Assembly: GCA_963705105.1 (NCBI GenBank) | Contig: CAVPIW010000006.1 | Span: 672,001-736,000, forward strand | Source: an uncultured Nitrospiraceae bacterium | GTDB lineage: Bacteria > Nitrospirota > Thermodesulfovibrionia > Thermodesulfovibrionales > Dissulfurispiraceae | Length of the DNA stretch: 64,000 nt | Direction of reading: 5' to 3' | The notes under the pieces: generated by a model | Seen by the model: the letters and a program-made list of their open reading frames with translations, nothing else | What the model was told of the DNA's origin: nothing | Databases searched by the model: none | Shown here: piece after piece, positions 1-64,000 of the stretch | Position numbering within the stretch: the stretch's first letter is position 1 | Layout of the letters: each line of letters begins with the position of its first letter | Translations under genes and position numbers: made by a program

Positions 1-1582
1 CTCCCAGTCGTCCGACCAGACCCGTCACCTCTGAGAGGTATTGGCGCGGAACGATCTTCTCCATATCGTCGGCTACAGGAAAGGGTAGGTTCACCGTGGG
101 AAGCGGCTCGGCGCGGAACGAAATCTCGATCTTCGCAGACCTCCTGCGTATATGGCCGGGCAGTGGCGATTTTTCGAGATCCACTTTCGCGACGCCATAA
201 CCTTCGAGCAGTTGGTAGATAGGTCCTTCGTATCGGTACACTCCCTTTTTCACGTCCAGGTGCAGGGCCTCGATGACGCGCTCTGTCAGAACGAATCTGT
301 CCCAGCATCCATCGCCTCTCTGGATGACGAGGGCAATGTCCCAGAAGATCTCACCGTCTCCCCAGGGAAAATCTTTGTCGTGAACACCGGAAAAGAAGAA
401 GAAGTCGTGATGACGCCCTTCCTTCGAGAGCACCCTTCCTCTTAAAACGAGGTTTTCATACTGCGTGTTGTAGAGGAGGCCGGGAAGATACTCCCCCGAG
501 ACTTTTTCGTAGCAGAACTTGACAAAGGCGGAGATGGTGCGGAGTTTCGTGATGGGCGAAAGGGTGTTCGTCACCTCGAACGAAGCGAGAAGGGACGGGA
601 AGTCGAGCATCCGAAATATGAGAACGCCCGATCCGACCGGAGTCCCATCGGTCCCTCTCCCCCTGTAGATCCGGGTGAATAACCGCGTCATGTCATCCAT
701 CACATCGATCCCCGGATCATCGTGAATGACCTTGTAGCCGTAGAGGAAGTAGTCGGCGCCGCTGTTGTCCGCGAACCCGAAGGAGTATGTCATCTGCCTG
801 ATGCCGTGTGCCGCCTCAGGCCTGAACAAAGTGAATACCCCCTCTGTTTGTGAAAGTAAAAGAAAGAAAAAAGGAAAATAAAGAAAAGTGAAATGGAAAA
901 GTAAGAGAAAAAGGAAGAAAAAAAATGGTAGGAATGATAGATAAAAAGGTATATGAGAAGATAGGAAAAAAAAAAGAGAAAAGGAAGGGGAAGGATGGAG
1001 AGAGGATAGGGGTAGATAAATAGATGATAATAAGTAGAATCAGATGCTGGATGAGTTTGAGGTTGAATTTAAGGCTCTGTCGGCGGAAATACCGCGTTAT
1101 CGAGAGGAAGAAGAAGGAAGGGGAATAAAGGAAAAGAGAGAAGAAAAGGAGAAAGAGGAAAAGGAAAAAGGGAAAAAAAGGGAAAGGATAAAAGAAGAAA
1201 GAAGAAAGGAGAGATAAGAGAAAATGGAAAAGGAGGGAGATGATAGGCTAGAGAAGATCAGGTACGATCAACTGCTTCGCTGCTGGCTGCGCAAGAGCCG
1301 AGCTGTCGCGGAAATCGTTTTCAGTTTGAGGGACAAGGGCAGGCTTTGCCCCAGCGGTGCATAGGAGACGGTGCCGGTAATCTTCGCTTTCTGGCCAGAC
1401 AGTTTGATGAAATCGGAGACGCACTCGACCTCGATCTTCACGTCAAAAGAGAGCGTGTTGCCTTGCTCCCGCCCCTTTCTTTCACCCTCTTCAAAGTCCT
1501 CCACCCCTTCGGCCAGATAGCCCGACATCGTCTCTGAGAACCGAAGGCCGACCTTTTTCCCCTTTCCCTCTTCATTGGGCAT
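1..1582 (-). CDS. Uncharacterised protein with an LRFSETMSG...YKVIHDD beta-domain resembling those fused to cholesterol-oxidase/GMC-like proteins; interrupted by a ~486 bp insert (848-1333); runs off the window
   Basis: ORF 1268..1582 reads to ...YAPLGQSLPL. Protein-like sequence resumes at 847 (TEGVFTLFRP...YFLYGYKVIHDDPGIDVMDDMTRLFTRIY...) and continues to base 1. Confidence 0.5.
848..1333. other. Low-complexity purine-rich, nearly C-free insert; probable sequencing or assembly artefact
   Basis: A/G runs with no periodicity that split an otherwise continuous reading frame. Confidence 0.6.
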
Positions 1583-1608
1583 GAAACACTCTCCTTCCCA
1601 TCCTGGTT

Positions 1609-1805
1609 ACCCTCATTGTTGCAATACACCCCCGGGAAAGGCGGGGCGTATGCGCCGAAAACCTTGCTGCGGCGACACCTGTATCAAAACGAGAGATGAA
1701 CTATACGCCAATGTCTGAAAAAGGAGCCTTTTTGCTGACACTTACACTGCCACTGACACTGTTCTTCAGAGCGCTTCATCACGCCTTTCTATGCAACTGA
1801 TAGGT
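1609..1805 (+). mobile_element. MITE-like modular inverted-repeat element, copy 1
   Basis: Left end ACCCTCATTGTTGCAATACACCCCCGGGAAAGGCGGGG; right end CGCCTTTCTATGCAACTGATAGGT; near-identical to 16540-16736. Confidence 0.85.
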
Positions 1806-2884
1806 TACCCCCGTGGCAGACGAAGCACGCTCTCAGCGTTCTCAAGAATGGAATCCGAAAAACCATGAGCCCGTTTGATCATGACGTCCCTGTCAAGGAG
1901 GTTCTTGGTGTTTTTTATCCGTTCGTACTCTTCCCACGATATGTCATGGGTAAACACCGGAAGATGTACCCATCCTTCAATGGGAATGGGAAAGTCTGAA
2001 CCGTGGACGAGCCACTCGGGAGGAAACGTCTCGATGATCTCTTCCAGAATGGGAATCCGCGTCAGCAGAGAAAAGGCGGAGGTATCTCCCCAGAGCTGAA
2101 TCCTGCCGCCCGAGTTAGCGTTATTCATAAAAGCGCCGAATTCCTTCGTCTCATTTTTGTCGATCGGAAACACGGGAGTGGCACAGTGGGCGGCGATCAC
2201 CGTGACGCCGCACTCCAGGGGTGCCTCGAGGAACCTGAAATTGTCCCGCTGCTGTTCCCTGATCCCTTCCGGAAAGGAATACTCGGGTCCGACATGGCAG
2301 AGCAAAGGCATGCGGTTCCTGGCCAGAGATTCGTAATACTCTTTGTGTCTGGGGTCCCGAAGATCGAGGTGCTGCACAGAGGGGATCAGTTTCATGAGCA
2401 CCGCATTCGGATCGCTGAGGACAAACTCCATCTCCTCTGCCCAGTCTTTTCGATTGGGGCTCACCGATGCCGCCCAGTAGAATCTCTTCTCTCTTTTCCT
2501 GGGGTCATCTTCCCTCATCAGCAGGTCATTCAGTTCTTTTACCTTCCTGGACAGAAACCTGTTCGAAACCCAGAGGTCGGTCCTTTTCTTGTCGAGCCTG
2601 CCCGACTTCGGATGGTAGATGGCATCCAGCCCGAGTAACACCATACCGTCGATCTCTTTGGAGTTGGCCAGATGCGAATATATGAGGCTCAGATACTCGT
2701 TCGTATCGACTGTTCCGCTTTCGTCAAAGTCTGCACCGGCTTCTCCGAGGTACTTCTCCACGAGCCTGTAGAGAACTCCCGTGAATAGCGTATTGTTGTC
2801 TTCCGGGTAGAAGAACACGTTTTCGTCGACTTGATTGATGTCCCTCCCTCTCCCCACCACATGTACATGCATGTCGATCTTCAT
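1805..2884 (-). CDS. Amidohydrolase_2 family metal-dependent hydrolase
   Basis: IDMHVH, LCHVG, AAHC and HGSDFP metal-binding motifs; 359 aa. Confidence 0.85.
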   Translation of the reverse strand: MKIDMHVHVVGRGRDINQVDENVFFYPEDNNTLFTGVLYRLVEKYLGEAGADFDESGTVDTNEYLSLIYSHLANSKEIDGMVLLGLDAIYHPKSGRLDKKRTDLWVSNRFLSRKVKELNDLLMREDDPRKREKRFYWAASVSPNRKDWAEEMEFVLSDPNAVLMKLIPSVQHLDLRDPRHKEYYESLARNRMPLLCHVGPEYSFPEGIREQQRDNFRFLEAPLECGVTVIAAHCATPVFPIDKNETKEFGAFMNNANSGGRIQLWGDTSAFSLLTRIPILEEIIETFPPEWLVHGSDFPIPIEGWVHLPVFTHDISWEEYERIKNTKNLLDRDVMIKRAHGFSDSILENAESVLRLPRG

Positions 2885-3244
2885 AGAACACCTCGCTTTC
2901 TTAGCGGTGAAGGCCTGCCGTCATTCATTGCATCTGCAACGAGCTTCATGTTGATGTTTTGCAACAGATCACGGATTGCGCTCGACCGGATATCCTTCTT
3001 CGTAAAGGGCGGAGGCGGACCCATGAAACCGGCAAAGACGGAGCGGCCGTTCTCTTTTTCGTTCAGCGCCTCCTGCATCTAGTCCGCCGAGTATCCGGCT
3101 GCAAGCAGCGTTGCCGTAATAGCTCCGGCTGACGACCCGAGGATTCTTTCAAAGGCATGCCCCCGCCTCGTGAATTCCGAACAGGCCCCAACAAAAACCA
3201 TCCCCCTTCGCTCCACCGCCTTCAAAGACGAGATCATATTTCAT
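2881..3244 (-). pseudogene. Patatin-like phospholipase N-terminal remnant (copy A)
   Basis: MKYDLVFEGGGAKG and ILGSSAGA (GxSxG); +1 frameshift in a G run after the Gly loop; in-frame TAG at 3079-3081; truncated. Confidence 0.8.
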
Positions 3245-3421
3245 GCTCGCACGCTCCCTTGGCAAGTCGTTGTTACACCACTACTGACTCACCCATCTGC
3301 GACGAGCGCATCGTCGGCCGCTGAGGTAGTCAGGATCAACGCGCCATCCCGCAGTTGAGGCAAATCCGGCATCAACCGACCACACAGTCGCATCAGCAAT
3401 TTGGACGTTCCTGTTGCGTAT

Positions 3422-3718
3422 CTATTCTGCACCCCACCAACTGTCTACATCTTGGACGGCCTCGTACACGTGCCGTAATGTAAGACCCTGATCTATGATC
3501 GCCAGCGCGCGCGCCCCAGTTTCCAGCACATAAAACAAGCCCTCGCGTCCAGCCAGTCGGCTTGTCCAGAAGCCATTGCGCAAGACCTGCAGGGCCTTCG
3601 TGTCTTGCCCTATCTGAGCCATGGCCTGTGCCACAGCGCTTAAGGCAGACGCTTTTGACCACTCATACGAAATCGTCTGGGCCATCATCTCCTCGATGAT
3701 GTCTGGCAGGAACTTCAT
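3422..3718 (-). pseudogene. C-terminal remnant of a TPR-like helical repeat protein
   Basis: KASALSAVAQAMAQIG resembles the helical repeats at the C-termini of STAND-TPR proteins; the N-terminal part is absent. Confidence 0.45.
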
Positions 3719-3763
3719 GTTGACATGCGCAGCAGGTCGCGGGTTGCGCTGTTCTTGATTTCC

Positions 3764-4007
3764 TCATCCGTAAAGGGGCGGACCCATGAACTCGTCAAAG
3801 ACGGACCTGCCGTTCTCCTGCTCGTTCAACGCCGCCTCCATCTCTTCCGCCGAGTATCCGGCGGCAAGCAGCGTCGCCGTAAGAGCACCGGCTGATGTCC
3901 CGAGGATTCGTCGGAAGGTATGGCCCCGCATCGTGAATTCCGAACAGGCTCCGAAAATAACCGATCCCCTTCGCCGCGCCACCTTCAAAGACAAGATCGT
4001 ATTTCAT
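3764..4007 (-). pseudogene. Patatin-like phospholipase N-terminal remnant (copy B)
   Basis: MKYDLVFEGGAAKG, then a frameshift, then ILGTSAGALTATLLAAGYS; paralogous to 2881-3244; truncated after FMGPP. Confidence 0.8.
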
Positions 4008-4249
4008 GCTCTGCTCCTCTATCTCGAGAAGGCAGCCTTCCCTTGAGCTTTTTGTTTCTTTACCAACAATTGATGGGTCCCCGATGGACGAGATTGATTT
4101 GAAGACAGAACAGCGTCAGTTGGAAACCACCTTCCTGACCAACAATCCATCCATTCCGTTTGACATCTTTATACCCTATGTGATGCTCCTATACAACAAT
4201 CATTGAGTCAACCGCCCATAAAGATTTACTGCCTTTTGTTGACATTTAT

Positions 4250-7200
4250 CTATTGCTTAGTATGGCACTTCGTGCCAATTAACTTCTTGGCTGAGTCATA
4301 CTTTGCCGTCCAGCGATTGCAATACTGATAGTCAGGGGAGAGGCCTAATACTGGCTCTTCGTTGATGCCCAGATATCTTTCTTCGATCTTGTTTCCAGCC
4401 GGGTCATACGCAAACTTCGTAATGTGTTGGTATCTGCCAAGAAGTCTTGCAGGCTTACCATCTGTTCCAAAATATCTTTTCTCGATAACTCGCCGCTGGC
4501 TGTCATACTTCTGTGTCATTCGAGCATAACCGATTAACTTATCGTACAAAGCGTTATCGTCTCCATAGCAAGCACGCTCTACTTGATTGCCGGCGGAGTC
4601 GTATTTATAGGTCTGGACCGCACAGCTACTGTTCGGAAGTATCTTCGGTCTGCCATCGCCTCCAAAGTAAGCTTCCTCTACGAGATTGCCGCGAGCATCA
4701 TATTTCATACTCATACGCGCATACCCATACTTCGCTTCCGAGGGCTTACTTTTATCATCAAATGCAGAGATTTCCGTGAGGTTCCCTCGATCATCGTATT
4801 TCTTCAATAAGCGTGAGTATTTCGATGCATTCATCACCGGCTGCCCCTCATCGTCAAAGGTCATTTGTTCCACGAGTTGCCTTCGACTATTAAATTTTTG
4901 TGTACATCGATGATATCTGTTCCCTGTCATAATGGGTTTGTTGTCATCTATTCCAAAATAGGCTATCTCCGTCTGATTGCCGTAACCATCGTACTTGGCT
5001 CTGTAACTCGCAAAACCCCATTCATTATTTTCTCCCTGCCATGGAATAAGAACTGGCTTTCTCTCGGTATTCAGATAGACCTGATAGCTCACTTTGCCTT
5101 TAACATCATATTTCATACGAGTTTCTGCATATCCCAGTACGCCTTGTGTAAGTTTCCCATTCGTATCAAAATAGGATTCGCTTGTCATTTGTCCCAATGG
5201 GTCGTACGTCCGTACGATCTTGGCAAATCCTTCGTTGCTATTAGTCAGTTTTCTATTTACAGCATAGTAGGCTATCTCCCGTTCCTTGCCTTGGGTGTTC
5301 CTTTTGATTTCAACTGTTGCGTATCTTGTTCGCTTATTCATAACTACCTTACCATCTAGCCCTTTGTAGGTAACTTCTGTTTCGTTTCCAAGATGATCAT
5401 ACTTATATCCGATCTTGTGGTATCCATCGCGATGGACAATGGGGCCTTCAGGACCAAAATATGCCTTCTCTATTGGACATCCTTCCTCCTTTAAACATCC
5501 CCGTTCGTCGTAAAGCCTCACTTCCCTATGGAACCCTTCATCCTTGTAGAAAGCCGGTTTGTCTTTAGCATCGTAAAACAATTGTTCAGTAACCCTCCCA
5601 AACGGGTCATACTTCTTGACGAGAAGTGCGTAGCCCTCTTCAGAGGTAACACGACTGTCATCAATGCCATAATATGATATTTCGATGGCTTTGCCCTGGT
5701 CGTTATAGCGTCGTTCGACTGAGTGGTAACCACCTTTTATGAACACTTTCTCAACATAGACCCCAAAGTAGGCGCTCTTCTTCTTGTTTCCGCGTAAGTC
5801 ATACTCGTGAATCGCACGCGCCCATCCGTCCTTATGCAAGACAGGCTCCCCATTAATGCCGAAATATGCCTCCTCAATAGGCTGATTTTGCGGATTAAAC
5901 TCTTTCTTCCAATAAGAATACCCGCCAGCTCTTTCATCTTGCCAAGGAACAAATGCTGGCTTGCTGTTGATATCCAAATATCGCAGATCTATAACATTTC
6001 CATGAGCATCATACTTCCTAGTCCAGCCCGCGTAGCCCTTTCGGTGCGTTACCGGACTTCCGTCTAATCCGAAGTACTTTTGCTCTATCTCATTGCCAAG
6101 AGGGTCATATTCGGATGTGTACCCTGCCACTCCGTCGCTTGATAACGTTTGCTCACCCCTTAAGCCTGTGTATGTGCGTCGCCTTTCGTTTCCTCTCTCA
6201 TCATACTCTGATTTCCAACCAGCATAGCCGTCATGCCCACGCATCGGTTTATCCATGACATTCAAATACACAGTCTCAATCTGGTTCCCGCTCGCATCAT
6301 GTTTTGCGGTCCATCCTGTGTATCCCTCAGTGCTTACGATTCGTTTACCATCGGGACCATAATAGCGAACTCTTACGACGTTGCCATAGTTATCAAATTC
6401 CTGTTCCCATCGCGAATAACCCTTGTTAGAAGCAACGGGCTCTCCCTTGATTCCGAAGTAGGTCGCGCCGATCAATTGTCCATGAACATCATAGCCTCCT
6501 GTCACCTGCGCATATCCTTCCTTGATTAAAGTCCGTGCGCCATCAGCCCCAAAATAGGAACTGTCTTCGAGTTTCCCGGAATCATTGTAACGGTACGTCG
6601 CCCGGGCATAGCCGTCCTTAAACTGCGTTAGTCTCCCTGCAGTATCATAGTAGGATGTTTCCACTAGTTTCTTTAGCCTGACGTCATATTTGCCTTTCCA
6701 GACGGCATAGCCATCCTTATTCGCTGTGAGCTTTTGATCGAGGCCAAAGCAACTCAGTTGGATAGGAAGATTGTCTTCGTCATAAGCCAAAACCAGGCTG
6801 TAGCACCCCCTATCGCCCACCGTAGGCTTATCCTCCATATCCAAGTACATCTCTTTGATGATGTTTCCCTGACCATCTCGTTTCCACTTAACTTTATGAT
6901 AGCCTTTTACGTTGAGTGTTTTTTTCCCATTCTCGTCAAAGTAACCCTCCTCAGTCATATTACCATTGTCGTCATATTCACTTCGTATGACCGAATAACC
7001 GCTCTTTAATGTAACTTTCTCTCCTAATGCATCTAAAGCCTCTTGTTTACGCGGGTTCCCAAAACCAAAGGGATCCAGATCCGTTACCTTTATAGTTGCA
7101 TTGCCGGCCTCGTCGTTCATATATTCATCATTTGGCCCCAATGATGTCTGTTCGAGCAATATTCCTTTCTTGTTGTAGCGCCTTAATTGCCCAAAAGCTT

Positions 7201-9550
7201 TATCGGGCCCACGTATGGCCTGATTGCCTCGATTCCGGTAGCGTCTGTATTCTTCGATGCCTTTCCCGGTATCTCTATATTCAATTTCTACATAACTCTC
7301 AGCGTACTGCTTATCCTTGCGAGGATAACCAGTGTCGTCTACAAAATATCCGGTTCGGACTCTCTCCCGCCCGCCTTCGGGAGGTAAATAGACAAATCCC
7401 CATATTCGCTTCCCTTTGTTATCAAGTGCTGTTTCATAAGAAACACGTTCTTGGGCATCGTAATTGAACTCCCAGGCAACCTCATTGGGTATTCGCTCTT
7501 CCGATGATTCGAGATAAGTGCCGATACGATGAATGGGGGTTAATTTTCCCTTGCTATTGACTGTTTCCATGCGAAGAACGGGACCCCATTTGCCTTTTCT
7601 TATGATTTTGATCGAGACAGGACGATGCTGGACCTGTGCGAGCGTCAATTCACCGACTCCTCTCGGCTCGCCTAAGAAAGGGCGATGCTTGACTTTTGCA
7701 AGAATCAATTCGCCGAACCCCTTCGGCTCACTATGGACCTTAACAAAAGAGCTGAAGTATTCGACATAGTCCCAATGCGTCAGATAGCGATGCAGAAGAA
7801 TGCCTACAATCAGCATCAACACCGCTGTGCCGAAACCCACGGCAAGCCGACGCATCATCTTAAGCTTTTCACGTTGTTCGGCCTCACGCTGCAGTGCCGC
7901 TTCCTTCTCCCGCTGCGCGCGATCAAGAGCTTCGGTGCTTGCCTGAACAAACTCCTTCTCGAGACGCGTGAGGTCTGCCTGCTTTCTTGCCTCTTCCAGC
8001 TGCCATTCCCTAAACAGACCATCCCAGTCTTTGGATTTTCCTTTTGCCTCCCATTGATGCGCCGCCTGAGTAAGGGAGAGGCGATCACGAAGGATGCGGC
8101 GTTTATCATCGATCCACCCTGCTAAGAGCGGCCAGTTGCGGACCAGTGACTCGTGCTTGATCTCGACCACATCGTCGGCACCACTGACGCCGGGCGTGAT
8201 GCGCAAGTAGTCGTTCTTCTTAAGCAGTTCAAGCACTTCCTCCGTGTTCGCCTTGCCAGCCTGCAGCAAGCGGCTTTTGGGCAATGGCTGGCGATAAGCC
8301 TCGAGCATCTCATCGACGCGTACCAACTCGAGGAGTATACGCTTGATCTCTGTCTGGGTTTGCTCTATTTGTGCGAGGTAGAAGGTATCGGCGGCGTTCT
8401 TGAGTGCCTCCAGGGGATCGCCTACTGTTCTGTAAACCTCCCAGGTGATTCGGTTTCGTTTGCGTTTCTCCCAAAGTGCGTGCAAGGTGAATTGTAACAA
8501 CGGAAGCGCCGCGGGCTGGCCGAGCACCTTCTTCACTAGGTCGTCTACAATTCCTGATTGGAACTGTAAGTTTACAAGGGCAGCAGGCTTCTCTACCGCC
8601 GCCGTTAATTCCTCATAACTCATTGGCCGCATCCAGTACCTTGAGGGGCTCAGTTCACGCAACTCATTGATCTTACTATCGAACTCAGCACGCACGGTCA
8701 GAATCACACGGTGGCCCCGAGCGGCATCCAATAGATGAGCGAGGTTTCTTACCAGTGCCTCACGGTCTGCGGGGTCGGACAGCGTGAACACTTCCTCGAA
8801 CTGGTCGATAGTGATCAGTGCAGTCACCGCGTTTTCTTCGCCAAGCATGGCATAAAGATATTTGGGATCCTGCCGAAGGCGTGTCACCTCCTCTGCGACG
8901 ATGCTGTTCGCGGCTGGGTGGGCTTGTCGAACAGCATTTACTAGGTTGTCGAGTACGGAATTACCCGGAACAAATGGCGGAATGACGAACAACTCAGGCA
9001 TCGCGCCTTTCTCCTTGAGCGCCGGCAGAATGCCCCCCATCACAAGGGAAGACTTCCCGCTACCAGACGCGCCAAGCACGACAACAAGCGGCTCTTGACG
9101 AAGTTTCGTCAGCAGCTCCTTTATGTCATCCTCTCGGCCGAAGAAGTTCGCCCGGTCGCGAAAGGCATCGAGGCCGACATAGGGACATAGCTTGTCCTTC
9201 AGGTCCGGCAGTTTCTCGCTGTCGAAGGGGGCCAGGTTTGCAGGCGGTACCACGATCCCCGCCCTAAACAGGCAGGAGACCCAATAGTCCAAAAGCACCT
9301 GGCAATCAGAGCGCTGAAGGATCTCTTCGATATAGACCCCTGTCGCTGCCCCACGTTCCAAGAATTGCCTGAGCTTTGGTTCAAGCCTCGCCAATGCGAC
9401 TGCTTCGCTCTTATCGGCTGCGTCTTTCTTAAGCTCAATACTCAAAGCTTTCATGAAGGCGGCGTGCTCATCCTGCAGCTCGGTCGCACTCTCGAAGGGC
9501 TCCACTCGGCGAAACTGGTCCGGATTTGACATATCTTCCCTTTCTAACAT
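4250..9550 (-). CDS. Membrane-anchored nSTAND1 (NLR-like) NTPase: N-terminal helical domain, STAND, coiled coil, TM helix, YD-like 32-aa repeat ectodomain
   Basis: CPYVGLDAF, FFGRE, Walker A GASGSGKSS, Walker B ITIDQFEE, LPLLQFTL, IKHESLVRNW; TM LAVGFGTAVLMLIVGILL; repeats of YDxxGNxxExxYxGxxGxP...GY. The true start may be 9532. Confidence 0.85.
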   Translation of the reverse strand: MLEREDMSNPDQFRRVEPFESATELQDEHAAFMKALSIELKKDAADKSEAVALARLEPKLRQFLERGAATGVYIEEILQRSDCQVLLDYWVSCLFRAGIVVPPANLAPFDSEKLPDLKDKLCPYVGLDAFRDRANFFGREDDIKELLTKLRQEPLVVVLGASGSGKSSLVMGGILPALKEKGAMPELFVIPPFVPGNSVLDNLVNAVRQAHPAANSIVAEEVTRLRQDPKYLYAMLGEENAVTALITIDQFEEVFTLSDPADREALVRNLAHLLDAARGHRVILTVRAEFDSKINELRELSPSRYWMRPMSYEELTAAVEKPAALVNLQFQSGIVDDLVKKVLGQPAALPLLQFTLHALWEKRKRNRITWEVYRTVGDPLEALKNAADTFYLAQIEQTQTEIKRILLELVRVDEMLEAYRQPLPKSRLLQAGKANTEEVLELLKKNDYLRITPGVSGADDVVEIKHESLVRNWPLLAGWIDDKRRILRDRLSLTQAAHQWEAKGKSKDWDGLFREWQLEEARKQADLTRLEKEFVQASTEALDRAQREKEAALQREAEQREKLKMMRRLAVGFGTAVLMLIVGILLHRYLTHWDYVEYFSSFVKVHSEPKGFGELILAKVKHRPFLGEPRGVGELTLAQVQHRPVSIKIIRKGKWGPVLRMETVNSKGKLTPIHRIGTYLESSEERIPNEVAWEFNYDAQERVSYETALDNKGKRIWGFVYLPPEGGRERVRTGYFVDDTGYPRKDKQYAESYVEIEYRDTGKGIEEYRRYRNRGNQAIRGPDKAFGQLRRYNKKGILLEQTSLGPNDEYMNDEAGNATIKVTDLDPFGFGNPRKQEALDALGEKVTLKSGYSVIRSEYDDNGNMTEEGYFDENGKKTLNVKGYHKVKWKRDGQGNIIKEMYLDMEDKPTVGDRGCYSLVLAYDEDNLPIQLSCFGLDQKLTANKDGYAVWKGKYDVRLKKLVETSYYDTAGRLTQFKDGYARATYRYNDSGKLEDSSYFGADGARTLIKEGYAQVTGGYDVHGQLIGATYFGIKGEPVASNKGYSRWEQEFDNYGNVVRVRYYGPDGKRIVSTEGYTGWTAKHDASGNQIETVYLNVMDKPMRGHDGYAGWKSEYDERGNERRRTYTGLRGEQTLSSDGVAGYTSEYDPLGNEIEQKYFGLDGSPVTHRKGYAGWTRKYDAHGNVIDLRYLDINSKPAFVPWQDERAGGYSYWKKEFNPQNQPIEEAYFGINGEPVLHKDGWARAIHEYDLRGNKKKSAYFGVYVEKVFIKGGYHSVERRYNDQGKAIEISYYGIDDSRVTSEEGYALLVKKYDPFGRVTEQLFYDAKDKPAFYKDEGFHREVRLYDERGCLKEEGCPIEKAYFGPEGPIVHRDGYHKIGYKYDHLGNETEVTYKGLDGKVVMNKRTRYATVEIKRNTQGKEREIAYYAVNRKLTNSNEGFAKIVRTYDPLGQMTSESYFDTNGKLTQGVLGYAETRMKYDVKGKVSYQVYLNTERKPVLIPWQGENNEWGFASYRAKYDGYGNQTEIAYFGIDDNKPIMTGNRYHRCTQKFNSRRQLVEQMTFDDEGQPVMNASKYSRLLKKYDDRGNLTEISAFDDKSKPSEAKYGYARMSMKYDARGNLVEEAYFGGDGRPKILPNSSCAVQTYKYDSAGNQVERACYGDDNALYDKLIGYARMTQKYDSQRRVIEKRYFGTDGKPARLLGRYQHITKFAYDPAGNKIEERYLGINEEPVLGLSPDYQYCNRWTAKYDSAKKLIGTKCHTKQ

Positions 9551-10668
9551 ACTCGCAAGAGAGTCTGTAACGGTTGGTTTAGTTCACTCAGCCGGTTGCA
9601 AAAATCCTTAAGTCTTCTGTCGGCTTCCCGGAACGCGGTACCCACAAACTGCGAGTAGTTCATGAGTAAGATCCTCGCCTGCTTCTTGTCATTATGATCT
9701 AGTGCTTCATCGATAACGATTTCCATCTGACTCAGCTTTTCCTTAAGATTGTCCATGTCTTTGTCTATGAAGGGTGGTATGAGCTCTGAAGCTGCCGTCT
9801 TGGTCAATTCCCACTCACAATCCAGCCCCCCCGGTGAGAGTTTATTTGCAAGCAGGGCGCGCAACCCATCATCTAGCCTCTGTAGTTGGCCATGCTCCCT
9901 GACTCGTCTCTCAAGATCTGCTCGCAACCCGTTCAGTGCATTTATGCTCTGAACAAACTGCACAAGTAAGACATCGTTCTCAGGATGCTCCACGGACAGA
10001 GTTTCCTTTACCGACTCTAATAGCTCCACAAGACGATTCAGCTTCAGCTCCTTTGCAGCGTTAGATATCATAGAATCGAGCCTCGGTGGAATTCTGGAAC
10101 GCAGCTGTTCGAGCCCAGTCTTCACCTTGTCTAAGATAGCAGTATTTTCGGGTGCATTCACAGCCTCTTGGAAGTCCGCTTCAATTAAATCGAGTCGCTT
10201 ACCAAGATCTGGAAAGGGGTCGGTCTCACGTCCCCTGATTGCCTCCTTGATCTGATGAGATTGTTGATCAAATTGAAATTGAAGCGGATCCAGCCAAATT
10301 CTGGTCCTCCTAAGTGCCTGCATTTGGCGAAGGATTTCGAATTCAATAGTATGCAAGGAATCATGAATGGTCTTCAAAAGTTGCATCTCACTGATTCGCT
10401 GTGCAGTATCCCGCATTTCTTGGGAGAGGGTTACCCCGTTGCATGCCGTTGGATCATTGGAAATCCGGTCTGTGAGCTGTTTGAGGCCTATCTTTACAGA
10501 GTCAAGTAAACCCGGAAAGTTGATAACTATCTTGTCGCCTCTCACCTCATCCCCATGGACGAGTTTGTCACGTCCTACAGAATCGCCGCCGACGCTGACA
10601 TTGTCCTTGAAGTACGCGCCACCGGCCTTTTGATCAGCCCCTGATTCCTTTCCGTCTTCAGTCGTCAT
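9544..10668 (-). CDS. Putative adaptor: N-terminal amyloid-like motif plus an all-alpha helical domain
   Basis: N-terminal GGAYFKDNVSVGGDSVGRDKLVHGDEVRGDKI is shared with the upstream caspase; the rest is Leu/Glu-rich and helical; its stop abuts the STAND start. Confidence 0.65.
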   Translation of the reverse strand: MTTEDGKESGADQKAGGAYFKDNVSVGGDSVGRDKLVHGDEVRGDKIVINFPGLLDSVKIGLKQLTDRISNDPTACNGVTLSQEMRDTAQRISEMQLLKTIHDSLHTIEFEILRQMQALRRTRIWLDPLQFQFDQQSHQIKEAIRGRETDPFPDLGKRLDLIEADFQEAVNAPENTAILDKVKTGLEQLRSRIPPRLDSMISNAAKELKLNRLVELLESVKETLSVEHPENDVLLVQFVQSINALNGLRADLERRVREHGQLQRLDDGLRALLANKLSPGGLDCEWELTKTAASELIPPFIDKDMDNLKEKLSQMEIVIDEALDHNDKKQARILLMNYSQFVGTAFREADRRLKDFCNRLSELNQPLQTLLRVC

Positions 10669-10752
10669 GGCAAACCTTACAAACCCTAAATAACCTCAAC
10701 TTGAGTCGTCAACGATCTCGACGATATATACACATACTTGGAACGTTTGAAC

Positions 10753-12162
10753 CTATTTCCCCTGAATCTTATCCAGCACGAATTTGGTGACCGGCCCGGC
10801 GATTCCACCCAGAATCGGGGAGGCAAAAATACTCGCAATACCACTCACTGCTTCTGGAACTAGGGCAATCAGTCCATCGATCAGCTTGCCCATCTTGTTA
10901 TCATCAGCTGCCTTCCCTTTTGCTACTTCCTGTTTTAGCTCCTCTACCTTCTTCAGAGCCTCTGTCTGATTGGCGGCGGGCACTTCCCGAATGGATGACA
11001 TCAACGGTTCGAACAATCTTTGAAGGTCCTGATCAGATATCCCTGTGGTGACGGTGGACCGGGCGCCCCGGCCGATGGCGATCCCCTGACCAGAAATGTC
11101 CCCCACCGTTATCCTGTCGCCTAGAATTTTATCGCCTCTCACCTCGTCTCCATGGACGACCTTGTCACGGCCTACAAAATCGCCGCCGACGCTGACAGCC
11201 CCCCCGATGTACGCACCGCCGCCAGTATCAATAGTGGTCACAGTACCTGCTTTTTCACCCTCAAGAGGTGCGAGCGGATCGGGTGCTGCCAAACCCTTCG
11301 CTATACCTTTGCCGCCCAGGAGCAATGCGATCGGGAAGTTCCCGCTTACCTGGTAATCCGGCTCCTGCGGCTGACCCCAGTCAGCTTTCACGCTTTCCGG
11401 TACGTTGCGCCACACATAACTCATCACGTCGGAGACTAACACCTCCTTGGCACCCTCTTCGGGCTGCGCATGGCCAGTCAGCGCTTCGATCAAGTGATAG
11501 GTAAAGATGCTCATCTTCCCGTCCTTGCGCATATAAGAAGGTTGTTCTCCCTGTGAGGAACTCAGCACAGCCCGACCTGCTCCTTTGGTCAGCACTTCCA
11601 AACCCTTAGCGCCTTCCTTTGGAGTTACTCCCTTGGCTGCTGACATGAATATTTGCGTTGGAATGGCAGATCGCTTGTAAGAAGCAATGCCTTTAATTCC
11701 CATGCCGCCGGAATGACAACAGTCAAGTACTACGAAGAGACGCTGTGGTTTAAGAGCATTAATGGCATCAGCGAAGTCCTCTGCCCTGAGAGCACTTGAT
11801 TTGAATGCCTCCTCGTCCACGTCGTACGGAATGAGAAAATACTGAGGCTGCTGGCCGTCGTCTCGGTCTCCATGTCCTGAGTAAAACACGATAGCCGTGG
11901 CATTTCCGCTTGCATCATCGTTAATCTTCTTCTTTAGTCGGGTTAGCCCTCCAAGGATATTCGCGCGAGTCGAATTCGACCCCAGGATGACTTCGACGTT
12001 TTTCTCAAGATAGGCACACCGCTCCGGATGGACAAGTACATTTTGCAGAGCCGTAACATCTTTTTCCACATCAGGAAGAGCCCATGTGGGATTGCTGTTT
12101 TCGTTAACTCCAATCAACAACGCATATCCACTAATGAATTGCTTTGCCATTTCCTCCTCCAC
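10753..12162 (-). CDS. Caspase-like peptidase C14 with a Gly-rich amyloid-like linker and a C-terminal helical domain
   Basis: ALLIGVN, FYSGHG (catalytic His), VVLDCCHSGG (catalytic Cys), SIFTYHLIEAL. Confidence 0.9.
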   Translation of the reverse strand: MEEEMAKQFISGYALLIGVNENSNPTWALPDVEKDVTALQNVLVHPERCAYLEKNVEVILGSNSTRANILGGLTRLKKKINDDASGNATAIVFYSGHGDRDDGQQPQYFLIPYDVDEEAFKSSALRAEDFADAINALKPQRLFVVLDCCHSGGMGIKGIASYKRSAIPTQIFMSAAKGVTPKEGAKGLEVLTKGAGRAVLSSSQGEQPSYMRKDGKMSIFTYHLIEALTGHAQPEEGAKEVLVSDVMSYVWRNVPESVKADWGQPQEPDYQVSGNFPIALLLGGKGIAKGLAAPDPLAPLEGEKAGTVTTIDTGGGAYIGGAVSVGGDFVGRDKVVHGDEVRGDKILGDRITVGDISGQGIAIGRGARSTVTTGISDQDLQRLFEPLMSSIREVPAANQTEALKKVEELKQEVAKGKAADDNKMGKLIDGLIALVPEAVSGIASIFASPILGGIAGPVTKFVLDKIQGK

Positions 12163-12281
12163 CTATGGTCGGTTCTGATAAAGAGTGAGACATCCAACAC
12201 GGTACAAGCGTTCCCCTTAGTCATCTCATTCGAGAACCTGTTGTACTAGAGTAGAGCTGATCGGCATTTCTCTTTGTTTGT

Positions 12282-13079
12282 TCAGAAGCCGGAGACCTTG
12301 ACAAAGGCGCTCTCACTGGCGAGCTGCCCCACTCTATCTGACTTTTTCTTCTTGATCCCTTTAATGGCCGCTGATCCTGTCTCCAGCGGCTCGTATGTCG
12401 TGTAGCGCCCCTGATCATAGAAAAGACGCACTGCCTGAAAGCCGAACACAAGCGGAATGGAGGACTCGTATGTCACCTTGGAGGTTACCGAGGATGCGCC
12501 TGAGGTTTTCACGTTCCCGCCCACGATGCCTTGAATCTCAGGGATGCTGACATCGAGCGCCGCTCCATTTGATTTCTTCGCTTCAACAGTGAACTTCGTC
12601 CCCTTGATGGTCGCCGTGGTGACATACAGTTCATCCGCTTCCAACAAGTCCGCGACGTAGCGGGAGAAAGGGCTCACATCAGCGTCTGCCAGGTACTGGT
12701 CAAGTTTGATAATCTCAACGCTGTCCTCGAACACATCCTGAAATTCGAACGCGGCTGTCTTTGCCTGCTCATACTTCATATCGAGCCCGAGTTTTGAGCC
12801 GCCCATCGCACCGATTATGCTGCCGAGGATCGACAAACCAACTCCTATGCTCAGGTCACCTGTGCGCTGACCCGAGATATCGGCAGTACGGGCATTCTGG
12901 ATGGCCGGCGGGGAAATATTCTTGCCGGCCACGAGGAGTGTTGTCAGATCGCCCAGGCGAGTGAGGTCCTTCCCGTTGCGGGATAACACTTGAAGCGGCT
13001 TGACATCTGCCTTGGGCAAACGAATCACATTATAGCCAAAAGACTTGAGATAGGTGAGGAATGGATCGTTGCAGAACAT
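12282..13079 (-). CDS. Bacterial gasdermin (bGSDM)
   Basis: 265 aa. N-terminus MFCNDPFLTYLKSFGYNVIRLP has the conserved Cys3; also LYVTT..IK...FTV, TY....PLVFGFQA and a short C-terminal peptide ending VKVSGF. Strong recalled similarity to the Vitiosangium and Runella gasdermins; flanked by caspases. Confidence 0.93.
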   Translation of the reverse strand: MFCNDPFLTYLKSFGYNVIRLPKADVKPLQVLSRNGKDLTRLGDLTTLLVAGKNISPPAIQNARTADISGQRTGDLSIGVGLSILGSIIGAMGGSKLGLDMKYEQAKTAAFEFQDVFEDSVEIIKLDQYLADADVSPFSRYVADLLEADELYVTTATIKGTKFTVEAKKSNGAALDVSIPEIQGIVGGNVKTSGASSVTSKVTYESSIPLVFGFQAVRLFYDQGRYTTYEPLETGSAAIKGIKKKKSDRVGQLASESAFVKVSGF

Positions 13080-13131
13080 TGTCTGACCTCCATATTAAAC
13101 GCGGTACCTGAGTTCCGCAAGATGGTTGTCG

Positions 13132-13184
13132 AGGTTGCCGACTTCTCCCTGCAGAATCCGGTAGAGGGCAGAAGCCGGCAACCT
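13132..13184. other. Intergenic hairpin upstream of gasdermin
   Basis: AGGTTGCCGACTTC...GAAGCCGGCAACCT inverted repeat; no U-tract. Confidence 0.55.
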
Positions 13185-13247
13185 TCACATCAAGTCATCA
13201 AAGTGACCCTTGTCAATATCGCCATTGCTCACTCAAGGCATCGCAGT

Positions 13248-14105
13248 CTACACAAAGCGGGCCTTCCTCTTGGTCGCCTCGCACTCCAGCTGAGGTATCT
13301 GGCTGTAATGACCGGCTTGAAGTCCTTTTCTGACCTGCTCGAGCACCTTTTTTCGGGAAAGCTTGTTTTTGCTGTCATTCATCACCTTGCAGAAGTGGTA
13401 GGTGAAGGCCCCGTGCCAGCCCCCAGCGATGTATGCATCAGCGCTGGTCTGATCAGACCGGCAGCCTGCCCAGAGGATGTGATGGATAATGCCTTTTTCG
13501 AGCATCGATTCATACAGTCCGCGGGATCGACGCCCCTCGACCATCTTGAAGGCTTCGTAGGAAGGGGGCGGCATCCATCGCGGTTTGCGGTCAGGCAGGA
13601 AATCAAGAGCTTTGATGCCCGTGCCGCTGTGGCAGGTATCAAGATAGACTTCCAGTAGGACGTTCGCCGGCAACTGGACGAAGAGATCATGCAATTCGTC
13701 ATCGACAATGATGTATTTCGGGTCCCAGATACTCCCGGCCGACGCCAGGTCATGGGGGCAGACGGCCTCGTCTGCTCTATCCGGCTCGTCCCCGCTCGTA
13801 TCCGGCACCTGGGTCCCGTGGCTGGACAGGCTGAAGACCAGGTAACTGTATTTCCCCTTCTTGGCCCCGTCTACCATTTCCTTGAGATTCTTCATGATGT
13901 TCGCTTTCGTGGCCTGGGTGTCTGTCAACTTGACGATATCTCCAGGGCCAAAACCGAGCCACTTCTTGAGCAGGGCTTCCATGTCATTGGCGTCATTCAC
14001 ACAACCCTGTAACGCGCTGCCGGGATAGTTTTTGAAGTTGTTGATCCCCACACACAGAGCTCTCTTTGCCATGATTTTCTCCTCCTTGTTCGTTTTCATG
14101 CTCAT
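13248..14105 (-). CDS. Metacaspase-like peptidase C14
   Basis: RALCVGIN, LQGCVNDA, SLSSHGTQVPD (His), YLDTCHSGT (Cys), DQTSADA, GAFTY. Confidence 0.92.
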   Translation of the reverse strand: MSMKTNKEEKIMAKRALCVGINNFKNYPGSALQGCVNDANDMEALLKKWLGFGPGDIVKLTDTQATKANIMKNLKEMVDGAKKGKYSYLVFSLSSHGTQVPDTSGDEPDRADEAVCPHDLASAGSIWDPKYIIVDDELHDLFVQLPANVLLEVYLDTCHSGTGIKALDFLPDRKPRWMPPPSYEAFKMVEGRRSRGLYESMLEKGIIHHILWAGCRSDQTSADAYIAGGWHGAFTYHFCKVMNDSKNKLSRKKVLEQVRKGLQAGHYSQIPQLECEATKRKARFV

Positions 14106-14120
14106 GACCTCCTTCTGAGA

Positions 14121-16217
14121 TCATTCCGTTACAATCCATATGGGGTTTGTTACGCACCGGAAAAGCCCCTCGCCCGTCTTGGGGTTTATGCGTGAAGCGG
14201 CCTCCATCCGCAGGTAGCAGGGACTCTCTGTCCATGCTGAAAATGTGTGTACGATGCTGCCATGGAAGCCGCTTTCTTTGTTCCCGAGAGTCGGGAGACC
14301 GATTTCATCGGTTATGTCTGTTTCGGCATCAGCAGTGCCCCGAAAGAGATGTATTCTTTCAATGGGCCCGAACTCCTCATTACTTTGCCATTCAATATGC
14401 AGGTCGAGACTTTCGCCGGGTGGAATAGTGAAAGTGTCGCCAAATCGGTACTCCTTCTCATCTCCTTTCTTGCGGAGGGAGAAAAACACAATGGGGCCAT
14501 CGCTCAGAAGGGCCCTGCCGGCTTTCAGAGCGCCGAGAAGATCAGCCTCAGTCAGCGCCTCGCCAGCCTCTTTCGGCAGATACGCCAGGGTGCGCACCTT
14601 GCCAAAGGCGTTGTCGTTGAGAGTGTGGATGAAGAACACAGGATGGGGGCGGAAGGCACAGTTGAAGTCCATATGGGCGTCTGAGCCGGCGAGGACAAAG
14701 TACTTCTTCAGTGTCTTTATCTGCGTATATTCCCGCAATGACGGCCGGAGAAAGTGCTCAACCCAGTGCTCACGGATTCCCGTGTCAAGATCATGCGACC
14801 AGGACTTCTTCTTGTCAGTCTTTTTGAACATCTCATAGGGATCGAGGTAGGGGCGGTCGATCGAGGAGTCGGTAGTACACTCCATGAGGATCTTTTCATT
14901 GAAGATCTGAAGACCACAGAACAGGTCTCTGTATCGGGGATTCATGACGACGGCATAATCCTCTTCGTGCCAGATGTACCCGTTTGAGGAGGGGTGAGCG
15001 GCATACAGGAATCCCTGTCGGGGCTGCGGACTCAGTAGTATCCGTTCAAAAACCTCTGCCATCGTCAGGGTTCCGAATCCCGCGATGTGCGTGTCCTCGA
15101 TGAAGGGATTATCGTAAGAAAGGACATGCAGGCCGGCAAAGTATTTCCTCACGGTGACCTCTTCGGCGGCGACCAAGAGGACATCGGGATATCGTATGTT
15201 TGTATCAGCCACTGCCTTCTTGTAAGAAGACCAGCGGTTTCCCTGCTCTTCTTCCTCGTCGGTCTTCGTGTGGCCAAGGCAATAGGAATGGTCGGTCACT
15301 GTCACCCAGGCAAGACCCGTTGCTCTGGCTACCTCGGCACTCATCGGCAGGGGGCTGCCGTACTCGTAAGGGTTGTCGGTAAAGTCAGAGTGGAAATGCG
15401 TGTCACCATACAGCCATCCGTCAACCCGGGGTAGATCGTATTCAGAGACAAGAGTGCGGAGGACGATCTGCTTACTCCTGTCGATTCCGAGAAAGCCTTC
15501 AAATGTGATGATGACGCAATAATGGAGGTAACGGGCCTTTCCATACGCGGGATGGGTCCAGTCGACGGGCGTGAAACATTTCCTGTCGAGATGAATGATC
15601 CTGTACCAGGGATCGGTGTTGACCGTCTCGTAATCCTCGCCTTCGTCGAACCTCAGGGGAGCAGGCATGCCGTTTTCCTCGACCTCTGCACCTTTGGTGT
15701 CAAGCACCTTCACTATACTGCCGGGAGGAAGCGACTGCGGCGTGCCTCCCGATGACGACGTCCAATGATTGAAGGCGATGGATCGGATTCTGATCTTTAC
15801 GGGACCAACGTCTTTAAGGTATACAATCACAGGGACATAAGGGCAGCTCTTTTCAAGCCGGTAGGGCGCGTCGACCACGAGATCCATGGCAGGCGTATTC
15901 GGCTGTTTTGCGGCTGCTCTCTTTTCAAATTTGTGTTCTACTTTGTCCTTGTCCAGCTCTATTGTTTGGCCCTTGACGATAGGACGTCCGGTGTCGGCAT
16001 CTATGACCTTGAGCGTATAGGTGCCCCTTGGAATGCCTTCAATCTCGACGTAATATGTGCCATTATCTTTCTTTAGCTTGGTGTAGTCCTCCAGGGCGGT
16101 TCGAATCACTTTCCTGGATCTCTCTCGCTTGAGCTCGATGATCACCGGCTGCCAAAAGCGACCCATTTCATGGTCACCGATGTCGAAAGCAACCCGTATT
16201 GTTCCTCTATCTCCCAT
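14121..16217 (-). CDS. PHP-fold (CehA/McbA-like) metallohydrolase with N-terminal beta domains
   Basis: GDTHFHS, VTDHS, YAAHP, AGSDAH and TNPIW motifs; RBS AGGAGG. Confidence 0.75.
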   Translation of the reverse strand: MGDRGTIRVAFDIGDHEMGRFWQPVIIELKRERSRKVIRTALEDYTKLKKDNGTYYVEIEGIPRGTYTLKVIDADTGRPIVKGQTIELDKDKVEHKFEKRAAAKQPNTPAMDLVVDAPYRLEKSCPYVPVIVYLKDVGPVKIRIRSIAFNHWTSSSGGTPQSLPPGSIVKVLDTKGAEVEENGMPAPLRFDEGEDYETVNTDPWYRIIHLDRKCFTPVDWTHPAYGKARYLHYCVIITFEGFLGIDRSKQIVLRTLVSEYDLPRVDGWLYGDTHFHSDFTDNPYEYGSPLPMSAEVARATGLAWVTVTDHSYCLGHTKTDEEEEQGNRWSSYKKAVADTNIRYPDVLLVAAEEVTVRKYFAGLHVLSYDNPFIEDTHIAGFGTLTMAEVFERILLSPQPRQGFLYAAHPSSNGYIWHEEDYAVVMNPRYRDLFCGLQIFNEKILMECTTDSSIDRPYLDPYEMFKKTDKKKSWSHDLDTGIREHWVEHFLRPSLREYTQIKTLKKYFVLAGSDAHMDFNCAFRPHPVFFIHTLNDNAFGKVRTLAYLPKEAGEALTEADLLGALKAGRALLSDGPIVFFSLRKKGDEKEYRFGDTFTIPPGESLDLHIEWQSNEEFGPIERIHLFRGTADAETDITDEIGLPTLGNKESGFHGSIVHTFSAWTESPCYLRMEAASRINPKTGEGLFRCVTNPIWIVTE

Positions 16218-16289
16218 GTCTCCTCCTAAAGGCTATACCCCGCAGTCAAAAAGGTTCCGGCAAAAAGGCCGAGCCCACTGAACGCGTCT

Positions 16290-16376
16290 ATCCTTCGGCA
16301 GCTCTGCCACCTTATCGTTACATAAGACCCGCCGCTTTCCGTCGCACCCTCGCAGATGGGTTCTTCTTCGTGATTC
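16290..16376 (-). ncRNA. GEMM-I (c-di-GMP-I / 3',3'-cGAMP) riboswitch-like aptamer
   Basis: Minus strand CACGAAGAAGAACCCATCT-GCGA-GGGTGCGACGGAAAGCGGCGGGTCTTAT-GTAACG-ATAAGGTGGCAGAGCTGCCGAA gives a GNRA-capped P2, the GACGGAAAGC junction, a paired P3 (GCGGC/GCTGC and GTCTTAT/ATAAGGT) and a 3' TGCCGAA. The P2 base is imperfect. Confidence 0.7.
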
Positions 16377-16539
16377 AAAGGCTGATGCGGCGCTGCGCAG
16401 TACCCGCAGGTCGTCTGTTTCGAGCTGGCTATCAATCGTCGCATTTATCCTATTTCTGATTTCTATATACATATATAACAGAAAATATCGACATTGTCTT
16501 GACATTTCTTCTCTTTCTTTTGATCTTTTTTGCTTTTTT

Positions 16540-16736
16540 ACCTTATCGTTGCAATGTACTCCCGGGAAAGGGGGGGTGTATGCGCCGAAAACCTTGCTGC
16601 GGCGACACCTGTATCAAAACGCGAGATGAACTATACGCCAATGTCTGAAAAAGGAGCCTTTTTGCTGACACTTACACTGCCACTGACACTGTTCTTCAGA
16701 GCGCTTCGCCCCCCCTTTTTTATGCAACTCAAAGGT
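16540..16736 (+). mobile_element. MITE-like modular inverted-repeat element, copy 2
   Basis: ACCTTATCGTTGCAAT...TATGCAACTCAAAGGT; same internal modules as copy 1. Confidence 0.85.
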
Positions 16737-16917
16737 TTACAATTAGGTCGAAGCGGACATCGGGGAGTGCGCAACTCTTGGGCGCAGATGATTGTCAGGA
16801 AAAACCTTGCCTTTGCCCGCACAGGCGCCTTCGCGGGTTATCGGCATGAATTGAGAATAATCCTGGACTCTTTGAAACGATGACGTGTCAGTAAAAGCCG
16901 CGGTCCGGCATTCCCCG

Positions 16918-17424
16918 CCGCACCTGTTATCTCTGCATCTTCCTGATTATTTCGCCCAGCTTCTTGATTTCTTCTCCGTATAACGCCCAGTTCCCCTCCC
17001 TTTGGGCATTCATAGCGCGGTCATAATGCTCCCTGGCATTCGAAGCGAGATTCTTTTCATCCTTCACAGCAGGAAGCTGCAGGGACTTCAAAGGCGCCGC
17101 CTCTTCCGAGACCCTGACATCGCCGAATATCCTCGAAAGCGCGGCATCGAGCGTCTCCTCCATGGCGATGCGGTTTTCGTATGCGACGACGACCCTTTTG
17201 AGTTCCGGTATCTTGCCCTTGTCCGCCCTGAGGTAAAGCGGCTGAACATATATCAGGGAATTTTCGATCGGTATAACCAGCAGGGTCCCCTGCATCACCT
17301 GTGAGCCGCGCTGGTCCCAGAGAGATACCTGCCTTGATATCTCGGTATCCTGATTGATTCTGGCGACTATCTGTTTCGGCCCGTACACGAGCCTGTCCTT
17401 CGGAAAACGGTATTACGAGCTTCC
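16918..17424 (-). pseudogene. Duplicated 3' end of the UPF0182 gene
   Basis: Near-identical direct repeat of 19044-19552 with scattered substitutions (ends IIRKMQR versus IIKKMQK). Confidence 0.9.
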
Positions 17425-17427
17425 GGC

Positions 17428-17898
17428 ATGAGGTTCCGCTACGACCAATCGCGGCCGAAGTTCGACGCCGTCACGGCCATTAAGCTGGGTGATCTCGATC
17501 GCGGCTACAAGACTATCGACATCAGTGGCAAGGACGGACGCTTGTACAGCCTCACCTGCCCCCTGATGGTCGGCCAGTTTATCGTGGCCATCCCCAAGTA
17601 CACCAAGGGCAAACTGCCGCTCGTAGCCAAAAACAGGAAGGGACAGCAGCTCAAGTCCAAGGTCGAGGCGCTCGAAGAGCCGCACGACAGCACTACTCCG
17701 TACGTGCTGCCGCCGCAGGGCAAGATGGACGGGAAGAGTGTCGCCACCGTCGGGAAGAGTAAAGCCGGTCGTGAGATCAAGGAGTGGCAGGCGATCATGG
17801 ATTACCTCCGTAGCCTGCCGGTCAAGAGCAAAGGCGATCTGCCCGTGATCCCGGTCGATGAGCGCGCCGCAGAGGTCCGGGCGATCAAAGAGGGATGA
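17428..17898 (+). pseudogene. C-terminal fragment of a 5'-nucleotidase / bifunctional metallophosphatase
   Basis: SGMRFRYD.SRP.FD.VT and EIKEWQAIMDYL resemble 5'-nucleotidase C-terminal domains; the 5' part is replaced by the UPF0182 duplicate. Confidence 0.6.
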
Positions 17899-18396
17899 TG
17901 GCATCAACCAGAAACGAACGATTTTGTTCGCAAACTAAAGACGCATAAGTCGGGGGGGTAAGGTCGATATCTCACCCATTTTACGTCACAGCACTACCAG
18001 ACTGCTGAATCACTTGACCTGTCAAGAAATATCGTTTTGTAGCTGTACTTCTTTTCCTCAGTTTTCTCTCAGGGTGTTTTATTCTGGTTGAAGAACAAAA
18101 CCGCTGCGCGGTTGGTGATGAGTAGTCAGTGCAGTGAAACAAGATAGAGCTTTTCTGCGGATTTGGCGGATTCGTCGCATATGTCGCAGCCCTCCTCGAG
18201 GATACCTTGAATCTCGATTGCAGGGCCACGACGCCCCTTCTGAAAATAACCATTAGGAAATTTGACGGCCCACAAACCCCTGGCTTCAGCCATGGGTTAA
18301 GGGCCGTCATGCCGGAGAGAAAATAAGGAAGAAAGGAAAGATAGGTCTGAACGACCTTTTTTTTTGATATAATGAGAACGAGACGGAGGTGCTGAC

Positions 18397-18630
18397 ATGA
18401 GTGAAAAGAAAGAATATAGATTTACCGTCCTCGTTGAACCCTGTGCAGAAGGTGGGTATTTTGCCATGTGTCCCGCTTTCCCGGGATGTCACGTGGAAGG
18501 AGAAACGTATGAAGAAACGCTTCAAGAGATGAGACGGGCGATAGATGCATTTATCGAGGACTATATCGAGGAGGGAGAGGCAATTCCCGATGATGATGTA
18601 ACCATCACCACCCTGAAGGTGGCTGTGTGA
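18397..18630 (+). CDS. hicB: HicB family antitoxin
   Basis: EGGYFAMCPAFPGCHVEGETYEE motif; overlaps hicA. Confidence 0.88.
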   Translation: MSEKKEYRFTVLVEPCAEGGYFAMCPAFPGCHVEGETYEETLQEMRRAIDAFIEDYIEEGEAIPDDDVTITTLKVAV

Positions 18631-18866
18631 GTCCGAAGTTTCCCGCCGTAACGTCAGATGAGGTCATCAGGATAATCACGAAGATGGGTTTCAGGTTCAA
18701 GCGCCAGGCCGGTACCAGCCACGCTATTTATTTCAGGGAGAGTGATAAGCGCAGGACGACCATTCCTGTGCACTCCGGCAAGACCGTAAAACGAAAAACC
18801 CTCAAGTCAATACTATTCGACATAGGCCTGACAGTTGAGGAATTCTCCGAACTCCTTCACAAATAA
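18627..18866 (+). CDS. hicA: HicA family mRNase toxin
   Basis: GF...RQAGTSH, TTIPVH, TLKSIL motifs. Confidence 0.9.
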   Translation: MSPKFPAVTSDEVIRIITKMGFRFKRQAGTSHAIYFRESDKRRTTIPVHSGKTVKRKTLKSILFDIGLTVEEFSELLHK

Positions 18867-19052
18867 TGCAATACCTCCCATAGGTTATGAACGGAAATCC
18901 TCGAGCAGGCAGCCCTTAGTGATCGGAGTTGGCAACACCGATCAGGCCATCTCATGAGCAGTCACTTGACGCAAATTCGTGATGTCGCGCAATGGCGAGT
19001 CACCTTTCTCGAAAAAGGTCGAAAAATCTGCCTGTCTCATTTTCCGCACCTG

Positions 19053-21752
19053 TTATTTCTGCATCTTCTTGATTATTTCGCCCAGCTTCTTGATTTCTTC
19101 TCCGTATAACGCCCAGTTCCCTTCCCTCTGGGCATTCATAGCGCGGTCATAATGCTCCCTGGCATTCGAAGCGAGATTCTTTTCATCCTTCACAGCAGGA
19201 AGCTGCAGGGACTTCAAAGGCGCCGCCTCTTCCGAGACCCTGACATCGCCGAATATCCTCGAAAGCGCGGCATCGAGCGTCTCCTCCATGGCGATGCGGT
19301 TTTCGTATGCGACGACGACCCTTTTCAGCTCCGGTATCTTGCCCTTATCCGCCCTGAGATAAAGCGGCTGAACATATATCAGAGAATTTTCGATCGGTAT
19401 AACCAGCAGGGTCCCCTGCATCACCTGTGAGCCGCGCTGGTCCCAGAGAGATACCTGCCTTGATATCTCGGTATCCTGATTGATTCTGGCGACTATCTGT
19501 TTCGGCCCGTACACGAGCCTGTCCTTCGGAAATCGGTATACCACGAGCTTCCCGTAGTTATCTCCGTCACTGCGTGCAACCATCCAGGCCGAGAGGTTGT
19601 CCTTTTTCTTCGGGTTGAAGGGAAGCATCAGGATAAACTCTTCCTTCTTCTCTTCAGGCAGTTTCATGATCGTGTAATACGGCTCCATCACCTCTTCTTT
19701 CGCGGCGGTCCCCATTGCGGGTATCTCCCACTGGTCTTCCTTGTTGTAGAAGATCTGCGGGACCTCCATGTGATAGGTCGAATACACCAGGGTCTGAAGA
19801 CCGAAGATATCCAGGGGATACCTGACATGTCTCTTCAGGTCAGCCGGCATTTCAGAAAAGGGCAGAAGCGTGCCGGGGAAAATCCTGCTTATCGTCCTGA
19901 TAATGGGGTCATCCTTGTCTGCCATGTAAAACTTCATGCTGCCGTCGTATGCGCTGATGGTCACTTTCACCGAGTTCCGTATGTAATTGATCCCGTTCCC
20001 TATGGGCTGCGAATAGGGGAATCGTCTGCTCATTGTATAGGCGTCGTACATCCAGAAAAGTCGGCCGTCATCAGACACGACCATGTACGGGTCGTGGTCA
20101 AACTGAAGAAACGGCATCACCTTGCTGACTCTCTGAAGGATATTTCTGTTGTACAGGACCCTGCTTTTATCGGTTATGTCATTGGAGAGGAGCAGCTTCA
20201 GCGAGCCGTAATAGACCGAGAAAGCGAGTTTCCTGAAGAATGAATCTATGACGACCCCGCTTTTGCCTGCATACTCCGCAAAGACATTCGCCTCTCCTGA
20301 CGGATAATCGAACTCCTTTGACTTTGTATTGACGATGACATATTTGCTGGACAGCTTGCCGTAGTAGATTTCGGGCCTGCTGACCTTTATGTTGGCCACA
20401 GCCGACACCGGGGGAATATCCTTAATAAGCAGCACCGGGAGTCCTTCGGGTGTCACCTGGTTCACCGGCCCGAGGGTCAGGCCGTATCCATGGGTAAAGG
20501 TCAGGGTCTCGTTTATCCAGTTTCGTGTCGGGATGCTTTCCGTCGACAGTTCTCTGGGGGAAAGCATCGTCTGGCGGTATTCCCCGTTGATCATATAACG
20601 GTCATTGCCGACCATGGTGAAGTCGTAATAGGTGCGTATCTCCTGAATCTGGCTGAAGGTATCAAGCAGCGGACGGTGGTCCCAGAGGCGGATATTCTTT
20701 ATGGTCGCACTGTTTTTCTTAATGTCATCCCGGTTAATCGTGGTGCTGCCCGAGGTGTCCCTTTCTTCGACCGAGTCAAGGCCGAAGCCCTTCCTTGTTG
20801 ACGCTATATTATGCTTGATATAGGGGGTTTCCTTTACGAGTTCATTCGGCGCGACGACCAGTTTCTGGAGAATGGCCGGGTACAGGGAGTTGCCGATAAG
20901 CGATGCTGCGAAATAGAGCGCTACGGTCCCGATCAGGATCAGATTGCGTCTCAGGACGATATTGCCTATGAAGAGGGCTGCGGAGGCCAGCGCGATGAAT
21001 ATCTGTGCTTTCATGAAGGGGATGACCGCATGAACGTCCGTGTAGATCGCACCTGCCACGTGACCATGCGACGAATACAGGATGGCATGCATCCCCGTAT
21101 ACGTCCTGAATGCCAGCACAAGAAAAATGAGAGACCCGATCACGGAGAGATGTGCTGAGGCGGAGCGCTCAGAGACGAAGCCTCTCGGGGTCAGCAACAC
21201 GGCGCCCTTCACCAGGTAGTTCAGGACTGATACAACAAGGGATGCCCCCAGAGTGAACATCAGGACCGAGGATATGATGTCGTATGCAGGGAGGGTAAAC
21301 AGATAGAACGAGACGTCTTTGCCGAATATCGGATCAGTATAACCGGCATCAACCTTATTGAAATAAGAGAGGACTTCCAGCCAGCTGTTATTGAGCAATA
21401 ATCCCGTAAAAAATCCGATTGCTGCCGGCGCAATGATCTTCAGGCGGTCAACATGTCTCAGGATATAAAGCTGAGGCATTGCCTGATTGTCAAAGGTCAG
21501 GGCGACAGACCTGCCCTTTGTCGCCTGCATGGAGATCCAGATGTTTATAAAGGAGATGATAAAGCCCGCAAGCCCGCCGGCCAATGCCAGGATTGCCTGG
21601 GCACGTAACCGGACAGTAAACATATCCTCGAAGTTGACATCTTTAAACCACAGCCAGTCAACATACAGAGAAATGAACTGCGGCAGAAGAAACAGGGCAA
21701 GAATGAATGCGAATAAGACTGACAGTATCTTTTTCGGTAATCTTACGGGCAT
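19053..21752 (-). CDS. UPF0182 family membrane protein
   Basis: DWLWF, DPIFGKDVSFYLF, NIRLWD, YTHGYG-like FTHGYG, NYIRNSVK, YVQPLY motifs; 899 aa. Confidence 0.92.
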   Translation of the reverse strand: MPVRLPKKILSVLFAFILALFLLPQFISLYVDWLWFKDVNFEDMFTVRLRAQAILALAGGLAGFIISFINIWISMQATKGRSVALTFDNQAMPQLYILRHVDRLKIIAPAAIGFFTGLLLNNSWLEVLSYFNKVDAGYTDPIFGKDVSFYLFTLPAYDIISSVLMFTLGASLVVSVLNYLVKGAVLLTPRGFVSERSASAHLSVIGSLIFLVLAFRTYTGMHAILYSSHGHVAGAIYTDVHAVIPFMKAQIFIALASAALFIGNIVLRRNLILIGTVALYFAASLIGNSLYPAILQKLVVAPNELVKETPYIKHNIASTRKGFGLDSVEERDTSGSTTINRDDIKKNSATIKNIRLWDHRPLLDTFSQIQEIRTYYDFTMVGNDRYMINGEYRQTMLSPRELSTESIPTRNWINETLTFTHGYGLTLGPVNQVTPEGLPVLLIKDIPPVSAVANIKVSRPEIYYGKLSSKYVIVNTKSKEFDYPSGEANVFAEYAGKSGVVIDSFFRKLAFSVYYGSLKLLLSNDITDKSRVLYNRNILQRVSKVMPFLQFDHDPYMVVSDDGRLFWMYDAYTMSRRFPYSQPIGNGINYIRNSVKVTISAYDGSMKFYMADKDDPIIRTISRIFPGTLLPFSEMPADLKRHVRYPLDIFGLQTLVYSTYHMEVPQIFYNKEDQWEIPAMGTAAKEEVMEPYYTIMKLPEEKKEEFILMLPFNPKKKDNLSAWMVARSDGDNYGKLVVYRFPKDRLVYGPKQIVARINQDTEISRQVSLWDQRGSQVMQGTLLVIPIENSLIYVQPLYLRADKGKIPELKRVVVAYENRIAMEETLDAALSRIFGDVRVSEEAAPLKSLQLPAVKDEKNLASNAREHYDRAMNAQREGNWALYGEEIKKLGEIIKKMQK

Positions 21753-21814
21753 ATGACCCCCTCACCGGCATTACGGTATCTCTAACACATCTTACCACCA
21801 TCGAGTCTTAAAAA

Positions 21815-22027
21815 ACCTTTCAGTTGCATGAAAAGGCGGGGCGAAGCGCCTCAAAGCCTTGCTGAAGGCGACGATGAGCCTCGTCGGGTTCGTCATTCAG
21901 GATTCCACTCTTCGTGTCATCGACCATTGGTGTATGGATTGTCTTTCGTTCTGATACAGGTGTCGCCGCAGCAAGGTTTTCGGCGCATACACCCCGCCTT
22001 TCCAGAGGGCGTATGCAACGATAAGGA
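21815..22027 (-). mobile_element. MITE-like element, copy 3 (reverse)
   Basis: ACCTTTCAGTTGCATGAAAAGGCGGGG...CCCCGCCTTTCCAGAGGGCGTATGCAACGATAAGG. Confidence 0.85.
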
Positions 22028-22174
22028 AAAGATATCGGATTGAGTCGTTGAACAATGCAACTCGGGAGTTTCGCGGTGATGAATGGCATGCCTTGCAGAA
22101 TTTGACACACCATCCGTTCACTGGTAACATGTTTCTATAAATCTCATACCTCCAGAAAGGAAAAGGAGACAAGC

Positions 22175-22381
22175 ATGCCGAAGAAAAAAAACGTTGCAGC
22201 CCCTTCTGAATCCCCGTGGATGACCGAATGTGATGTCATCAGGTATAACCTTAAAATACCGGAGGACCTGAAAGAACAGCTGAAGAAAGAGGCGTTGGAT
22301 AGGGAGATGGATATGAGCTCATACATGTGCGGGCTCCTCGCCGGCGACATTAAAAGAAAGAGATCACGGAAAAAAATCTGA
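22175..22381 (+). CDS. Small ribbon-helix-helix (Arc/CopG-like) DNA-binding protein
   Basis: YNLKIPEDLKEQLKKEALDREMDMSSYM pattern; RBS AAGGAG. Confidence 0.6.
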   Translation: MPKKKNVAAPSESPWMTECDVIRYNLKIPEDLKEQLKKEALDREMDMSSYMCGLLAGDIKRKRSRKKI

Positions 22382-22512
22382 AGACCCCCCGCTTTCATGG
22401 TCGCCACTCCCGCTCTTGCCTTCGGCGCATGCTTTTGGTAACATTCATCGTGAGGAACACCGGTCCCCAAACCGCGGGAATATGACCGGCACAATACCAT
22501 AAGGAGGCATAC

Positions 22513-22629
22513 ATGGGAGACAAGGGCGGCAAAAAGGACAAAGACAAGGGCCAGAAACAGAAGGCGACCAAACAGGCAAAAGACCTGAAAGAGAAGAAGG
22601 ACAAACAACCCAAAAGCACACTGAAATAG
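22513..22629 (+). CDS. 38-aa Lys-rich small protein (not in the ORF track)
   Basis: AAGGAGG RBS followed by MGDKGGKKDKDKGQKQKATKQAKDLKEKKDKQPKSTLK*. Confidence 0.6.
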   Translation: MGDKGGKKDKDKGQKQKATKQAKDLKEKKDKQPKSTLK

Positions 22630-22945
22630 GGAGCGGTCTCCGCCGCTCCCACAGGTTCTCGCAAAACATTGAGACTGCAGATACGGTGATTTTTCATATG
22701 AACCATCGTCAAAGGACTTCCGTCGGATTCACATGCTTCCTCGTCGGTGTGATTAACCCCGACGTTGATTATCGTGTAGTCCATGCCCGGGATTTCTTCC
22801 AGTCTCCAGTCGACATGCTTGTGTAAAACATCTTTGATTGTCGGGGTCCTGTGTCTGCAATCAATCTGGACAAATGGATTCGCCAGTTCAAGAATACAAA
22901 GAGGCTGGGTCTACCATGGGATTTGCCGCATTCGGAAGGGGAGCG

Positions 22946-24577
22946 TCAGCGTCGGCTGCGGTCGCGGCGCAAGGCACCAAGACAGACGATGATCGTGCCG
23001 AGAATGCCACTAATAACCATTGTTTCGCCGAGAATGTGATGCCAACCGCCCTGCGGAGCAATCACCAGCATCGCGCCGCCGATCACCAGCGCCGCGGCAC
23101 CGATGGCACCGGTGAGCCACTCGAGGTTGCGGCCGACTCGAGCGCCCAGGGCTTCAATACGCGGAGCCTGCAGTCGGCCCAGATTGCCCTCGGCGATACG
23201 TCGGAGGACGCGTCGCGTGTCGCTGGGCGCATCGCTCATCAAGCGCTCCAGGTCTCGTCCAAGCTTGGTTGTCTTTTCCTTTATCCGTGCCAGCGAGAAG
23301 TGCTGCGCGGTCAGGCGTGAGATCTCCTCGCGAAATGATTCCATGTAGCTATGGTGCGGGTCGAGTTGGCGTATCATCGATTCCAGGATGACGAAAGCGC
23401 GCGTCAGCAGGAAAAACTCGCCGGGATTGTGAACCCCGTGCCGGCTCCCGGCACGCAGCAGCGAATCGAGCGCGGACCCGACCGAAACATCCGCCGGGTC
23501 GCCCCTGTGGATTTCATAGAGCACTGCCTTGATGTCCACCAACAGCGCCGCACGGTTGACCCTTTCGCTCGCCAGTGCCATTTCGAGATAAGCCTCGGTG
23601 GCGGCCCGCGCATCGCCTTTGACGACCGCTTCGAGCAGGAGTGTCAGCGACTCGCGCATCGGCTCGTCAAGCTCGCCCGTCATCCCGAAATCGAGAAGGC
23701 TCAGCCGCCCGTCGGGCAGAACGAAAACATTGCCGGGATGCGGGTCGGCGTGAAACAACCCTTCTTCGAAGATCGTTTGCAGCATCAGCCTTACGAGGGT
23801 GTTGATCGACCGCGGAACCGCTTCCGGGTGCAGCCTGGCGTAGAGATCCAGCCGTTCGCCGGCCGAAAACTCCAGCGTGATCACGGTTGCGCTCGAATAC
23901 TCCGACACGACATCCGGAATCCAGAGGTCGGGGACATCTGCCAGCGCGGTGCGAAAGAGCACTATGGAACGGGCTTCGCGACTGAAATCGGTTTCCCGGT
24001 TCAGACTGTTGGCAAATTCAAGCACCACAACGGGGAGGTCGAGTGCGCGGAGACTCGGGAAGAGCCTTTCTCCCAGCGCTACCAGATACCTCAGTGCCGC
24101 GATATCCGTGGAGATCATTGCTTCAAGGCCGGGCCGCTGCACCTTCACGGCCACGTGACGCCCGTCCTGCATTGTCGCCTCATGCACCTGGGCGATGGTG
24201 GCGGCGGCGAGCGGGGTTTCGCTGAATGATGCGAACAATTCCGTCAACGGTGCGCCCAGTTCGGCTTCGACCGTCGCGCGCACCGCGTCAATGCCCAGCG
24301 CCGGCAACTGGTCATGCAGCAACTCCAACTCATCGATGTAGGCGTCCGGTAGCATGTCGCGCCGCATCGCGAGCACTTGTCCGAATTTGAGAAAGGTCAG
24401 CCCCAGTTCCTCGAAGGTTTCCCGTACCTCTTTCGGCGGCGGCCAATGTCTTTTGCCGCGCAGGGCGCCCAGGAACTTGTGTCGGGCGAGCACGCGCAGG
24501 ATTTGCATAAGTCGCGGCGCCGCTCTCAGCAGGCTGCTTTTCTCCGGGTCGATCCTTAAAGCCATGCGCTCCTCCAA
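22946..24577 (-). CDS. UbiB/AarF (ABC1) family atypical kinase
   Basis: FLKFGQ, VAVKVQRP, FHADPHPGN, LLDFGM; two C-terminal TM helices. Confidence 0.9.
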   Translation of the reverse strand: MEERMALRIDPEKSSLLRAAPRLMQILRVLARHKFLGALRGKRHWPPPKEVRETFEELGLTFLKFGQVLAMRRDMLPDAYIDELELLHDQLPALGIDAVRATVEAELGAPLTELFASFSETPLAAATIAQVHEATMQDGRHVAVKVQRPGLEAMISTDIAALRYLVALGERLFPSLRALDLPVVVLEFANSLNRETDFSREARSIVLFRTALADVPDLWIPDVVSEYSSATVITLEFSAGERLDLYARLHPEAVPRSINTLVRLMLQTIFEEGLFHADPHPGNVFVLPDGRLSLLDFGMTGELDEPMRESLTLLLEAVVKGDARAATEAYLEMALASERVNRAALLVDIKAVLYEIHRGDPADVSVGSALDSLLRAGSRHGVHNPGEFFLLTRAFVILESMIRQLDPHHSYMESFREEISRLTAQHFSLARIKEKTTKLGRDLERLMSDAPSDTRRVLRRIAEGNLGRLQAPRIEALGARVGRNLEWLTGAIGAAALVIGGAMLVIAPQGGWHHILGETMVISGILGTIIVCLGALRRDRSRR

Positions 24578-24889
24578 AAGTTAAGGGTAGAATAATTCCG
24601 GAAACATGTTATCCTTTTTGTGTCCCCGACTTTGCCCGGCTATTCCCCCTTTATTTATTGTAATATATTTTCTTGCAGTTACAAATCTGCACCGAGCAGG
24701 CTGCAGAAAGAGAACAAAATGGCACAGCCGGAAAATCCGCCTGCTCCATTTCGCAAGTCCCGGATGCTGTTGCGGCTACTTGTCATCCGGTCTTATCTTT
24801 GGTACATTTAATTTATGGTTCTCTCGCCACGGTCGTGATTGCCCTTCTCAGTGCAGAAGATGTGGCAATAATCTTTTTTGTTCGGTGCA

Positions 24890-24983
24890 CAGGTTATTGC
24901 AGAACATCACAAAAGCTGAAACCCTTTTAGGCTTCGACCCAAGGGTTTCGCTCTCGGAGGGAGCCCAATTAACCTTTGAATGA
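24890..24983 (+). pseudogene. C-terminal remnant of an NAD-dependent epimerase/dehydratase
   Basis: NITKAETLLGFDPRVSLSEGAQLT is the typical extended-SDR C-terminus; no N-terminal part. Confidence 0.45.
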
Positions 24984-25019
24984 TACAAAATGCTTATGAT
25001 ATGAGAACGAGGTGATTCA

Positions 25020-26201
25020 ATGGATATTTTTGAAAAGTGCGTACAAGCCACGGAGTATGAAACCGGATTGAAGCAAAGTGGCCACTATTTCTTTTTTCGG
25101 AGGCTCGAATCCCCGCAGGATCCTGAGGTGATGGTCAACGGGAAGAGGGTCATCATGATCGGCTCCAACAACTATCTTGGACTCACCAACCACCCCCGGG
25201 TGAAGGAAGCAGCGATCAAGGCCGTTGAAAAATATGGTAGTGGCTGTGCAGGTTCACGATTTCTAAACGGGAATCTTGAGATCCATGAAGAACTGGAAAA
25301 GAAGTTGGCCAAATTCTTGCGGAAAGAGGCTGCTCTGGTTTTCGCAACCGGCTACCAAACCAATTTGGGAGTGATCTCTGCTCTTGTGGGCCGCAACGAC
25401 GTCGCTATTATCGATATGCACGATCATGCAAGCATCATGGATGGCTGTCGCCTCTCCTTCGGCGAGGTCAAGAAATACCGGCATAACGACATGGCCGCAC
25501 TGGAAAGAGCTCTCGAAGGAACCAAGGGAAAAGACAGACTGATCATCGTCGATGGCGTCTTCAGCATGGAAGGCGATATTGCTGACCTCCCTGCCATTGT
25601 GAATCTGGCCAAGGCCTATGGGGCGAGGATCATGCTGGATGACGCCCACGGGGTCGGCGTTCTTGGAAATGGTGGACGGGGAACAGCGGAGCATTTTGAT
25701 CTGGAAAACGAAGTGGATCTTATCATGGGAACCCACAGCAAGTCCCTTGCGGCGATCGGCGGGTTTGTCGCTGGGCCATCAGATGTGATAAGTTGGATCA
25801 AACACCTTGCTCGCTCGATGATGTTCAGCGCCAGTCTCCCCCCGTCCCTGGTGGCATCGGTGAGTACCGCTTTGGACATCATTGAAGAACAGCCCGAATT
25901 AAGAGCCAGGCTTTGGAGAAATACGCACAAGATGCTGAAAGGATATAAAACGCTCGGATACGATACAGGAACGAGCGAAACCCCGATCATTCCCGTCTTT
26001 ATTAAAGACACCATGAAAACTTACGAGATGTGCAGGCTCCTCTTCGAAAACGGGGTCTTTGTCAATGCGGTCATAAGCCCTGCAGTCCCGCACGGGCAAG
26101 AACTCCTTAGGACAAGTTACATGGCGACTCATACGGAGGAACAGTTGGATAGGGTCTTGGCTGCCTTCGAAAAAGTGGGAAGACAGGTGGGAGTGATCTG
26201 A
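25020..26201 (+). CDS. Alpha-oxoamine synthase family PLP enzyme, probable serine palmitoyltransferase
   Basis: GSNNYLGL, GSRFLNG, DHASI, DDAHG, GTHSKS (PLP Lys); adjacent ACP. Confidence 0.8.
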   Translation: MDIFEKCVQATEYETGLKQSGHYFFFRRLESPQDPEVMVNGKRVIMIGSNNYLGLTNHPRVKEAAIKAVEKYGSGCAGSRFLNGNLEIHEELEKKLAKFLRKEAALVFATGYQTNLGVISALVGRNDVAIIDMHDHASIMDGCRLSFGEVKKYRHNDMAALERALEGTKGKDRLIIVDGVFSMEGDIADLPAIVNLAKAYGARIMLDDAHGVGVLGNGGRGTAEHFDLENEVDLIMGTHSKSLAAIGGFVAGPSDVISWIKHLARSMMFSASLPPSLVASVSTALDIIEEQPELRARLWRNTHKMLKGYKTLGYDTGTSETPIIPVFIKDTMKTYEMCRLLFENGVFVNAVISPAVPHGQELLRTSYMATHTEEQLDRVLAAFEKVGRQVGVI

Positions 26202-26238
26202 CTTGAGATTTTGAACATTTCTTCTTTAGTATTTTACA

Positions 26239-26538
26239 GTGAGTTTGATAGCGGAGGGAGGAGCGGTGTACACCACACTGGAAAGACTGCAGCAGCTTTT
26301 CATAGCCCGCTTTGATTACAAAATTGAAGAACTTACGGCCGCGACGACGCTCGAAAATTTAGGCCTCGATTCTCTCGATATCATCGAATTCATGTTTGAT
26401 ATCGAAAAGGAATTCAAAGTCAGAATTCCTGACCGGGAGTTTAAGGTAACAACGATACAGGACATGGTGGATGCTCTGGACAGGTTCCTCTCGGAAGAGG
26501 ACACGAAACACGATGCGGGGTCTTCGCGTCATGATTGA
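26239..26538 (+). CDS. Acyl carrier protein
   Basis: LGLDSLDIIE motif. Confidence 0.88.
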   Translation: MSLIAEGGAVYTTLERLQQLFIARFDYKIEELTAATTLENLGLDSLDIIEFMFDIEKEFKVRIPDREFKVTTIQDMVDALDRFLSEEDTKHDAGSSRHD

Positions 26539-26556
26539 GTTCAATACGAATTATTT

Positions 26557-27795
26557 ATGAAACGGAGAGTCGCCGTCACAGGACTGGGCATTATTTCCCC
26601 TTGTGGGAATACTATCGATGACTTTTCATTCAATCTCATGTCTGGCAAGTCCGGAGTCAGAAGAATCTCGTCACCCTATTCAAGCCTCCTTTCAGTAAAG
26701 ATTGCCGCTGAAGTCGATTTTAATCCCCTCGACTATTTCATTAAGAAACAAGTGTCCGGTATGGACCGTGTCAACCAATTCGCGTTAGCTGCCGTTTCTC
26801 AAGCCTGGAAAGATTCAGAGCTGTCTCTCGATGCGAAAGAGAAAGAGCGGGCGGGAGTATATATCGGTTGCAGTGTGGGAGGGGCGAATACCATAGAGGA
26901 TTTATACGATCAACTATTTAAACAGAACGCCGACCGGGTAAAACCGCTCACGGTGCTCATGGTGATGAATAGCGCTTCCGCCTCCCATATATCGATAGCG
27001 TATGGTCTATCAGGGCCCTGTTTGACACTATCCACTGCCTGTGCTTCCTCGGCAAACTCTATCGGGGAGGCTTTCCGGCAAGTCAGAGATGGATATGTTG
27101 ACGTGATGCTCGCAGGAGGGGTCGAGGCCTTTTTGAACTATGGAGGTTTCCGAGGCTGGGAATCTCTCAGGGTGCTCGCTGTCGAAGACCCTGAAGACCC
27201 GTCAAAATCCTGCAAGCCATTCTCTAAAGACCGTACCGGTTTAGTACTGGGTGAAGGTGCTGCCATGGTGGTGCTTGAGGAGATGGAAAGGGCCGTACGA
27301 CGGGGAGCACCGATTTACGCAGAGCTTATTGGCTATAGTTCGACATCCGATGCCGGTCATATTACCAGACCCTCTCTCGAAGGGCAGGCACGAGCGATGT
27401 CAGAAGCGCTCAAAGAGGCAGGTTTATTGCCCGAAGATATAGACTACATCAATGCCCATGGGACGGCAACTCATTGGAATGATCTCTTGGAGACACTGGC
27501 TATCAAGAAGGTATTCGGCGATTATGCCTGCAACGTTCCCGTCAGTTCTACAAAATCGATGCATGGCCACACCATGGGAGCAACCGGCGCCATTGAATTT
27601 ATTGCTTCGCTGCTTGCGATAAGAAATCAAGCCGTTCCCCCAACGATTAACCTGGACCAACCTGACCCGGAATGCGACCTCGACTATGTTCCGAATGTTG
27701 GCCGTAAAGGGGTGAAAGTAAATACCGTGATGTCAAATTCTTTCGCCTTCGGGGGAACCAATGCAGTGCTTATTGCCAGGAAGATGGGGGAATAG
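26557..27795 (+). CDS. fabF: Beta-ketoacyl-ACP synthase II
   Basis: TACASS, NAHGT, GHTMGA, SNSFAFGG. Confidence 0.88.
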   Translation: MKRRVAVTGLGIISPCGNTIDDFSFNLMSGKSGVRRISSPYSSLLSVKIAAEVDFNPLDYFIKKQVSGMDRVNQFALAAVSQAWKDSELSLDAKEKERAGVYIGCSVGGANTIEDLYDQLFKQNADRVKPLTVLMVMNSASASHISIAYGLSGPCLTLSTACASSANSIGEAFRQVRDGYVDVMLAGGVEAFLNYGGFRGWESLRVLAVEDPEDPSKSCKPFSKDRTGLVLGEGAAMVVLEEMERAVRRGAPIYAELIGYSSTSDAGHITRPSLEGQARAMSEALKEAGLLPEDIDYINAHGTATHWNDLLETLAIKKVFGDYACNVPVSSTKSMHGHTMGATGAIEFIASLLAIRNQAVPPTINLDQPDPECDLDYVPNVGRKGVKVNTVMSNSFAFGGTNAVLIARKMGE

Positions 27796-27824
27796 GCTTA
27801 CCGGGGCATGGAAGAGGAACGACA

Positions 27825-28643
27825 ATGAAGGCCCTGACCATACTGTTACTGTTGATGACGGCTCCCGGCATCGCCGGTTGCGTTAACCAGACCAGGCTTC
27901 ACAGTCCAATGCAACCCGATGGCTGGAGTGCCCAACCCTTATCGATTGCGTGCCGTTTTGCCCCTGATGCCAGCCTTGATCCCGCCACCGGAACGCCCGT
28001 GGGAGATGAGGGATATTATCTCTATATCCTGACCGACAGCGCCGGCAACAGGGACTTCAGCACTTCCCTGTCAGTTGCATTCACGTTTAAGAAGAATCCG
28101 GGAGGGCACAGCTGGATCATGCTGGAAAGTCCTCAGAATCGCGTGGAATACGGCCACAACGGCAACTTCGGGCTGGAGAAACTGCATTATCTGGAGGGCG
28201 TGTATCAGAGATTTCGGGATAATCATCCCAATCCCATTGCTTATTTGTGGGAGGCGATGGACGACGGCCGGTTAGAGATCGGCAGTCCTGATCATACCCC
28301 CACGTTTGCCTGGAGAATGCCGATCACCAAACAGCGGTATCAGGCGATTTATGATTACGTGATGCAGCGAAAGTATGACCAGTTCCGTTTGAGGGATAAC
28401 AACTGTGTCGATATGGTGACTGACGCAGCGGCGCTGGCGGGTATCAATTTGATCCACCGTCTTCGTCTCACCATCCCGCAGGAAACGGAGATACTGGGCA
28501 GCAAGTTGCGTCCCTGGACGGACCCAAAATACCGCATACTGGAGTTCAGTACCCCTGACGTGCTGCAGATGGACCTGCGCGGGCTTGCCCGGTTCGGAAT
28601 CGGGAATGATGTGACCGAATGGTATCTGGGTTTAAAGCGGTGA
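27825..28643 (+). CDS. Hypothetical lipoprotein, possibly papain-like (His and NCV motifs)
   Basis: Lipobox IAGC; GGHSWI and NNCVD motifs. Confidence 0.55.
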   Translation: MKALTILLLLMTAPGIAGCVNQTRLHSPMQPDGWSAQPLSIACRFAPDASLDPATGTPVGDEGYYLYILTDSAGNRDFSTSLSVAFTFKKNPGGHSWIMLESPQNRVEYGHNGNFGLEKLHYLEGVYQRFRDNHPNPIAYLWEAMDDGRLEIGSPDHTPTFAWRMPITKQRYQAIYDYVMQRKYDQFRLRDNNCVDMVTDAAALAGINLIHRLRLTIPQETEILGSKLRPWTDPKYRILEFSTPDVLQMDLRGLARFGIGNDVTEWYLGLKR

Positions 28644-28666
28644 CCAGGTGGGAGGGTCAGTCATTA

Positions 28667-30520
28667 TCAATCAGACTTGGGACCATTGCCGACAGGTCGC
28701 GATACGCCCCAACCCTCATCCGGTGGTGTAACTATCCTCTTCACCACGTAATCGCCCAATCCGTGAAGAGATCCGCTCATATAGTAACGCACTCTGTTGT
28801 CCCCGGCTGTCAGAGAGAAGATCGATTTGTCGTAAGGACGAACCCTTAAAGACATCGGTACGCCCATCAGGTCGAGAAGGGTCGCGAAATTGTTGAGATG
28901 GGAAACCCTGAGGCCGGGGGGAATGCCGGCTAAGAGCCCTTTCTTGCTATACCGCTCACCTGACACGAGGAAATCGGGCACATCGACGATCACATTGTCA
29001 GGCTTCATGTGGGTATACACTTGCCCGTGCTCCGCCAAAGTCTGGCCATGGTCCGATGTGTACAGAATGACATAGTTCTGATTTGTCGTACCGGAAACAA
29101 ACACCCGGAAGAATTCATCCACTTGAAAGCGGATTCCATTGTCATAGGTATTGACGAGCTTCTCACGTCCTGTCGCGCTGGGGTCGATGGATTCCGATGT
29201 TTCCATAACCGGCTTCCAGATCGTAGATGCCATATCGTCCGGATATCTATTGCGATAGTGGAAATGGAGACCCTTCTTGTTGACGAGAACGAAATAGCCG
29301 CCCCTTTCATTCAGAAGACTACTGAGAAAGCGGGCGATGCCCAAATCCTTCGTGGTGTCAAGATCGACGTGGCGCTCCTTGAACGACTGATCGGTCATCC
29401 ACAGGTCCAGGGATCTCACGGGACCATCCCCGGCCGCCTTCACGAGCTGAGAAAGATAGCCTTTATCGATGTCAATGTAGATCGTTTCGTAGCCCATTTT
29501 CTTTGCGTAATCAAGGATGGTCGGATTCCTGGCGGTGCGAAAGGCGTCGTCGGGAAATGCGTTGTGACCGGTAATGAGATAGGCATTGCTGATGTGGGAA
29601 TAGGAACTGGCTGCGACACAAATGCCGAGATTCTTCAGGTGGCCCCGGGTTTCGAGGGATTGAAGGAACGGGGTGGTGGGGCGCGGGTAGCCGTTCAGGC
29701 TGAGATTGCTGCCGCGAACTGACTCATCGATGACATAGATGATGCTGTCCAGTGGCCGTTGGGAGGCGAAAAAGACCGGCAGGTCGTCCCGCGGTCCCTG
29801 ATATGCGCGGAGGTTTTGAAACTCGTAATGAAGTGTTGAACGGAGGAAGGAGGTCAGGGGATTCAGATGGAAGCTGCGTTCCGGCACGTGGAGGAAGAGG
29901 ACGTAATTGGAAGCGAGGAGGTAGAGCGCCGGCAGGAGGCAGAGGGCAAGGGCCTTTCGGAAGGCGGATACAGGGGGGGCGAGGATCAGTGCGGACAGAA
30001 CGAGTACGTAGGGGAGAGCATCCAATAAGACGAGCGGCTTAAAGAAGCTTGAAATGGCTTCTGCCCGATGGTCCCCGCCGACGGTCAGGGCGAGAAGAAC
30101 GTCGGTGCTGGTCATGAACTGGGATAGCGTCTGCCAATAGGAAAATTGGAGGACGACAACAAAAACAGAAAGAAGGAGGGCGACCGTGCGGAGAGGTCTC
30201 GGGAGGAGGGTGATGAGATAGAAGAGTGCGACCACCTGCAGGAAGACCAGCGTGAAGGCGCCTGAGAACTTCATGATGCCGACGACCGGGAGTGAGTGCA
30301 GGAGAGCACGGTAATCGCTGAACCTGAAAATGGGATCAATGATGACAGCGAGGGTCGCTGCAACCAAGGCGGTCAAGGCGCGGGGATAGGGTGCTTGAGT
30401 GATGGCGCGAAGGGAGCACTTTGGCATCACTGGCCCTCTTCGAGAAGCCGGCGGCAGACATTCGCGATGTTGAAGGCCGCCGAGCCGTTCTGAACCGGCA
30501 TCAGCCGGCGCAATTTCCAT
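28667..30520 (-). CDS. Membrane sulfatase-superfamily protein, EptA-like phosphoethanolamine transferase
   Basis: N-terminal TM helices; IDESVR, GYPRPTTP, YDNGI, TSDHG. True start probably near 30427. Confidence 0.75.
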   Translation of the reverse strand: MEIAPADAGSERLGGLQHRECLPPASRRGPVMPKCSLRAITQAPYPRALTALVAATLAVIIDPIFRFSDYRALLHSLPVVGIMKFSGAFTLVFLQVVALFYLITLLPRPLRTVALLLSVFVVVLQFSYWQTLSQFMTSTDVLLALTVGGDHRAEAISSFFKPLVLLDALPYVLVLSALILAPPVSAFRKALALCLLPALYLLASNYVLFLHVPERSFHLNPLTSFLRSTLHYEFQNLRAYQGPRDDLPVFFASQRPLDSIIYVIDESVRGSNLSLNGYPRPTTPFLQSLETRGHLKNLGICVAASSYSHISNAYLITGHNAFPDDAFRTARNPTILDYAKKMGYETIYIDIDKGYLSQLVKAAGDGPVRSLDLWMTDQSFKERHVDLDTTKDLGIARFLSSLLNERGGYFVLVNKKGLHFHYRNRYPDDMASTIWKPVMETSESIDPSATGREKLVNTYDNGIRFQVDEFFRVFVSGTTNQNYVILYTSDHGQTLAEHGQVYTHMKPDNVIVDVPDFLVSGERYSKKGLLAGIPPGLRVSHLNNFATLLDLMGVPMSLRVRPYDKSIFSLTAGDNRVRYYMSGSLHGLGDYVVKRIVTPPDEGWGVSRPVGNGPKSD

Positions 30521-31425
30521 GTCGAAGTCCGAGTAGGATTCTTTCCGAGTGCAATGCCGACGAAGGCAGTTGACGAAAATTGAGTGATCAGGACATCGCA
30601 GTTCGCGATCATTTCTTCTGCACTTCCGGTCGTGAACACCATGGCTCCCGGCGCGTGCCGGCTGATTTCCCGGATGGCGCGCTTGACATTTTCGTTCGGG
30701 TGAAGCTTGAAGATAAGTTGCCTCCCGCCGGCGAACTCGACAGCTCTTCGGATGAAGGCCCTGCGGTTTTCGCCGCGGAATGTCTCCCTCAGCGGCGACG
30801 TGCAGGCCAGCACGTAGTGTCTATAGGGAAACTCATTGCTGCAATATCGCCCGCAGTCATCGAAATTGGGTATTCCCGTAACGACGATCTTCGCGGGGCT
30901 CACACCTTTTCGGATGAAAAATTCGCGATATCCCTCACTTGCGACGCAAAAAGCCCTGTAGGCATCGCTGAGACCCGTCGTTGACGTACCCGCCCACCAG
31001 AGAGGAAGGAATCGGAGGCGCTTGACGAGATGGAACATCATGGATTCCGGGTCCGTAATCCCTTCCTGTACCAGGACGATCCTGTTGCCCCGAATGTTCT
31101 TCTGAAGGTAGACGTCCGAGCAGGTGACCACCAGGTCGTAGGGCCGATTCCTTCCCTGGTAGTCGATGGGGAGGTGATGATCCTGAAGATACCTCCGGCA
31201 GCGTCCCGCCAGTTTGTCCCCTGAGATCGTGAACTCGAGCAACCCGAGTCTTCGAAGAATCTCGTCAAAACCGTGGACGTAGTAGGGCGAGAAGGAGTGC
31301 TCATACTCGGGAAGATGCCCGGAGATCTGGTGCATCTGGGTTGTCTGATTCATCGAACCACATATAAAGAATATCCTTTTTCTCATCGCGCACTTCCCGT
31401 CGTCGCCTGGGCGCCCGGCGGTCAT
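30427..31425 (-). CDS. GT-B-fold-like hypothetical protein; 3' end probably frameshifted
   Basis: LVQEG, IVVTGIPNFD, IFKLHPNE, CDVLITQFSS. Confidence 0.6.
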   Translation of the reverse strand: MTAGRPGDDGKCAMRKRIFFICGSMNQTTQMHQISGHLPEYEHSFSPYYVHGFDEILRRLGLLEFTISGDKLAGRCRRYLQDHHLPIDYQGRNRPYDLVVTCSDVYLQKNIRGNRIVLVQEGITDPESMMFHLVKRLRFLPLWWAGTSTTGLSDAYRAFCVASEGYREFFIRKGVSPAKIVVTGIPNFDDCGRYCSNEFPYRHYVLACTSPLRETFRGENRRAFIRRAVEFAGGRQLIFKLHPNENVKRAIREISRHAPGAMVFTTGSAEEMIANCDVLITQFSSTAFVGIALGKNPTRTSTWKLRRLMPVQNGSAAFNIANVCRRLLEEGQ

Positions 31426-31494
31426 TCTCCCGGGGAAGATGATAAGGCACAGGCATGGCGTGCCTGAGTGATGGTGCGAGGGGGCACTTTGCGA

Positions 31495-32610
31495 TTACTT
31501 GTCATCTTCCCATTTGGTGGTCATGATGCCCAGGACGAAGGCCACGGCGGCGAAAGCCCCTATGACCATGGAATATCTCAGCGCGGCCGTGTTGTCGGCA
31601 AGTACCATGGATGCCCGGAGCCCCTCGTTCACATAAAAGAGAGGCAGTACCTTGGCGAACTTCTGCAGGAATTCCGGCATCATCTCGATCGGGAAGAAGG
31701 TCCCCGAGAGGAACATCATCGGGAACATGATGGCGTTTGCCGCCGCTGCGGCGCTCTCCGCCTCCTTCGCGACACGGGTGAGTATCATCCCGAGCCCGAC
31801 GAACGCAAAGACGGCAAGCACAATGAACAGCGGGAGCCAGGCATTTATCTCGAGGCTGACATTGAACACACCATAGCTCACCAGCAATATCACAATGGTG
31901 GACAGAACCGCGAGGATGAACTGGTACAGGACGTTCGACAGGATCCAGTCGGTATGGGTGATGGGGGTGGTAGACAGCCTCCTGATGATGCCCTTCTGCC
32001 GGAGCTCCGCATTCACGTTCACAGCACCGAACAGGCTCGCCGTCATCACCGCCATCGCGATGATCCCCGGGACGAAGAACTCGATAAACCGGTATTTCTT
32101 TTTCAGCACCGATGTCTCTGCCGACTTGATGAACGGCGGTTTCCCCGACATTTTCTGGTTTATTCCGGCGAGCACCACGCTCAGGGCCTGCATCTTGGTG
32201 GTCACCCCGAAGGAGCTGGGGTCGTGTATCTCCGTGAGGGTAACGGATGCATTGGGGTCGTTGAGCCCCATTCTGCGCATCAAGGACTCTTCACAGCCTT
32301 TGGGTATAATGAGGACAAGGTCCCGCTTGTTGTCCTTGGCATACTGTGTGGCGTTGACGGCAGGGTCAACCTGGTTGATCTTGAATCTCCCGCTGCGCCC
32401 GATAGCCTGAGCGAGCTGTGCGGACGACTTTGTCCGGTCGAGATCCTGCACGTCCAGATCGAAGATTCTGTTGTCCCTTTCCATAAAAATGGTGCCGAAC
32501 ACGAGTATCAGGATCACCGGGAAGGCGATTCTGAAAAACACGGCCGTCTTCTCTCGGTAGAAGCTCTTCACGCTCACGACAAGATTTGCGCCGACAACGC
32601 GCAGGTTCAT
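31495..32610 (-). CDS. ABC-2 type transporter permease
   Basis: FFVPGIIAM, FLSGTFFP; multiple TM helices. Confidence 0.9.
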   Translation of the reverse strand: MNLRVVGANLVVSVKSFYREKTAVFFRIAFPVILILVFGTIFMERDNRIFDLDVQDLDRTKSSAQLAQAIGRSGRFKINQVDPAVNATQYAKDNKRDLVLIIPKGCEESLMRRMGLNDPNASVTLTEIHDPSSFGVTTKMQALSVVLAGINQKMSGKPPFIKSAETSVLKKKYRFIEFFVPGIIAMAVMTASLFGAVNVNAELRQKGIIRRLSTTPITHTDWILSNVLYQFILAVLSTIVILLVSYGVFNVSLEINAWLPLFIVLAVFAFVGLGMILTRVAKEAESAAAAANAIMFPMMFLSGTFFPIEMMPEFLQKFAKVLPLFYVNEGLRASMVLADNTAALRYSMVIGAFAAVAFVLGIMTTKWEDDK

Positions 32611-33560
32611 TCCGCCACCCCTCCCCCGACGGGGTCCTCGTGGAGAGCTTCGCCGGTGAGCTTCAGGAAGACCTCTTCCAGGTTGGGCTTGCGAACGTCC
32701 AGGCCGAGGAACGACGCCCCGCCCTCCGTGACGGCGTTCAGTATCTTCTGGACATCGTCCGTGTGATCCAACCGGACCTTGATGTTCCTCTGGTTGTCAT
32801 GGACCGGCTCGAAGCCCATCTTCCGGAGGATGTCAAAGACTTTTTCATCGACGGACTTCAGCGTGAGGACAACGTAATTCGCGTTGCCTTCTATGAGCTC
32901 AGCGGGAGAGTCCATCGCGATGATCTTCCCCTTCGCGATGATTGCAACCCTGTCCGCAAGAAGCTCCGCTTCCTCCATGTAGTGCGTTGTGAGAAATACC
33001 GTCTTCCCCTTCTTCGTCAGGCCCAGCAGGACTTTCCACACCTCGCGCCTCGCGCGGGGGTCGAGGCCTGTCGTCGGCTCGTCGAGGAACACGACTTCGG
33101 GGTCGTTCACAAGCGCAATCGCGATGCCGAGGCGCTGCTTCAAGCCCCCGGAGAGGTCCTTGAACTGCTCTTTTGTCTTTTCCTTGAGGTCCACGAGCTC
33201 TATCAGCCCATCGACATCGCAGTTCCTGCAGCCGAAAAGGCGCGAGTAGTACTGGATGGTCTCCCTGACCGTAATCCTGTCGAACGAGCTGAACCCCTGC
33301 GGCAGGACGCCGATGCGGGGGACAATGTCGTGCTTCCTTTTCGTGACGTCCATCCCAAGAAGGCTCACCTTTCCCGACGTGGGCCTGCGGATTGTCTCGA
33401 TGATCTCTACGGCAGTGGTCTTGCCGGCGCCGTTCGCACCCAGGAACGCGAACACTTCGCCTTTCCTGACAGTGAACGATATGTCGTTGACCGCCAGCAA
33501 CTCCCCGTAACGCTTCGTCAGTCTCTCGACTTCGATTACGTGTTCAGCTTCTTTCGTCAT
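32607..33560 (-). CDS. ABC transporter ATP-binding protein
   Basis: GANGAGKT, LSGG, FLDEPT. Confidence 0.93.
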   Translation of the reverse strand: MTKEAEHVIEVERLTKRYGELLAVNDISFTVRKGEVFAFLGANGAGKTTAVEIIETIRRPTSGKVSLLGMDVTKRKHDIVPRIGVLPQGFSSFDRITVRETIQYYSRLFGCRNCDVDGLIELVDLKEKTKEQFKDLSGGLKQRLGIAIALVNDPEVVFLDEPTTGLDPRARREVWKVLLGLTKKGKTVFLTTHYMEEAELLADRVAIIAKGKIIAMDSPAELIEGNANYVVLTLKSVDEKVFDILRKMGFEPVHDNQRNIKVRLDHTDDVQKILNAVTEGGASFLGLDVRKPNLEEVFLKLTGEALHEDPVGGGVAE

Positions 33561-34366
33561 GAATCGATATTGCCTCTATGGGGGGCAACGATATTAAAAC
33601 ACCCCGCCCATCGCCTCATCGCTGTTGCCGATTCAAGAGGGCGATGGAAAGCCACATCTTCACCCTGGGGAAGCGAACGTACCCATAGGGACCGGCCGGC
33701 AGCTATGGGAAACCGCACCAGGGCCTTCCCTGATAAGCCGACCGGAAAGGTATATCCGCCGTCTTCCCCCACCGTCCCCTCTAACGATGGATAGACGGTG
33801 ATTTGCCGCGGATCCACGAGATGGAATGCACATCCCAGGGCCTTGACAACGGCTTCCTTGACAGACCAGAGCAGGGCCGATGCCTTTTCCAAATCTCCGC
33901 CCGCCAACCTCAAGGCATGCTGAAGCTCTTGTGGATGGAAGACCCGGTGAAAGGGGTATCCTCTCTGGAATTCATCGGGCCCTGCCACATCAATGCCGAT
34001 ATCAGACTCATCTCCACAGAGAGCAGCCCAGACTTTTCCTCCACCCTCGCTGAAGGAGATGGCCGGACCCCGATATTCTCCCAACAGGAGATGGGGCCTG
34101 CCGAGCAGGCCGCGGACCACCTGAATCGGGAAAGCAGTCCTGTTGGAGGATTGACAGCGTTTCCAAAGAGGACTTTCCATCGCCACAAGGTGATCCCACA
34201 GGGTGGAGACAAGGCGGTGCTTGTCCCCTGCCCCGTTCGTCCCACACCCTTTGAGGGTTTCGTCGGCACATGGCATGGATGCATAGAAGACGGGTCCTCT
34301 TCCATGAACGAAACTCATGGCATGAACGGTTATTCCTTGGCAATCCTTTGCCACATCCACTCCCAC
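33557..34366 (-). CDS. 4'-phosphopantetheinyl transferase (Sfp-like)
   Basis: IGIDV and LWSVKEAVVKALG motifs. Confidence 0.8.
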   Translation of the reverse strand: MGVDVAKDCQGITVHAMSFVHGRGPVFYASMPCADETLKGCGTNGAGDKHRLVSTLWDHLVAMESPLWKRCQSSNRTAFPIQVVRGLLGRPHLLLGEYRGPAISFSEGGGKVWAALCGDESDIGIDVAGPDEFQRGYPFHRVFHPQELQHALRLAGGDLEKASALLWSVKEAVVKALGCAFHLVDPRQITVYPSLEGTVGEDGGYTFPVGLSGKALVRFPIAAGRSLWVRSLPQGEDVAFHRPLESATAMRRWAGCFNIVAPHRGNIDS

Positions 34367-34385
34367 TCTTTTCGAACTATGCTTT

Positions 34386-34772
34386 ACCTTATCGTTGCAT
34401 TCGCCTTCTGGAAAGGCGGGGTGAAGATGCCACTGAAAAAGTCACTAAGTCATTAAGTTATTGAGTCATTGAGTCATTATCGGCAGTCGGAACAACGCAG
34501 GGAGCACTCGGGCGGGAAGGCTGAAGTGGTGAAAAGCCTTTCCGCTAAGATACCTCATTCTTCCCCAGACAAGCGATTGCCGTCGCTATCGATACCACAA
34601 GCCCGTCAGCCAACAGGCGCTGAACACCTTGAGATGTCTCATCATCGCATTGGAAAGGCTTTGAACCATATTTGCCTTCCCGGAGACCGCGTAGATATAA
34701 GAACTATTCCTTTCACTGACACTCACACTGTTTCAGATCGCTTCGCCCCGCCTTTTCATGCAACTGTGAGGC
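34386..34772 (+). mobile_element. MITE-like element, copy 4 (long subtype)
   Basis: Same termini as the other copies; ~300 bp interior with five 8-bp (A/G)AGT(C/T)A(C/T)T tandem units; inverted twin at 45877-46269. Confidence 0.85.
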
Positions 34773-37700
34773 TCACTCCGAAACCCAGTGCATCCGCAAT
34801 ACCATAAATCTGCATGATGGTGCGGCCTTGATCGTCAATCCCTCTGGCGTCCCAGGCGAGGCCTTCGTCGTCCTGCGCCCGCATGCGGGCCTCCAGGGTT
34901 ATCTGTTCCCCTGCCCGGCATTTTCGCAAAAACCTCATCTCCCCGATCTCCATGGGAATCATCGATCGCCGCTCCGATGGGTCCATTGCGGCGATGTGGA
35001 AGCCGACCAACTGCAAAAGGGCCTCGAAAAGGTAGGGAGAGTATTGGTACCGGGCGTTCCGCAGATTTGCGAAATCACTTGTCTCCCGGTAGGTGGTTCG
35101 GCCCCGGACCACCCCCGGACCTGCACCGTCAAGGAACTCCATCACGCGATACCTGCCTTCGAGGCCGCTGCGGTCTTTGTACCATTTAAGCACTTTTTTA
35201 TGATCCATGGGCTTCGTCCGCAGTTCGTCCAGCCGGACAGGAAAATCCGGGAGCCCCTCCCCGAGATATCCTCCCCCGCCATCAAGGATCACTTGGCCCT
35301 TGCAGTGCGGGGTGAAGCGGTCCGTCAATCTCCCGGCGGGGGAGATCTCCTGTGTTGCGAGAGAGACCTCGCACAATACCTCCCGAAGGCCGTTGCCGGC
35401 CCGGCGGCAGGAGATCCTGGAAGGCCGTGGAACCCCGGGAGGACATTGGATCATGTCCATGAGCCGCACCTGGCGAACTCCTCGCACCTGCAGGTGGGGA
35501 TACAGGATCCGGGCGGCTTCCATGAATGTCTCCAGAACCATGGCGGCTGAGACCAGAGGATGCTTGACGAACTTGAAAGGCCTGTGATCCGCGATCCAAA
35601 GATCCTTCTCCAGGGAGAAGGATCTGAAGGCCTCCAGTTCTTCCCGGCGGATGTCCAGGCAAGAGATCCTTTCTATCATGGGGAAATCCTCGGGGCTGAA
35701 GGACACGGTGCCTCCATCCAGTTCTCCACTGCGTGACGGACGGATTGTATCATTGAGCAGTGCCGTCCTCACGGATGGCAGCTTCCTCATGAACATCACC
35801 CAATCGTCGTCGGCCGGGGCTACGAAGAGCTCCCGGCAGAAAAGCCCTGCAAGCTCATTCACATGGATGTACGCCACGCCCTTCCGCTTCATCAGCTCCC
35901 GGACCTCCGGATCCTCGGCCATGCCCGCCCCCTCGACAGGGGGAAGCATCAAAGCCTTGAACCGGATGGCGCCGTTTTTCCGGCGGAGGGTTCTGAGCAA
36001 CGCAGACATCATCCGGTTGGCTGCAGCGTAGTTGGCCTGGCCGGGATTCCCCTGGATCGCGGCCGCCGAGGAGAGGCCCACGAAAAACCTCAAACCGGCC
36101 TCCTTCGCAGCCGAGAATAGATTCCAGGCCCGAGGAATTTGACGTCCGTGACCATGGAGAAATCATCCGGGGTCATTTGGCTCAAGAGACCGTCCCTGAG
36201 GACTCCGGCGCCGTGAATGATCCCGTCGATCTTGCCATAACGGCTTGCCACCTCGCCCATGATCGCGCGGACCGCCTCGGGGTCGGTCACATCGCAGGTA
36301 TGGTACGTTGCCTCGATCCCTGAGGAGTGCAAATCCGCCAGGGTCCGGGCGATCTCCGATGCCCTGTAGTCGAGAGTGAACGCCTCAGAAGGCGAATGTT
36401 CAGGGTCGCGGCTTTACGGGATTGATGCCTGGATCGAGAGGGGTCCTCCCCAGAAAGACCAGGCGGGGCGTGAAAGGCACAAGGCTGCGGGCCAGGTGGG
36501 CGCTGATCCCGGTTGCGCCCCCGGACATGACGACAACGTCTCCAGGGCTCAGATTCAGACTTGACGGATCCCCGAAGACCGACGGGGCTACGTGCCCCTC
36601 CGAAGTGAAGACCCTTCCATCACGATGAATGATCTCCACCACGGTGCATCCTCTGTCCAGAGCACCGCGCAGCGCAACGCGAAGGTCGGTATCCCTGTCG
36701 ATTTCCAATGTGCGAAACTGGACCGATGGGTATTCCTGCGCTGCGCTCAGAAAAAGTCCGAGCATCCCTTCCGCCAGCAGCCGACCGAGAGTTTCGGTAT
36801 CCTCCCTGGAATGGATCAGCACCACGAATTTCTTGGCCGGTGATTGAAGAAATGCCTTCAGGAGGAGAAAGAGCCCCCTGAGAAGCCGCGAAACATCCGC
36901 CATGTTTCTTAACCTTCCCGACCCGCCTTGAGGGAGGGTGATGACCATCCCGGCAAGGGACGCCAGGCCCGCTATTCTATCTACAGCCCTGGAGGCCCCT
37001 TCATCGGTTCGAATGTCGTGGCCCTCTTCGCCCGGACCGAAGTTCCCTTGCATGAACAGCATCGGAAACGTGTCAACCCCGTAATCCAGTCGGAGGATGT
37101 CCCCTGCACTTCCGGCAATCCCGTCATCCCTGTCAGGTGAGAGAAGGAGGACTGACTCGCCTGGGCTCAATTCCATGGGAATAGAGGCCGCCAACTCTAC
37201 AGTGGCATGGTTGAATACGAGCCGCTTTAAACTCGCCTCATCCTCTGAGGGCTTCAGGATTTCATCCCGCACCGGGTCGGGGTCAGACAGCCTTGGTGGC
37301 CGGCTGCAGGCCGGGACCTCCCTGCCTGGCGATGATCTCGGAGATCCTCTGGGCGATGTCCTTCACGGTGCGGACACCTATAAAATCCTCCAATTCGATA
37401 GTGATCCCGAATTGGCGTTCCGCAGCATCCATGATGATGGGGAGACGACTGGATCGGATGGAGAGGTCCTTTCTGAGATCCATATCGGGTTGGATCTCGT
37501 CCCTGTTGAATCCTGTAGCATCCATGATGATTCGAATAAGCCTCTCCATAAGATCTTGGTGCTCAGACGCCTCACCGGGGGCAGGTGAGGCCTGTTGCAG
37601 AATGGCAGGGGTGGAATCGAGAGGCGGGGATGCCGGTTTTCCGGGAGAGACCTGCTTCTGGCTTTCGGGAGGCCCGGAACCCACAAGCATGGATTTGATA

Positions 37701-40700
37701 ACGGATGATAGATCGCCTTCCTGGAATGTTGGGTCAAGCTCTTGGCGGATGGCTTCCAGGATGTTGGGCTTAAGGAAGCGGCCGAAGGTCTCTATCATGA
37801 ATCGGTTGATTTCCCTTTGAATGATCCTCTCCACCGGGTTGGAGCCTGCAAGCCCAGGTTCCGACGGTCGTAACGCGGGTGCTGGGGCGATTCGGTGAGA
37901 TTCGGGAGTTTTTCTGAATGCAGAGAGGGAAACAAACCTCGGTTCTCCTTCAACCTTCAGATGACCTTGAACGAAGAGCTGAGCAAGAGCGGTCTTGCAG
38001 GTCAGGCCCTCTGCGGAAGGAAGGCACGTCTGGATACATGCCGATTCAGGAAGCGTGTCTGCGATGAGATTGCTTAATGTTTCGCCGGGGCCCACCTCCA
38101 CGAAGAGCCGGACTCCGTAGTCATTCCAAAGGGTCTGGACATTATTCATCCAATGGACGGTAGATTCCAGGTGGGCCATCAGGATTCGCCTGATCTCACC
38201 GGGATCTGATGGATACGGCGCCATGGTCGTGTTGGAGATGACGGGAATCTGCGGGGAATGAAATGGAATGGAGGCAATGTACGCCTCGAGCTCATCATGG
38301 ATGACCTTCATGATAGGAGAGTGGAAGGCCATGCTGACCCGCAAGAGGGTGGCCCGGTGTCCCATTTCCTTCAATCTTTTGCACAGATCCTTGACCGCCT
38401 CGGTGTTGCCGCTCAGGACGACCTGGTTCGGTGAATTGATATTGCCGATGTGGACATCCTCCCGTCCCTGGATCATCTCTTTCAGCAGATCCAGGGGGGA
38501 CGTCCACGGCCGCCATGACGCCGGGGTCCACGTGCATGCCAGCGGCCTTGTCCATGCAGAGGGCCCTCTTGTTCACGATTCGAAACCCGTCCTCCGGGGA
38601 ATAGACACCGGCCAGGCACAAGGCGGTCAGTTCGCCCAAACTATGGCCGGCCATGGCCACAGGGTGGATACCCAGGGTGGTGAGGTATCGAGCCATGGCG
38701 TGTTCCATGGCGAACATGGCAGGTTGCTGCCACCGGGTCTTCTGAAGGTTCTCCTCTCGATCGTGGAACAATAAGTGAAGGAGGTCGAAGTCCGCTGCAG
38801 CTGCAGCCCGATCCATCCACTCCTTGATGACGGGAAAGGACTCGTAGAGCTCCCGCCCCATTCCTCCATACTGTGACCCCTGTCCGGGAAATACAAAGGC
38901 GAGCGGCAGGGCCGGCAGATCCTCGCGGCTCATGAAAATTCCCTGCTGCGCCAGGGACCTCAACACCTTGGGTGAGACGATTCCGGCTTCGGCAAGGGAG
39001 GCCGACCTCTCGATGACCGTGAGCGCCTCCTCTTCGGATTGCGCCACAACGGCCATCCGGCAGTTACGGCCGTCCATCTCGGTCCGGAAGAAAGAGACGC
39101 CCTGGAGCGTGGGAGAGCCACCTCCCCTTCTCTCTATCGAGACCGGGTTCTCTGCCCGGTGAGACCAGGATCGTATCCACTTCATCCATGGCCTGCTCCA
39201 CCTGCACAACGTAGTTGGAACCTCCAAACCCGAAGGCGTTGACCTGAAGCCTTCTTGGCTCGGCCGTCCCTGCACTTCCAATCAAGCGGCTCCGGGGCGA
39301 TGAGGAGACCCGATCCTTCCAGGTCGATTTCCGGGTCTGGATGCATATAATTGAGGGTGGGAGGGAAAACCCCCGCCTTCATGGCCATGACTCCTCGAAT
39401 GAGGCTGTTAATGCCCGAGGCGCCCAGTGTGTGTCCGATCTGGGATTTGAATGAGGTGATCACGGTGCGCTTGGAGGAATTGAAGACGGCCTTCAGGGCA
39501 CGGACCTCCTCCACGTCTCCTTGCCGGGTGCTCGTGGCATGGCATTCCACCAGGTCCACTGCATCGGGCCCATAGGGTATCCCTCGGAAAGAGGCGCGGA
39601 TGGCCATCTCTTGGGTGACACTGGCGGACTCCACCATGCCCAGATGGTTGTTGCTCGCTCCCATGCCGGTGATGACGGCGTGGACACGCGCCCCTCTTGC
39701 GCGGGCCAGGCTTTCCCGCTCGATGACGATCATTCCCCCGCCTTCGCCGAGGACCATCCCGTCTCTTTCAGCATCGAAGGGGCGGGAGGTCTCGTGAGCG
39801 GGTCTTTCCTGTCCGGACAGCCCGTAAAGTGCGCCCAGGGCGGAGAATTCCAGAAAATGCAAGTGGGTGAGATTATCTTCGCCCCCTCCGACGATGGCGG
39901 CATCGATGATGCCGTTCCGGATCATCTGGATGGCGCTGTGAAGTGCGACCAGTGAGGTCGCGCAGGCTGCGGAGACAGAATAGCTGGGCCCCATGAACCC
40001 ATACCGGTTGCAGATGAAGCCGGCCGCTGCGCAGTTGAGTCTGCCCAGGAGTGTGGTGTCATCCGGGGCCATGCGTCCGGACTTCACCTCTCGTTCGATG
40101 GCGCTCTCCTGATCCGGCGTGAGGTGAACGGCCCTTTTGACAGCGCCAAGGATATCGTGAACGTACTCCCTGATGATCATATCGGTGAGGGTCCCCGCCG
40201 CCTCTCCCGAGTTCTGGGAGATGAGGACTCCGATTCGTTCGCGCGGGATGTCCGACTCCAGGATGCCGGATGCCCGGATGGCCCTGTCCGCCAGCCACAT
40301 GGTGATCCTTGTGGCCTCGGTCATGGTCCGGAAATCATGGGGAGGAATCCCGAGTTCATTGCGGGAGACATGAAAGTCCAGGAAGGCGCCCACCTTGCAG
40401 TAGGTCTTGTCCGGAACCTGCGGCCGGGGATCATAAAAAAGCGTCGTGATCCCACCGCGAAGGCGGAACCAATGTAATCCCGCTCTTCATGGCCAGGCTT
40501 GCAGCCCAGACTTCCTCCGGACTCTTCCCCAGGGCATTGAGTATGCTCATCCCGGTGATGGCAACCCTTTCACGATCGTCTCTGTGGGGGGCGACTCGCT
40601 TCAGTCCATGGCCGACCCCGGAGGATGGGGTTTCCGGGGTTTTCTCGATCGACCCCACAACGGGCTGATGCAGCAAAAGAGGGCCTTCGGCCAGCTCGCG

Positions 40701-42701
40701 GTGAAAGGACTGCAGCTTCCGGACCTCACGGATGAGGCCGGCGCAGGCCCCGCTCATGAATTGCCCGCGTTCCAGACAGGCCCGCTCATCCAGAGGCACC
40801 CCGCCTGGCCTGTCCATGCCTCGGGCCGCAGCGAAGAGGCTCCCCGCGGCCATCTCCTCCATTCTCGTCCGGAAGGAGGGCTCGTCCTGGTGGCCCGCTG
40901 CAAACTCCCTCTCCAGGGATAAAATAGCTTCCACTCTCGGGGTCCTCAAGGACCGCACCCGAAGTCCGGTGTCCTGGCCTGAAACGACTGTTCCCCCCGG
41001 AGGCGATTCCAGAATCATCCGCTGATAGAGCGCCGTCAAGGCGCCTGTTTCAACGATCTCCTGGGTGGCCAGATAGGCGGTGCCCATCTGGATGGCGTCC
41101 GCGCCGAGCATGGCGGCCATGAATGCGGTCTCCCGATTGAAGATTCCCCCTGCAAGGATCACGCGACAGTTTTGGAACAGGGATGGCTTGCGCCGTTTCA
41201 GATCCAACACCATTTGAGCAAGGGTGAGTGTGCTATGCTGCCCCACGTGGCCGCCGGCCTCATACCCCTCGCAGACCACGTACCGGACGCCCGCTTCAAG
41301 GGCGAGCCTCAACAGGGCCTCATCAGGAGCGATATACATGACCCCTATGCCGCATTCTATCAATTCTCTTAAGGGGGAGAGATCGCCGCCTGCGATCACG
41401 ACAAAACGGGGTCTCTGTTTCTTTATCCAGGCCAGATGCGTCTCCCTGAAAGGGTTCTCTGCCAAAGAGACGACATTCACCGCATAAGGGCGCCCTCCCA
41501 TGATCTCCGGCAGGCGTCCCAGCCTCCGGTCAAGGGCCTCCGCGTCCATCAGGCCAAGGGCGATGGTGGGCAATCCACCGGCATCGGCAACTCTTGAGGC
41601 AAACTCCGGGACATCTGTGATCCAGGACATGGCCCCCTGGATAAAGGGATATTTAGTTCCCATCTCTCTGGCTACAGGGCTGTCCAAAAAGCAATCCTTT
41701 TTCGCCTCAGCCAGGCGGCATAGGTTTCGAATCTCGCCCATGAAGGCTTTCACGGCCTCCTCGGTTCCGGCCCCAAAACGCTCAACGAACGACGCAGCAA
41801 AGGCAGCTTCCACGCCCAGAGGGATGACCTCGTCCTGACTGAAATGGCTCTCCAGAGGGTGGAGGGCCCTGGCATGCACCTGGCTTACGAAGGAGCGGCG
41901 GCTTTCGTCCGTGATCTCTGCTCCGCACAGCGAGTCCTCGAGCGTCTTGATCTCCTTGAACGCCAGCGAGTTTCCCTTGTTGAAAAGGCGACAGGGAACC
42001 TGCAGGTCCAGGCCGACCAGATCGGTAGAATCCAGGCGGAGCTTGGAGAGCCGCTGGCGTTGAACATCATCAATGGCAACCAGATCTGTCAGCCAATGGA
42101 CGCTCTCGAAAACGATCCCGGTGGCCCCGGTGGACAGGAATGCCGCTGCCGCCTCAGGGGTGGAGACGCCTCCCCAGATGAGGATATCGAGAGGCTTCGA
42201 GGGTGTGCGCAGCATTTCCTTGACCACCGAATAGAGAGCCATGGTCGTCTCACCGCTCACGAATCCGGAGGCCTCGCATCCTTTCAGGACGATGCGCCCG
42301 ATACCCGAGTTATCCTTCAAAATCGCTGCCAGGAGATCCATGTCACCGATGATCGGAAAGCAACGGTGGTTTTCCGACAATTCCCTCAATCTCTGAAGAA
42401 AGATGGAAGAATCTCCTTGAAAAAACTGGGGATGGCATTCTACCCAGATGTCATGGACCCCTGTTTCTTTCAGTAACTGCCCCAAAGATGGATCCATCAA
42501 GGCAGGGACAGAAATCTTGATATCCCTGACGTGGCCGGCAGGGTCGGCCTTTCGTAAGAAAGAACGCAACCCTTCCACCCCCATCATGGAAAAATCGAAG
42601 ATGGCTCTGCTCCCTGTTCGCTGAGCCATTTGAATCACCGATGGGATAATCTCCTCAGGCCGCCAGACGAAACCGATGATAGAAACCCGATGCTCAGCCA
42701 C
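34773..42701 (-). CDS. Pfa-like iterative type I PKS/FAS: N-terminal FMN enoyl reductase (NMO/PfaD-like), KS, AT, ACP, KR, DH; split by several frameshifts
   Basis: ER: EAGGH, AIQMGT. KS: SAACATS, ECHATST, GHTLGASG. AT: FPGQG, GHSLG, AFHS. ACP: DLSIRSSR. KR: SGGATGI, NYAAAN. DH: DHRPF...P. The fragments are colinear. Confidence 0.82.
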
Positions 42702-42792
42702 TATGTCAGACCTCTGCCTTTAAAGCCATACGCTCACCTTCTGCCTGATCCCGCCCTAAATCCCGGACCGTATTTGATAATCCGGGGGCAAA

Positions 42793-43915
42793 TCATAAAG
42801 ACTTTCTGAATATGCGATATTTCTTGTATCTTTTTGCGCCCGCTTCCTCTACCAAAGAGTTGATCGATTCGTTGTCCTCCAGGGTCCAGCCCAGCTCCAG
42901 ATAATGATATTTCTTTTTTCCCCTCACGACCTCATATATGTGGTGGAAGGCTAACATGGGGAGTCCCAGTTGCCGGAACTTCTCCTTGATCCCGAACATC
43001 AACAACCGCAATCCGTTGATCTCCCGCCGATACAGGAGGAACTTCAGCACACCCAGGAGACCGATCCGCCCGTTGAGACGCTTGAGCAATGGGTTAATGT
43101 CAGGAAAGATGACGCAGAACCGCTGCGGGTTCATCCTCATAATAGATGAAGAAAACCATGTCCGGATCCACGAATTCCATGACGTTCTTTTGAATGTCCC
43201 GCATCTCATTACCGCTCAGGGGGACGAACCCCCAGTTATCAGCCCAGGCGGCATTATATATCTCCCTGATCAGAGCAAACTCAGAGTCCGCATCCTTTGG
43301 ACGAGAGAGCCTGATGCGGATACCTTTTTTTTTGGCCATCCGTTCAGCAAGATGATCCATCCACTCGGGAAGCCGGTAATCGCCATCTATCAGGAAAGCG
43401 AGCAGGTCCTTCTCTTTGGTGTAGCCGCACGATTCGACCAGCCTTGGGTAGTACGGCGGGTTGTAAGCCATCATCAAGGCAGGCGGATAATCGAATCCCT
43501 CAATGAGCAAGCCCGCCTCGTAATTGCTGGACGGGTTGAGCGGACCTCTCATGAAGGTCATCCCTTTCCGGCGAACCCACGTCTCCACGGAAGAGAAGAG
43601 GGCTGCCGCTGCCTCCGGATCGTCAACACATTCGAAGAATCCCCAACTGCCCATCTTTTCGTTGTGGAACTGGTTATAATGGCGATCTATGATGCCCGTG
43701 ATCCTTCCGACCGTCTCCGAACCACGCCGGGCCAGAAAGAGGATGCGTTCGGAAAACTCCCAGAAAGGGTGTCTGCGGGGGTCCAGCATCCGGCGAACCT
43801 CTTTCTTAAGGGGGGGGACCCAGTTGGGGTACTCGGCATAGATCCTCCATGGCAGGTCAATGAAGTCCCTTAATTCCGATCCCCCTTCCACAGCAATAAT
43901 CTCTATGCCTGCCAT
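42793..43915 (-). CDS. GNAT-fold N-acyltransferase, bacterial ceramide synthase-like; one frameshift near 43110
   Basis: FIDLPWRIY..YPNWVPPL, WGFFEC, MAYNPPYY, NWGFVP, ELGWTLEDN. Confidence 0.7.
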
Positions 43916-43951
43916 AGTCGTTATTATCGTGAACAAAAAATATTTGTGTCA

Positions 43952-44045
43952 ACCTTATCGTTTCATAAGTCCGCGGGAAAGGCGGGGCGAAGATGCAGAA
44001 AAGTCTTGCTGCGGCGACACACGCCCTGCTGCATGCGAAGACGGT
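43952..44045 (+). mobile_element. MITE-like element, copy 5 (short, degenerate)
   Basis: ACCTTATCGTTTCAT...GGAAAGGCGGGG...CTTGCTGCGGCGACAC...CATGC...GGT. Confidence 0.65.
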
Positions 44046-45715
44046 CATTTCGGAGGTTGCCGCACAGATCCGTTATAAAAAACCTCGCATTTGCCGCCTT
44101 GAATAAAGAGTTTTGCCTTCCTGTAAAGCTTAGAGAGCGGGCCTGCAAGGGCCTCCATCGCGCTGACCGCGCCGACCCGGGGACTGCCGAAGGGACCGCT
44201 GATGCTTTGTTTGAATTTTGCGCATCCCCTGTCATCGAGAAGCGCCACTATGACATTGTCATATCGTTCGCCGACGAGATCGAGCTTGCCTTTAAGGGCA
44301 ACACGATTATGGGGCGTCGCAAGGGCACAGTCCGTAGCGTCCGCCACACCGCCCTTGATCTTCCAGTGGGAGAGAAACTGTGTGATGGCGCCCTGACCTC
44401 CCCGGGTCTGCCCGTAAAAGTCCCCATAGCGGTACCCCTTGAGCACAGCGGTGCCGAGAGGGCCGGCGATGAAGAATGCGCCGAGGTCGATGAGATTGAA
44501 CTCCTGGCTCGTTTCATACGATGAGAGGACCTTGTCGAGGTCCATCGTATGCATGACGAGATTGTCGCCGCGGAGAGAAACAGTACCATCCATGCCGCTC
44601 ATCAGATTGCGTCTCCCTTTTTCTTTCATCGTCAGAGAAGCATAAAGATCACCCTTCCCGCCGACAACCTTTTTTATGCCGAAGGACTCCTGAAATCTTT
44701 CGAAGTCCAGCTTCGATACCTTCAGGTTGATTTTATACACGGCATCGACTTCCGATTTGTCTGCCGTGGCATCTCCCTCACCCCTTGAACCGAAGATATC
44801 CATGGTAAGGGGTGCAAGGTGGATTACTCCCCTCTCCGCTTTTATCTGACTCCTGACATTGTCGATCTTGAGGTCCCCTTTCCGTACCTCCCTGCAATCC
44901 ATGTTTCCGGTGAATGCGATATTCCCTATTATTTTTCCTGTAATAGCCACGACCGAGAGATCCCTGATAGCCAGTTTGATTTCTTTCAACTCGGTCTTTT
45001 CACCCGCCTTCCAGCCAAAGTGGACGACTGCACCGATGGCAAGAGGTTCGAGATTGTATATCCCGCTGACCGCCCTTACGGAAGACTTGAGATTCTCTAA
45101 CCTATAGTCCTTTCGCAGCACCTCCCTGCAGTCGAAGATGCCCGTGAACGAGGCGGTCTTTACGATGTTCCCCGCTACCGAGAGCTCCTTGACAGCCAGA
45201 TTGAAATCCTTAAACTCCGTCTTTTCCCCCGTCTTCCTGTCGAAAAAGACAAGCACCCCCTTGGACAGCCTGAAATCATTCAAACTGAAGGCTGCCTCCG
45301 GCTGCCCGTTCGCCGGTGTCCTTTCCGTGCTTTCAAAATTATATCTCCCCTCGGCATCTTTCACGATCGTGACGGCAGGTTTCACAAGCTCGCACCTTGT
45401 GACTTTGAGTTGCTTCTTCAGCAGGGGCATCAACTCCACCCCCACCTTGAGGTTTTCGAGGGAAACGATTTCGCCTCCCTTGCCGGCGACGTGGACGTCC
45501 TTAGCCGATATGCCGAAGGGAAAGGAGGAGAGCCCCATCTTCCCGTTGATCCTGACGTCCAGGCCGGTTGCAGCGGCGGCAGCGGCCTCGATGCGGGGCC
45601 TGTAGGAATCTACGTTGAAGGTGAGGGCGAAAACGACGACGACCAGACCGAGGACTGCGGCGCCGCCGCCAAGGACAAAAAAAACTTTTTTCTTCTTCGC
45701 ATTCATCAGAGGCAT
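44045..45715 (-). CDS. AsmA family protein
   Basis: N-terminal anchor and AsmA-like FNVDSYRPRIE...ATGLDVRI; beta-rich body. Confidence 0.8.
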   Translation of the reverse strand: MPLMNAKKKKVFFVLGGGAAVLGLVVVVFALTFNVDSYRPRIEAAAAAATGLDVRINGKMGLSSFPFGISAKDVHVAGKGGEIVSLENLKVGVELMPLLKKQLKVTRCELVKPAVTIVKDAEGRYNFESTERTPANGQPEAAFSLNDFRLSKGVLVFFDRKTGEKTEFKDFNLAVKELSVAGNIVKTASFTGIFDCREVLRKDYRLENLKSSVRAVSGIYNLEPLAIGAVVHFGWKAGEKTELKEIKLAIRDLSVVAITGKIIGNIAFTGNMDCREVRKGDLKIDNVRSQIKAERGVIHLAPLTMDIFGSRGEGDATADKSEVDAVYKINLKVSKLDFERFQESFGIKKVVGGKGDLYASLTMKEKGRRNLMSGMDGTVSLRGDNLVMHTMDLDKVLSSYETSQEFNLIDLGAFFIAGPLGTAVLKGYRYGDFYGQTRGGQGAITQFLSHWKIKGGVADATDCALATPHNRVALKGKLDLVGERYDNVIVALLDDRGCAKFKQSISGPFGSPRVGAVSAMEALAGPLSKLYRKAKLFIQGGKCEVFYNGSVRQPPK

Positions 45716-45876
45716 ACTATGCTGACTGCCGACAAAAAAGTCGGACCCTTTCCGGGCATCTCAGCCTCCGTTCAATGTATGAGCTTCTAATGTAAGGGTA
45801 TCACACGATGGCGTACACGTCAAATGACCGCGGTATCTTCGCGCTGCCTTTCCAGAGGTCTCTGACAATCAGATCT

Positions 45877-46269
45877 ACCTTGCAGTTGCATGAAAAGGCG
45901 GGGCGAAGCACTCTGAAACAGTGTGAGTGTGAGTGTCAGTGAAAGGAATAGTTCTTATATCTACGCGGTCTCCGGGAAGGCAAATATGGTTCAAAGCCTT
46001 TCCAATGCGATGATGAGACGTCTCAAGGTGTTCAGCGCCTGTTGGCTGACGGGCATGTGCTATCGATAGACACGGCAAAGGGTTGTCTGGGGATGAATAA
46101 GGTATCTTAGCGGAAAGGCTTTTCACCACATCAGCCTTCCCGCCCGAGTGCTCCCTGCGTTGTTCCGACTGCCGATAATGACTCAATGACTCAATAACTT
46201 AATGACTTAGTGACTTTTTCAGTGGCACCTTCACCCCGCCTTTCCGGATGGCGTATGCAACGATAGGGT
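45877..46269 (-). mobile_element. MITE-like element, copy 6 (long subtype, reverse)
   Basis: Highly similar reverse complement of copy 4. Confidence 0.85.
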
Positions 46270-46330
46270 CTATGACAGCGAAAAGGGGTAAAAAAGTTGA
46301 CAGTCTGCATTTTCTTTCATATATTTAGCT

Positions 46331-47998
46331 ATGAGGGAATGGGTCTTTCCGCAACCAGGCACGACTGACATGAAATATAAGGACAAGACAAAAGAGGAAC
46401 TTATGAGTGAACTGGCAGAACTCCGTCACCGCATCGAGGATTTGGAGGCGGAAGCAACCAAACGCAGGACTGCCGAGGAGGCGCTGAAGGTATCGGAAAT
46501 CCGTTATCGGCGGCTCTTTGAAACTGCGCAAGACGGGATTGTTCTTCTCGATGCAGACACGGGACAGATACTCGACGTTAACCCGTTTCTGATAAGGATG
46601 CTTGGGTACTCACATGAGGATTTTCTGGGAAAAAAACTCTGGGAAATCGGTCCTTTCAGGGACATTGCAGCATCCAGACTCCTGTTTTCGGAATTGCAGA
46701 CGAAGGGGTATGTACGGTACGAACATTTGCCGCTCGAAACAAGAGACGGTCGTCTCATGGATGTCGAATTCGTCAGTAATGTCTATCTTGTTGACCATAG
46801 CAAAATTATCCAGTGTAACATCCGCGACATCTCTTTGCGGAAACAGGCAGAGGATGCGCTCCGGAAGGCATATGATGAGATGGACCTGCGCGTGAAGGAA
46901 CGGACTGAAGATTTGGTCGAAGCAAACCGGCAGCTCTTGCGGGAAGTAGAGGAACGCAAGAAGGCAGAGGAGTCACTCCGGGAAACGCTCAATGAAATCA
47001 GTGAGTTAAAAAGCAAATTGCATGAGGAGAACCTGTACCTTCTGGAAGAAATCAATCTGTTGCACTCACACAAGGAGATAGTAGGCAACAGTGAAGAGAT
47101 CAGGGCCGTTTTGAGGCAGATAGAACAGGTGGCGCCGACGGAATCGACGGTTTTGATCCAGGGAGCAACCGGCACCGGAAAGGAATTGCTCGCCCATGCA
47201 ATCCATAACCTGAGCGCCCGCAAAGGCCGGCTCATGATTAAGGTCAACTGTGCCGCCCTGCCGCCGACCCTCATCGAAAGTGAACTGTTCGGTCGCGAGA
47301 AAGGCGCTTTTACCGGCGCGCTGTCGAGGCAAATAGGCCGTTTTGAGCTTGCAGATGCTTCAACAATTTTTCTGGATGAGGTCGACACCTTGCCTCTGGA
47401 AGTGCAGGCCAAGCTGCTTCGGGTGCTGGAGAGCGGTGAGTTTGAGCGCCTGGGCAGCCCCCGGACCGTGAAGGTCGACATCAGAATCATTTCGGCGACG
47501 AACCGCGATCTTGCCGGGCTGGTCAGCGAGGGCAAGTTCCGGGAAGACCTTTATTACCGCTTGAACGTTTTTCGGATTACCGTTCCGCCCCTTCGGGAGC
47601 GCCGGGAGGACATACTGCCGCTCATGTGGTCTTTTGTGCAGGAATTCAGCAAGAGGATGGGGAAGCGGATCGAATCAATACCGCAGCAGGACGTTGAAGC
47701 CCTGCAAGCCTATCCCTGGCCGGGCAACGTAAGGGAACTGAGGAATGTGATCGAGCGTGCGATGATTATAACCTCCGGACCGAAGCTTCACGTGGAAGTA
47801 CCGAAGATTGCGGAGTCAAAGACGGACAAATGCAGCACCCTCGAAGAGGCGGAGAAACGGCACATTATCGAGGCCATGAACACCGCCGGATGGCGGGTAA
47901 GCGGCAAGGACGGTGCGGCAGAGATTTTAGGTCTTAACGCGAAGACACTCGAATCGAAGATGCAAAGGCTGGGCATCCAAAGAAGCAAGCCCCGTTAG
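46331..47998 (+). CDS. PAS-domain sigma54-dependent transcriptional activator (FhlA/NifA-like, Fis HTH)
   Basis: PAS domain, GATGTGKE, ESELFG, GAFTGA, WPGNVREL, C-terminal HTH. Likely start 46370. Confidence 0.93.
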   Translation: MREWVFPQPGTTDMKYKDKTKEELMSELAELRHRIEDLEAEATKRRTAEEALKVSEIRYRRLFETAQDGIVLLDADTGQILDVNPFLIRMLGYSHEDFLGKKLWEIGPFRDIAASRLLFSELQTKGYVRYEHLPLETRDGRLMDVEFVSNVYLVDHSKIIQCNIRDISLRKQAEDALRKAYDEMDLRVKERTEDLVEANRQLLREVEERKKAEESLRETLNEISELKSKLHEENLYLLEEINLLHSHKEIVGNSEEIRAVLRQIEQVAPTESTVLIQGATGTGKELLAHAIHNLSARKGRLMIKVNCAALPPTLIESELFGREKGAFTGALSRQIGRFELADASTIFLDEVDTLPLEVQAKLLRVLESGEFERLGSPRTVKVDIRIISATNRDLAGLVSEGKFREDLYYRLNVFRITVPPLRERREDILPLMWSFVQEFSKRMGKRIESIPQQDVEALQAYPWPGNVRELRNVIERAMIITSGPKLHVEVPKIAESKTDKCSTLEEAEKRHIIEAMNTAGWRVSGKDGAAEILGLNAKTLESKMQRLGIQRSKPR

Positions 47999-48031
47999 AG
48001 ACCAGCGGTCTCCCACGGGGTGAGAAGAATT

Positions 48032-48066
48032 TCCCGACATATCAGGAGACTCCTGATATATCAGAA
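48032..48066. promoter_or_regulatory. Tandem palindromic enhancer (UAS) sites
   Basis: TCCCGACATATCAGGA and TCCTGATATATCAGAA, about 100 bp upstream of a -24/-12 promoter. Confidence 0.7.
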
Positions 48067-48165
48067 ACCGGCATCCGGTCACAACACCAATCTCTCATCG
48101 TCGTCTTCCCCTGACATCTCAATGTTTTCAACATTTCAGAGCATTCTGTCCCGGCAACACAGTCC

Positions 48166-48181
48166 TGGCATACATTCTGCT
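48166..48181 (+). promoter_or_regulatory. Sigma54 -24/-12 promoter
   Basis: TGGCATACATTCTGCT (GG-N10-GC). Confidence 0.7.
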
Positions 48182-48264
48182 TTTTTATTACCGTAACGGG
48201 TTCTCTTCTGATACGGTGAAGGCGTCAACCGGAGAGGTCCGATGTCGGAATCCGAGGAGGGCGG

Positions 48265-48615
48265 GTGGACGCGAAAATAAAGATACTTGTGATACTAAGG
48301 ATGATTGTCCGGCCCGATAGGCGGAGTGATTTTTTGGAAACGATGCGGGGGATGCTCGAACCCGTGCGGGTCGAAAGGGGCTGCCTGAGTTACCGTCTCT
48401 ATGAAGACGTGGAAGACGGAAATGCCTTCGTCCTGGTGGAGGAATGGGAGACACAGAAAGATCTTGAGCGCCACATCGGTACGGAGAATCAGCAGCGGCT
48501 GCTCACGCTCATGGATCTTCTGAGCGAGCAACCTGAATTGCGGTTCAACACTGTGTCGCACACGGCGGGTATGGAGCTCATAGGAGATGTCCTCAAGGCA
48601 TGTGGACCGGGATGA
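48265..48615 (+). CDS. Antibiotic biosynthesis monooxygenase (ABM) family protein
   Basis: ERGCLSYRLYED, LVEEWET. Confidence 0.8.
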   Translation: MDAKIKILVILRMIVRPDRRSDFLETMRGMLEPVRVERGCLSYRLYEDVEDGNAFVLVEEWETQKDLERHIGTENQQRLLTLMDLLSEQPELRFNTVSHTAGMELIGDVLKACGPG

Positions 48616-48689
48616 GATGGGGAAGGACATGCTGCAGGGGTTGATGTACGCACGTGAGGCATGAGGTCGTAGAACAAAAGGAGGTTACT

Positions 48690-48839
48690 ATGCTCTGGAC
48701 GATCTTTGTGATACTTTTAGTGCTTTGGATGTTGGGGCTGGTGAGCGGTTACACGATCGGCGGATTCATTCATATCCTGCTGGTCATTGCTGTTATCGTG
48801 GTGCTGATCAGAATCATCCAGGGGCGAAGACCTGTGTAA
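48690..48839 (+). CDS. lmo0937-like small membrane protein
   Basis: MLWTIFVILLVLWMLG...GGFIHILLVIA; RBS AGGAGG. Confidence 0.8.
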   Translation: MLWTIFVILLVLWMLGLVSGYTIGGFIHILLVIAVIVVLIRIIQGRRPV

Positions 48840-48901
48840 ATGATTTCCATGTATTAACCCTGCAATCATCTGATTGCGCAACGAAAGACAGGAGGAGAGA
48901 A

Positions 48902-49216
48902 ATGAAGAAGGTTATTTTGTTGTCAGTGTTAGCGGTTTTCGGATTGGCCTTGTTTTCGGGCTGCGCCTCTATGACGGGCAGAACGACAGGCGAGTATATC
49001 GATGACTCAAACATTACCACGGAAGCGAATGCGATAATCGTCAAGGACCCGGACGCCCAGTATATGAAGATCGATGTCTCCTCTACGGCCGGAAATGTCG
49101 TTCTCGCCGGTTTCATACATGACAAGAAGGCTGAGGAGCGTATCGTAGCACAGATCAGGCAGATCAAGGGCGTGAAATCCGTGAAGAGCAACTTGAAGGT
49201 GGAAGCGAAGAAGTAG
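48902..49216 (+). CDS. BON domain lipoprotein
   Basis: Lipobox FSGC; GEYIDDSNIT; IKGVKSVKSNL. Confidence 0.85.
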   Translation: MKKVILLSVLAVFGLALFSGCASMTGRTTGEYIDDSNITTEANAIIVKDPDAQYMKIDVSSTAGNVVLAGFIHDKKAEERIVAQIRQIKGVKSVKSNLKVEAKK

Positions 49217-49372
49217 GCGGACAAAAGGGGGGGCATTCCGTGAAAGCACTCCTCATGTATCCTGAATCCGCGGGGTGCCCCTTCAAGTGCTGGTTTTATA
49301 ACCTCATACTGCCCTGTGGAGAGGGGAAAGCATCCCTTCTCCTTCAACGCGCAGCCTGAAAGGAGAAATGCT

Positions 49373-49564
49373 ATGCCCCTGATTCAATTAGTGATTGTTT
49401 TGGTTGTCGTCGGGGTGGTCCTATGGGTGATTAACAGCTACATACCGATGCAATCTACCATAAAGAAAATTTTAAATGTGGTCGTGGTTATTGCAGTGAT
49501 TGTCTGGCTATTGAGCGTCTTCGGACTCATAGGAAACCTCTCAACAATCCGTATCGGGAAGTGA
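49373..49564 (+). CDS. Small membrane protein (Thivi_2564-like)
   Basis: GVVLWVINSYIPM...IKKILN motif. Confidence 0.7.
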   Translation: MPLIQLVIVLVVVGVVLWVINSYIPMQSTIKKILNVVVVIAVIVWLLSVFGLIGNLSTIRIGK

Positions 49565-49777
49565 ACCTTATCGTTGCAATACACTCCCGGGAAAGGCGGG
49601 GGTATGCGCCGAAAACCTTGATGCGGCGACACCTGTATCAAAACGAGAGATGAACTATATGCCAATGGTCGATGACACAAAGAGTGGAATCCTGAAACAC
49701 GAAGCTGACGAGGCGTATCGTCGCCTTCAGCAAGGCTTTGAGGCGCTTCCCCCCGCCTTTTCATGCAACAGAAAGGT
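49565..49777 (+). mobile_element. MITE-like element, copy 7
   Basis: ACCTTATCGTTGCAATACACTCCCGGGAAAGGCGGGG...CCCCGCCTTTTCATGCAACAGAAAGGT. Confidence 0.85.
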
Positions 49778-49828
49778 GAAGAGTCCGACAATACGCTCGA
49801 TCGCACAAAACGCAACAAGGGGAAAATC

Positions 49829-51706
49829 ATGAACCTGCAACGACGATATCCGATCGGCGCCGAGTTGCAGCCGAACGGGGGCGTCCATTTTCGCGTCTGG
49901 GCGCCTCGACCGAAGAAATTGGAAGTGGTGCTGGAGGCTGGTCCCGGAGCGCCGGCGACGGTACGACTGAAACAGCAGGCGGACGGATACTTTGCGGGCC
50001 TGGTCCCGCAGGCCGCTGAGGGCACCCGATATCGCTTCCGGCTGGATGACGCCGGCTGTTTTCCTGACCCGGCGTCCCGGTATCAGCCGGACGGGCCCCT
50101 CGGAGCGTCTCAGGTGGTGGATCCTTCGGGTTTCGGCTGGAACGACAGCGGGTGGCAGGGCGCCGGCCTGGCGGGCCAGGTCATTTACGAAATGCACATC
50201 GGGACCTTCACGCAAGAAGGGACATGGTTGGCAGCTCAGCGGGAATTCGCAGAGTTGGCTGACTGCGGCATCACCCTGCTCGAAGTAATGCCTGTGGCTG
50301 ATTTTCCCGGCCGTTTCGGATGGGGCTACGACGGAGTCGGGCAGTTCGCTCCGGTCCGGCTGTATGGCGAGCCGGACGATTTCCGCCGTTTCGTGGATGA
50401 GGCTCATCGCGCCGGCCTGGGGGTGATACTCGACGTGGTATATAACCATTTCGGCCCGGACGGGAATTACATGAGCGAGTTTTCGCCCGACTATTTCACC
50501 GACAAGTACAAGGGTGAGTGGGGTGAGCCCGTCAACTTCGATGGCGGAAAGGCAGGTCCGGTGCGCGAATTCTTCCTCACAAACGCCGCTTACTGGATCG
50601 AGGAGTTCCACATCGACGGACTGAGGCTGGACGCCACACAGCATTTTTTCGACGCCTCGCCGGAAAACATCATGGCAGCCATCGGAAATTGCGTGCGGGA
50701 AGCGGCGCGAGGACGAAAGACGATCATCGTGGCGGAGAACGAGCCACAACTCACGAATCTGGTGCGTCCGACCGAGAGCGGCGGCTACGGGCTGGACGCT
50801 CTGTGGAACGACGACTTCCATCACAGCGCCATAGTCGCGATGACGGGGCGCAACGAAGCGTACTACGTCGACTACCTGGGCAAGCCGCAGGAGTTCATAT
50901 CGATGGTAAAGTACGGCTTTCTCTACCAGGGACAGCGATACATATGGAATAAGCAGCGCCGCGGCATACCCGGTCTCAGGCTGGCGCCGGCGAAATTCAT
51001 AACGTATATTCAGAATCACGACCAGATCGCCAATTCCGGCCGTGGCGAACGTGTGCAATTCATGACCAGCCCCGGGCGGCTGAGGGCGATGACCGCGCTC
51101 ATGCTGCTCGCGCCTGGAACCCCCATGCTCTTTCAAGGGCAGGAGTTCGCCTCGTCAAGCCCGTTCTATTATTTTGCGGACCACAAGCCTGATCTCGCCA
51201 GGCTGGTGGAGGAGGGGCGAGCGAAGTCTCTGGCGCGATTCCGTAGTCTGGCCACGGGCGAGATGCTGCCATACCTGGCCGACCCGGCGAATCCCTCTAC
51301 ATTCGAGCGGTGCAAGCTTGATTTCAGCGAGCGCGAACGCAACCGGCACATGTACGATTTGCATAAGGACCTGCTGCGTTTGCGCCGCGAAGATCCCGTC
51401 TTCAGCGCACAGAAGCCGGGCGGCGTCGATGGGGCCGTACTCGCCGACGAGTGCCTGATGCTGCGTTATTTCGGCGAGGCGGGTGACGACCGCCTGCTGC
51501 TGGTGAACTTCGGACGTGATCTGCATCTGGACCCCGCGCCGGAGCCGCTGCTCGCACCGCCGGACGGAATGATGTGGCAGACACTGTGGTCGAGCGAGGA
51601 TCCCCGGTACGGCGGCAGCGGTACACCCCCGCTCGATTCCGAAGACAACTGGCGCATACCGGGGCATGCCGCCGTAGCCGTGTATCCAACGGAGAGGGGC
51701 GAGTAA
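49829..51706 (+). CDS. treZ: Malto-oligosyltrehalose trehalohydrolase (GH13)
   Basis: FRVWAP, WGYDG, DVVYNHFG, GLRLDA, QNHDQIAN. Confidence 0.88.
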   Translation: MNLQRRYPIGAELQPNGGVHFRVWAPRPKKLEVVLEAGPGAPATVRLKQQADGYFAGLVPQAAEGTRYRFRLDDAGCFPDPASRYQPDGPLGASQVVDPSGFGWNDSGWQGAGLAGQVIYEMHIGTFTQEGTWLAAQREFAELADCGITLLEVMPVADFPGRFGWGYDGVGQFAPVRLYGEPDDFRRFVDEAHRAGLGVILDVVYNHFGPDGNYMSEFSPDYFTDKYKGEWGEPVNFDGGKAGPVREFFLTNAAYWIEEFHIDGLRLDATQHFFDASPENIMAAIGNCVREAARGRKTIIVAENEPQLTNLVRPTESGGYGLDALWNDDFHHSAIVAMTGRNEAYYVDYLGKPQEFISMVKYGFLYQGQRYIWNKQRRGIPGLRLAPAKFITYIQNHDQIANSGRGERVQFMTSPGRLRAMTALMLLAPGTPMLFQGQEFASSSPFYYFADHKPDLARLVEEGRAKSLARFRSLATGEMLPYLADPANPSTFERCKLDFSERERNRHMYDLHKDLLRLRREDPVFSAQKPGGVDGAVLADECLMLRYFGEAGDDRLLLVNFGRDLHLDPAPEPLLAPPDGMMWQTLWSSEDPRYGGSGTPPLDSEDNWRIPGHAAVAVYPTERGE

Positions 51707-51741
51707 AGCCATGGCTGACCTGATTCGAGTACCGCACCATA

Positions 51742-51789
51742 ACCTAATTGTTGCACGGACCGTCCCGCCTCTTCATGCAACTGCAAGGA
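51742..51789 (+). mobile_element. MITE-like element, copy 8 (minimal, ends only)
   Basis: ACCTAATTGTTGCA fused almost directly to CCCGCCTCTTCATGCAACTGCAAGG. Confidence 0.7.
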
Positions 51790-51812
51790 TAATGCAAAAA
51801 GGAGTCTAACTG

Positions 51813-54266
51813 ATGAACCGATTTGTTTGTATCCATGGGCACTTTTATCAACCTCCCCGGGAAAGCCCCTGGCTGGAGGCCATTGAGATCCAGGATTCGG
51901 CATTCCCCTACCACGACTGGAACGAGAGGATCACCGGAGAATGCTATGCGGCCAACGCCGTGTCGAGGATCTGGGATACGGAAGGACGAATCGCCCAACT
52001 GGTGAACAATTATGCCAGTATAAGCTTCAACTTCGGTCCGACTGTCTTGCTCTGGATGCAGCATTACGCCACCGAAGCCTATGAGGCAATTTTAGAGGGC
52101 GACCGGCAGAGCCTGGAAAAATTCTCCGGTCATGGAAATGCCTTGGCCCAAGCCTACAATCACATGATCCTGCCGCTGGCCAGCAGCCGCGACAAGAACA
52201 CCCAGATTATCTGGGGAATAAAAGATTTTGAATATCGCTTTGGACGCAAGCCGGAAGGGTTGTGGCTCCCGGAGACGGCGGTAGACCTGGAAACCCTGGA
52301 CCTCATGGCACAACACGGCATTGGCTTTGCCATACTTGCCCCCAGGCAGGCAAGCCGGGTTCGGCCCATTGATGGTAAGGAATGGCAGGACGTGAGTGGT
52401 GGAAGAATCTATCCTGCCTTAGCCTACAGGGTGTCGCTGCCGTCGGGCCGCACCATGAGCCTGTTCTTTTACGACGGTCCCATTGCCCAGGCCCTGGCAT
52501 TTGAAGGATTGCTCGACAACGGCGAGGCATTCGCCAACCGGCTGCTGTCCGCCTTCGCCGACGACTCTCCTCGCCTGGTCCACATTGCCACGGATGGCGA
52601 AAGCTATGGGCATCATCATCGCAACGGCGACATGGCCCTGGCGCACGCCCTCCATTACATTGAGTCCAACGGACTGGCGCAGGTGACGAATTATGGCCGG
52701 TACCTGGAGGATCATCCACCGGCTTTCGAAGTGGAGATCTTTGAAAACAGCTCGTGGAGCTGCGAGCACGGCATCGAACGTTGGAGGTCCGATTGCGGGT
52801 GCAACAGCGGCGGCCACCCGGGTTGGAACCAGGGTTGGCGGGCCCCCCTGCGTGCGGCCCTGGACTGGCTCCGAGATGCGGTGAATCCGGCTTTTGAACA
52901 AGTGGCCGGACAGTTTCTGACCGATCCCTGGGCGGCCCGCGACGACTACATCGACATCATCGTGGATCGATCACCCGAGCGCATCAGTGCGTTTATGACC
53001 CGTCACGCAACCCGTCCCTTAAACTCCGGGGACGAGATCACGGTCCTGAAACTCATGGAACTCCAGCGCCACTTAATGCTCATATACACCAGTTGCGGTT
53101 GGTTTTTTGACGAGCTTTCCGGGCTTGAGACGGTTCAGAACATCAAATATGCCGGCAGAGTGCTGCAGTTGGCCGACCAGCTTTTCAGCGACTCCTTCGA
53201 ACCCGCCTTTCTCGAACACCTTGAACTGGCAAAGAGCAACATATCTGAATACCGTGACGGCCGCACCATATATGAGAAATTGGTCAGGCCTGCCATGCTC
53301 GACATGAAAGACGTGGGCGCCCACTATGCCTTAAGCTCACTCTTTCAGGACGCCGGCGAAGGCGGCTCGATCTATGCGTATTCCGCCACCCGGGAGGACT
53401 ACCGCAGTTTTCAGGTCGGAGTCTCAAGGCTGGTGATCGGGCGGGCCACGGTCACTTCAGAGGTTACGCGCGTATCCTCCAGCTTGTGCTTTGGCGTTCT
53501 GCATCTTGGTGATCACAGTATCGCCTGCGGCACCGGTGAATATCAGGGCGCGCAAAAATATGAAGCGCTGGCCGAAGAGATATCAGCGGCTTTCGCCGGG
53601 GCCGACTTCCCGAAGACCATACTTCTGCTGGGTAAATACTTCGGGACGTCTACGTACTCTCTGACCTCGTTGTTTGCCGATGAGCGGCGCAGAGTCCTGA
53701 GCATCATCATGGAGCCGACTCTGAGAGAGGCCGAAGCTGCCTATAGCTCGATTTATGAGCACCATGCTCCCTTGATCCGTTTTCTGACCGGGTCCGGCAT
53801 GCCACGGCCCCCGGTCCTGTCGGTCGCCGCGGACTTGTGCCTGAATGCCAAGCTTCGCGGGGTGGTTCAAGGGGACGGACTCGACCCCGAAGTCGTCAGA
53901 CCTCTTATGGAAGAAGCCCGTTTGGCCGGCGCAACTCTGAACGCGGCTGCTCTGGGCCTGTTACTGGCCGTCAACCTTGAACGTCTGGCCGAACAACTTT
54001 CCGAGCAGCCTGACGACCTGACTCGCCTGGAGAGGCTGAATAAGGCTGCACAACTGGTCCGGACCCTGCCGTTCGGGGTTAATCTCTGGAAAACTCAGAA
54101 TATCTGCTACAAGCTCCTTCACGCCCATTGTCACGATTTCAAGGAGAAGGCCGGCCAGGGCGATCAAAACGCGCAGGAATGGCTGCGCCAGTACACGGTC
54201 CTGGCAGAGAATTTTTTGCTGCGGGTGCCCACATGCCCTGAAAACGGCAAAGCTGCAAATGGATAG
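51813..54266 (+). CDS. Glycoside hydrolase family 57 / DUF3536 protein
   Basis: IHGHFYQPPRE, WLPETA, ATDGESYGHH, TSCGWFFD. Confidence 0.9.
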   Translation: MNRFVCIHGHFYQPPRESPWLEAIEIQDSAFPYHDWNERITGECYAANAVSRIWDTEGRIAQLVNNYASISFNFGPTVLLWMQHYATEAYEAILEGDRQSLEKFSGHGNALAQAYNHMILPLASSRDKNTQIIWGIKDFEYRFGRKPEGLWLPETAVDLETLDLMAQHGIGFAILAPRQASRVRPIDGKEWQDVSGGRIYPALAYRVSLPSGRTMSLFFYDGPIAQALAFEGLLDNGEAFANRLLSAFADDSPRLVHIATDGESYGHHHRNGDMALAHALHYIESNGLAQVTNYGRYLEDHPPAFEVEIFENSSWSCEHGIERWRSDCGCNSGGHPGWNQGWRAPLRAALDWLRDAVNPAFEQVAGQFLTDPWAARDDYIDIIVDRSPERISAFMTRHATRPLNSGDEITVLKLMELQRHLMLIYTSCGWFFDELSGLETVQNIKYAGRVLQLADQLFSDSFEPAFLEHLELAKSNISEYRDGRTIYEKLVRPAMLDMKDVGAHYALSSLFQDAGEGGSIYAYSATREDYRSFQVGVSRLVIGRATVTSEVTRVSSSLCFGVLHLGDHSIACGTGEYQGAQKYEALAEEISAAFAGADFPKTILLLGKYFGTSTYSLTSLFADERRRVLSIIMEPTLREAEAAYSSIYEHHAPLIRFLTGSGMPRPPVLSVAADLCLNAKLRGVVQGDGLDPEVVRPLMEEARLAGATLNAAALGLLLAVNLERLAEQLSEQPDDLTRLERLNKAAQLVRTLPFGVNLWKTQNICYKLLHAHCHDFKEKAGQGDQNAQEWLRQYTVLAENFLLRVPTCPENGKAANG

Positions 54267-54284
54267 AAGACGGGGAAGTCTCTC

Positions 54285-57137
54285 ATGAATATGCCGACTG
54301 CGACCTATCGGATTCAATTCAATCCTGCATTCGGCTTTCAGGCCGCGCAGCCGGTCATTTCCTATCTGGCGGACCTGGGTATATCCGACCTGTACGCTTC
54401 TCCTATATTCAAAGCCGTCAAGGGCAGCCTCCACGGCTATGATGTGGTTGACCCCAATCACCTGAATCCTGAGTTGGGAGGGCTCTCTGACCTGGAGAGT
54501 CTGGCAGCGGAGTTGAAAGCGTACAACCTGGGGTGGATTCAGGATATCGTTCCGAATCATATGGCGATGGATTCGGACAATCGGCTGCTGATGGATATTA
54601 TGGAGAATGGTCCCGGTTCCCGGTACTTTCAGTTTTTCGACGTGGACTGGGATTATCCGGCCGCCAGCCTCAACAAGAGGATTCTGGCGCCATTTCTCGG
54701 CTGGTTCTATGGGGCATGTCTCGAAGATGGAGAGATCGCCCTCCAGTACGGTCCTGACGGCTTCAAGGCGGCTTATCACAACCTCTCTTTCCCGTTACGA
54801 ATCGAAACGTATCTCAATCTTTTCCACAACTTGCCCCGGCTAAAAAAGAAACTTGCCGAGGACGATTTCGACTTTATCAAGCTTTTGGGCATCCTCTACG
54901 TCTTGAAGACGCTTTCTTCCATCAATGAGGCGGAGGAGCGCAATAACCAGATAGCATTCATCAAGCGCACCCTGTGGGAACTCTACAATAGCAATGGCGT
55001 AATAAAAACGTTTGTTGATGAAAACGTGCGGACCTTCAATGGTGAAAAGGGGAAGGCCGAGAGTTTCAACCTTCTTGACGACCTTCTTTCCCAACAAGTC
55101 TTCAGGCTTTCATTTTGGAAAGTGGCCGCGGAAGAAATTAATTATCGCCGCTTTTTTTGTGTGAATGGGCTGATTTCACTAAGGGTTGAAGACGAGCACG
55201 TCCTGAACGACACGCACGGCCTGATTTTCGATCTCATTGAAAAACGAGTCGTCACCGGTGTAAGGATTGATCATGTCGACGGGCTGTACGATCCGGCAAA
55301 CTATCTGCAAAGAGTGAGAGAAAAAGTGCCTGCAAACTATATAATTGTTGAAAAAATACTCAATCTTCAGGAAGATCTTCCACCTTCCTGGCCGGTCCAG
55401 GGAACCACCGGCTATGATTTTACAAATTATGTCAATGAGTTGTTTTGCCAAAAGGAAAATGAGCGGGCATTTAACAGAATATATGCCGGAATAACGGGCT
55501 TGAAGAATTCTTATGAAGATGTCGTACGTGACAACAAAAAAATGATAATTCAGGAAGATATGGCGAGCGATGTCCACAACCTCGCCCAACTCCTGAAGAA
55601 TATCTCCAGCCGGGACCGTCATGGAAGCGACATAACCCTGAATGCGCTGCAAAGGGCCTTGACCGAAGTTCTGGCAGTGTTTCCGGTATACCGGACCTAC
55701 ATCAGCCGGGTCGTGGTCTCGGACGACGACAGGAAGTACATTTTGGCGGCGGTGAACCGGGCCGGAGCCAATTTCCCCGCCTTATTACATGGATTTACGT
55801 TCGTACGAAGATTCCTTCTCCTGGACTTTCCCGATTATGTTTCTGAGGAAGAGAAGCGGGACTGGCTCCATTTTGCCATGAGGTTTCAACAACTTACCGG
55901 GCCGGTCATGGCGAAGGGAGTGGAAGATACCACACACTATGTGTACAACCGGCTCTTGTCACTCAATGAGGTGGGCGGACGGCCGGGGCACTTCGGCTGC
56001 TCGCTCGAAGAATTCCACACCTTCAACACGAAGAAAAGAGACTTGTGGCCGTATTCTTTAAACGCGACATCGACTCACGATACCAAAAGAGGCGAAGACG
56101 CCCGCGCCAGAATTAATGTATTGTCCGAGATGCCGGACGAGTGGCTGAAGAAACTCCGGACCTGGATCAAGATAAACCAGGGCGAGAAAAAGCGCCTCCG
56201 CGGCTCAGCCGTTCCGGATAGAAACGACGAGTATTTCTTATACCAGACGCTGATTGGCGCCTGGCCGTTTTCAGATGCCGGGTATCCCGAGTTCATTGAA
56301 AGAATTAAGAGTTATATCGTCAAGGCCGTCCGGGAGGCCAAAGTCCATACGGCGTGGTTGAAACCCGACACTGAGTATGAAAACGCTTACGTCTCATTCA
56401 CCGAAAAGATACTGACACGCTCACGATCCAACGCGTTTCTGAAAGATTTCATCCCCTTTTGCAGGAGAGTTTCTCACTACGGGATACTCAACTCCCTCTC
56501 GCAGACACTGATCAAGATTACCTCACCCGGTGTGCCTGACTTCTATCAGGGATCCGAACTATGGGACCTGAGCCTGGTGGATCCGGACAATCGCAGGCCG
56601 GTGGATTTTGAAAAAAGGCGGGCCATGCTGGCCGGCATCCGCGAACAGGAGGATACTGATATCGGCCGACTGGTCCGGGATCTCCTGTCCGCGAGAGAGG
56701 ATGGCAGGATTAAACTCTTTCTCATGTATCGGGCGCTCAAGGCAAAAAAAGCGGACCGGGAGATCTTCCGTTCCGGCGCTTATCTTCCCCTTGAGTCGGC
56801 GGGAAGATTCAGGAGCCATGTGATTGCCTTTGCCTGGAGGTATCAGCGGAAATGGGCCCTGGTCATTGCCCCGAGGTTTCCCAGCCACCTGATTCAAGAG
56901 GGAGATTTTCCTCTGGGAAAACACGTATGGCAGGACACAGAGGTGATAATGCCGAACGGGGCGCCTGCTGCCTGGCGAAATACCATCACCAGCGAGGTGC
57001 TTTCTGCGGGCAGGGCATTGCCTGTCGGGGATGCATTGTTCAGTTTCCCGGTGGCGCTGCTCATGGGCGAAGGAAAGGAAGAGTATGTACCTTGTGGTCA
57101 TAGAAAGGCGGGGCGAAGCGCCTCAAAGCCTTGCTGA
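54285..57137 (+). CDS. treY: Malto-oligosyltrehalose synthase
   Basis: ATYRIQF, HGYDVVD, DIVPNHM, RIDHVDGL, THDTKRGED, LVDPDNRRPVD. Confidence 0.93.
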   Translation: MNMPTATYRIQFNPAFGFQAAQPVISYLADLGISDLYASPIFKAVKGSLHGYDVVDPNHLNPELGGLSDLESLAAELKAYNLGWIQDIVPNHMAMDSDNRLLMDIMENGPGSRYFQFFDVDWDYPAASLNKRILAPFLGWFYGACLEDGEIALQYGPDGFKAAYHNLSFPLRIETYLNLFHNLPRLKKKLAEDDFDFIKLLGILYVLKTLSSINEAEERNNQIAFIKRTLWELYNSNGVIKTFVDENVRTFNGEKGKAESFNLLDDLLSQQVFRLSFWKVAAEEINYRRFFCVNGLISLRVEDEHVLNDTHGLIFDLIEKRVVTGVRIDHVDGLYDPANYLQRVREKVPANYIIVEKILNLQEDLPPSWPVQGTTGYDFTNYVNELFCQKENERAFNRIYAGITGLKNSYEDVVRDNKKMIIQEDMASDVHNLAQLLKNISSRDRHGSDITLNALQRALTEVLAVFPVYRTYISRVVVSDDDRKYILAAVNRAGANFPALLHGFTFVRRFLLLDFPDYVSEEEKRDWLHFAMRFQQLTGPVMAKGVEDTTHYVYNRLLSLNEVGGRPGHFGCSLEEFHTFNTKKRDLWPYSLNATSTHDTKRGEDARARINVLSEMPDEWLKKLRTWIKINQGEKKRLRGSAVPDRNDEYFLYQTLIGAWPFSDAGYPEFIERIKSYIVKAVREAKVHTAWLKPDTEYENAYVSFTEKILTRSRSNAFLKDFIPFCRRVSHYGILNSLSQTLIKITSPGVPDFYQGSELWDLSLVDPDNRRPVDFEKRRAMLAGIREQEDTDIGRLVRDLLSAREDGRIKLFLMYRALKAKKADREIFRSGAYLPLESAGRFRSHVIAFAWRYQRKWALVIAPRFPSHLIQEGDFPLGKHVWQDTEVIMPNGAPAAWRNTITSEVLSAGRALPVGDALFSFPVALLMGEGKEEYVPCGHRKAGRSASKPC

Positions 57138-57300
57138 AGGCGACGATACGCCTCGTCAGGTTTGTCTTTCAGGATCCACTCTTTGTGTGATCGATCATTG
57201 GCTTGAAAGGTTGTCTTCAGTGAAGGTTAAGGTGTCGCCGCATCAAGGTTTTCGGCGCATACACCCCGCCTTTCCGGAGACCCTATTGCAACGATAAAGT
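57089..57300 (-). mobile_element. MITE-like element, copy 9 (reverse; overlaps the treY 3' end)
   Basis: GAAAGGCGGGGCGAAGCG...CCCCGCCTTTCCGG...TTGCAACGATAAAGT. Confidence 0.85.
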
Positions 57301-57405
57301 GTATAAACCACTTGAGCGGTACCGTCCCGGCGGTTTTTGACGGGTATGCCGGAACAATGCGTATCCGCCGGGCAGAGCATTTCTATGAAATTGTGGGGGG
57401 GTAAG

Positions 57406-58077
57406 ATGTCTGCAGAAGCCAAGCATGAACCATTTTTCGTCAAAGACTGTGCGCTGGTGACCATAGCGACCGGGAAGAAGGCCCAAAACCTGAAAGAACT
57501 GAGAGAGCATTTGCTGAACATCCATCTGGGGAGCATATACCATCATTTTTGGGGCGGGCTCCTGAGGCCCAGATTCGATGAGCCTGAATACAACAACGAT
57601 TTTGCCGAATGGGTTCATCGTGCCCTTCAAGACAATATCCTTGCGGAACGATTATCTGTTGTCAACCCCGATCCTTTAACAAATCTGGAATCCTTGCGCC
57701 AGGAGCTGCTCGAAGTCATCGAACAGAGGTTGGATGAGATCGAAACGGTTACCTGGGCCAAGCCCGACAGGCAGTTTCATTTTGTCCGCTCTCAAATGGT
57801 GGTTTTCGATACCCAAAGCAAAATTGAAGAGCCGGAGGAATTGGTGGAGGCTGTACCCAAAATGTCCGTGGGAAGCATATTTTATCATTTTATTGATGCG
57901 AGACGCCGCAGCCCTGAAATGATGGACGATTTCCGCACCTGGTTAAGGTCTTGCGGTGATGATGAGCTTTGCTCACACGTGGCTGCAGTGGATCCCTACT
58001 TTGAATCCCTCGTGGAATTGCGCAAGCAACTGGCGGACCTGTTCGCAAAATATTTTATTCGGGGAGTGACGGGATGA
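57406..58077 (+). CDS. DUF5752-like protein (TreT-associated)
   Basis: SIYHHF, NDFAEW, SIFYHF duplicated motifs. Confidence 0.75.
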   Translation: MSAEAKHEPFFVKDCALVTIATGKKAQNLKELREHLLNIHLGSIYHHFWGGLLRPRFDEPEYNNDFAEWVHRALQDNILAERLSVVNPDPLTNLESLRQELLEVIEQRLDEIETVTWAKPDRQFHFVRSQMVVFDTQSKIEEPEELVEAVPKMSVGSIFYHFIDARRRSPEMMDDFRTWLRSCGDDELCSHVAAVDPYFESLVELRKQLADLFAKYFIRGVTG

Positions 58078-59327
58078 CATCTATTGAAGATTATGCAGCA
58101 GTGACCGGAGAAAACGTGATCGATCGCCTCCGTCAACTTGCCAGGCCATTAAGGGGCACGAAGGTAGTGCACGTCAACTCCACGTATGTAGGTGGCGGTG
58201 TCGCGGAAATTCTGAGCAAGCTGGTGCCTCTCCAGAAAGATCTGGGCCTCGATGTGCGGTGGGAAGTAATTCGGGGTGAAGAGGCGTTTTTCCAGGTCAC
58301 CAAGGGCTTCCACAACGCCCTGCAGGGCATACCCGTCCAGATGGGGGACGGGTTTTTCAAGGTCTACGAGGAAACGGGCGCGCAAAACTCGGAAGAGCTC
58401 CGTTCGATCCTTGAAGAAGCCGACATAGTTATCATACATGATCCGCAGCCGCTGCCCCTTTTGAGGTCATGCCCGAATCGAAAGGGCAAGTGGATCTGGC
58501 GGTGTCATATCGACCTGAGCCATCCCTATCGTCCGGTGTGGCAATACTTGCGCAACTATGTCATGGAATACGATGCGAGTATTTTTTCCCTGGCGGATTT
58601 TGCCCAACCCTTGCCACACATCCAGTATCTGATGCAGCCGAGTATCGATCCTCTCAGCGAAAAGAACATGGATCTGACCCCGGATGTGGTCCATGCCGCC
58701 AAACTTCAATTCGGCCTGGACCCCGATAGACTGATAATGCTCCAGGTCTCACGCTTTGACCGGTTCAAGGATCCCTTAGGCGTCATCAGATCATATCGAC
58801 TGGTCAAGTCTTTCGCTCCGTCACTGCAATTGGTCCTCGCAGGCGGTGAAGCCACCGATGACCCCGAAGGCGCCGCGGTTCTGGCAGAGGTTCGAAATGA
58901 GGCCGGCGGAGACAAAGATGTCCACGTGCTGCTTTTGCCTCCGGATGCCCATGTCACGATTAATGCCCTGCAGCGAGGCGCGGACCTGGTGGTGCAAAAG
59001 TCTCTCAAAGAAGGATTCGGCCTCACCGTGACTGAGGCCCTGTGGAAAGGAAAACCCGTGATCGGCGGCGATGCAGGAGGCATTCGGCTTCAGATTGTGA
59101 ACCATCACACGGGTTTCCTGGTTAAGACTCCGGAGGGAGCTGCTTTGCGCGCCAGATATCTCCTGCGTCACCCCGATAAAGCCCTGGAAATGGGTCATAC
59201 AGCAAAAGAATTGGTCCGGCAAAATTTTCTGCTGACCAGAAATTTACAGGAGTATTTGAGCATTTTCGTGGCACTTATATATGGAGACCAGGAGCGGATA
59301 GAACTGCAACTGAAATCCGCACCGTGA
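58074..59327 (+). CDS. treT: Trehalose synthase, GT4 glycosyltransferase
   Basis: HVNST..GGGVAEIL, IHDPQP, WRCHID, SRFDRFKDP, EGFGLTVTEA. Confidence 0.85.
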   Translation: MTSIEDYAAVTGENVIDRLRQLARPLRGTKVVHVNSTYVGGGVAEILSKLVPLQKDLGLDVRWEVIRGEEAFFQVTKGFHNALQGIPVQMGDGFFKVYEETGAQNSEELRSILEEADIVIIHDPQPLPLLRSCPNRKGKWIWRCHIDLSHPYRPVWQYLRNYVMEYDASIFSLADFAQPLPHIQYLMQPSIDPLSEKNMDLTPDVVHAAKLQFGLDPDRLIMLQVSRFDRFKDPLGVIRSYRLVKSFAPSLQLVLAGGEATDDPEGAAVLAEVRNEAGGDKDVHVLLLPPDAHVTINALQRGADLVVQKSLKEGFGLTVTEALWKGKPVIGGDAGGIRLQIVNHHTGFLVKTPEGAALRARYLLRHPDKALEMGHTAKELVRQNFLLTRNLQEYLSIFVALIYGDQERIELQLKSAP

Positions 59328-59334
59328 CGGAGGA

Positions 59335-59620
59335 CGTGCATCAATCCACAGACGCTTGAATCGGGGATGCAAAGACCGGGCATCCAAAGAAATAAGCCCC
59401 GTTAGAGACCGACGGTCTCCAACGGGGCGCTGGTCTCGGCGTTTTCTCTTACGGGTCCAAAAAAGAATTCCTGACATGTCAGGAGACTCCTGACATATCA
59501 GAATCCGGCGCCTTTCACAGCATCATTCCCCCATCGCAGCTTTCGCTGAAGTTTCCAATGATTCCAAAGTCTTAGAGAACCCTTTCTTTCAACGCAGCTC
59601 TTAGCACGGTTTATGCTCTT
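59335..59620 (+). promoter_or_regulatory. Duplicated activator 3' end, tandem UAS palindromes and degenerate sigma54 promoter
   Basis: Paralogous to 47925-48185; TCCTGACATGTCAGGA at 59469-59484; TAGCACGGTTTATGCT at 59602-59617. Confidence 0.75.
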
Positions 59621-59662
59621 AAACAGTATGTGGCAAACGTTCAAAGAGAAAGGAGACACGTC

Positions 59663-59743
59663 ATGGACACCATACTTATAGTCATTATTTTGATTTTGAT
59701 CTTCGGCGGCGGCGGGTTCTACTGGACGAGACGGGGCCGTTAG
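59663..59743 (+). CDS. 26-aa membrane peptide (not in the ORF track)
   Basis: AAGGAG RBS; MDTILIVIILILIFGGGGFYWTRRGR*. Confidence 0.6.
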   Translation: MDTILIVIILILIFGGGGFYWTRRGR

Positions 59744-59816
59744 GCGCCCAGACGAAGTTAATGCGGCTGACGCGCCAGGGCCGTCAGTCAGATCGAGATC
59801 CTAAAGGAGGAATACG

Positions 59817-59996
59817 ATGAAATCCAGCATGAAAGACAAAGTGGAAGGCACGCTTCACGAAGCAAAGGGAAAGATCAAGGAAATGGCCGGGGACCTGACC
59901 GATAATCCAAAGTTGGAAGCCGAAGGCGCCGCAGAAAAGATAGCCGGCAAAGTTCAGAAAAAGATGGGCCAGGTCAAGAAGGTGCTGGGGAAGTAG
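59817..59996 (+). CDS. CsbD family stress protein (not in the ORF track)
   Basis: AAGGAGG RBS; MKSSMKDKVEGTLHEAKGKIKEMAGDLTDNPKLEAEG. Confidence 0.85.
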   Translation: MKSSMKDKVEGTLHEAKGKIKEMAGDLTDNPKLEAEGAAEKIAGKVQKKMGQVKKVLGK

Positions 59997-60201
59997 CGGC
60001 GAGGGACGACGTGAAATAAGGGCCCAACCGCATAAAATGGGGACAGACCGATTCCCCGAGAAACGGACATCTGCATGGGTCCTGCCGGTTATGAAACGCA
60101 GGCAACAACGTCCCGAAGTGCAGGCAGTACAGACGGCTGTTCAAAAATGCAGTTTGCAACATTTGTCGGTAATGCGGCCTACAGCCGCCAAGGAGGCAAG
60201 G

Positions 60202-60417
60202 ATGTCAATTTTAAAGAATATTATTTTTTGTTTCTTCATCTGCGTGATTATCGTTTCTTTTACCGCCTGTACAAAAGAAGGGCCTGCCGAGCGTGCAGGA
60301 AAGAAAGTAGACGAGACTGTAGACAAAACCGGGGACAAGATAAAAGAGTCGACTGAGAAAGTAGGTGACAAAATTGAGAAAACTGGAGAAAAAGTGAAGG
60401 AATCCACTAAGAAATGA
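60202..60417 (+). CDS. Small LEA-like lipoprotein
   Basis: Lipobox FTAC; EGPAERAGKKVD; Lys/Glu repeats. Confidence 0.7.
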   Translation: MSILKNIIFCFFICVIIVSFTACTKEGPAERAGKKVDETVDKTGDKIKESTEKVGDKIEKTGEKVKESTKK

Positions 60418-60461
60418 CAGGGCACAGGGATGGATTGAGAATTATGCGATGCCCTGGGATT

Positions 60462-60728
60462 TACACTCCCGGGAAAGGCGGGGCTGGGGTGAATGCGCCG
60501 AAAACCTTGCTGCGGCGACACCTTAACCTTCACTGAAGACAACCTTTCAAGCCAATGATCGATCACACAAAGAGTGGAGTCCTGTAGGGGCCGTTCCCCG
60601 AACGGCCCGACATCGATGAAGCTATTTCAGGCCGACGGCTGAAGAAGGTGAACTTTTTGCTGACACTTACACTGACACTGACACTGTTTTCAGAGTGCTT
60701 CGCCCCGCCTTTCATGCAACTGAAAGGT
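60462..60728 (+). mobile_element. MITE-like element, copy 10 (left tip lost, chimeric interior)
   Basis: TACACTCCCGGGAAAGGCGGGG...CCCCGCCTTTCATGCAACTGAAAGGT. Confidence 0.82.
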
Positions 60729-60880
60729 AGACTATGGCTTGCTTTTATCATGCTTGAAAAATACAAGAAGCAATGAAAAGAAGGAGAGTGGGTTTAAAGT
60801 GCTTCCCACCAAAATAGCGTCGGCAATAAGATCGAGATGAAACCACGCATACTGGAGATATTTTTTAGGGGAGGTATGGA

Positions 60881-61117
60881 ATGAAAAGGAAGCAGGGTAT
60901 ACATGATGATATTACAAGGGTCGCGTACGAACTTTATGAAAAAAGAGGCAGGGCTCACGGGCATGAGTTAGAGGATTGGTTAGAGGCAGAAAAGATAGTG
61001 ATGGAAAACCGTGAGAGACATGCAAGGGAAACCAAGCAGGAAGTTGATGTTGTCGCGAAACCAAAGGTCGGGTTTCGGCGGACTGTTAAGAGAGAAGGGT
61101 TTTATAAGAAAAGTTGA
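60881..61117 (+). CDS. DUF2934 family protein
   Basis: AYELYEKRGR.HG..LEDWLEAE. Confidence 0.8.
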   Translation: MKRKQGIHDDITRVAYELYEKRGRAHGHELEDWLEAEKIVMENRERHARETKQEVDVVAKPKVGFRRTVKREGFYKKS

Positions 61118-61329
61118 GAGACGCCAGTTAGACGGTCAACCAACAGCAATACGAGTTCCTTTGGACCCTCACCGGCAACATGGTGGTACGGTTTGAACCT
61201 TTTCTCATCGGGCTCCACATGTTCCTAAGATTCAGGGAACACGGATAGACCAACCCTTACTTAGCACATAACAGCTTGCCCATATCCCTGCCGTACCGCC
61301 TTATACTTACCCGTACGAAGGTTCAACCA

Positions 61330-62050
61330 ATGATCAAGATCCTCGCGTTCGAAGGGGGGTAATAGATAGATCTCGTGCGCCGGGTGCGGCGTCCTGCTGG
61401 TGCTGGGTTTCTGGTAGATCGCCGCGAGCCCCATCGTCTGCATCAGTCGCCGTACCCGCTTCCTATTCGCCCGGTAGCCCTGCCGCCGAAGGTGCCAGAC
61501 CATCTGCCGGCTCCGTAATACGGTGTCTCCAGAAACTGCTCGTCTATCAGCCGCATCAGTTCCAGGTTCAAAGGACTCTCACCCAGAGCCTCGTAGTACA
61601 GTGAGGACCGGCTGGCCTGCAGCAACGTGCACTTGCCGAGTAATGCTGAGCCCTGGGTGGTCCCGCTCCACCATCTCCTTCCTCCGGTTGGGCTCATCGA
61701 CCGAAGGCGCGTACCAAAAAATCCCGTTCCACCGTCAACTGCCCGATCTTGGCATGCAGTTGCTTGACCTGAACCTCATGCGCCGCTTCGTCCTGGGATG
61801 CCTTCCCCTTGAACACATCCGCAAGTCCCTCGACCGCCTGCTTTTTCCAGTCGCTCACCTGATTGGGATGAATACTGAACCGTGCGGCTATCTCAGCTAT
61901 GGTCGATCCTCCTTCAGCGCCTCACGAGCCACCTTCGCCGTGAACTCCGCCGCATACCGATTCCTCTTCGTCTTGCTCATTTCGATGGTCCCTCCTCGGT
62001 GTTCGTGTTCTACACCTTATACGACTGTCCGAATTCTGGGGTCCACCTCT
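61330..62050 (-). mobile_element. IS3-family insertion sequence remnant
   Basis: OrfA MSKTKRNRYAAEFTAKVA; OrfB LMRLIDEQFLETPYYG and NRKRVRRLMQTMGL; frameshifted; integrase core missing; terminal GAGGTGGACCCC...GGACAG. Confidence 0.85.
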
Positions 62051-62229
62051 GTAAGGACGAGGTACGTAACTGCAAATCCCTTTATTCCTATGCCGTGAGA
62101 GGCTTCTCCTTCTTTCGTTATCTCTCTTTTTGTTTTTGCTTTTTTCATTCAGCGAAGTTGGCTGTGCTCAGGAATGACGCCTGATTACAGTTATTACCTT
62201 TCAGGATTTCAATTCCATCATAAAACATA

Positions 62230-62255
62230 GAGGGCGGGGATACCCCCCCGCCCTA
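62230..62255 (-). terminator. Probable intrinsic terminator of the DUF3494 gene
   Basis: AGGGCGGGG...CCCCGCCCT hairpin followed by a T-rich tract on the minus strand. Confidence 0.5.
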
Positions 62256-62317
62256 CAGGAAAACCTAAGGCACGGCCAGCTTCACTTAAGGATGAAACTA
62301 ATCCGGAGCTTCAGTAA

Positions 62318-63592
62318 TTAAACTCTCCTTCTGCTAAGAAAATAAACAGACCCAAGCCCTGCAAGCCCCATGAAGATTATCATCCCCCATTCGGTCATGG
62401 TGGGGACTGCGGTGGCAGTTGCCGTGCTGACGCTCAAGATTGCGCCGGCCGAGGCCGTATTGTTGCCTATGTTAGTTTGCAAGGCGTTGGCTGGCAGCGT
62501 GTTGGTGTAGCTGCCCGGGGTCGCCGCGGTCACGTGCACTGTTATTGTACAGACGCCGGGAATGCCGCTAGCTGCGGCCGGGATTGTGCCCGCCGTCAGC
62601 ATCACCGTGTTTGCGCCCGAATTTGCTGTCAGCGTGCTGCCTATACAGGTAGTGGAGGCACCGGACGGCGTCGCAATCACCATTCCACTGGGCAAGTTGT
62701 CGGTAAAGGATGTGATAGTGGCAGCACCGGCGTTGGCGTTGCTCAACGAAATTGTCAGAGTCGAGACACCGCCCACAACCATGGTGGCTGGGCCGAAGAC
62801 CTTGCTGACTCCCACCCCGCTGGGAGTCACACCAGAGCACGCGCTCGCGTTGATAGTGTTGTCATCCAGCGTCACCGCACCAGTTTGCGCTAAGGCTCGA
62901 CCGTTTAATCTTGCGCCGGTGTTCAAGGCGATTGACGTGCTCGCGAGAATATTTCCGATGAACGAAGTGTTTGTACCGAGAGTCCCGGACGAAACGAGCC
63001 TCCACCACACGTTACACGAGTCGCCACCGGTAACAGATGAACCAGCCGATGTCGTGAGCGTTGACGCAGACTTGAAAATCCAGACCCCCGACCCACTGAG
63101 GGTTAGATTTCCGGTCAGTAAGAAGGCGTTGGCGCAGTAAACACCCGGCCCGAGAGGAGAGACTGTGGTCAGGTCCTGCACGCCCGCGTAGGTGGTAGTG
63201 CATGGCTGGTCGAGAAAACCAAATGCAGCGGTGTTATCAGCCTGAGCCGCAGCCGCAACTGCATCACCTGCGTGTATCGTTCCGGGGGGAACCACGATCC
63301 CCGGAGGAAAGCCAGTGACTGCACTACCCGGACTGACACCCAGATCTCCTGTGGCTACGGTCGGACCGGTATTGGTCACCGTCGAGCCACCCAGGACAGC
63401 GAAGGGTGCCGCGTTACCCAGTGTTGGCGAGGTCGCGGCCAGTGCTGTGTCGGTTTGTGCCAATGAAAGACACGCGGCGAATCCCACGCTTGCCAAGAGG
63501 GTCAACCGCACCATTCGTTTAAGGATATTTCTTGTGCGGGGCATTTCAGTATCCCTCTCTCTTGCCTTGCCCATTCTTGAACCATCACACAT
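62318..63592 (-). CDS. DUF3494 (ice-binding-type) protein with an Ig-like domain and IPTL-CTERM sorting signal
   Basis: Signal peptide; FAVLGGSTVTNTGPT, GVSPGSAVTGFPPG, NVWW, GRALAQTGAVTLDDN; C-terminal VPTMTEWGMII + TM + RRR. Confidence 0.88.
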   Translation of the reverse strand: MCDGSRMGKARERDTEMPRTRNILKRMVRLTLLASVGFAACLSLAQTDTALAATSPTLGNAAPFAVLGGSTVTNTGPTVATGDLGVSPGSAVTGFPPGIVVPPGTIHAGDAVAAAAQADNTAAFGFLDQPCTTTYAGVQDLTTVSPLGPGVYCANAFLLTGNLTLSGSGVWIFKSASTLTTSAGSSVTGGDSCNVWWRLVSSGTLGTNTSFIGNILASTSIALNTGARLNGRALAQTGAVTLDDNTINASACSGVTPSGVGVSKVFGPATMVVGGVSTLTISLSNANAGAATITSFTDNLPSGMVIATPSGASTTCIGSTLTANSGANTVMLTAGTIPAAASGIPGVCTITVHVTAATPGSYTNTLPANALQTNIGNNTASAGAILSVSTATATAVPTMTEWGMIIFMGLAGLGSVYFLSRRRV

Positions 63593-64000
63593 AGGATGCC
63601 CTCCTTCTGACCCTATTTCTTAGCATGCTAGTATAAAGTGATTTCGTATGTCAAGGACACAATGCTACTTTGTCAACGCAATGCTACTGAGTGGTCTCAG
63701 ATGCACAGGCCGGCACGTTTGCTGCCTAAGAGAGAGTCGGCGTGATCAACATCAGGTCATCCAAGCCCTTTGCTCTGGATGATGTCGGAGGCATATCCCC
63801 CTCATGAAGATCTCTTCCATCTCCTTGTCTAATCCCCCTTATTGTCCTCATAGGCCTTGCAATCGTGCTCCTTGTCATGAAGGGACGCTTCCGGGGGGGC
63901 GCATGGGGGTCGACTTCTTCCTTTTTGCGATCGCTTGACATTTTTACGGCAATGGCCGCAGCCTGCTCGGCCGGCATGCCTTCCGTGCGGCGCTCGTACT

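Follow-up and report, generated by a model that had tools for sequence, protein, structure and literature searches.

Bacterial gasdermins (bGSDMs) carry an N-terminal cysteine (C3/C4) that serves as a palmitoylation site, and adjacent caspase-like proteases activate them by removing a short C-terminal peptide (bioRxiv 10.1101/2021.06.07.447441). As described by Johnson et al. (10.1101/2021.06.07.447441), the adjoining proteases are of the Peptidase_C14 or CHAT type, some bGSDMs adjoin more than 1 protease, and sensing domains such as NACHT, TPR, LRR, and WD40 are fused to the protease. In the Lysobacter-type system, a gasdermin, 2 proteases, and a STAND (NLR-like) ATPase share 1 operon (bioRxiv 10.1101/2023.05.28.542683). 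According to the same account, the proteases are trypsin-like, gasdermin cleavage depends on a non-catalytic recruitment element of the protease, namely a six-helix CARD-like domain, and 1 of the 2 proteases is dispensable. In the gasdermin systems covered by this literature, sensor and protease are either fused or connected through a CARD-like domain that the protease carries.

Work on other systems supplies 2 further elements: NTPases anchored in a membrane and small coupling domains. Kaur et al. (eLife 2020 PMC7159879, 2021 PMC8195603) catalogue nSTAND1 NTPases with a transmembrane (TM) segment, repeats, and an upstream effector gene, and state the principle that effectors are coupled to the core by a small domain that both partners share. 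Supplementary file 1 of PMC8195603 holds “nSTAND1+TM” 461 times, including a row “nSTAND1+TM+RHS+RHS+PDZ,” and the word “Gasdermin” does not occur in it. Motifs of about 25 to 33 aa on adjacent receptor- and effector-side genes are described for BASS (Dyrka et al., 10.1101/2020.01.06.895854) and Bab/Agp (10.1101/2024.11.07.622273). Finally, in EACC1 caspase systems, a neighboring small protein is cleaved site-specifically (bioRxiv 10.1101/2025.11.14.688446). Gasdermin with protease and STAND, nSTAND1 with membrane helix, and coupling via effector-associated domains (EADs) are thus all known in print.

Here, we analyze a gene cluster that brings these elements together. The window, meaning the whole stretch of DNA analyzed, is 64,000 nt long. 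We think it somewhat more probable than otherwise, judging from sequence comparison, that the cluster encodes a system of regulated cell death, probably of the abortive-infection type, in which sensor, adaptor, protease, and pore act in turn. We read the adaptor wiring as a variant on known gasdermin and nSTAND1 systems, with component kinds that are already known.

Organization of the gene cluster

The cluster consists of 6 co-oriented open reading frames (ORFs) on the minus strand, spanning positions 4250–16217 (Table 1). From 5′ to 3′ along that strand, they encode a PHP-like hydrolase, a standalone caspase, a gasdermin, a caspase with a TCAD2-like tail, a helical adaptor, and an nSTAND1 NTPase; the genes are separated by 15, 168, 119, and 84 nt, and the last 2 overlap by 7 nt. 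A preliminary description had listed 6 co-oriented genes in this order, and all 6 ORFs were recovered. The upstream edge it had placed at 16376 moves to 16217, where the first gene begins, with an AGGAGG ribosome-binding site before the ATG. Promoter and terminator consensus scans returned 7 and 10 sites, respectively, versus 12.3 and 12.7 expected from shuffled sequence; since these counts are not above chance, such scans do not define an operon and say nothing on co-transcription. The neighbors of the cluster in the window are housekeeping genes, not a defense island. The cluster itself is a mosaic, in that its component proteins differ in their closest relatives. No CARD or Death-like Pfam match was found on any of the 6 proteins.

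Table 1. Features of the cluster, with positions in the window and the evidence for each.
Feature	Position	Strand	Evidence
PHP/CehA-McbA-like metallohydrolase, 698 aa, first in row	14121..16217	-	sub-threshold profile matches
Standalone caspase-like protease, 285 aa	13248..14105	-	Peptidase_C14 8.2e-30
Bacterial gasdermin, 265 aa	12282..13079	-	PADLOC bGSDM 1.9e-87
Caspase-like protease with motif linker and TCAD2-like tail, 469 aa	10753..12162	-	Peptidase_C14 2.9e-18
Shared motif, caspase copy, residues 314-346	11125..11223	-	BLASTP vs adaptor N-terminus
TCAD2-like helical tail of caspase, residues 377-469	10756..11034	-	likeness to L037 protein
Adaptor, 374 aa: N-terminal motif, then constant all-helical domain	9544..10668	-	family search, AF2
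Shared motif, adaptor copy, residues 15-47	10528..10626	-	BLASTP vs caspase
nSTAND1 NTPase, 1766 aa, 7-nt overlap with adaptor gene	4250..9550	-	nSTAND1 3e-88
NTPase N-terminal domain, ~120 aa, proposed adaptor docking site	9185..9550	-	family comparison
Predicted single transmembrane helix, residues 566-591	7778..7855	-	Kyte-Doolittle 19-residue mean 2.31
YD/RHS-like repeat region, residues 620-1766, presumed sensor	4253..7693	-	RHS_repeat 2.9e-7, YD_repeat_2x 2.6e-5

The gasdermin and its flanking genes

The 265-aa ORF is firmly assigned as a bGSDM by profile and structure-sequence comparison. Beyond the PADLOC match, it scores 220 bits against NCBIfam prok_gasdermin (cut-off 100) and matches the solved bGSDM chains 7n51 (3.7e-45, residues 2–230 aligned) and 8sl0 (4.9e-45). 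The protein starts MFC, and this Cys3 aligns with the cysteine of 7n51; both the gasdermin identity and Cys3 had been proposed earlier, and both hold. About 35 residues extend past the core aligned to the solved structure, with no large C-terminal domain. Like the proteins of Johnson et al. (10.1101/2021.06.07.447441), it thus has an N-terminal Cys, a short C-terminal extension, and adjoining Peptidase_C14 proteases, for caspase genes flank it on both sides. Gasdermins above cut-off occur in 3 of 401 genomes in a sample of the phylum.

The 2 caspases announced by the preliminary description both match PF00656 (Peptidase C14). We read SHG at residue 95 with CHSG at residue 158 in the standalone caspase, and GHG at residue 96 with CCHSG at residue 148 in the 469-aa caspase, as their His/Cys dyad motifs. 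Across the family of the 469-aa caspase, H97 never varies, and C148 and C149 hardly do.

The 469-aa caspase has 965 relatives at E<=1e-5, and most among the 120 matches listed cover 96%–100% of its length; the closest metagenomic relatives (P0285 and P0286) reach 80%–83% identity. In its AF2 model, the catalytic domain is confident, residues 300–370 have a pLDDT of about 46–54 and no secondary structure, and a helical tail occupies residues 377–468. The last 179 aa of the caspase and a 155-aa protein of another locus, L037, align over their full lengths (E 5e-11); the tail of the L037 protein matches Pfam TCAD2 at 2.4e-6, and PF19971 appears in 36 of the 120 matches listed for the caspase. The caspase's own tail has no TCAD2 match in Pfam even at E<=5. 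A literature search for “ternary complex associated domain” found nothing, and neither TCAD1 nor TCAD2 is mentioned in the main text or 2 supplements of PMC7159879. TCAD1 does appear in the supplement of PMC8195603, where it may or may not denote the motif region. An EACC1-caspase two-gene system was considered for this protease and rejected: caspase_w_EACC1 gives 92 bits, below the cut-off of 140, and gaps of 84–168 nt are too small for the gene of the small EACC1 membrane protein, which in that system lies just upstream of the caspase.

The first 2 genes lie in the same row, but no link between them and the system emerged. The standalone caspase has 3 paralogues (1e-43 to 1e-45) within a protease island on contig C13, and no homologue of it was found in 2 related gasdermin loci (L056 and L057). 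The proposed two-caspase cascade receives no comparative support, as the first of these loci has 1 caspase, of the downstream type. The 698-aa ORF matches NCBIfam CehA_McbA_metalo at 1.2e-17 (64 bits, under the cut-off of 80), weakly matches PHP, and has no Pfam family. In the phylum sample, the protein is present in 1 of 401 genomes, the window's own, which also encodes, on contig C14, a paralogue of 57% identity that has neither caspase nor gasdermin nearby; no PHP homologue was found at L056 or L057. With this paralogue and these loci, the place given to the hydrolase in the system becomes doubtful.

A predicted membrane-spanning nSTAND1 NTPase

The NTPase is the sole nSTAND1 match above the Pfam cut-off in the whole genome (residues 123–507, 297.5 bits, cut-off 27.1). 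GASGSGKS at residue 160 and DQFEE at residue 249 fall in columns that are invariant across 33 sequences, and we read them as intact Walker A and Walker B motifs. The single hydrophobic segment is flanked on its N-side by the basic stretch KLKMMRR; from hydropathy and flanking charge, the repeats are predicted to lie outside the cytoplasm and the NTPase inside. At least 1 such segment is present in 96 of 119 relatives; 89 have exactly 1, located between NTPase and repeats. The repeat region runs for about 1150 aa to the C-terminus. It has 358 relatives at E<=1e-5, many of which are nSTAND1, TIR, or kinase proteins, and it is 68% identical to P0166, a metagenomic relative of the NTPase. A STAND receptor with membrane helix and repeats, as first described, is therefore what the sequence predicts. 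The architecture, with a single predicted TM helix between NTPase and repeats, matches the nSTAND1+TM+repeat type catalogued in PMC8195603; the predicted helix sets the locus apart from the Lysobacter-type ATPase as described (10.1101/2023.05.28.542683). If the sensor does face outward as predicted, one may ask which signal beyond the cytoplasm a cell-death receptor would register.

The N-terminal domain of the NTPase tracks the presence of the adaptor. Every STAND encoded after a helical-domain gene has it (13 of 13, E 2e-10 to 1e-36), and it is 47%–57% identical to its counterparts in STANDs paired with TIR adaptors. It is absent from 18 of the 19 closest relatives by repeat region, which have PYxGL at residues 5–30; in the remaining 1, the PYxGL pattern was not found.

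The adaptor and its family

The adaptor has no Pfam, NCBIfam, or meaningful PADLOC family. Its AF2 model (pLDDT 85.8) has helices at residues 54–373, and residues 1–43 fall under pLDDT 50. A Foldseek search of the model against PDB gave no match at E<=0.001 (best 0.12). A wide VIA search gave IpaD (Z 12.9) and many generic helical bundles; as this falls in the range usual for helical proteins, we leave the fold unnamed. Direct sequence comparison found no similarity between adaptor and NTPase.

The family is more informative. There are 360 representatives at E<=1e-3, and the helical domain is C-terminal in every one. The N-terminal slot of 103 relatives holds an effector in 66 (TIR 46, CHAT 13, DUF4062 5, Metallophos 1, and trypsin 1), a known EAD in 14 (EAD1 5, EAD7 7, EAD8 1, and EAD10 1), and no family in 23. 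Downstream DNA could be read at 40 loci; at 35 of them an nSTAND1 gene comes immediately after the helical-domain gene, and in 21 of these 35 pairs the genes overlap by 4 nt. By these comparisons, the helical domain is an unnamed family and a regular partner of 1 nSTAND1 clade; it was not found named in the part of PMC8195603 supplementary file 1 that we drew on. An adaptor role fits this architecture of a constant nSTAND1 partner with an N-terminal slot for effectors or EADs. Searches of the 401 sampled genomes of the phylum recovered the adaptor itself in 1, and its closest metagenomic relative, the fragment P0013, is 63% identical. Among 46 related adaptor loci, many on short contigs, no ORF encodes a gasdermin, and a caspase occurs in 1.

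A motif shared by caspase and adaptor

A motif of 33 aa is common to the 469-aa caspase and the adaptor: residues 314–346 of the former match residues 15–47 of the latter at BLASTP E 5e-15, with 26 of 32 positions identical. A genome-wide search with the adaptor recovered, besides the adaptor, the caspase motif and nothing else. The caspase copy is internal (residues 314–346 of 469) rather than at the protein end, and the amyloid nature that the preliminary description gave the motif finds no support here. Against Pfam at E<=5, the motif regions gave no EAD, TCAD, or other meaningful match, which distinguishes them from the couplers of Kaur et al. Nevertheless, the pair follows the pattern of EAD coupling, in which the same small element sits on a core component and on a nearby effector.

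The motif is conserved throughout the large caspase-TCAD2 family and is not specific to the adaptor-caspase pair: it was recovered at E<1 in 107 of the 120 relatives listed for the 469-aa caspase. The adaptor motif is 81% identical to that of the neighboring caspase, and 81% and 78% identical to those of the unlinked relatives P0285 and P0287. Since the neighbor's copy is no nearer than the unlinked ones, there is no locus-specific co-evolution.

The arrangement recalls BASS and Bab/Agp, with several differences. BASS motifs occupy the N-terminus of the NLR and the C-terminus of the effector, and their composition is described as poor in Lys, Pro, and Leu (10.1101/2020.01.06.895854). In this cluster, an adaptor bears the copy on the receptor side, the copy on the effector side lies within the protein, and several Lys and Arg occur in the motif, which departs from the BASS rule. 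The trypsin-like proteases of the Lysobacter-type system, with their six-helix CARD-like domain, correspond here to caspase-like proteases and a 33-aa motif predicted to be disordered. No separate adaptor gene was found in the part of that account consulted (10.1101/2023.05.28.542683), whereas here a separate adaptor carries the motif. Sensing domains fused to the protease by Johnson et al.'s description (10.1101/2021.06.07.447441) are replaced by 3 separate proteins. A free-standing adaptor between receptor and caspase, which would correspond to the ASC-like tier of an inflammasome and is the one tier lacking there, was not found in those portions of the bacterial gasdermin literature that our search covered.

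Both copies are predicted to be disordered in the monomers (AF2: adaptor residues 1–43 and caspase residues 300–370). Disorder of this kind, if the models are right, would permit a cross-beta reading of the motif.

A related locus with a different coupler

The genome G396 (locus L056), which belongs to the same taxonomic order as the window's genome, keeps the same gene order: a gasdermin 86% identical to ours, then a caspase, then an nSTAND1 protein. Its caspase carries a C-terminal TIR, and the N-terminal region of its nSTAND1 protein resembles that TIR (28% identity, E 9e-13); the coupling slot is thus held by a different homotypic pair. The 2 loci are alike in the gasdermin order, in a coupling element on both the caspase and the receptor side, and in a strongly hydrophobic segment of the nSTAND1 protein (KD 2.87 at residue 615 in G396). 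They differ in that G396 has 3 genes and no adaptor, a TIR coupler, and a WD40 sensor. The caspase domains beside these 86% identical gasdermins are only 28% identical, which leaves a conserved protease-substrate pair without support. What recurs in G396 is the gasdermin-caspase-nSTAND1 order; the full six-gene set was not recovered elsewhere among the 401 genomes of the phylum sample or the 46 adaptor loci. The combination had been thought undescribed: the exact set was not found in the literature searched, and its building principles are already in print.

Proposed mechanism and alternatives

In the mechanism we favor, an inner-membrane nSTAND1 NTPase, with a cytoplasmic NTPase module and outward YD-like repeats, would detect a signal. 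The signal would trigger NTP-driven oligomerization and thereby cluster the N-terminal domain of about 120 aa; that domain may hold the adaptor, the product of the overlapping gene upstream, by its constant helical domain. The flexible N-terminal 33-aa motif of the adaptor would then pair with its counterpart in the 469-aa caspase, located in the linker from the catalytic domain to the TCAD2-like tail, and this protease would be concentrated and activated. Once active, it could cut off the C-terminal inhibitory peptide of the gasdermin, leading to membrane pores. Such wiring would closely resemble that of an animal inflammasome. Of the receptor-adaptor-protease-pore cascade outlined in the preliminary description, the parts are found and the adaptor role fits by comparison; a role for the PHP hydrolase and the two-caspase step are not supported.

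The motif could instead be a recognition or processing site, such that the caspase cuts its own linker, freeing the TCAD2 tail, and the adaptor N-terminus, with the adaptor as substrate or pseudo-substrate regulator. Arg and Lys abound in the motif, metacaspases and paracaspases are described as cleaving after arginine or lysine (10.1101/2021.06.07.447441), and EACC1-type caspases cut a neighboring small protein at a specific site (10.1101/2025.11.14.688446). Conservation across the family rather than within the pair is also in keeping with a cleavage site, and both copies lie in segments predicted to be disordered and hence accessible. Against this, 2 other proteins begin with the motif, an nSTAND1-propeller protein and the caspase-less 155-aa TCAD2 protein, at loci where no caspase was found, and the homotypic EAD1, 7, 8, and 10 occupy the same slot in adaptor relatives; we judge processing to be an unlikely role. 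An equally improbable arrangement is that of 2 independent systems side by side: a gasdermin-protease module (genes 2 to 4, perhaps with the hydrolase) and an adaptor-nSTAND1 pair with another output. It draws on the mosaic nature of the cluster, on the adaptor-nSTAND1 pairs without gasdermin in 46 of 46 related loci, and on the report that gasdermin-protease pairs can be toxic alone (10.1101/2021.06.07.447441). Yet the adaptor itself lacks an effector domain, the sole feature of its N-terminus is the adjacent caspase's motif, found nowhere else in the genome, and G396 keeps the gasdermin, caspase, and nSTAND1 order together with a matching pair of coupling domains.

The same wiring might also serve a purpose other than phage defense, with envelope damage, contact with a competitor or predator, or kin recognition leading to altruistic lysis or developmental death. 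A sensor predicted outside the cytoplasm agrees with this idea, as the phage proteins sensed by characterized STAND defenses would not be encountered there; so do the housekeeping neighbors in the window, with no defense island, and the described enrichment of such systems in bacteria of multicellular habit (PMC7159879). The characterized bacterial gasdermin and STAND systems are described as phage defense (10.1101/2023.05.28.542683), however, and we give this alternative the smallest chance of those considered. More ambitious is an elaboration of the favored mechanism, speculative and rather unlikely as a whole, namely a bacterial counterpart of the complete inflammasome, in which the disordered motif of an ASC-like adaptor would nucleate a templated cross-beta assembly with the caspase motif and so turn on the gasdermin pore. 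The receptor would be NLR-like, membrane-spanning, and outward-sensing, and the helical domain would define a widespread adaptor family (360 representative clusters) that plugs TIR, CHAT, phosphoesterase, and motif-recruited effectors onto 1 nSTAND1 clade.

Coupling elements at other loci

Two 86% identical gasdermins with different couplers, a TIR pair in one case and a motif with adaptor in the other, offer a natural comparison that makes recruitment testable. Motif pairs in neighboring genes also occur at loci L011 (E 2.9e-16) and L037 (by eye). At L022, an EAD10-like motif, seen by eye only, is common to a caspase and its adaptor, and at L021, an EAD10-like N-terminus is present in 5 neighboring ORFs.

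Organization of the gasdermin gene cluster

The six-gene feature is real and coherent. All six co-oriented genes named in the preliminary description are present as minus-strand open reading frames (ORFs). From the first to the fifth they are separated by 15, 168, 119, and 84 nt, and the fifth and sixth overlap by 7 nt. The right-hand limit had been placed at 16376, which is 159 nt too far, since the start of the first gene, preceded by an AGGAGG, is at 16217. Consensus scans for promoters and terminators yield no more sites than in shuffled sequence.

Coordinates of the gasdermin cluster and of the related system in G396, a genome of the same order
Feature	Length	Coordinates	Strand	Source
PHP-like hydrolase	698 aa	16217-14121	-	ORF listing
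Standalone caspase	285 aa	14105-13248	-	ORF listing
Gasdermin	265 aa	13079-12282	-	ORF listing
Caspase	469 aa	12162-10753	-	ORF listing
Helical protein (adaptor)	374 aa	10668-9544	-	ORF listing
nSTAND1 NTPase	1766 aa	9550-4250	-	ORF listing
G396 three-gene gasdermin system (gasdermin, caspase-TIR, TIR-like nSTAND1-WD40)		4249-10393 of L056 (G396:C12:19500-39499)

The gasdermin assignment agrees with both profiles and structures: PADLOC bGSDM (1.9e-87), NCBIfam prok_gasdermin (220 bits, cut-off 100), and the solved bGSDM chains 7n51 and 8sl0, which match residues 2-230 at about 4e-45. The protein begins MFC, and its cysteine aligns with the N-terminal cysteine reported as palmitoylated in bGSDM (bioRxiv 10.1101/2021.06.07.447441). 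Homology and this published work together identify the protein as a gasdermin, which would be activated when a protease removes a peptide.

Proteases and hydrolase

Both caspases match Peptidase_C14, with the His and Cys motifs intact. The 469-aa caspase has 965 relatives at E<=1e-5, a large family that shares its full-length architecture. By our count, Pfam TCAD2 is found in 36 of 120 listed relatives, and the string "CASPASE+TCAD1+TCAD2" occurs in the supplement of PMC8195603. AlphaFold predicts a confident protease domain, a stretch without secondary structure at residues 300-370 (pLDDT about 46-54), and a helical tail at 377-468.

The other two enzymes had been counted as parts of the system, and the evidence does not bear this out. 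The hydrolase has only sub-threshold matches to CehA/McbA and PHP. Its paralogue in the same genome (57% identical; contig C14, L060, 9766-12000) lies next to zinc metallopeptidase and TylF-like methyltransferase genes, with no caspase or gasdermin nearby, and no counterpart was found in the gasdermin loci of G396 or of G181, a genome of the same family. The standalone caspase is one of a four-copy family in its genome, the other copies lying beside papain-like and CHAT peptidases, and it too lacks a counterpart next to the G396 and G181 gasdermins; the proposed two-caspase cascade is therefore a guess. Paralogues of this caspase populate a protease island on contig C13 of the same genome (L070, 1-15126), where a unit of glutaredoxin-like protein (128 aa), standalone caspase (271 aa), and papain C1 peptidase (332 aa) is present twice, along with an IS3-type transposase pair, a third caspase (280 aa), and a CHAT protein (492 aa).

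A probable free-standing adaptor family and its NTPase partner

The putative adaptor of 374 aa matches no Pfam, NCBIfam, or PADLOC family, and no specific solved relative of its helical fold was found. An AlphaFold model (mean pLDDT 85.8) places helices at residues 54-373 and gives residues 1-43 a pLDDT below 50. An exhaustive profile search recovers 360 representative relatives in which the helical domain is always C-terminal and the N-terminus is variable. Pfam scanning of the first 103 of 149 listed relatives assigns this N-terminal slot to TIR (46/103), CHAT (13/103), DUF4062 (5/103), Metallophos (1/103), trypsin (1/103), or the effector-associated domains EAD1 (5/103), EAD7 (7/103), EAD8 (1/103), and EAD10 (1/103). 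The remaining 23/103 match no family, and some of them carry short Gly/Asp/Val-rich motifs resembling that of the window's adaptor.

The adaptor loci recovered (7 genome, 39 metagenome) contain 44 helical-domain ORFs. An nSTAND1 gene lies directly downstream in 35 of the 40 with readable downstream DNA, with a 4-nt overlap in 21 of these 35. The exceptions are L009, L027, L030, L012, and L011; at L009 the ORF call for the NTPase simply used an upstream start, and at L011 a methyltransferase gene is inserted. In L011 (6416-15153), a gene for an Eco57I-type DNA methyltransferase, together with a 282-aa ORF, separates a motif-bearing adaptor gene from its nSTAND1 gene.

The window's NTPase matches nSTAND1 at 3e-88 and contains GASGSGKS and DQFEE. 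A single strongly hydrophobic segment spans residues 566-591, preceded by KLKMMRR, and RHS/YD-type repeats extend to the C-terminal end; exactly one hydrophobic segment is found in 89 of 119 relatives. Residues 1-122 of this protein have a related domain of about 110 aa at the N-terminus of every NTPase that follows a helical-domain gene (13 of 13). When the 19 nearest relatives are picked by their repeat region, 18 lack this domain, since they start only 5-30 residues before the NTPase motif; the motif pattern was not found in 1/19.

Judged by sequence relatedness, the gene cluster is a mosaic. NTPases that pair with TIR-helical proteins in other phyla are the nearest relatives of both the N-terminal domain (47-57% identity) and the NTPase module (57-66%), and for the membrane and repeat part the nearest is the related protein P0166 (68%).

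The motif shared by adaptor and caspase

Residues 314-346 of the 469-aa caspase align with adaptor residues 15-47 (E 5e-15; 26 of 32 positions identical). With the adaptor as query, the whole 4.2-Mb genome returns only the protein itself and this caspase stretch. The motif is a family-wide linker feature, matched in 107 of 120 listed caspase relatives, and several of those copies are as close to the adaptor as is the neighboring caspase's copy. Paired motifs in neighboring genes recur at three loci: at L037 a 155-aa motif-plus-TCAD2 protein adjoins a motif-bearing adaptor, at L011 the motif stands at the N-terminus of an upstream nSTAND1-propeller protein, and at L022 an EAD10-like motif is common to caspase and adaptor, by eye only, short-BLAST giving no match for it. 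In the dense islands L021 and L022, several neighboring ORFs repeat an EAD10-like N-terminus; at L022 NACHT proteins are among them, and Pfam EAD10 matches the adaptor that belongs to an nSTAND1 gene.

The adaptor had been described as carrying an amyloid motif, and an amyloid nature is not supported: the motif differs in position and composition from the bacterial amyloid signaling motifs (BASS) as described in 10.1101/2020.01.06.895854. AlphaFold confidence is low for both copies, and the caspase copy falls within the stretch predicted to lack secondary structure. Coupling of adaptor to caspase is the reading we favor; the motif might instead be a cleavage site, which we consider less likely.

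Proposed wiring and related gasdermin loci

The signal would pass from sensor to adaptor to caspase to gasdermin. The adaptor-NTPase link is suggested by gene pairing and by co-occurrence of the putative docking domain, and the adaptor-caspase link by the shared motif and by the effectors and adaptor domains that occupy the same slot in relatives. That the sensor faces outward is predicted from the hydrophobic segment, from the charge beside it, and from its conservation in relatives.

A gasdermin scores over the cut-off in 3 of 401 genomes of the phylum sample. That of G396 is 86% identical to the window's; next in the row come a caspase that ends in a TIR domain and an nSTAND1-WD40 protein, which has a hydrophobic segment (KD 2.87) and an N-terminus resembling the TIR region of the caspase (E 9e-13). 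The row keeps the gene order of the window, and its caspase and NTPase carry coupling elements that match each other, but it has no adaptor; at the level of sequence, the locus supports the proposed wiring independently. A gene for a patatin-like phospholipase is nearby (L056, 2355-3623). In G181, genes for a calcineurin-like phosphoesterase and then a C92 papain-like peptidase come after the gasdermin (L057, G181:C11:1-18000, 4346-6875); a 736-aa ORF at 12092-14302 has RRXRR, HNH, and Cas9-RuvC matches and looks IscB- or small-Cas9-like.

Several elements are already in print: the combination of a gasdermin, a protease, and a STAND ATPase, with a recruitment domain (10.1101/2023.05.28.542683), nSTAND1 proteins that carry a membrane helix and are encoded behind an effector gene (PMC8195603 supplement), and the principle of coupling through effector-associated domains (PMC7159879, PMC8195603). 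"Gasdermin" has 0 occurrences in the supplementary file of PMC8195603, and the portions of the nSTAND1 literature covered contain no link to gasdermin. No system joining a bacterial gasdermin to an amyloid was found among titles and abstract openings; bioRxiv supplements may list such operons. Of most use here are the family of free-standing adaptors and the natural comparison that the G396 locus offers.

Other observations in the window

A 153-aa ORF (16927-17388), which may be a remnant, has a weak match confined to the final 23 positions of UPF0182; a complete UPF0182 gene lies 1.7 kb away (19053-21752). At 34756-42701 (-), several ORFs that partly overlap hold the ketosynthase, acyltransferase, KR, and dehydratase parts of a polyketide- or PUFA-synthase-like gene, which could reflect a split gene, a frameshifted gene, or assembly errors. 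A 424-aa protein (62318-63592) has ice-binding-like, DUF7933, and DUF11 domains.

Follow-up and report, generated by a model that had tools for sequence, protein, structure and literature searches.

Is it possible to switch a bacterial NLR through a membrane, and by what means, when its sensor is unable to touch the NTPase? To our knowledge, the bacterial STAND/NLR defences tested so far respond to cytoplasmic signals, and periplasmic sensing is so far a prediction. The question is raised here by the last gene of a cluster in the window (the whole stretch of 64,000 nucleotides that we analysed), whose product has, in our estimate, a somewhat better than even chance of being a receptor built of a STAND ATPase, one predicted transmembrane (TM) helix and about 30 periplasmic YD repeats, and likely switching on the neighbouring caspases and gasdermin. 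Because a predicted periplasmic sensor is paired with an output that can be read cleanly, as cleavage of the gasdermin or as permeability of the membrane, two open questions become testable. The genes concerned, and a short motif shared by two of them, are:

14121..16217, minus strand: CehA/McbA-like metallohydrolase (NCBIfam NF038032, E 1e-17, below cut-off), with caspase 1 following 15 nt downstream; a putative member of the system only
13248..14105, minus strand: caspase 1, Peptidase C14, 285 aa, no fused domain (PF00656, E 8e-30); His-Cys dyad intact (SHG, DTCHSG)
12282..13079, minus strand: bacterial gasdermin, 265 aa (PADLOC bGSDM, E 2e-87; NF051890 over cut-off)
10753..12162, minus strand: caspase 2, C14 (PF00656, E 3e-18), dyad intact; G-rich C-terminal beta-motif plus helical tail
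11125..11223 (approximate limits), minus strand: motif copy in caspase 2, 26/33 residues identical to the adaptor copy (by eye)
10528..10626 (approximate limits), minus strand: motif copy at the adaptor N-terminus
9544..10668, minus strand: all-helical adaptor, 374 aa; homologues have TIR, CHAT or EAD10 in place of the motif
4250-9550, minus strand: receptor ORF, 1766 aa, last gene of the caspase–gasdermin–caspase–adaptor–STAND cluster

The receptor consists of a helical N-domain, nSTAND1, a coiled-coil-like linker, one predicted TM helix and an ectodomain of 1179 aa (aa 588-1766). Homologues align from the ATG at 9532, which is therefore the probable start codon. Its parts are:

9197..9532, minus strand: STAND N-terminal domain, aa 7-118, defined from the alignment; co-occurs with the adaptor
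8030..9184, minus strand: nSTAND1 NTPase, aa 123-507 (PF20703, E 3e-88), Walker A/B intact
7847..8029, minus strand: charged helical, coiled-coil-like linker, aa 508-568, ending in a basic patch
7790..7846, minus strand: predicted single TM helix, aa 569-587, N-in/C-out (Kyte–Doolittle 2.31; six K/R before, one after)
7193..7789, minus strand: membrane-proximal ectodomain, aa 588-786, irregular hairpins with family-specific motifs
4250..7192, minus strand: about 30 regular YD-like beta-hairpin repeats of 32 aa each, aa 787-1766; Cys pairs at 916/934, 1643/1661 and 1744/1762

The NTPase is identified well beyond the threshold, with a PF20703 score of 297.5 bits against a curated cut-off of 27.1 and with Walker A (aa 160) and Walker B (aa 246) both intact, while the linker (about aa 508-568) is rich in E/R/K/A/Q and was judged coiled-coil-like by eye from the sequence. 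Together with the one strongly hydrophobic 19-mer, this bears out the order of STAND, coiled coil and single TM helix proposed in the sequence-only reading. A search for a CARD-like domain gave no Pfam match for the N-domain or for the tail of caspase 2, which has 844 relatives, with a TCAD2 match in 9/75 of those scanned.

The adaptor has no Pfam match, gives generic helical-bundle matches only among PDB sequences, no Foldseek fold match at E <= 0.001, and nothing in the ESM Atlas. Gene order connects it to the N-domain: it lies directly upstream in 20/22 loci with this domain and in 0/58 control loci without it. Its N-terminal slot, scanned in 18 cases, holds TIR in ten, CHAT in three, EAD10 in three and nothing recognised in two; in one locus (L013) a CHAT-adaptor gene is followed by an N-domain/STAND/TM/YD gene in frameshifted pieces. 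In our genome the core pattern of the motif occurs twice, in the adaptor and in caspase 2 only.

The gasdermin aligns with PDB 7n51 over aa 2-230 (E 4e-45), has Cys3 at the palmitoylation position, and carries a C-terminal tail of about 35 aa. The gasdermin and the caspases, unmentioned in the sequence-only reading, decide the likely output of the receptor: since the receptor gene closes a cluster that also encodes two caspases and a gasdermin, a signal from beyond the cytoplasm would probably lead the cell to kill itself. The link to defence made in that reading gains support from this cluster and from the metagenome loci of the YD-STAND family, where a TIR gene lies directly upstream in 7/7 loci that have upstream DNA (nine loci, two truncated), though the seven are not independent, as three of the nine (L085, L087, L092) look like close kin. 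The SxWCxxE motif is found in 5/7 of these TIR-preceded loci. We consider it likely that the receptor belongs to a death or defence pathway, and fairly probable, with less confidence, that its output goes through the neighbouring gasdermin.

The second of these statements depends on how the cluster is divided. The link between receptor and gasdermin was seen in one genome. The five genes lie on the same strand with all catalytic motifs intact, the whole set is absent from the relatives searched, and the tested Lysobacter system, as described in the accessible text of PMC10312443, likewise combines a gasdermin, two proteases and a STAND protein. These points argue against a division in which receptor, adaptor and caspase 2 form a module of their own with other substrates, and caspase 1 and gasdermin a separate two-gene system in a defence island, with the topology as we predict it. 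We regard this division as unlikely, at perhaps one chance in a handful or slightly more, and it has several observations in its favour: no second locus links the receptor family to a gasdermin (none was found in 80 STAND loci, 40 relatives, or the plasmids searched, nor in 396 genomes of another phylum, a search run without a positive control), the gaps flanking the gasdermin (168 and 119 nt) exceed the adaptor–STAND junction, GC3 is 0.66-0.71 in gasdermin and caspase 1 versus 0.52-0.54 in caspase 2 and adaptor, and a protease stands beside most bGSDMs anyway (43/50 in the accessible text of 10.1101/2021.06.07.447441). A promoter and terminator scan returned fewer sites than in shuffles.

The TM call is based on hydropathy, charge and homologues. 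The receptor has one strongly hydrophobic 19-mer (Kyte–Doolittle 2.31, against 1.44 for the next best and 0.69 for the highest in the ectodomain), with six K/R in the preceding 15 residues versus one after. A hydrophobic 19-mer stands just before the membrane-proximal domain in 58/63 homologues having that domain, and in all 58 the K/R count is higher before than after (mean 6.0 vs 1.4). Other members of the family point the same way: signal-peptide-like leaders were seen by eye at the N-terminus of four homologues (P0018, P0030, P0034, P0075), two (P0010, P0019) have a C-terminal TAXI/NMT1 solute-binding domain and no additional TM, and PDZ is present in twelve hits. The host genome has Omp85-family genes, and a periplasm is therefore present. 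Sensing outside the cytoplasm, as suggested earlier, is thus supported, and we judge from sequence that the ectodomain is very likely periplasmic, so that the predicted helix would separate the NTPase from the repeat sensor, in place of the same-side layout of Avs and CARD-NLR.

The helix as such is not what sets this protein apart, contrary to the weight first put on the membrane anchor. A TM-like helix follows STAND in 113/120 sequences related via the N-terminal part and in 42/45 control nSTAND1 loci, and TM-bearing relatives are listed by Kaur et al. 2021; we therefore rejected the TM as a peculiarity of the receptor gene. Being near-universal in nSTAND1 proteins, WD40 and TPR types included, the helix could be a structural feature of the family, and since many of these proteins carry WD40/TPR sensors known from cytosolic STANDs, it might be a packed or membrane-dipping nSTAND1 helix, with the repeats forming a cytoplasmic sensor as in Avs. 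We think this improbable, about one chance in ten, because the same helix and charge pattern also precedes the repeats in STAND-less kinase and TIR proteins, because of the signal-peptide, TAXI and PDZ versions, and because Cys pairs are enriched: an 18-residue spacing occurs for 152/1139 Cys in the family versus 37.6 by random placement (maximum 60, 200 trials), and Cys stands at repeat positions 4 and 22 together in 7/803 units versus 1.1 expected. Paired Cys make up only 13% of the family's Cys and a pair is present in 45/120 proteins; the host has no DsbB or VKOR match, which favours a helix that does not cross and weakens the disulfide argument for this host. The receptor's ectodomain has nine Cys, in keeping with the several noted earlier, but the two placed in the last 20 aa or so, C1744 and C1762, take the 23rd and the 5th place counted back from the C-terminus.

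Assuming the predicted crossing, the part outside amounts to 1179 aa, close to the approximately 1170 first estimated; the range originally singled out, 4250..7850, spans the TM helix and the ectodomain. Autocorrelation peaks at lag 32 (+0.05, with the best lag of 50 shuffles at <= -0.73), repeat HMMs detect 25-26 units, and in the AlphaFold model (mean pLDDT 87, pTM 0.69) we counted, from the DSSP list, 30 regular two-strand units at aa 787-1763 and about four irregular ones on the membrane side, so that the roughly 30 YD-like repeats of about 32 aa were confirmed. In the membrane-proximal part, 20 aa are duplicated in tandem (about aa 609-648). YD repeat profiles match (PF05593 31.2 vs 22; TIGR01643 24.6 vs 15.8), no PDB sequence comes below E 0.1, and the top Foldseek matches are all RHS, teneurin or Tc shells, with a TM-score of at most 0.42; the alignment with RhsA has Z 10.1 over 416 residues at 4.4 Å. 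Given this low global similarity, a closed cavity is only putative. The best ESM Atlas match of the ectodomain, 0.89, is a lead only.

The RHS-associated core carries a DPxG autoproteolysis motif. The receptor matches neither the RHS-core motif nor the NCBIfam core and has no DPxG-type pattern (6/120 family members have a loose match), and in the model the last strand ends 3 aa short of the C-terminus, leaving no room for a C-terminal toxin domain. The absence of core and toxin tip was thus correctly read from the start, and we rejected an RHS toxin identity.

With its predicted type II topology and YD shell the protein resembles teneurins, and the ectodomain might then serve self/kin recognition or adhesion, with death upon mismatch or contact loss. 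Repeat number varies from 11 to 48 across four classes of homologues, in 12/120 homologues units reach 80% identity or more, which points to recent expansion of the repeats, and an ectodomain swap is observed (below). An inner-membrane anchor in a diderm would keep the domain in the periplasm, with neighbours out of reach; an FN-plug and an NHL propeller are absent (hairpin repeats throughout in the model, no such Pfam match), and the receptor's own units are old (mean identity 0.29, maximum 0.47). Kin recognition thus seems to us still less probable than a helix that does not cross. With units 29% identical on average, we also rejected ongoing repeat hypervariation in this gene.

The ectodomain has 142 homologues, and among the 119 listed the N-terminal partners are nSTAND1 in 49, AAA_35 in four, kinase in 23, TIR only in 26 and others in 17; 102/119 are fused to signalling domains and 53 to STAND. 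In one protein the ectodomain is 68-71% identical to the receptor's and the STAND only 27%. Judged from such sequences the ectodomain is a swappable module, and the natural swap suggests that receptor specificity is modular. Profile searches found no ectodomain in 40 relatives and 400 genomes of the host's phylum, and no new genome in three other-phylum samples (401, 401 and 301 genomes, the first two without a positive control) except the centre genome, G411. A single-protein scan of metagenomes gave no match, viral contigs and plasmids held no relatives, and no RNA run was listed as a holder among sequencing runs; one DNA run gave contigs of low depth that hardly differ from the window and show zero variants in the ectodomain, but it is no independent support, being possibly the source sample. 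A degenerate RHS toxin container joined to STAND by chance, with no sensing, would suit the RHS-like fold and the rare, patchy distribution (the 400 genomes of the phylum and the roughly 1100 of the three samples yielded no new one) but can be set aside as very improbable, given 142 homologues mostly fused to signalling domains, a conserved membrane-proximal domain, an intact ORF, and the absence of core, cleavage motif and tip.

We envisage the following sequence of events. The YD repeats probably fold into a periplasmic spiral beta-sheet, which would bind a foreign protein reaching that compartment. Our favoured candidate is a protein that a phage ejects or carries in its tail, closely followed by effectors of predators or competitors and by damage to the envelope; a phage trigger seems conceivable to us, at rather less than an even chance. 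Binding would, as the topology suggests, cluster the receptor. As the membrane keeps the sensor off the NTPase, activation would proceed via clustering or via movement of TM and linker, not by release of cis auto-inhibition. STAND NTPases act by nucleotide exchange and oligomerisation, and with its motifs intact the receptor would presumably do the same. The N-domain would then recruit the helical adaptor, as their gene pairing suggests, and the N-terminal beta-motif of the adaptor may gather caspase 2 via the matching motif in its tail. Finally, caspase 2, directly or through caspase 1, would cut off the C-terminal peptide of the gasdermin, leading to pores (for the bGSDM pore mechanism see 10.1101/2021.06.07.447441, accessible text) and death.

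Beyond this locus we tentatively propose, at under even chance, a bacterial family of envelope pattern receptors, in which a YD-repeat shell is connected via one TM to STAND, TIR or Ser/Thr kinase, and one member of which would in this genome drive a complete trans-membrane inflammasome of STAND, adaptor, caspase and gasdermin pore. If true, these layouts would parallel the Toll-like and receptor-kinase types of animals and plants, a periplasmic ligand could open a gasdermin pore before or without an invader in the cytoplasm, and YD shells in bacteria would have a role as receptors rather than toxin containers, parallel to teneurins. An answer on trans-membrane switching would extend to the large nSTAND1+TM family.

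An nSTAND1+TM+RHS architecture is already known from a 2021 table, where it is undiscussed. Figure 2 source data 1 of Kaur et al. 2021 (PMC8195603) lists nSTAND1+TM+RHS+RHS+PDZ (WP_129958652.1, Paraburkholderia, after a TIR+TIR gene) and TIR+nSTAND1+RHS+RHS (WP_048709317.1, Microvirga massiliensis); our homologue P0035 matches the Microvirga row in species and length. These rows share STAND clade, TM and repeat type with the receptor, and the upstream TIR partner is as in the metagenome loci. These are two table rows only; the word "RHS" is absent from the main text and "gasdermin" from the 12 supplementary files searched. Unlike them, our locus encodes a STAND of another subfamily, together with its own dedicated adaptor, a gasdermin and a pair of caspases. 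A literature search, with most subscription papers and bioRxiv supplements outside its range (the supplements could list gasdermin–STAND neighbours), found no publication on this architecture.

The Lysobacter gasdermin CARD-NLR system (PMC10312443, accessible text) likewise has a gasdermin, two proteases and a STAND in one operon, with the receptor-to-protease-to-pore logic that we propose here, but uses trypsin-like proteases and CARD coupling, whereas our locus has C14 caspases, an adaptor of its own and a short beta-motif common to adaptor and caspase 2; the word "Transmembrane" is absent from that text. Bacterial gasdermin–caspase systems (10.1101/2021.06.07.447441; PDB 7n51) also have the gasdermin fold, N-terminal Cys, short inhibitory tail and adjoining C14 protease, but the sensors described there, either repeats or NACHT, are joined to the protease itself, and the accessible text describes no membrane-spanning receptor. 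STAND sensing of periplasmic or membrane signals was proposed earlier from predicted TMs (10.1101/2023.09.22.558884, 10.1101/2022.07.19.500537); as far as the accessible parts of both papers go, those sensors are C-type-lectin/FGE or multi-TM, not YD shells, and come without gasdermin.

The shared motif may be the TCAD1 of "CASPASE+TCAD1+TCAD2" in the table of Kaur et al. (PMC8195603, accessible files). In BASS amyloid motifs (10.1101/2020.01.06.895854, accessible text), too, a short G/V-rich motif occurs in the C-terminal part of the effector and at the N-terminus of the next gene's product, but in our locus it is on the adaptor, not on the NLR. The YD beta-hairpin spiral, finally, is common to the receptor, RHS/YD toxins, teneurins and bacterial teneurin-like proteins (PMC13018210, accessible text), and the type II single-pass topology, predicted here by hydropathy and charge, is common to the receptor and metazoan teneurins. 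The receptor differs from both RHS proteins and teneurins in its 32-aa period, in lacking core, toxin, FN-plug and NHL, and in carrying a signalling domain inside.

The STAND-YD receptor gene is the last of a same-strand run encoding caspase 1, a gasdermin, caspase 2, a 374-aa protein (the "adaptor") and the receptor; a metallohydrolase gene ahead of the run may be co-transcribed with caspase 1:

14121-16217, minus strand: CehA/McbA-like metallohydrolase, 698 aa, ending 15 nt upstream of caspase 1
13248-14105, minus strand: caspase 1 (Pfam; His and Cys kept)
12282-13079, minus strand: gasdermin (PADLOC, E 2e-87; PDB 7n51, E 4e-45; Cys3 kept)
10753-12162, minus strand: caspase 2 (Pfam; His and Cys kept)
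9544-10668, minus strand: adaptor, directly before the receptor gene
4250-9550, minus strand: receptor ORF, 1766 aa, probable start at 9532

The sequence-only reading described a STAND module, a TM helix and about 30 repeats lacking an RHS core or tip; Pfam, hydropathy and AlphaFold agree, and we regard the feature as genuine and well described. nSTAND1 spans aa 123-507 (Pfam, E 3e-88), followed by the sole outstanding hydrophobic 19-mer (aa 569-587, KD 2.31), with six K/R before it and one after. The 1179 aa beyond have a period of 32, well above shuffles, and a weak RHS-repeat match that is nonetheless over the Pfam cut-off. The ectodomain model (30-row alignment; pLDDT 87, pTM 0.69) is nearly all-beta, with, by our count, 30 regular two-strand units plus some four irregular units towards the membrane. 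Foldseek places RHS, teneurin and Tc shells on top, with strong E-values and TM-scores of at most 0.42, and RhsA aligns over 416 residues (VIA; 4.4 Å, Z 10.1); on this model, the repeats are YD-like. Neither an RHS core nor a toxin tip was found in the protein by profiles, the familiar RHS-core motif or the model. A 20-aa tandem duplication lies right past the TM (~aa 609-648, window ~7600-7725, minus strand); it is missing from 15 of 16 other aligned rows, and in homologue P0011 an insertion of comparable size occupies the same place.

The topology had been thought to set the protein apart, but a TM-like segment follows STAND in 113/120 sequences related by the N-terminal part, most of which are of the WD40 or TPR type, and in 42 of the 45 full-length nSTAND1 proteins used as controls; judged from sequence, the TM does not distinguish this protein. 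Different signalling proteins share the ectodomain as a module: searching with aa 590-1100 retrieved 142 proteins, and the 120 matches listed comprise the query and 49 nSTAND1, 4 AAA_35, 23 Ser/Thr kinase, 26 TIR-only and 17 other proteins by Pfam label. The same repeats also occur behind polytopic membrane domains that belong to no known family (P0063, P0085, P0092, P0098, P0099, P0110, P0119 and others).

By the positive-inside rule, K/R around a TM indicate its orientation; TAXI proteins are periplasmic. Among the matches listed, a TM-like segment directly precedes the membrane-proximal domain (aa 588-786) in 58 of the 63 proteins having that domain, with more K/R before than after in 58/58; four homologues start with signal-peptide-like leaders, two have a TAXI solute-binding domain at the C-terminus, and PDZ is present in 12. 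Three Cys pairs in the query are spaced by 18, a spacing seen family-wide among these matches for 152 of 1139 Cys (37.6 at random), and Cys occupy repeat positions 4 and 22 together in 7 of 803 units (1.1 expected). Since the host genome has no match to DsbB or VKOR, with three to Thioredoxin_4, disulfides there are uncertain. Together with the host's Omp85 genes, these features make a periplasmic ectodomain likely, as the earlier reading had proposed.

The ectodomain is 68-71% identical to that of P0006, while their STANDs are 27% identical; conversely, the query STAND is 62-69% identical to P0125, P0126, P0127, P0132 and P0146, which carry WD40, TPR or unrelated sensors, or a YD sensor at 30-35% identity. 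In a tree of 43 hand-chosen STAND rows (25 YD-bearing, 18 other), which by itself is compatible with a single origin of the YD label, the query groups with P0125 (100/99), and the P0006 clade, itself well supported, does not include it. The ectodomain has a GC3 of 0.47, the N-terminal half one of 0.63. Given the identity contrast, the tree and GC3, the sensor was most likely acquired from another receptor lineage. Near-identical repeat runs in L013:10787-14365, P0125 and P0146 are a sign of recent expansion in close relatives. An unannotated ~1200-aa C-terminal region occurs on the same STAND subfamily in P0127, P0165 (weak FHIPEP match, E 7e-4), P0173, P0180, P0182, P0203 and P0214.

Searching with aa 1-330 gave at least 80 genome loci from 30 of 64 database parts. 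The N-domain (aa 7-118) is present in 22/80, and an adaptor homologue lies directly upstream in 20/22 of these versus 0/58 without it. The N-terminal slot of 18 of the 20 adaptors, as scanned, holds TIR (10), CHAT (3), EAD10 (3) or nothing recognised (2). Because of this pairing and the differing slots, the helical part is the constant partner of the subfamily, and the effector it carries varies. Locus L013 again pairs a CHAT-adaptor with N-domain/STAND/TM/YD, in frameshifted pieces. The adaptor model is all-helical, and no fold match was found for it. The ectodomain is also encoded at nine metagenome loci, two without upstream DNA; a TIR gene directly precedes STAND in 7/7 of the others, a count to be read knowing that three of the nine appear closely related. 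At L093:12782-13225, after a SIR2-TIR and STAND-YD pair, a small hydrophobic protein without Pfam or NCBIfam match is a possible membrane effector.

At the query locus the slot is a motif matching caspase 2: 33 G/V-rich residues, 26 identical by eye, are common to the caspase 2 tail and the adaptor N-terminus, and the genome has no copy of the core beyond these two. The tail has 844 relatives; 75 scanned carry C14, CHAT, TIR, Macro or EAD domains, with a TCAD2 match in nine. Apart from the query, no nSTAND1 in the genome passes the cut-off. Three tandem caspase genes on contig C13 of genome G000 (~53300-60400) are 34-35% identical to caspase 1, two scoring equally. Directly after the receptor gene lies the start of what its motif suggests is a patatin-like gene, in two broken copies each changing frame (~2900-4010, minus strand); locus L001 has an intact patatin immediately 3' of STAND. 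Between the fragments, a 98-aa ORF (3422-3718, minus strand; no Pfam match) resembles a helical-repeat protein tail. ORFs 2-829 (no Pfam match) and 1268-1582, minus strand, adjoin an amidohydrolase (1805-2884) and seem similar to a domain known from fusions with cholesterol-oxidase-like enzymes.

STAND modules act as switches. From what is observed (domains, motifs, gene order, co-occurrence, swap) and predicted (TM, topology, fold), we slightly favour a chain in which the ectodomain would bind a periplasmic ligand, receptors would cluster across the membrane, STAND would oligomerise, the adaptor and then caspase would be recruited, and gasdermin would be cleaved. The main rival, which we consider rather improbable, makes receptor and gasdermin separate neighbours: gasdermin is absent from 80/80 STAND loci, and no second gasdermin locus appeared in 40 relatives (where the ectodomain is likewise not found), 396 other-phylum genomes (searched without positive control) or plasmids. 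For the signalling chain, the trigger may, at a guess by analogy, be a phage ejection protein.

In the literature searched we found no predicted trans-membrane receptor that adjoins a full caspase-gasdermin pathway and has a YD shell common to STAND, TIR and kinase receptors; the arrangement is directly testable. The Figure 2 source data of Kaur et al. 2021 (PMC8195603) list nSTAND1+TM 461 times and hold two RHS rows, nSTAND1+TM+RHS+RHS+PDZ after a TIR+TIR gene and TIR+nSTAND1+RHS+RHS; 'RHS' does not occur in the main text. Given these rows the nSTAND1+TM+RHS architecture counts as already tabulated, with no discussion or test of it found within the literature searched. Parts and even architecture are thus on record, and the query represents a variation on STAND and gasdermin systems already known.

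Follow-up and report, generated by a model that had tools for sequence, protein, structure and literature searches.

An operon on the minus strand of a 64,000-nt stretch of contig CAVPIW010000006.1 (the window), from an uncultured Nitrospiraceae bacterium, encodes a bacterial gasdermin, and a 32-aa peptide shared by its second caspase and an adjacent adaptor most likely serves as a self-templating, amyloid-like link that would pass the alarm to the gasdermin. We read the operon as a putative three-step bacterial inflammasome with this Gly/Val/Asp motif as the homotypic coupling module, a reading to which we give a probability of about 0.6. Homotypic coupling of adaptor and caspase-2 through the motif is very probable; that the coupling is of the amyloid type is favored, judging from sequence, with less assurance.

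A gasdermin operon with two caspases, an adaptor, and an nSTAND1 receptor

The genes lie in the order caspase-1, gasdermin, caspase-2, adaptor, and an nSTAND1 receptor with a predicted membrane anchor, and the reading frames are all intact and closely spaced. The features of the locus are as follows.

14121..16217, minus strand: PHP/CehA-McbA-like metallohydrolase, first co-oriented gene (NF038032, 64 bits, below the cut-off of 80)
13248..14072, minus strand: caspase-1, stand-alone Peptidase_C14 of 274 aa without the motif (PF00656, E 7e-30)
12282..13079, minus strand: bacterial gasdermin, 265 aa (NF051890, 220 bits, cut-off 100; PADLOC bGSDM, 291 bits; PDB 7n51, E 4e-45)
10753..12162, minus strand: caspase-2, 469 aa, comprising Peptidase_C14 (residues 12-251; PF00656, E 3e-18), motif array, and TCAD2-like tail
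11125..11220, minus strand: effector-side copy of the 32-aa motif, caspase-2 residues 315-346 (sequence comparison)
11071..11124, minus strand: further G-D units up to GIAIG, the family's second sub-motif, for which the window holds no partner
10756..11040, minus strand: five-helix TCAD2-like C-terminal domain of caspase-2 (profile of relatives; AlphaFold2)
9544..10668, minus strand: adaptor, 374 aa, N-terminal motif and ~325-aa core (no Pfam, NCBIfam, or PADLOC family)
10528..10623, minus strand: adaptor-side copy of the 32-aa motif, adaptor residues 16-47 (sequence comparison)
4250..9550, minus strand: receptor, 1,766 aa, nSTAND1 NTPase at residues 123-507 (PF20703, E 3e-88)

The gene identities proposed by the first-pass annotation were upheld by the gasdermin family match and by the intact catalytic dyads of caspase-1 (H85/C147) and caspase-2 (H97/C149), the latter likely starting at 12150 behind a ribosome-binding site. 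The gasdermin has Cys3 and a short C-terminal inhibitory peptide. The receptor carries a conserved ~120-aa N-terminal domain ahead of the NTPase, Walker A and B motifs, one membrane helix predicted by hydropathy (residues ~569-587), and ~1,170 aa of YD/MORN-like repeats (weak RHS/MORN matches). Its gene abuts the adaptor stop, 84 nt separate caspase-2 from the adaptor, and 48 nt lie between caspase-1 and the metallohydrolase, whose part in the system is uncertain. The operon has a GC content of 0.51 vs 0.57, and promoter and terminator scans of it stayed at chance level. The contigs from the best DNA sequencing run were shallow and did not cover 9838-10671.

The shared peptide is conserved at the protein level

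Both peptides were found as first quoted, one in the caspase and one in the adjacent gene; 26 of their 32 residues are identical, as are 78 of the 96 bases that encode them. Their approximate positions could be made exact, the adaptor copy beginning 15 residues after the start codon and not at the very start. Seventeen codons are identical, nine differ synonymously, and six differ nonsynonymously (Nei-Gojobori dS 0.61, dN 0.13, ratio 0.21; Fisher p 0.001-0.011, depending on rounding), consistent with the earlier suggestion that the synonymous differences reflect selection on the peptide. The flanking bases are unrelated (16/45 identical before the motif, 16/60 after). The codon comparison thus indicates that purifying selection on this pair is confined to the motif. 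Among the 2,210 adjacent co-oriented ORF pairs of the genome, caspase-2 and the adaptor ranked second with a score of 133 (median 25, 99th percentile 54), and no third copy was found in the 4.2-Mb genome by tblastn (next match, E 1.1) or by profile search. The effector-side motif sits 95 residues from the effector's end.

The pseudo-periodicity noted at first sight was recovered across the motif family, in which 448 of 569 G/R-D/N spacings are 5 to 6 residues. Against general background frequencies, the family is enriched in G (3.1x), V (1.7x), D (1.65x), I (1.4x), and Q (1.3x), depleted in P (0.15x) and L (0.13x), and near background for N and K (0.9x each). The two copies of the shared 32-mer hold zero and one N/Q and 9 and 11 charged residues. 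An internal repeat in the adaptor was unsupported (E 0.43).

The label "RHIM-like" given to GIAIG had to be dropped. This element has Ala for the Gln of the G-phi-Q-phi-G core and lies outside the part shared with the adaptor, and the motif has no Pfam match at E up to 10, RHIM included; the core occurs in 5 of 150 relatives but is absent from the locus, so the motif is not a RHIM. The RTX calcium beta-roll has the nonapeptide consensus GGxGxDxU. This consensus occurs neither in the 150 relatives nor at this locus, and an RTX reading was rejected.

The motif belongs to a Chloroflexota family of locus-matched pairs

By sequence, the motif is a member of an uncatalogued Chloroflexota family (1,986 sequence clusters at E 0.001) that occurs in locus-matched pairs. 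The first-pass annotation had named a lack of pairing in homologous loci as grounds against its reading; 30 of 39 genes ending in a TCAD2-like domain have a co-oriented neighbor with a matching motif (z >= 5), one has a weak match, and eight have none. The partners include NACHT-FGS, NB-ARC, and AAA_16 STANDs. In 15 downstream pairs, cognate motifs scored 88.7 vs 48.6 for noncognate ones (permutation p 5e-6), and the 11 pairs left after pruning near-duplicates gave 91.4 vs 50.9. Since pairing is found at most of these loci and cognate scores exceed noncognate ones at p < 1e-5, we regard the locus-matched pairing as a genomic signature of amyloid signaling. Local duplication can also produce cognate similarity, and the window adaptor motif scores 131 against locus L003 and 135 against its own caspase. 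For 16 pooled family pairs, pS was 0.66 and pN 0.25, the latter being lowered by protein-guided alignment.

Partners at different loci match different sub-motifs, repeat copy number varies among members, and the second sub-motif has receptor partners elsewhere, for example at L108 and L109. A search of 300 further genomes from the bacterium's own phylum did not recover the motif, and the family co-occurs with EAD1/2/7/8 and TCAD2. A quick tree placed caspase-2 inside the Chloroflexota caspases.

The tail behind the motif had been overlooked at first. It scores 110 bits against a profile of 150 relatives, 73 of which match PF19971; its own PF19971 match is below threshold (13.6 bits, E 0.08, gathering cut-off 27; none in the genome search), and we therefore call it TCAD2-like rather than TCAD2. 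This tail opened a non-amyloid alternative, weighed below. It follows the motif in effector-side proteins and is missing from partner-side copies, while many members consist of motif and TCAD2 alone (130-190 aa) without an enzyme. The explanation that we favor does not account for these enzyme-less proteins, which counts against it.

The adaptor-nSTAND1 module elsewhere carries an effector in the motif slot

In 20 of 21 loci with a relative of the adaptor, the gene immediately downstream of it is the same nSTAND1, and the remaining locus ends inside the adaptor; the N-terminal slot of these relatives is filled by TIR (17), DUF4062 (1), or trypsin (1) or is truncated (2). These two observations support the assignment of the second gene as an adaptor. 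In the window adaptor, only the motif fills this slot; the enzyme is encoded by the neighboring gene, which carries that motif as well. The receptor N-terminal domain is 43-58% identical across the 20 loci; neither motif nor gasdermin was found in the 21 other adaptor loci. The adaptor had no usable match in the ESM Atlas, and none of 8,000 candidates was a longer, fused form of it, which is weak evidence.

In the sister locus L009, whose gasdermin is 86% identical, the caspase has a C-terminal TIR and the nSTAND1 an N-terminal TIR, so that TIR/TIR occupies the two slots that hold motif/motif in the window. Taken together, the gene identities, the adaptor, the pairing, and this TIR/TIR replacement partly support the first-pass annotation, whose co-fibrillation step is a proposal and whose RHIM label does not hold. 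The motif pair occurs in one of eight gasdermin loci read, that of the window. Gasdermin locus L131 has a caspase-1-type gene in the equivalent position before the gasdermin and the motif on its caspase, with no partner within 11.8 kb; it also has EAD7, which could do the coupling there. Five others (L010, L132, L133, L139, and L140) have no motif. Further gasdermin loci were found in 3/101 relatives, 3/401 genomes of the class of genome G102, 2/50 of the order of genome G669, and 5/261 of the bacterium's own order; a motif search of five genomes with such loci gave no match, and viral contigs and plasmids yielded no gasdermin.

Structure predictions

AlphaFold2 single-chain prediction gave the motif a pLDDT below 50 with 6 rows and of 52-80 with 89 rows, with no beta strands in the motif and a helical caspase-2 tail. 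Foldseek returned no match at E 0.001, and VIA gave generic helical bundles (best Z 7.0) that barely covered the motif region. In the ESM Atlas, the tail region had a best match of 0.89, with a TCAD2 cluster at 0.87 as a lead only. Pfam scans detected no death-fold family, and the 50 best fold matches to the caspase-2 tail included none. A complex prediction with three caspase and three adaptor motifs scored 0.05 and 0.03 against a mark of 0.32, without controls, and weighs neither way.

Proposed mechanism and alternative explanations

In the proposed mechanism, the nSTAND1 receptor repeats would sense a ligand, probably outside the cytoplasm, and the receptor would oligomerize, as family knowledge suggests. 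Its N-terminal domain may then gather the adaptor core, a step suggested by the fixed gene pairing. The clustered adaptor motifs would form a cross-beta nucleus templating the caspase-2 motif, as in BASS and HET-s, and the clustered caspase-2 would become active and, directly or via caspase-1, remove the C-terminal peptide of the gasdermin, whose pores would kill the cell, as in known gasdermin systems. The arrangement suggests a recent chimera, in which a caspase-motif-TCAD2 gene of Chloroflexota type met an adaptor that had gained a matching motif; elsewhere, this adaptor bears its own effector. Amyloid-type coupling is supported by the selection on the peptide, the pairing in the family, the fused-versus-split architecture, and the gain of G/V/I/Q and loss of P/L; it is weakened by the high charge, the low N/Q content, the lack of strands in AlphaFold2, and the absence of the motif from the other adaptor loci. 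A wider version, in which a hetero-amyloid of adaptor motif and caspase activates the gasdermin and the motif founds a Chloroflexota family of amyloid "address codes" capped by TCAD2, falls slightly short of even odds. These codes would be arrays of sub-motifs, each read by another receptor, in a combinatorial manner.

A finite, nonpropagating beta interaction, such as a short TCAD2-capped beta-solenoid stack or beta-zipper, could instead couple adaptor and caspase, much like a CARD or TIR adaptor built of beta-turn repeats. Every pairing result fits it equally well, as do the regular repeats of variable copy number, the charge-rich, N/Q-poor composition, and the folded helical domain right behind the effector-side array. 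We nonetheless consider it unlikely: validated amyloid motifs are likewise 20-35 aa long, terminal, paired between adjacent genes, and found in both fused and split architectures, the array did not fold as an intrachain solenoid in AlphaFold2, and some family sub-motifs resemble, by eye, BASS clusters C02 and C09 in the portion of that data set searched. The tail suggests another scheme, in which the TCAD2-like domain takes the motif as its ligand: the tail would bind its own motif and restrain the enzyme or a membrane-active tail until the adaptor copy competes and releases it, and the proteins made of motif and TCAD2 alone would act as effectors or as decoys. The restriction of the tail to the effector side, the many members made of just motif and tail, and the hydrophobic, amphipathic final helices (by inspection) suit this scheme. 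However, no docked strand is seen in the AlphaFold2 model (pTM 0.58, low global confidence), the caspases of L131 and L105 have the motif without a tail, and varied sub-motifs matched at varied loci fit one binding groove poorly, which makes it quite improbable.

Least likely, with only a slim chance, is that the second copy is a recombination leftover, a low-complexity linker gained by the adaptor on loss of its TIR, with the caspase activated otherwise; the adaptor-nSTAND1 pair might then be disarmed. The single occurrence of the combination, the low operon GC, and the absence of the motif from the rest of the phylum searched agree with it, but the low dN beside a high dS between unrelated flanks, the intact and closely packed reading frames, and the locus-matched, substitution-constrained pairs throughout Chloroflexota do not.

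Relation to known systems

BASS1-10 (Dyrka et al., 10.1101/2020.01.06.895854) and BASS11 Bab/Agp (10.1101/2024.11.07.622273) were reported with fused and split architectures, with motifs beside CHAT and TIR, and with room for effectors not headed by Bell or Bab. Like BASS, the window system has a short beta-prone motif common to the products of adjacent genes, on the C-terminal side of the effector and at the N terminus on the receptor side; the motif replaces a fused effector (two-component vs all-in-one), and multicellular hosts such as Chloroflexota are involved. The compositions agree in high G, V, I, and Q and low P and L; unlike in BASS, N is not enriched, K is not depleted, and D is enriched. 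The BASS motif is preceded by Bell, whereas here no Bell or Bab domain lies N-terminal to the effector-side motif, which is followed by the TCAD2-like domain (caspase-motif-TCAD2-like). Further differences are that the partner copy is on a separate adaptor, not on the NLR, and that the output would be a caspase-gasdermin pore. In a word search of a portion of the PMC8086366 data, the words GRDK, GGDFV, GGAY, GDKV, GDKI, and AIGRG occurred, among the matches listed, only in non-BASS PDB fragments, VHGD and VGRD occurred in BASS clusters C01/C02, and GDRIT and GGDVVG had no match; the core words of the motif are missing from the BASS entries searched.

Gasdermin-protease systems (10.1101/2021.06.07.447441) likewise have Cys3 gasdermins with short inhibitory tails, Peptidase_C14 neighbors, and NLR-like STANDs, and CARD, through which bacterial gasdermin systems are known to be coupled, likewise recruits the protease homotypically (PMC10312443). 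The window differs in that its module is a 32-aa beta-motif rather than a death fold, and in its dedicated adaptor gene between caspase and receptor and its predicted membrane-anchored receptor; the words amyloid and RHIM are absent from both papers. EAD-coupled systems (PMC7159879, PMC8195603, neither of which discusses TCAD or gasdermin) similarly couple STAND sensors homotypically to caspase, CHAT, TIR, or trypsin, but the window motif matches no EAD profile; for EAD10 (PF19954), neither copy matched at E up to 10 and none of the 150 relatives at E 0.001. RHIM, the fungal PP motif, and BASS3 are also short, rich in Gly and beta-branched residues, and part of cell death pathways with an adaptor step.

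Amyloid signaling is known in bacteria, and so are gasdermin systems; fungal and bacterial work treats the two as parallel cell death routes, and we found no paper joining them. If the motif is a functional amyloid, these routes would meet, a necroptosis-type switch and a pyroptosis-type output being combined in one operon, and the natural variants would show that a death fold, a TIR, and a 32-aa peptide are interchangeable in one slot, so that swapping a tiny module would directly test how higher-order assembly contributes to caspase activation. Two elements are uncatalogued: the motif-TCAD2 family of about 2,000 clusters with its locus-matched receptors and the conserved adaptor-nSTAND1 module with its exchangeable effector slot.

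The gasdermin operon

The operon region has six co-oriented genes with successive gaps of 48, 168, 119, 84, and −7 nt; the gasdermin operon is intact and carries a real, selected, and paired motif.

Genes of the operon and copies of the shared motif
Gene 1: PHP-like metallohydrolase (profile score under the cut-off)
Gene 2: caspase-1, a stand-alone caspase; His-Cys dyad intact
Gene 3: gasdermin; NF051890, 220 bits; PDB 7n51, E 4e-45
Gene 4: caspase-2; His-Cys dyad intact; shared motif, followed by more G-D units and a tail of five helices (predicted structure)
Gene 5: 374-aa adaptor gene; starts 84 nt after caspase-2, 7-nt overlap with nSTAND1
Gene 6: nSTAND1 receptor, 1766 aa; PF20703, E 3e-88
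11220-11125, minus strand: shared motif, caspase copy (residues 315-346)
10623-10528, minus strand: shared motif, adaptor copy (residues 16-47)

We found both 32-aa peptides in caspase-2 and the next gene as quoted in the first-pass annotation, with the reported 26 of 32 residues shared (78/96 bases identical). The codon differences, 9 silent and 6 residue-changing (dS 0.61, dN 0.13; Fisher p 0.001-0.011), bear out the selection on the peptide that had been suggested. Given these match counts, the excess of dS over dN, the unrelated flanks (16/45 and 16/60 bases identical), and the rank of the pair, second among the genome's 2210 pairs of neighbouring ORFs (score 133; median 25), the motif is a real, bounded feature under purifying selection. 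The window genome has these two copies only. The proposed "RHIM-like GIAIG" is not supported, and RHIM identity was rejected, because GIAIG lies outside the shared part and lacks the Gln of the RHIM-type core, G-phi-Q-phi-G in the accessible text of 10.1101/2020.01.06.895854, and no Pfam family matched the motif at E up to 10.

A profile built from 150 relatives gave the caspase-2 tail a score of 110 bits. Of these relatives, 73 (counted by eye) match TCAD2 (PF19971), but the tail itself reached 13.6 bits against PF19971, under the Pfam cut-off. In the receptor, a single hydrophobic helix lies near residue 569, and YD/MORN-like repeats come after it.

Elsewhere in the window, an amidohydrolase gene (PF04909) lies downstream of the receptor gene, together with a 98-aa ORF that belongs to no family (1805-3718). 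A 509-nt direct repeat (97%; 16918-17424 and 19044-19552), of the 3′ end of an 899-aa membrane protein gene, looks like a scar left by integration next to the defence operon. There are also dispersed repeats of ~200 nt (49564-49775 and 57089-57301), which recur many times along the contig, and a polyketide-synthase-like region (34756-42701) broken into several short ORFs, possibly by frameshifts.

An adaptor-receptor module with an exchangeable slot

The adaptor role proposed for the 374-aa protein agrees with its fixed pairing with nSTAND1 and with the effector domains at the N-terminus of its relatives. All six relatives from a protein search carry an N-terminal TIR in place of the motif. 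A metagenome scan gave 21 loci, several of them near-duplicates, and in 20 the adaptor gene immediately precedes an nSTAND-type gene sharing the N-terminal domain of the window receptor (43-58% identity); in the 21st, the contig ends inside the adaptor gene. TIR fills the N-terminal slot in 17 loci, a trypsin-like protease in one, and DUF4062, reportedly described in a preprint as a TIR-like NADase, in one; the slot is cut off in two. Neither the motif nor a gasdermin occurs in these 21 loci. The 20/21 pairing and the varied slot domains thus indicate that the adaptor core and nSTAND1 form a fixed module whose effector slot is exchangeable, and the gene pairing suggests that the core binds the receptor. 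In the window adaptor, the slot is filled by the motif only, and the adjacent gene encodes the enzyme that also bears this motif.

The two-gene module (loci L037-L057 and window 4250-10668) combines an unnamed core of ~325 aa with an nSTAND1 bearing an unnamed N-terminal domain of ~120 aa. The receptor C-termini vary among L037-L057, and a gene that we take to be patatin-like often lies 3′ of the module (L038, L039, L042, L043, and L055).

Motif pairing and the origin of caspase-2

A profile of the motif plus tail matched 1986 clusters at E 0.001. Among the best 150, we counted by eye 29 with Peptidase_C14, 11 with EAD, 9 with CHAT, and one each with TIR and Macro, and many are motif plus tail alone. 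We collected 39 distinct genes ending in a TCAD2-like tail. Of these, 31 have a downstream ORF, and in 15 cases a motif of the gene recurs within the first 120 residues of that ORF. In wider flanks, the pairing that the first-pass annotation expected in homologous loci was found in 30/39 (co-oriented matching gene nearby, z at least 5), with one weak case and eight without, some of these at contig ends; 7 of the 30 come from regions chosen because two matches had been seen. Among loci found by the motif-plus-tail profile regardless of pairing, 10/11 are paired, 9/11 looking like one lineage. The partners include NACHT-FGS, NB-ARC, and AAA_16 STANDs and membrane-TPR proteins, and at L012 a caspase-motif gene directly meets a motif-STAND gene with a 13-nt overlap.

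Motif matching is locus-specific, with cognate partners (from the same locus) scoring 88.7 on average vs 48.6 for non-cognate ones (permutation p 5e-6), or 91.4 vs 50.9 once four near-duplicates are removed; in 9/15 rows, the top-ranking partner is the cognate one. The sub-motif used differs between loci. The 16 pooled pairs gave pS 0.66 and pN 0.25, the latter lowered by protein-guided alignment. Because local duplication (shared ancestry) also yields cognate similarity, this similarity shows maintained matching, not binding.

At L108 (2018-5673), L099 (777-5905), and L100 (757-7236), a single array is matched by at least two neighbour genes, at L108 by two flanking genes via two different sub-motifs, possibly a combinatorial wiring. 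At L110-L120, NACHT-FGS or NB-ARC receptors precede 130-170 aa proteins of motif plus TCAD2-like tail with matched sub-motifs; the tail may be the effector itself or a decoy. At L002 (979-7417), two NACHT-FGS genes flank a reverse-transcriptase-like ORF upstream of an EAD-motif-TCAD2 gene, resembling a diversity-generating retroelement.

Caspase-2 shares 59-62% identity with its closest-matching relatives in the motif family and 28% with the caspase of the gasdermin locus L009, it nests with Chloroflexota sequences in a quick tree (SH-aLRT 99), and the operon GC is 0.51 vs 0.57, which together point to horizontal acquisition. The motif-only profile matched 53/401 genomes (including the unpublished G725, which enters no other result) in the class of a Caldilineaceae record, presumably Anaerolineae, and 0/300 other genomes of the window's phylum.

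Probable coupling by the motif and the amyloid question

We consider homotypic coupling by the motif probable (about 0.85), and an amyloid-type mechanism somewhat favoured. A ligand, probably extracytoplasmic, would oligomerise the receptor, which, judging from the gene pairing, would gather the adaptor core. The clustered adaptor motifs could then template the caspase-2 motif, a step for which pairing and selection are observed and the structure is presumed. Caspase-2, alone or via caspase-1, would cleave gasdermin, by analogy with the accessible text of 10.1101/2021.06.07.447441.

The size, terminal position, pairing, and fused-versus-split pattern of the motif favour amyloid, as do its 5-6 residue turns, its enrichment in G/V/I and depletion in P/L (against background frequencies), and the resemblance by eye of some family sub-motifs to BASS clusters C02 and C09 in the accessible PMC8086366 supplement. 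Against it stand the composition of the two 32-mers (N/Q 0 and 1; charges 9 and 11), the Asp enrichment of the family, and single-chain structure models that show no beta strands in the motif. If so many charged residues stacked in register, they would have to be compensated from one rung to the next, as in HET-s. The RTX beta-roll consensus (GGxGxDxU) was absent from the motif and from 150 relatives. A rival reading is that the motifs couple as a finite beta-stack. Alternatively, motif and tail would autoinhibit caspase-2 until relieved by competition, or the motif copy would be a functionless leftover, against which dS and dN may be set.

The system resembles BASS signalling in every genomic test run on motif pairing and architecture, and in part in composition. 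No family among BASS1-11 was assigned; the BASS logos and Table S2, with the BASS11 (Bab/Agp) extended data, could place the motif in a known cluster. BASS beside CHAT and TIR is already known from the accessible text of 10.1101/2020.01.06.895854, which does not mention gasdermin; that of the Bab/Agp preprint (10.1101/2024.11.07.622273) names gasdermin as another case and does not mention caspase. The words amyloid and RHIM are absent from the accessible text of PMC10312443, 10.1101/2021.06.07.447441, and 10.1101/2022.07.19.500537, and PMC8851545, as far as accessible, presents amyloid and gasdermin as parallel routes. Our search of non-subscription literature found no paper in which bacterial gasdermin systems are tied to amyloid motifs; related work includes PMC8195603, PMC7159879, PMC12881547, PMC13506858, PMC12261475, PMC10907252, and PMC9815663.

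Other gasdermin loci

Among the eight gasdermin loci examined, the complete motif-paired system was seen once, in the window, since L131 lacks a partner, L009 has TIRs, and L010, L132, L133, L139, and L140 lack the motif. L131 (5704-8862) keeps the window gene order of caspase-1, gasdermin, and caspase with motif array, EAD7 then replacing the tail; it has no receptor gene nearby and no motif partner within 11.8 kb, with two weak matches elsewhere in its genome. L009, of the same order as the window genome, has a gasdermin 86% identical to the window's, followed by a caspase with a C-terminal TIR and an nSTAND1-WD40 with an N-terminal TIR. The two TIRs are 28% identical, and that of the receptor has Gly where the catalytic Glu usually stands. 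At L009, TIR/TIR occupies the slots held by motif/motif in the window, a natural swap.

The L009 genes (4249-10393) lie on an apparent mobile element and form a candidate TIR-coupled gasdermin system. Gasdermins without an obvious adjacent caspase occur at L010 (4346-6248), L139, L133, and L140; at L010, a phosphoesterase-like gene follows, and a Cas9-like gene (labelled by inspection) lies 7 kb off.

Follow-up and report, generated by a model that had tools for sequence, protein, structure and literature searches.

The leader of a gasdermin-containing defence gene run in an uncultured Nitrospiraceae bacterium carries a degenerate c-di-GMP-I (GEMM-I) riboswitch aptamer, and we judge it probable (about 0.62) that an ancestral c-di-GMP ON switch headed this defence operon and was pseudogenised in the present genome, where it is most likely non-functional. 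The locus lies in a 64,000-nucleotide stretch (the window; GenBank assembly GCA_963705105.1, contig CAVPIW010000006.1, positions 672,001 to 736,000). The element stands, where a first-pass annotation of the sequence had placed it, in the leader of a PHP gene, which codes for a PHP-fold hydrolase on the same strand; 75 nt separate the end of the aptamer (16293-16373, minus strand) from the start codon, the ATG at 16217. The features of the leader are listed below; Vc2 numbering was transferred to the aptamer by alignment, and pair names follow PMC11705072.

16293-16373, minus strand: degenerate GEMM-I (c-di-GMP-I) aptamer, from Rfam, the lineage model R1 and a 41-aptamer alignment
16369, minus strand: G14
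16363, minus strand: G20, with nucleotides 21-22 deleted between 16363 and 16362
16359-16344, minus strand: P2, with its GCGA loop at 16353-16350
16341, 16340-16339 and 16338, minus strand: C44, G45-G46 and A47
16307, 16305 and 16298, minus strand: G83, the mismatched base 85 and C92
16262-16308, minus strand: intrinsic terminator of the subfamily type, excluding P3/P1; the 5' arm is the aptamer 3' strand (16308-16294), the 3' arm is 16282-16267 and the U5 run is 16266-16262
16248-16272, minus strand: second small hairpin (5 bp) with a second U5 run, absent from the orthologous locus L053 and competing for the terminator 3' arm
16222-16227, minus strand: AGGAGG ribosome-binding site of the PHP gene, read from the sequence and conserved in L053

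The proposed resemblance of this leader to GEMM-I was borne out by covariance models. RF03167 matched the aptamer at 30.4 bits (E 2.5e-5 for 451 nt against 4227 Rfam families) and RF01051 at 29.9 bits with the whole model (1-87) aligned; the Rfam check is thus positive by E-value but not by gathering score (59 and 35, respectively), and no gathering-level match was found across the entire window. The lineage model R1 was built on 41 high-scoring intact aptamers, a set biased toward the consensus (28 of 30 related-genome loci, with L141 and L153 left out, five over-cut-off copies from the same genome and eight further loci), and it scored the window aptamer at 44.9 bits (E 1.1e-12 over 115 kb), with a runner-up at 9.7 bits. 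Judged by these model scores, the window aptamer is a real GEMM-I homologue and not a chance match. RF01051 has nine matches in the same genome, five of them over the cut-off, and 74 of 141 related genomes contain at least one GEMM-I copy. Minimum free energy folding gave no support for the window aptamer (z +0.05 to +0.88), and an intact paralogue did little better (z -1.2).

The GCGA-capped P2, the GACGGAAAG junction and the TGCCGAA end named by the first-pass annotation are all there, and J1/2 is 2 nt short as it had noted, since all seven other aligned copies in the genome have two extra bases. With nucleotides 21-22 deleted, neither of the pairs roofing the pocket, 21-46 and 22-45, can form. 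These pairs flank the binding site (PMC11705072). All 41 of the intact aptamers form both, and both partners have changed in 11 of them for the first pair and in 9 for the second; C22 and G45 show high conservation, and ligand stacking is supported by A49, which docks onto G45-C22 (PMC3764141). Only purines run from G14 to P2, and therefore no register shift restores either pair. By pattern search the deletion occurs in one of 106 genomes, at the window locus itself, and the intact pattern (pyrimidines at 21-22, GG at 45-46) gives 30 matches in 20 of the 106; no second example of the deletion was seen in viral scans or among these genomes. P3, described earlier as fully paired, is interrupted at pair 55-85 by a G.A mismatch: base 85 (16305) is A, and 39 of the 40 intact aptamers scored form this pair. 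It also has, at 16310 (54/58-80), a U.G wobble in place of the receptor U-A pair, a type seen in 0 of 41 intact aptamers. A purine at position 85 in the window's context was found in one of 390 genomes, by a pattern that asks for a purine at the site of the intact members' C and so counts the window's variant alone and not the subfamily. The likeness of a 13-mer in the P3 loop to the end of the genome's abundant repeat raised the idea of an insertion scar, which was dropped because paralogue L008 has a comparable loop and the genome contains two copies of the exact 12-mer.

In the subfamily to which the aptamer belongs, the P3/P1 3' strand doubles as the 5' arm of a hairpin that is followed by a U run, a layout from which we infer a terminator-type ON switch. 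The Geobacter GEMM-Ib switch (Gs1761, pilM) has the same fold and likewise is ON by terminator exclusion (PMC10118264). An alternative terminator formed with the aptamer's 3' GCCGA had been predicted; the type of platform stands but the register differs, as the arm 16274-16267 pairs with the P3 3' strand 16308-16301 and not only with GCCGA, and this register is the same in intact relatives. The C-to-A change at 16305 hits the shared strand, so P3 and the terminator are both broken, uncompensated: the terminator is computed at -15.4 kcal/mol vs -21.6 kcal/mol with the subfamily base, and its 3' arm still matches the ancestral C. Terminator energies in 14 relatives range from -9.4 to -29.7, a range that includes the window's value, and in the ligand-free ensemble the terminator dominates in 10 of 14 other subfamily members and does not in the remaining four.

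The genes that follow the leader are these:

14121-16217, minus strand: PHP-fold metallohydrolase, 698 aa, CehA/McbA-like with beta-rich accessory domains, first gene after the leader
13248-14105, minus strand: caspase-like peptidase C14 with His/Cys dyad motifs (PF00656)
13211-13216, minus strand: TTGACA hexamer, possible internal promoter, in the 168-nt caspase-gasdermin spacer
12282-13079, minus strand: bacterial gasdermin, 265 aa, with N-terminal Cys3 (NCBIfam, PADLOC and structure match)
10753-12162, minus strand: second caspase-like peptidase C14 (PF00656, dyad motifs)
9544-10668, minus strand: 374-aa protein of no known family in domain searches
4250-9550, minus strand: nSTAND1 NTPase fused to RHS/YD repeats, candidate NLR-like sensor (domain search)

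The gasdermin call is sound (NF051890 at 220 bits against a cut-off of 100; PADLOC bGSDM; structure match 7n51, E 4e-45), and PF00656 caspase-like genes flank it on both sides. By its genes the unit fits a bacterial gasdermin-protease system, for which protease-triggered pore formation and phage defence are predicted. The PHP protein scores 64.4 bits against NF038032, below the cut-off of 80, and falls with PHP clusters of the atlas at 0.93; its structure model (pLDDT 81) matches the PHP barrel of 2anu in Foldseek (TM 0.63 over the target), the other matches of the whole model being mostly beta-sandwich noise. A second PHP copy in the genome groups at 90% with a protein labelled Dissulfurispiraceae, which would point to Nitrospirota. 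The defence region has a G+C content of 50.7% vs 57.1% for the genome. In the 4250-9550 product the nSTAND1 NTPase leads, through a predicted hydrophobic segment, into RHS/YD repeats of ~1000 aa, an NLR-like architecture that is unusual.

The ancestral part of the preferred reading draws on one full orthologue, the metagenome locus L053, and one short contig, record 24 of sequencing run X3. L053 encodes a PHP protein 85% identical in amino acid sequence, a different C14 gene and a gasdermin 95% identical, followed by C14-TIR, TIR-NTPase-WD40 and TIR-nSTAND1 genes. Its leader is identical to the window leader at 100 of 135 positions (0.74; score 78, against a maximum of 31 in 500 shuffles), and four-fold synonymous identity is 0.73-0.74 (210/286 in PHP, 101/136 in gasdermin), so the leader diverged at about the neutral rate. 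The homology ends at the aptamer 5' end. No Rfam match at E<=1 was obtained for the L053 leader; its relic is the top R1 match yet reaches 7.1 bits (E 1.2), which alone is not significant. The relic still has pyrimidines at 21-22, but its GNRA loop, C92/P1 and terminator arm are gone; it is more eroded than the window copy, with different lesions. Because the two sets of lesions are complementary, the common ancestor would most simply have had a near-intact switch before PHP-caspase-gasdermin. Immediately 5' of the L053 relic, in a way that resembles the intact paralogue L005, come a TTGACA and a -10-like box, and the L053 leader has a long-range basal stem (z -2.4) with no stable counterpart in the window.

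Four of the 20 sequencing runs listed were compared with the window. Run X3 comes from a study other than that of run X1, discussed below. Its record 24, a contig of 320 nt at depth 5.21, aligns to 16021-16343 with 39 differences and 11 gap letters; it runs from the 5' end of PHP into the aptamer as far as position 42 and stops short of J1/2. Among the X3 matches listed, the subfamily base is present at 16305 in all but 2.0 of 157.2 depth and at 16310 in all 151.4 depth; set against these tallies, the depth of record 24 means that it carries both subfamily bases. Among the same matches, the two contigs that cover 16275-16279 have three changes extending the pairing between the terminator arm and the P1 strand, as in L017 and L020. 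In record 24 the PHP gene is linked to an apparently intact 3' aptamer half and terminator. Record 18 bridges PHP to caspase, and gasdermin is thinly covered among the X3 matches listed. The gasdermins of three loci (12282-13079 of the window, L053:7335-8132 and L131:10093-10893) are 86-95% identical and stand with different caspase and sensor genes; going by these three loci, the activating module of gasdermin loci is one that swaps rapidly.

An unlikely alternative, though the most probable of those weighed, is that the leader hitch-hiked, being the riboswitch of another gene or of PHP alone, so that gasdermin, on its own promoter, never came usefully under its control; the aptamer would then be decaying since its place before defence genes is an accident of rearrangement. 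It draws on the mosaic make-up of the leader, in which the aptamer is preceded by an attC-like half and a promoter-like module:

16381-16424, minus strand: remnant of 44 nt with 84% identity to the 3' half of an attC-like hairpin that lies at another site in the genome (presumably attC, by its consensus), marking the end of the L053 homology
16473-16539, minus strand: A-rich intergenic promoter-like module with the palindrome TGTCAAGACA, found at nine loci including the window, before unrelated genes

The DNA 5' of the aptamer differs between the window and L053, so the unit was rejoined to new upstream DNA at least once. The module is by inference a candidate promoter of the leader, outside the flags of a sigma-70 scan, and its nine copies (the others at C17:15377, C14:241928, C4:58703, C12:356270, C6:825815, C6:797419, C6:792417 and C7:221810) are possibly a mobile promoter or regulator site. 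The genome has two integron integrase genes, on C12 and C5; other attC-like hairpins lie far from them, at C7:350640-350800 (two back to back), C5:338546-338592 and C10:164627-164676. A ~190-nt interspersed repeat with inverted ends, MITE-/REPIN-like, occupies 16538-16730 (482 merged loci in all, 127 near full length), with the stretch 16565-16643 repeated at 21925-22003 within the window. The 3' end of a UPF0182 gene is duplicated (16918-17388 vs 19044 onward, 98% over at least 300 nt), the copies enclosing a 2.1-kb segment with a gene fragment at 17428-17898.

Distribution also speaks for hitch-hiking. With R1, none of 36 other PHP-family loci had an aptamer nearby (top score 13.7 bits, E 0.13), in a scan that took in 37 of 81 PHP loci plus the own-genome paralogue, many with little upstream DNA, the 44 left out being mostly of 23-34% identity; neither Rfam nor R1 found one at the own-genome PHP paralogue, and none was found at five other gasdermin loci (best 11.4 bits) drawn from 401 genomes of the window's phylum and 401 of another. 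In genome G410, a gasdermin 86% identical stands without a PHP gene and without a riboswitch. By these scans, the pairing of aptamer and defence unit is specific to one lineage of this mobile unit. The PHP gene was found in no relatives (own genome 1/61; full-length in the own genome alone of 317), and a plasmid tblastn gave no match. Further, both full-length copies, in the window and L053, are broken, and the TTGACA lies 131 nt before the gasdermin start, where it (13216-13211) could begin an internal gasdermin promoter, with no good -10 at the usual spacing and no flag in the sigma-70 scan. Against hitch-hiking, the aptamer-PHP junction is common to three lineages (window, L053 and X3) and the PHP-caspase-gasdermin order to two; the caspase-gasdermin spacer is ~64 nt in L053; and the scan recorded no terminator-like site on the minus strand from 16257 to 11899. 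Spacers in the gene run are short except for the 168 nt between caspase and gasdermin, and co-transcription from the leader through gasdermin is plausible. No RNA data set was listed as holding 12200-16540, a negative without bearing on expression. Riboswitch control of gasdermin, as the first-pass annotation proposed it, is given some backing by L053 and X3 for the ancestor; for the present day it is doubtful, because the pocket pairs are absent, the deletion is private to this genome and the TTGACA is a possible promoter.

It is distinctly improbable that the leader gates the operon today as a c-di-GMP switch with reduced affinity, set to respond when ligand levels are high. The window copy keeps the ligand contacts G20, A47 and C92 (contacts as in PMC11705072), the C44-G83 pair, A47-A49, P1 and the GNRA loop, and a check of loop, receptor and long-range pairing found GCGA, C44, G83 and C59-G79 present; the assignment of G20 depends on gap placement, which 30 intact matches back. 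P3 and the terminator compete on nearly equal terms (the terminator's mean pairing is 0.01, 0.63 and 0.58 for three assumed 5' ends), and diguanylate cyclase domains are encoded in the genome. Yet two pairs invariant in 41/41 aptamers are lost through a deletion private to one genome, the P3 mismatch is uncompensated and the orthologue L053 lost its switch. Some residual function may persist, since most contacts are kept and about 5 conserved positions changed; the c-di-GMP-I family binds in the picomolar range (PMC6140456), which leaves a large affinity margin. By hand count the changes amount to about 5 of roughly 55 conserved positions relative to the subfamily, where ~8 would be expected from half of the synonymous distance; this suggests, weakly, that the window copy stayed under constraint over part of its branch.

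The subfamily of the window aptamer has GG at 45-46, two pyrimidines at 21-22 and G at position 20 in 30/30 closest intact matches. GG at 45-46 is shared with Geobacter GEMM-Ib members. The genome has 13 GGDEF matches, and at the motif position taken to be the Hypr Ser site, Asp stands in all seven readable of 12 regions. Hypr GGDEF domains have Ser/Thr in place of Asp (PMC6456294), and none is of Hypr type among those readable. G20 marks the c-di-GMP class and A20, which defines GEMM-Ib, the cGAMP class (PMC6140456). With G20 in all 30 intact matches, the close likeness to Geobacter GEMM-Ib seen by the first-pass annotation is therefore unsupported, and its c-di-GMP-I/cGAMP assignment holds for the GEMM-I family but not for the cGAMP flavour; base 20, ambiguous between G and A in that annotation, reads as G, the base before the deletion, under the gap placement that the intact matches back. 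Two intact GEMM-I copies in the genome, C5:418426 and C16:12046, stand by eye before NiFe-hydrogenase small subunit-like genes, and C5:418426 has A at position 20.

It is very improbable that the aptamer is a variant whose pocket was remodelled to sense another nucleotide, such as 3',3'-cGAMP or a phage-induced signal. Known riboswitch classes do contain rare variants with an altered ligand (PMC5473149), of the Rfam models the orphan variant RF03167 (c-di-GMP-I-GGC) scores best, and immunity genes lie downstream; but the deletion has no second example, the RF03167 consensus prints G at 47 where the window has A47, the closest intact relatives have G20 in 30/30 and the seven readable GGDEF regions have Asp. 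Of the two possibilities raised earlier, decay or mis-sequencing, decay was the right suspicion, and an assembly or sequencing error masking an intact living aptamer is the least probable reading of all: the 2-nt loss sits in a purine run and the genome looks like a metagenome bin, but a Logan contig of run X1 (record 8, 441 nt, depth 4.8), which may itself be the window's source sample, matches 16083-16523, a stretch that takes in all of the leader, with neither a difference nor a gap, and the independent second lesion at 16305 would need to be an error too.

The pseudogenised ancestral switch remains the preferred reading, and its working can be sketched from the relatives' sequence for the arrangement and from the family for the switching. 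In the intact subfamily, c-di-GMP binding would hold P1/P3 together and sequester the terminator 5' arm, and without ligand the terminator would form before the first gene. The ancestor of the window and L053 loci, as their complementary lesions imply, would have had such a switch before the PHP gene and the caspase-gasdermin unit, so placed that the defence unit was transcribed mainly at high c-di-GMP, that is, in the sessile state. In the window genome, 21-22 were deleted with loss of the pocket pairs, and one change weakened P3 and the terminator together; because of these losses the leader is most likely ligand-blind, a leaky fixed attenuator. Rejoining to a new promoter may have been followed by relaxed selection or, speculatively, by selection for signal-independent defence. 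More tentatively, in living close relatives such as the organism of X3 record 24, an intact switch may gate a PHP-caspase-gasdermin-NLR operon, with the window and L053 as independent escapes; we give this clearly less than even odds.

Compared with Vc2 and RF01051, the window copy shares the three-stem layout, GNRA loop, G20, C44/G83, A47-A49, C92 and P1, the 5'-leader position and a terminator overlapping the aptamer 3' strand, and differs by the missing 21-46 and 22-45 pairs, the G.A in P3 and 29.9 vs 35 bits; RF01051 members precede motility, biofilm and envelope genes, whereas the window copy precedes immunity genes. The N-terminal Cys gasdermin, peptidase C14 and NLR-like genes are those of gasdermin-protease systems (Johnson et al., 10.1101/2021.06.07.447441), in whose main text the word "riboswitch" is absent; compared with the systems described there, the window unit has a PHP-fold hydrolase gene at its front, behind a leader derived from a riboswitch. 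CapK/CapS and CapP/CapH are likewise control elements upstream of cell-killing defence operons, but as described in the sources consulted these are proteins answering DNA damage, and an RNA element for a lifestyle second messenger would differ from them. No report of a riboswitch-controlled gasdermin, or of a c-di-GMP riboswitch upstream of an anti-phage defence system, was found in the literature searched, most subscription papers lying outside its reach, and the portion of a second-messenger review consulted does not join gasdermin and riboswitch. The pairing of a c-di-GMP-type riboswitch with a gasdermin locus, and its likely intact ancestral state, thus appear to be new.

If the coupling is real, abortive-infection-type death would be tied to the biofilm lifestyle: cells would arm their suicidal immunity when sessile and high in c-di-GMP, the setting in which a cell's death protects its kin, a kin-selection idea that is directly testable. 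The window's broken copy would be a fossil of this c-di-GMP/gasdermin coupling and a pointer to intact relatives. It also carries a caution that sub-threshold riboswitch matches need checks at pocket level.

The PHP-fold hydrolase family may serve protease-based defence as an accessory not yet described: a caspase-like neighbour is present in 14 of the 28 loci of close homologues, and several have STAND NTPases (the loci concerned are L033, L034, L056, L060, L061, L065, L066, L068, L069 and L071-L074). Two further sub-threshold GEMM-I copies lie in the same genome, at C7:241285-241365 and C6:923307-923407; the C7 copy, which abuts the abundant repeat, no longer has a 3' P1 strand, and the window copy is thus not the genome's only case of riboswitch decay.
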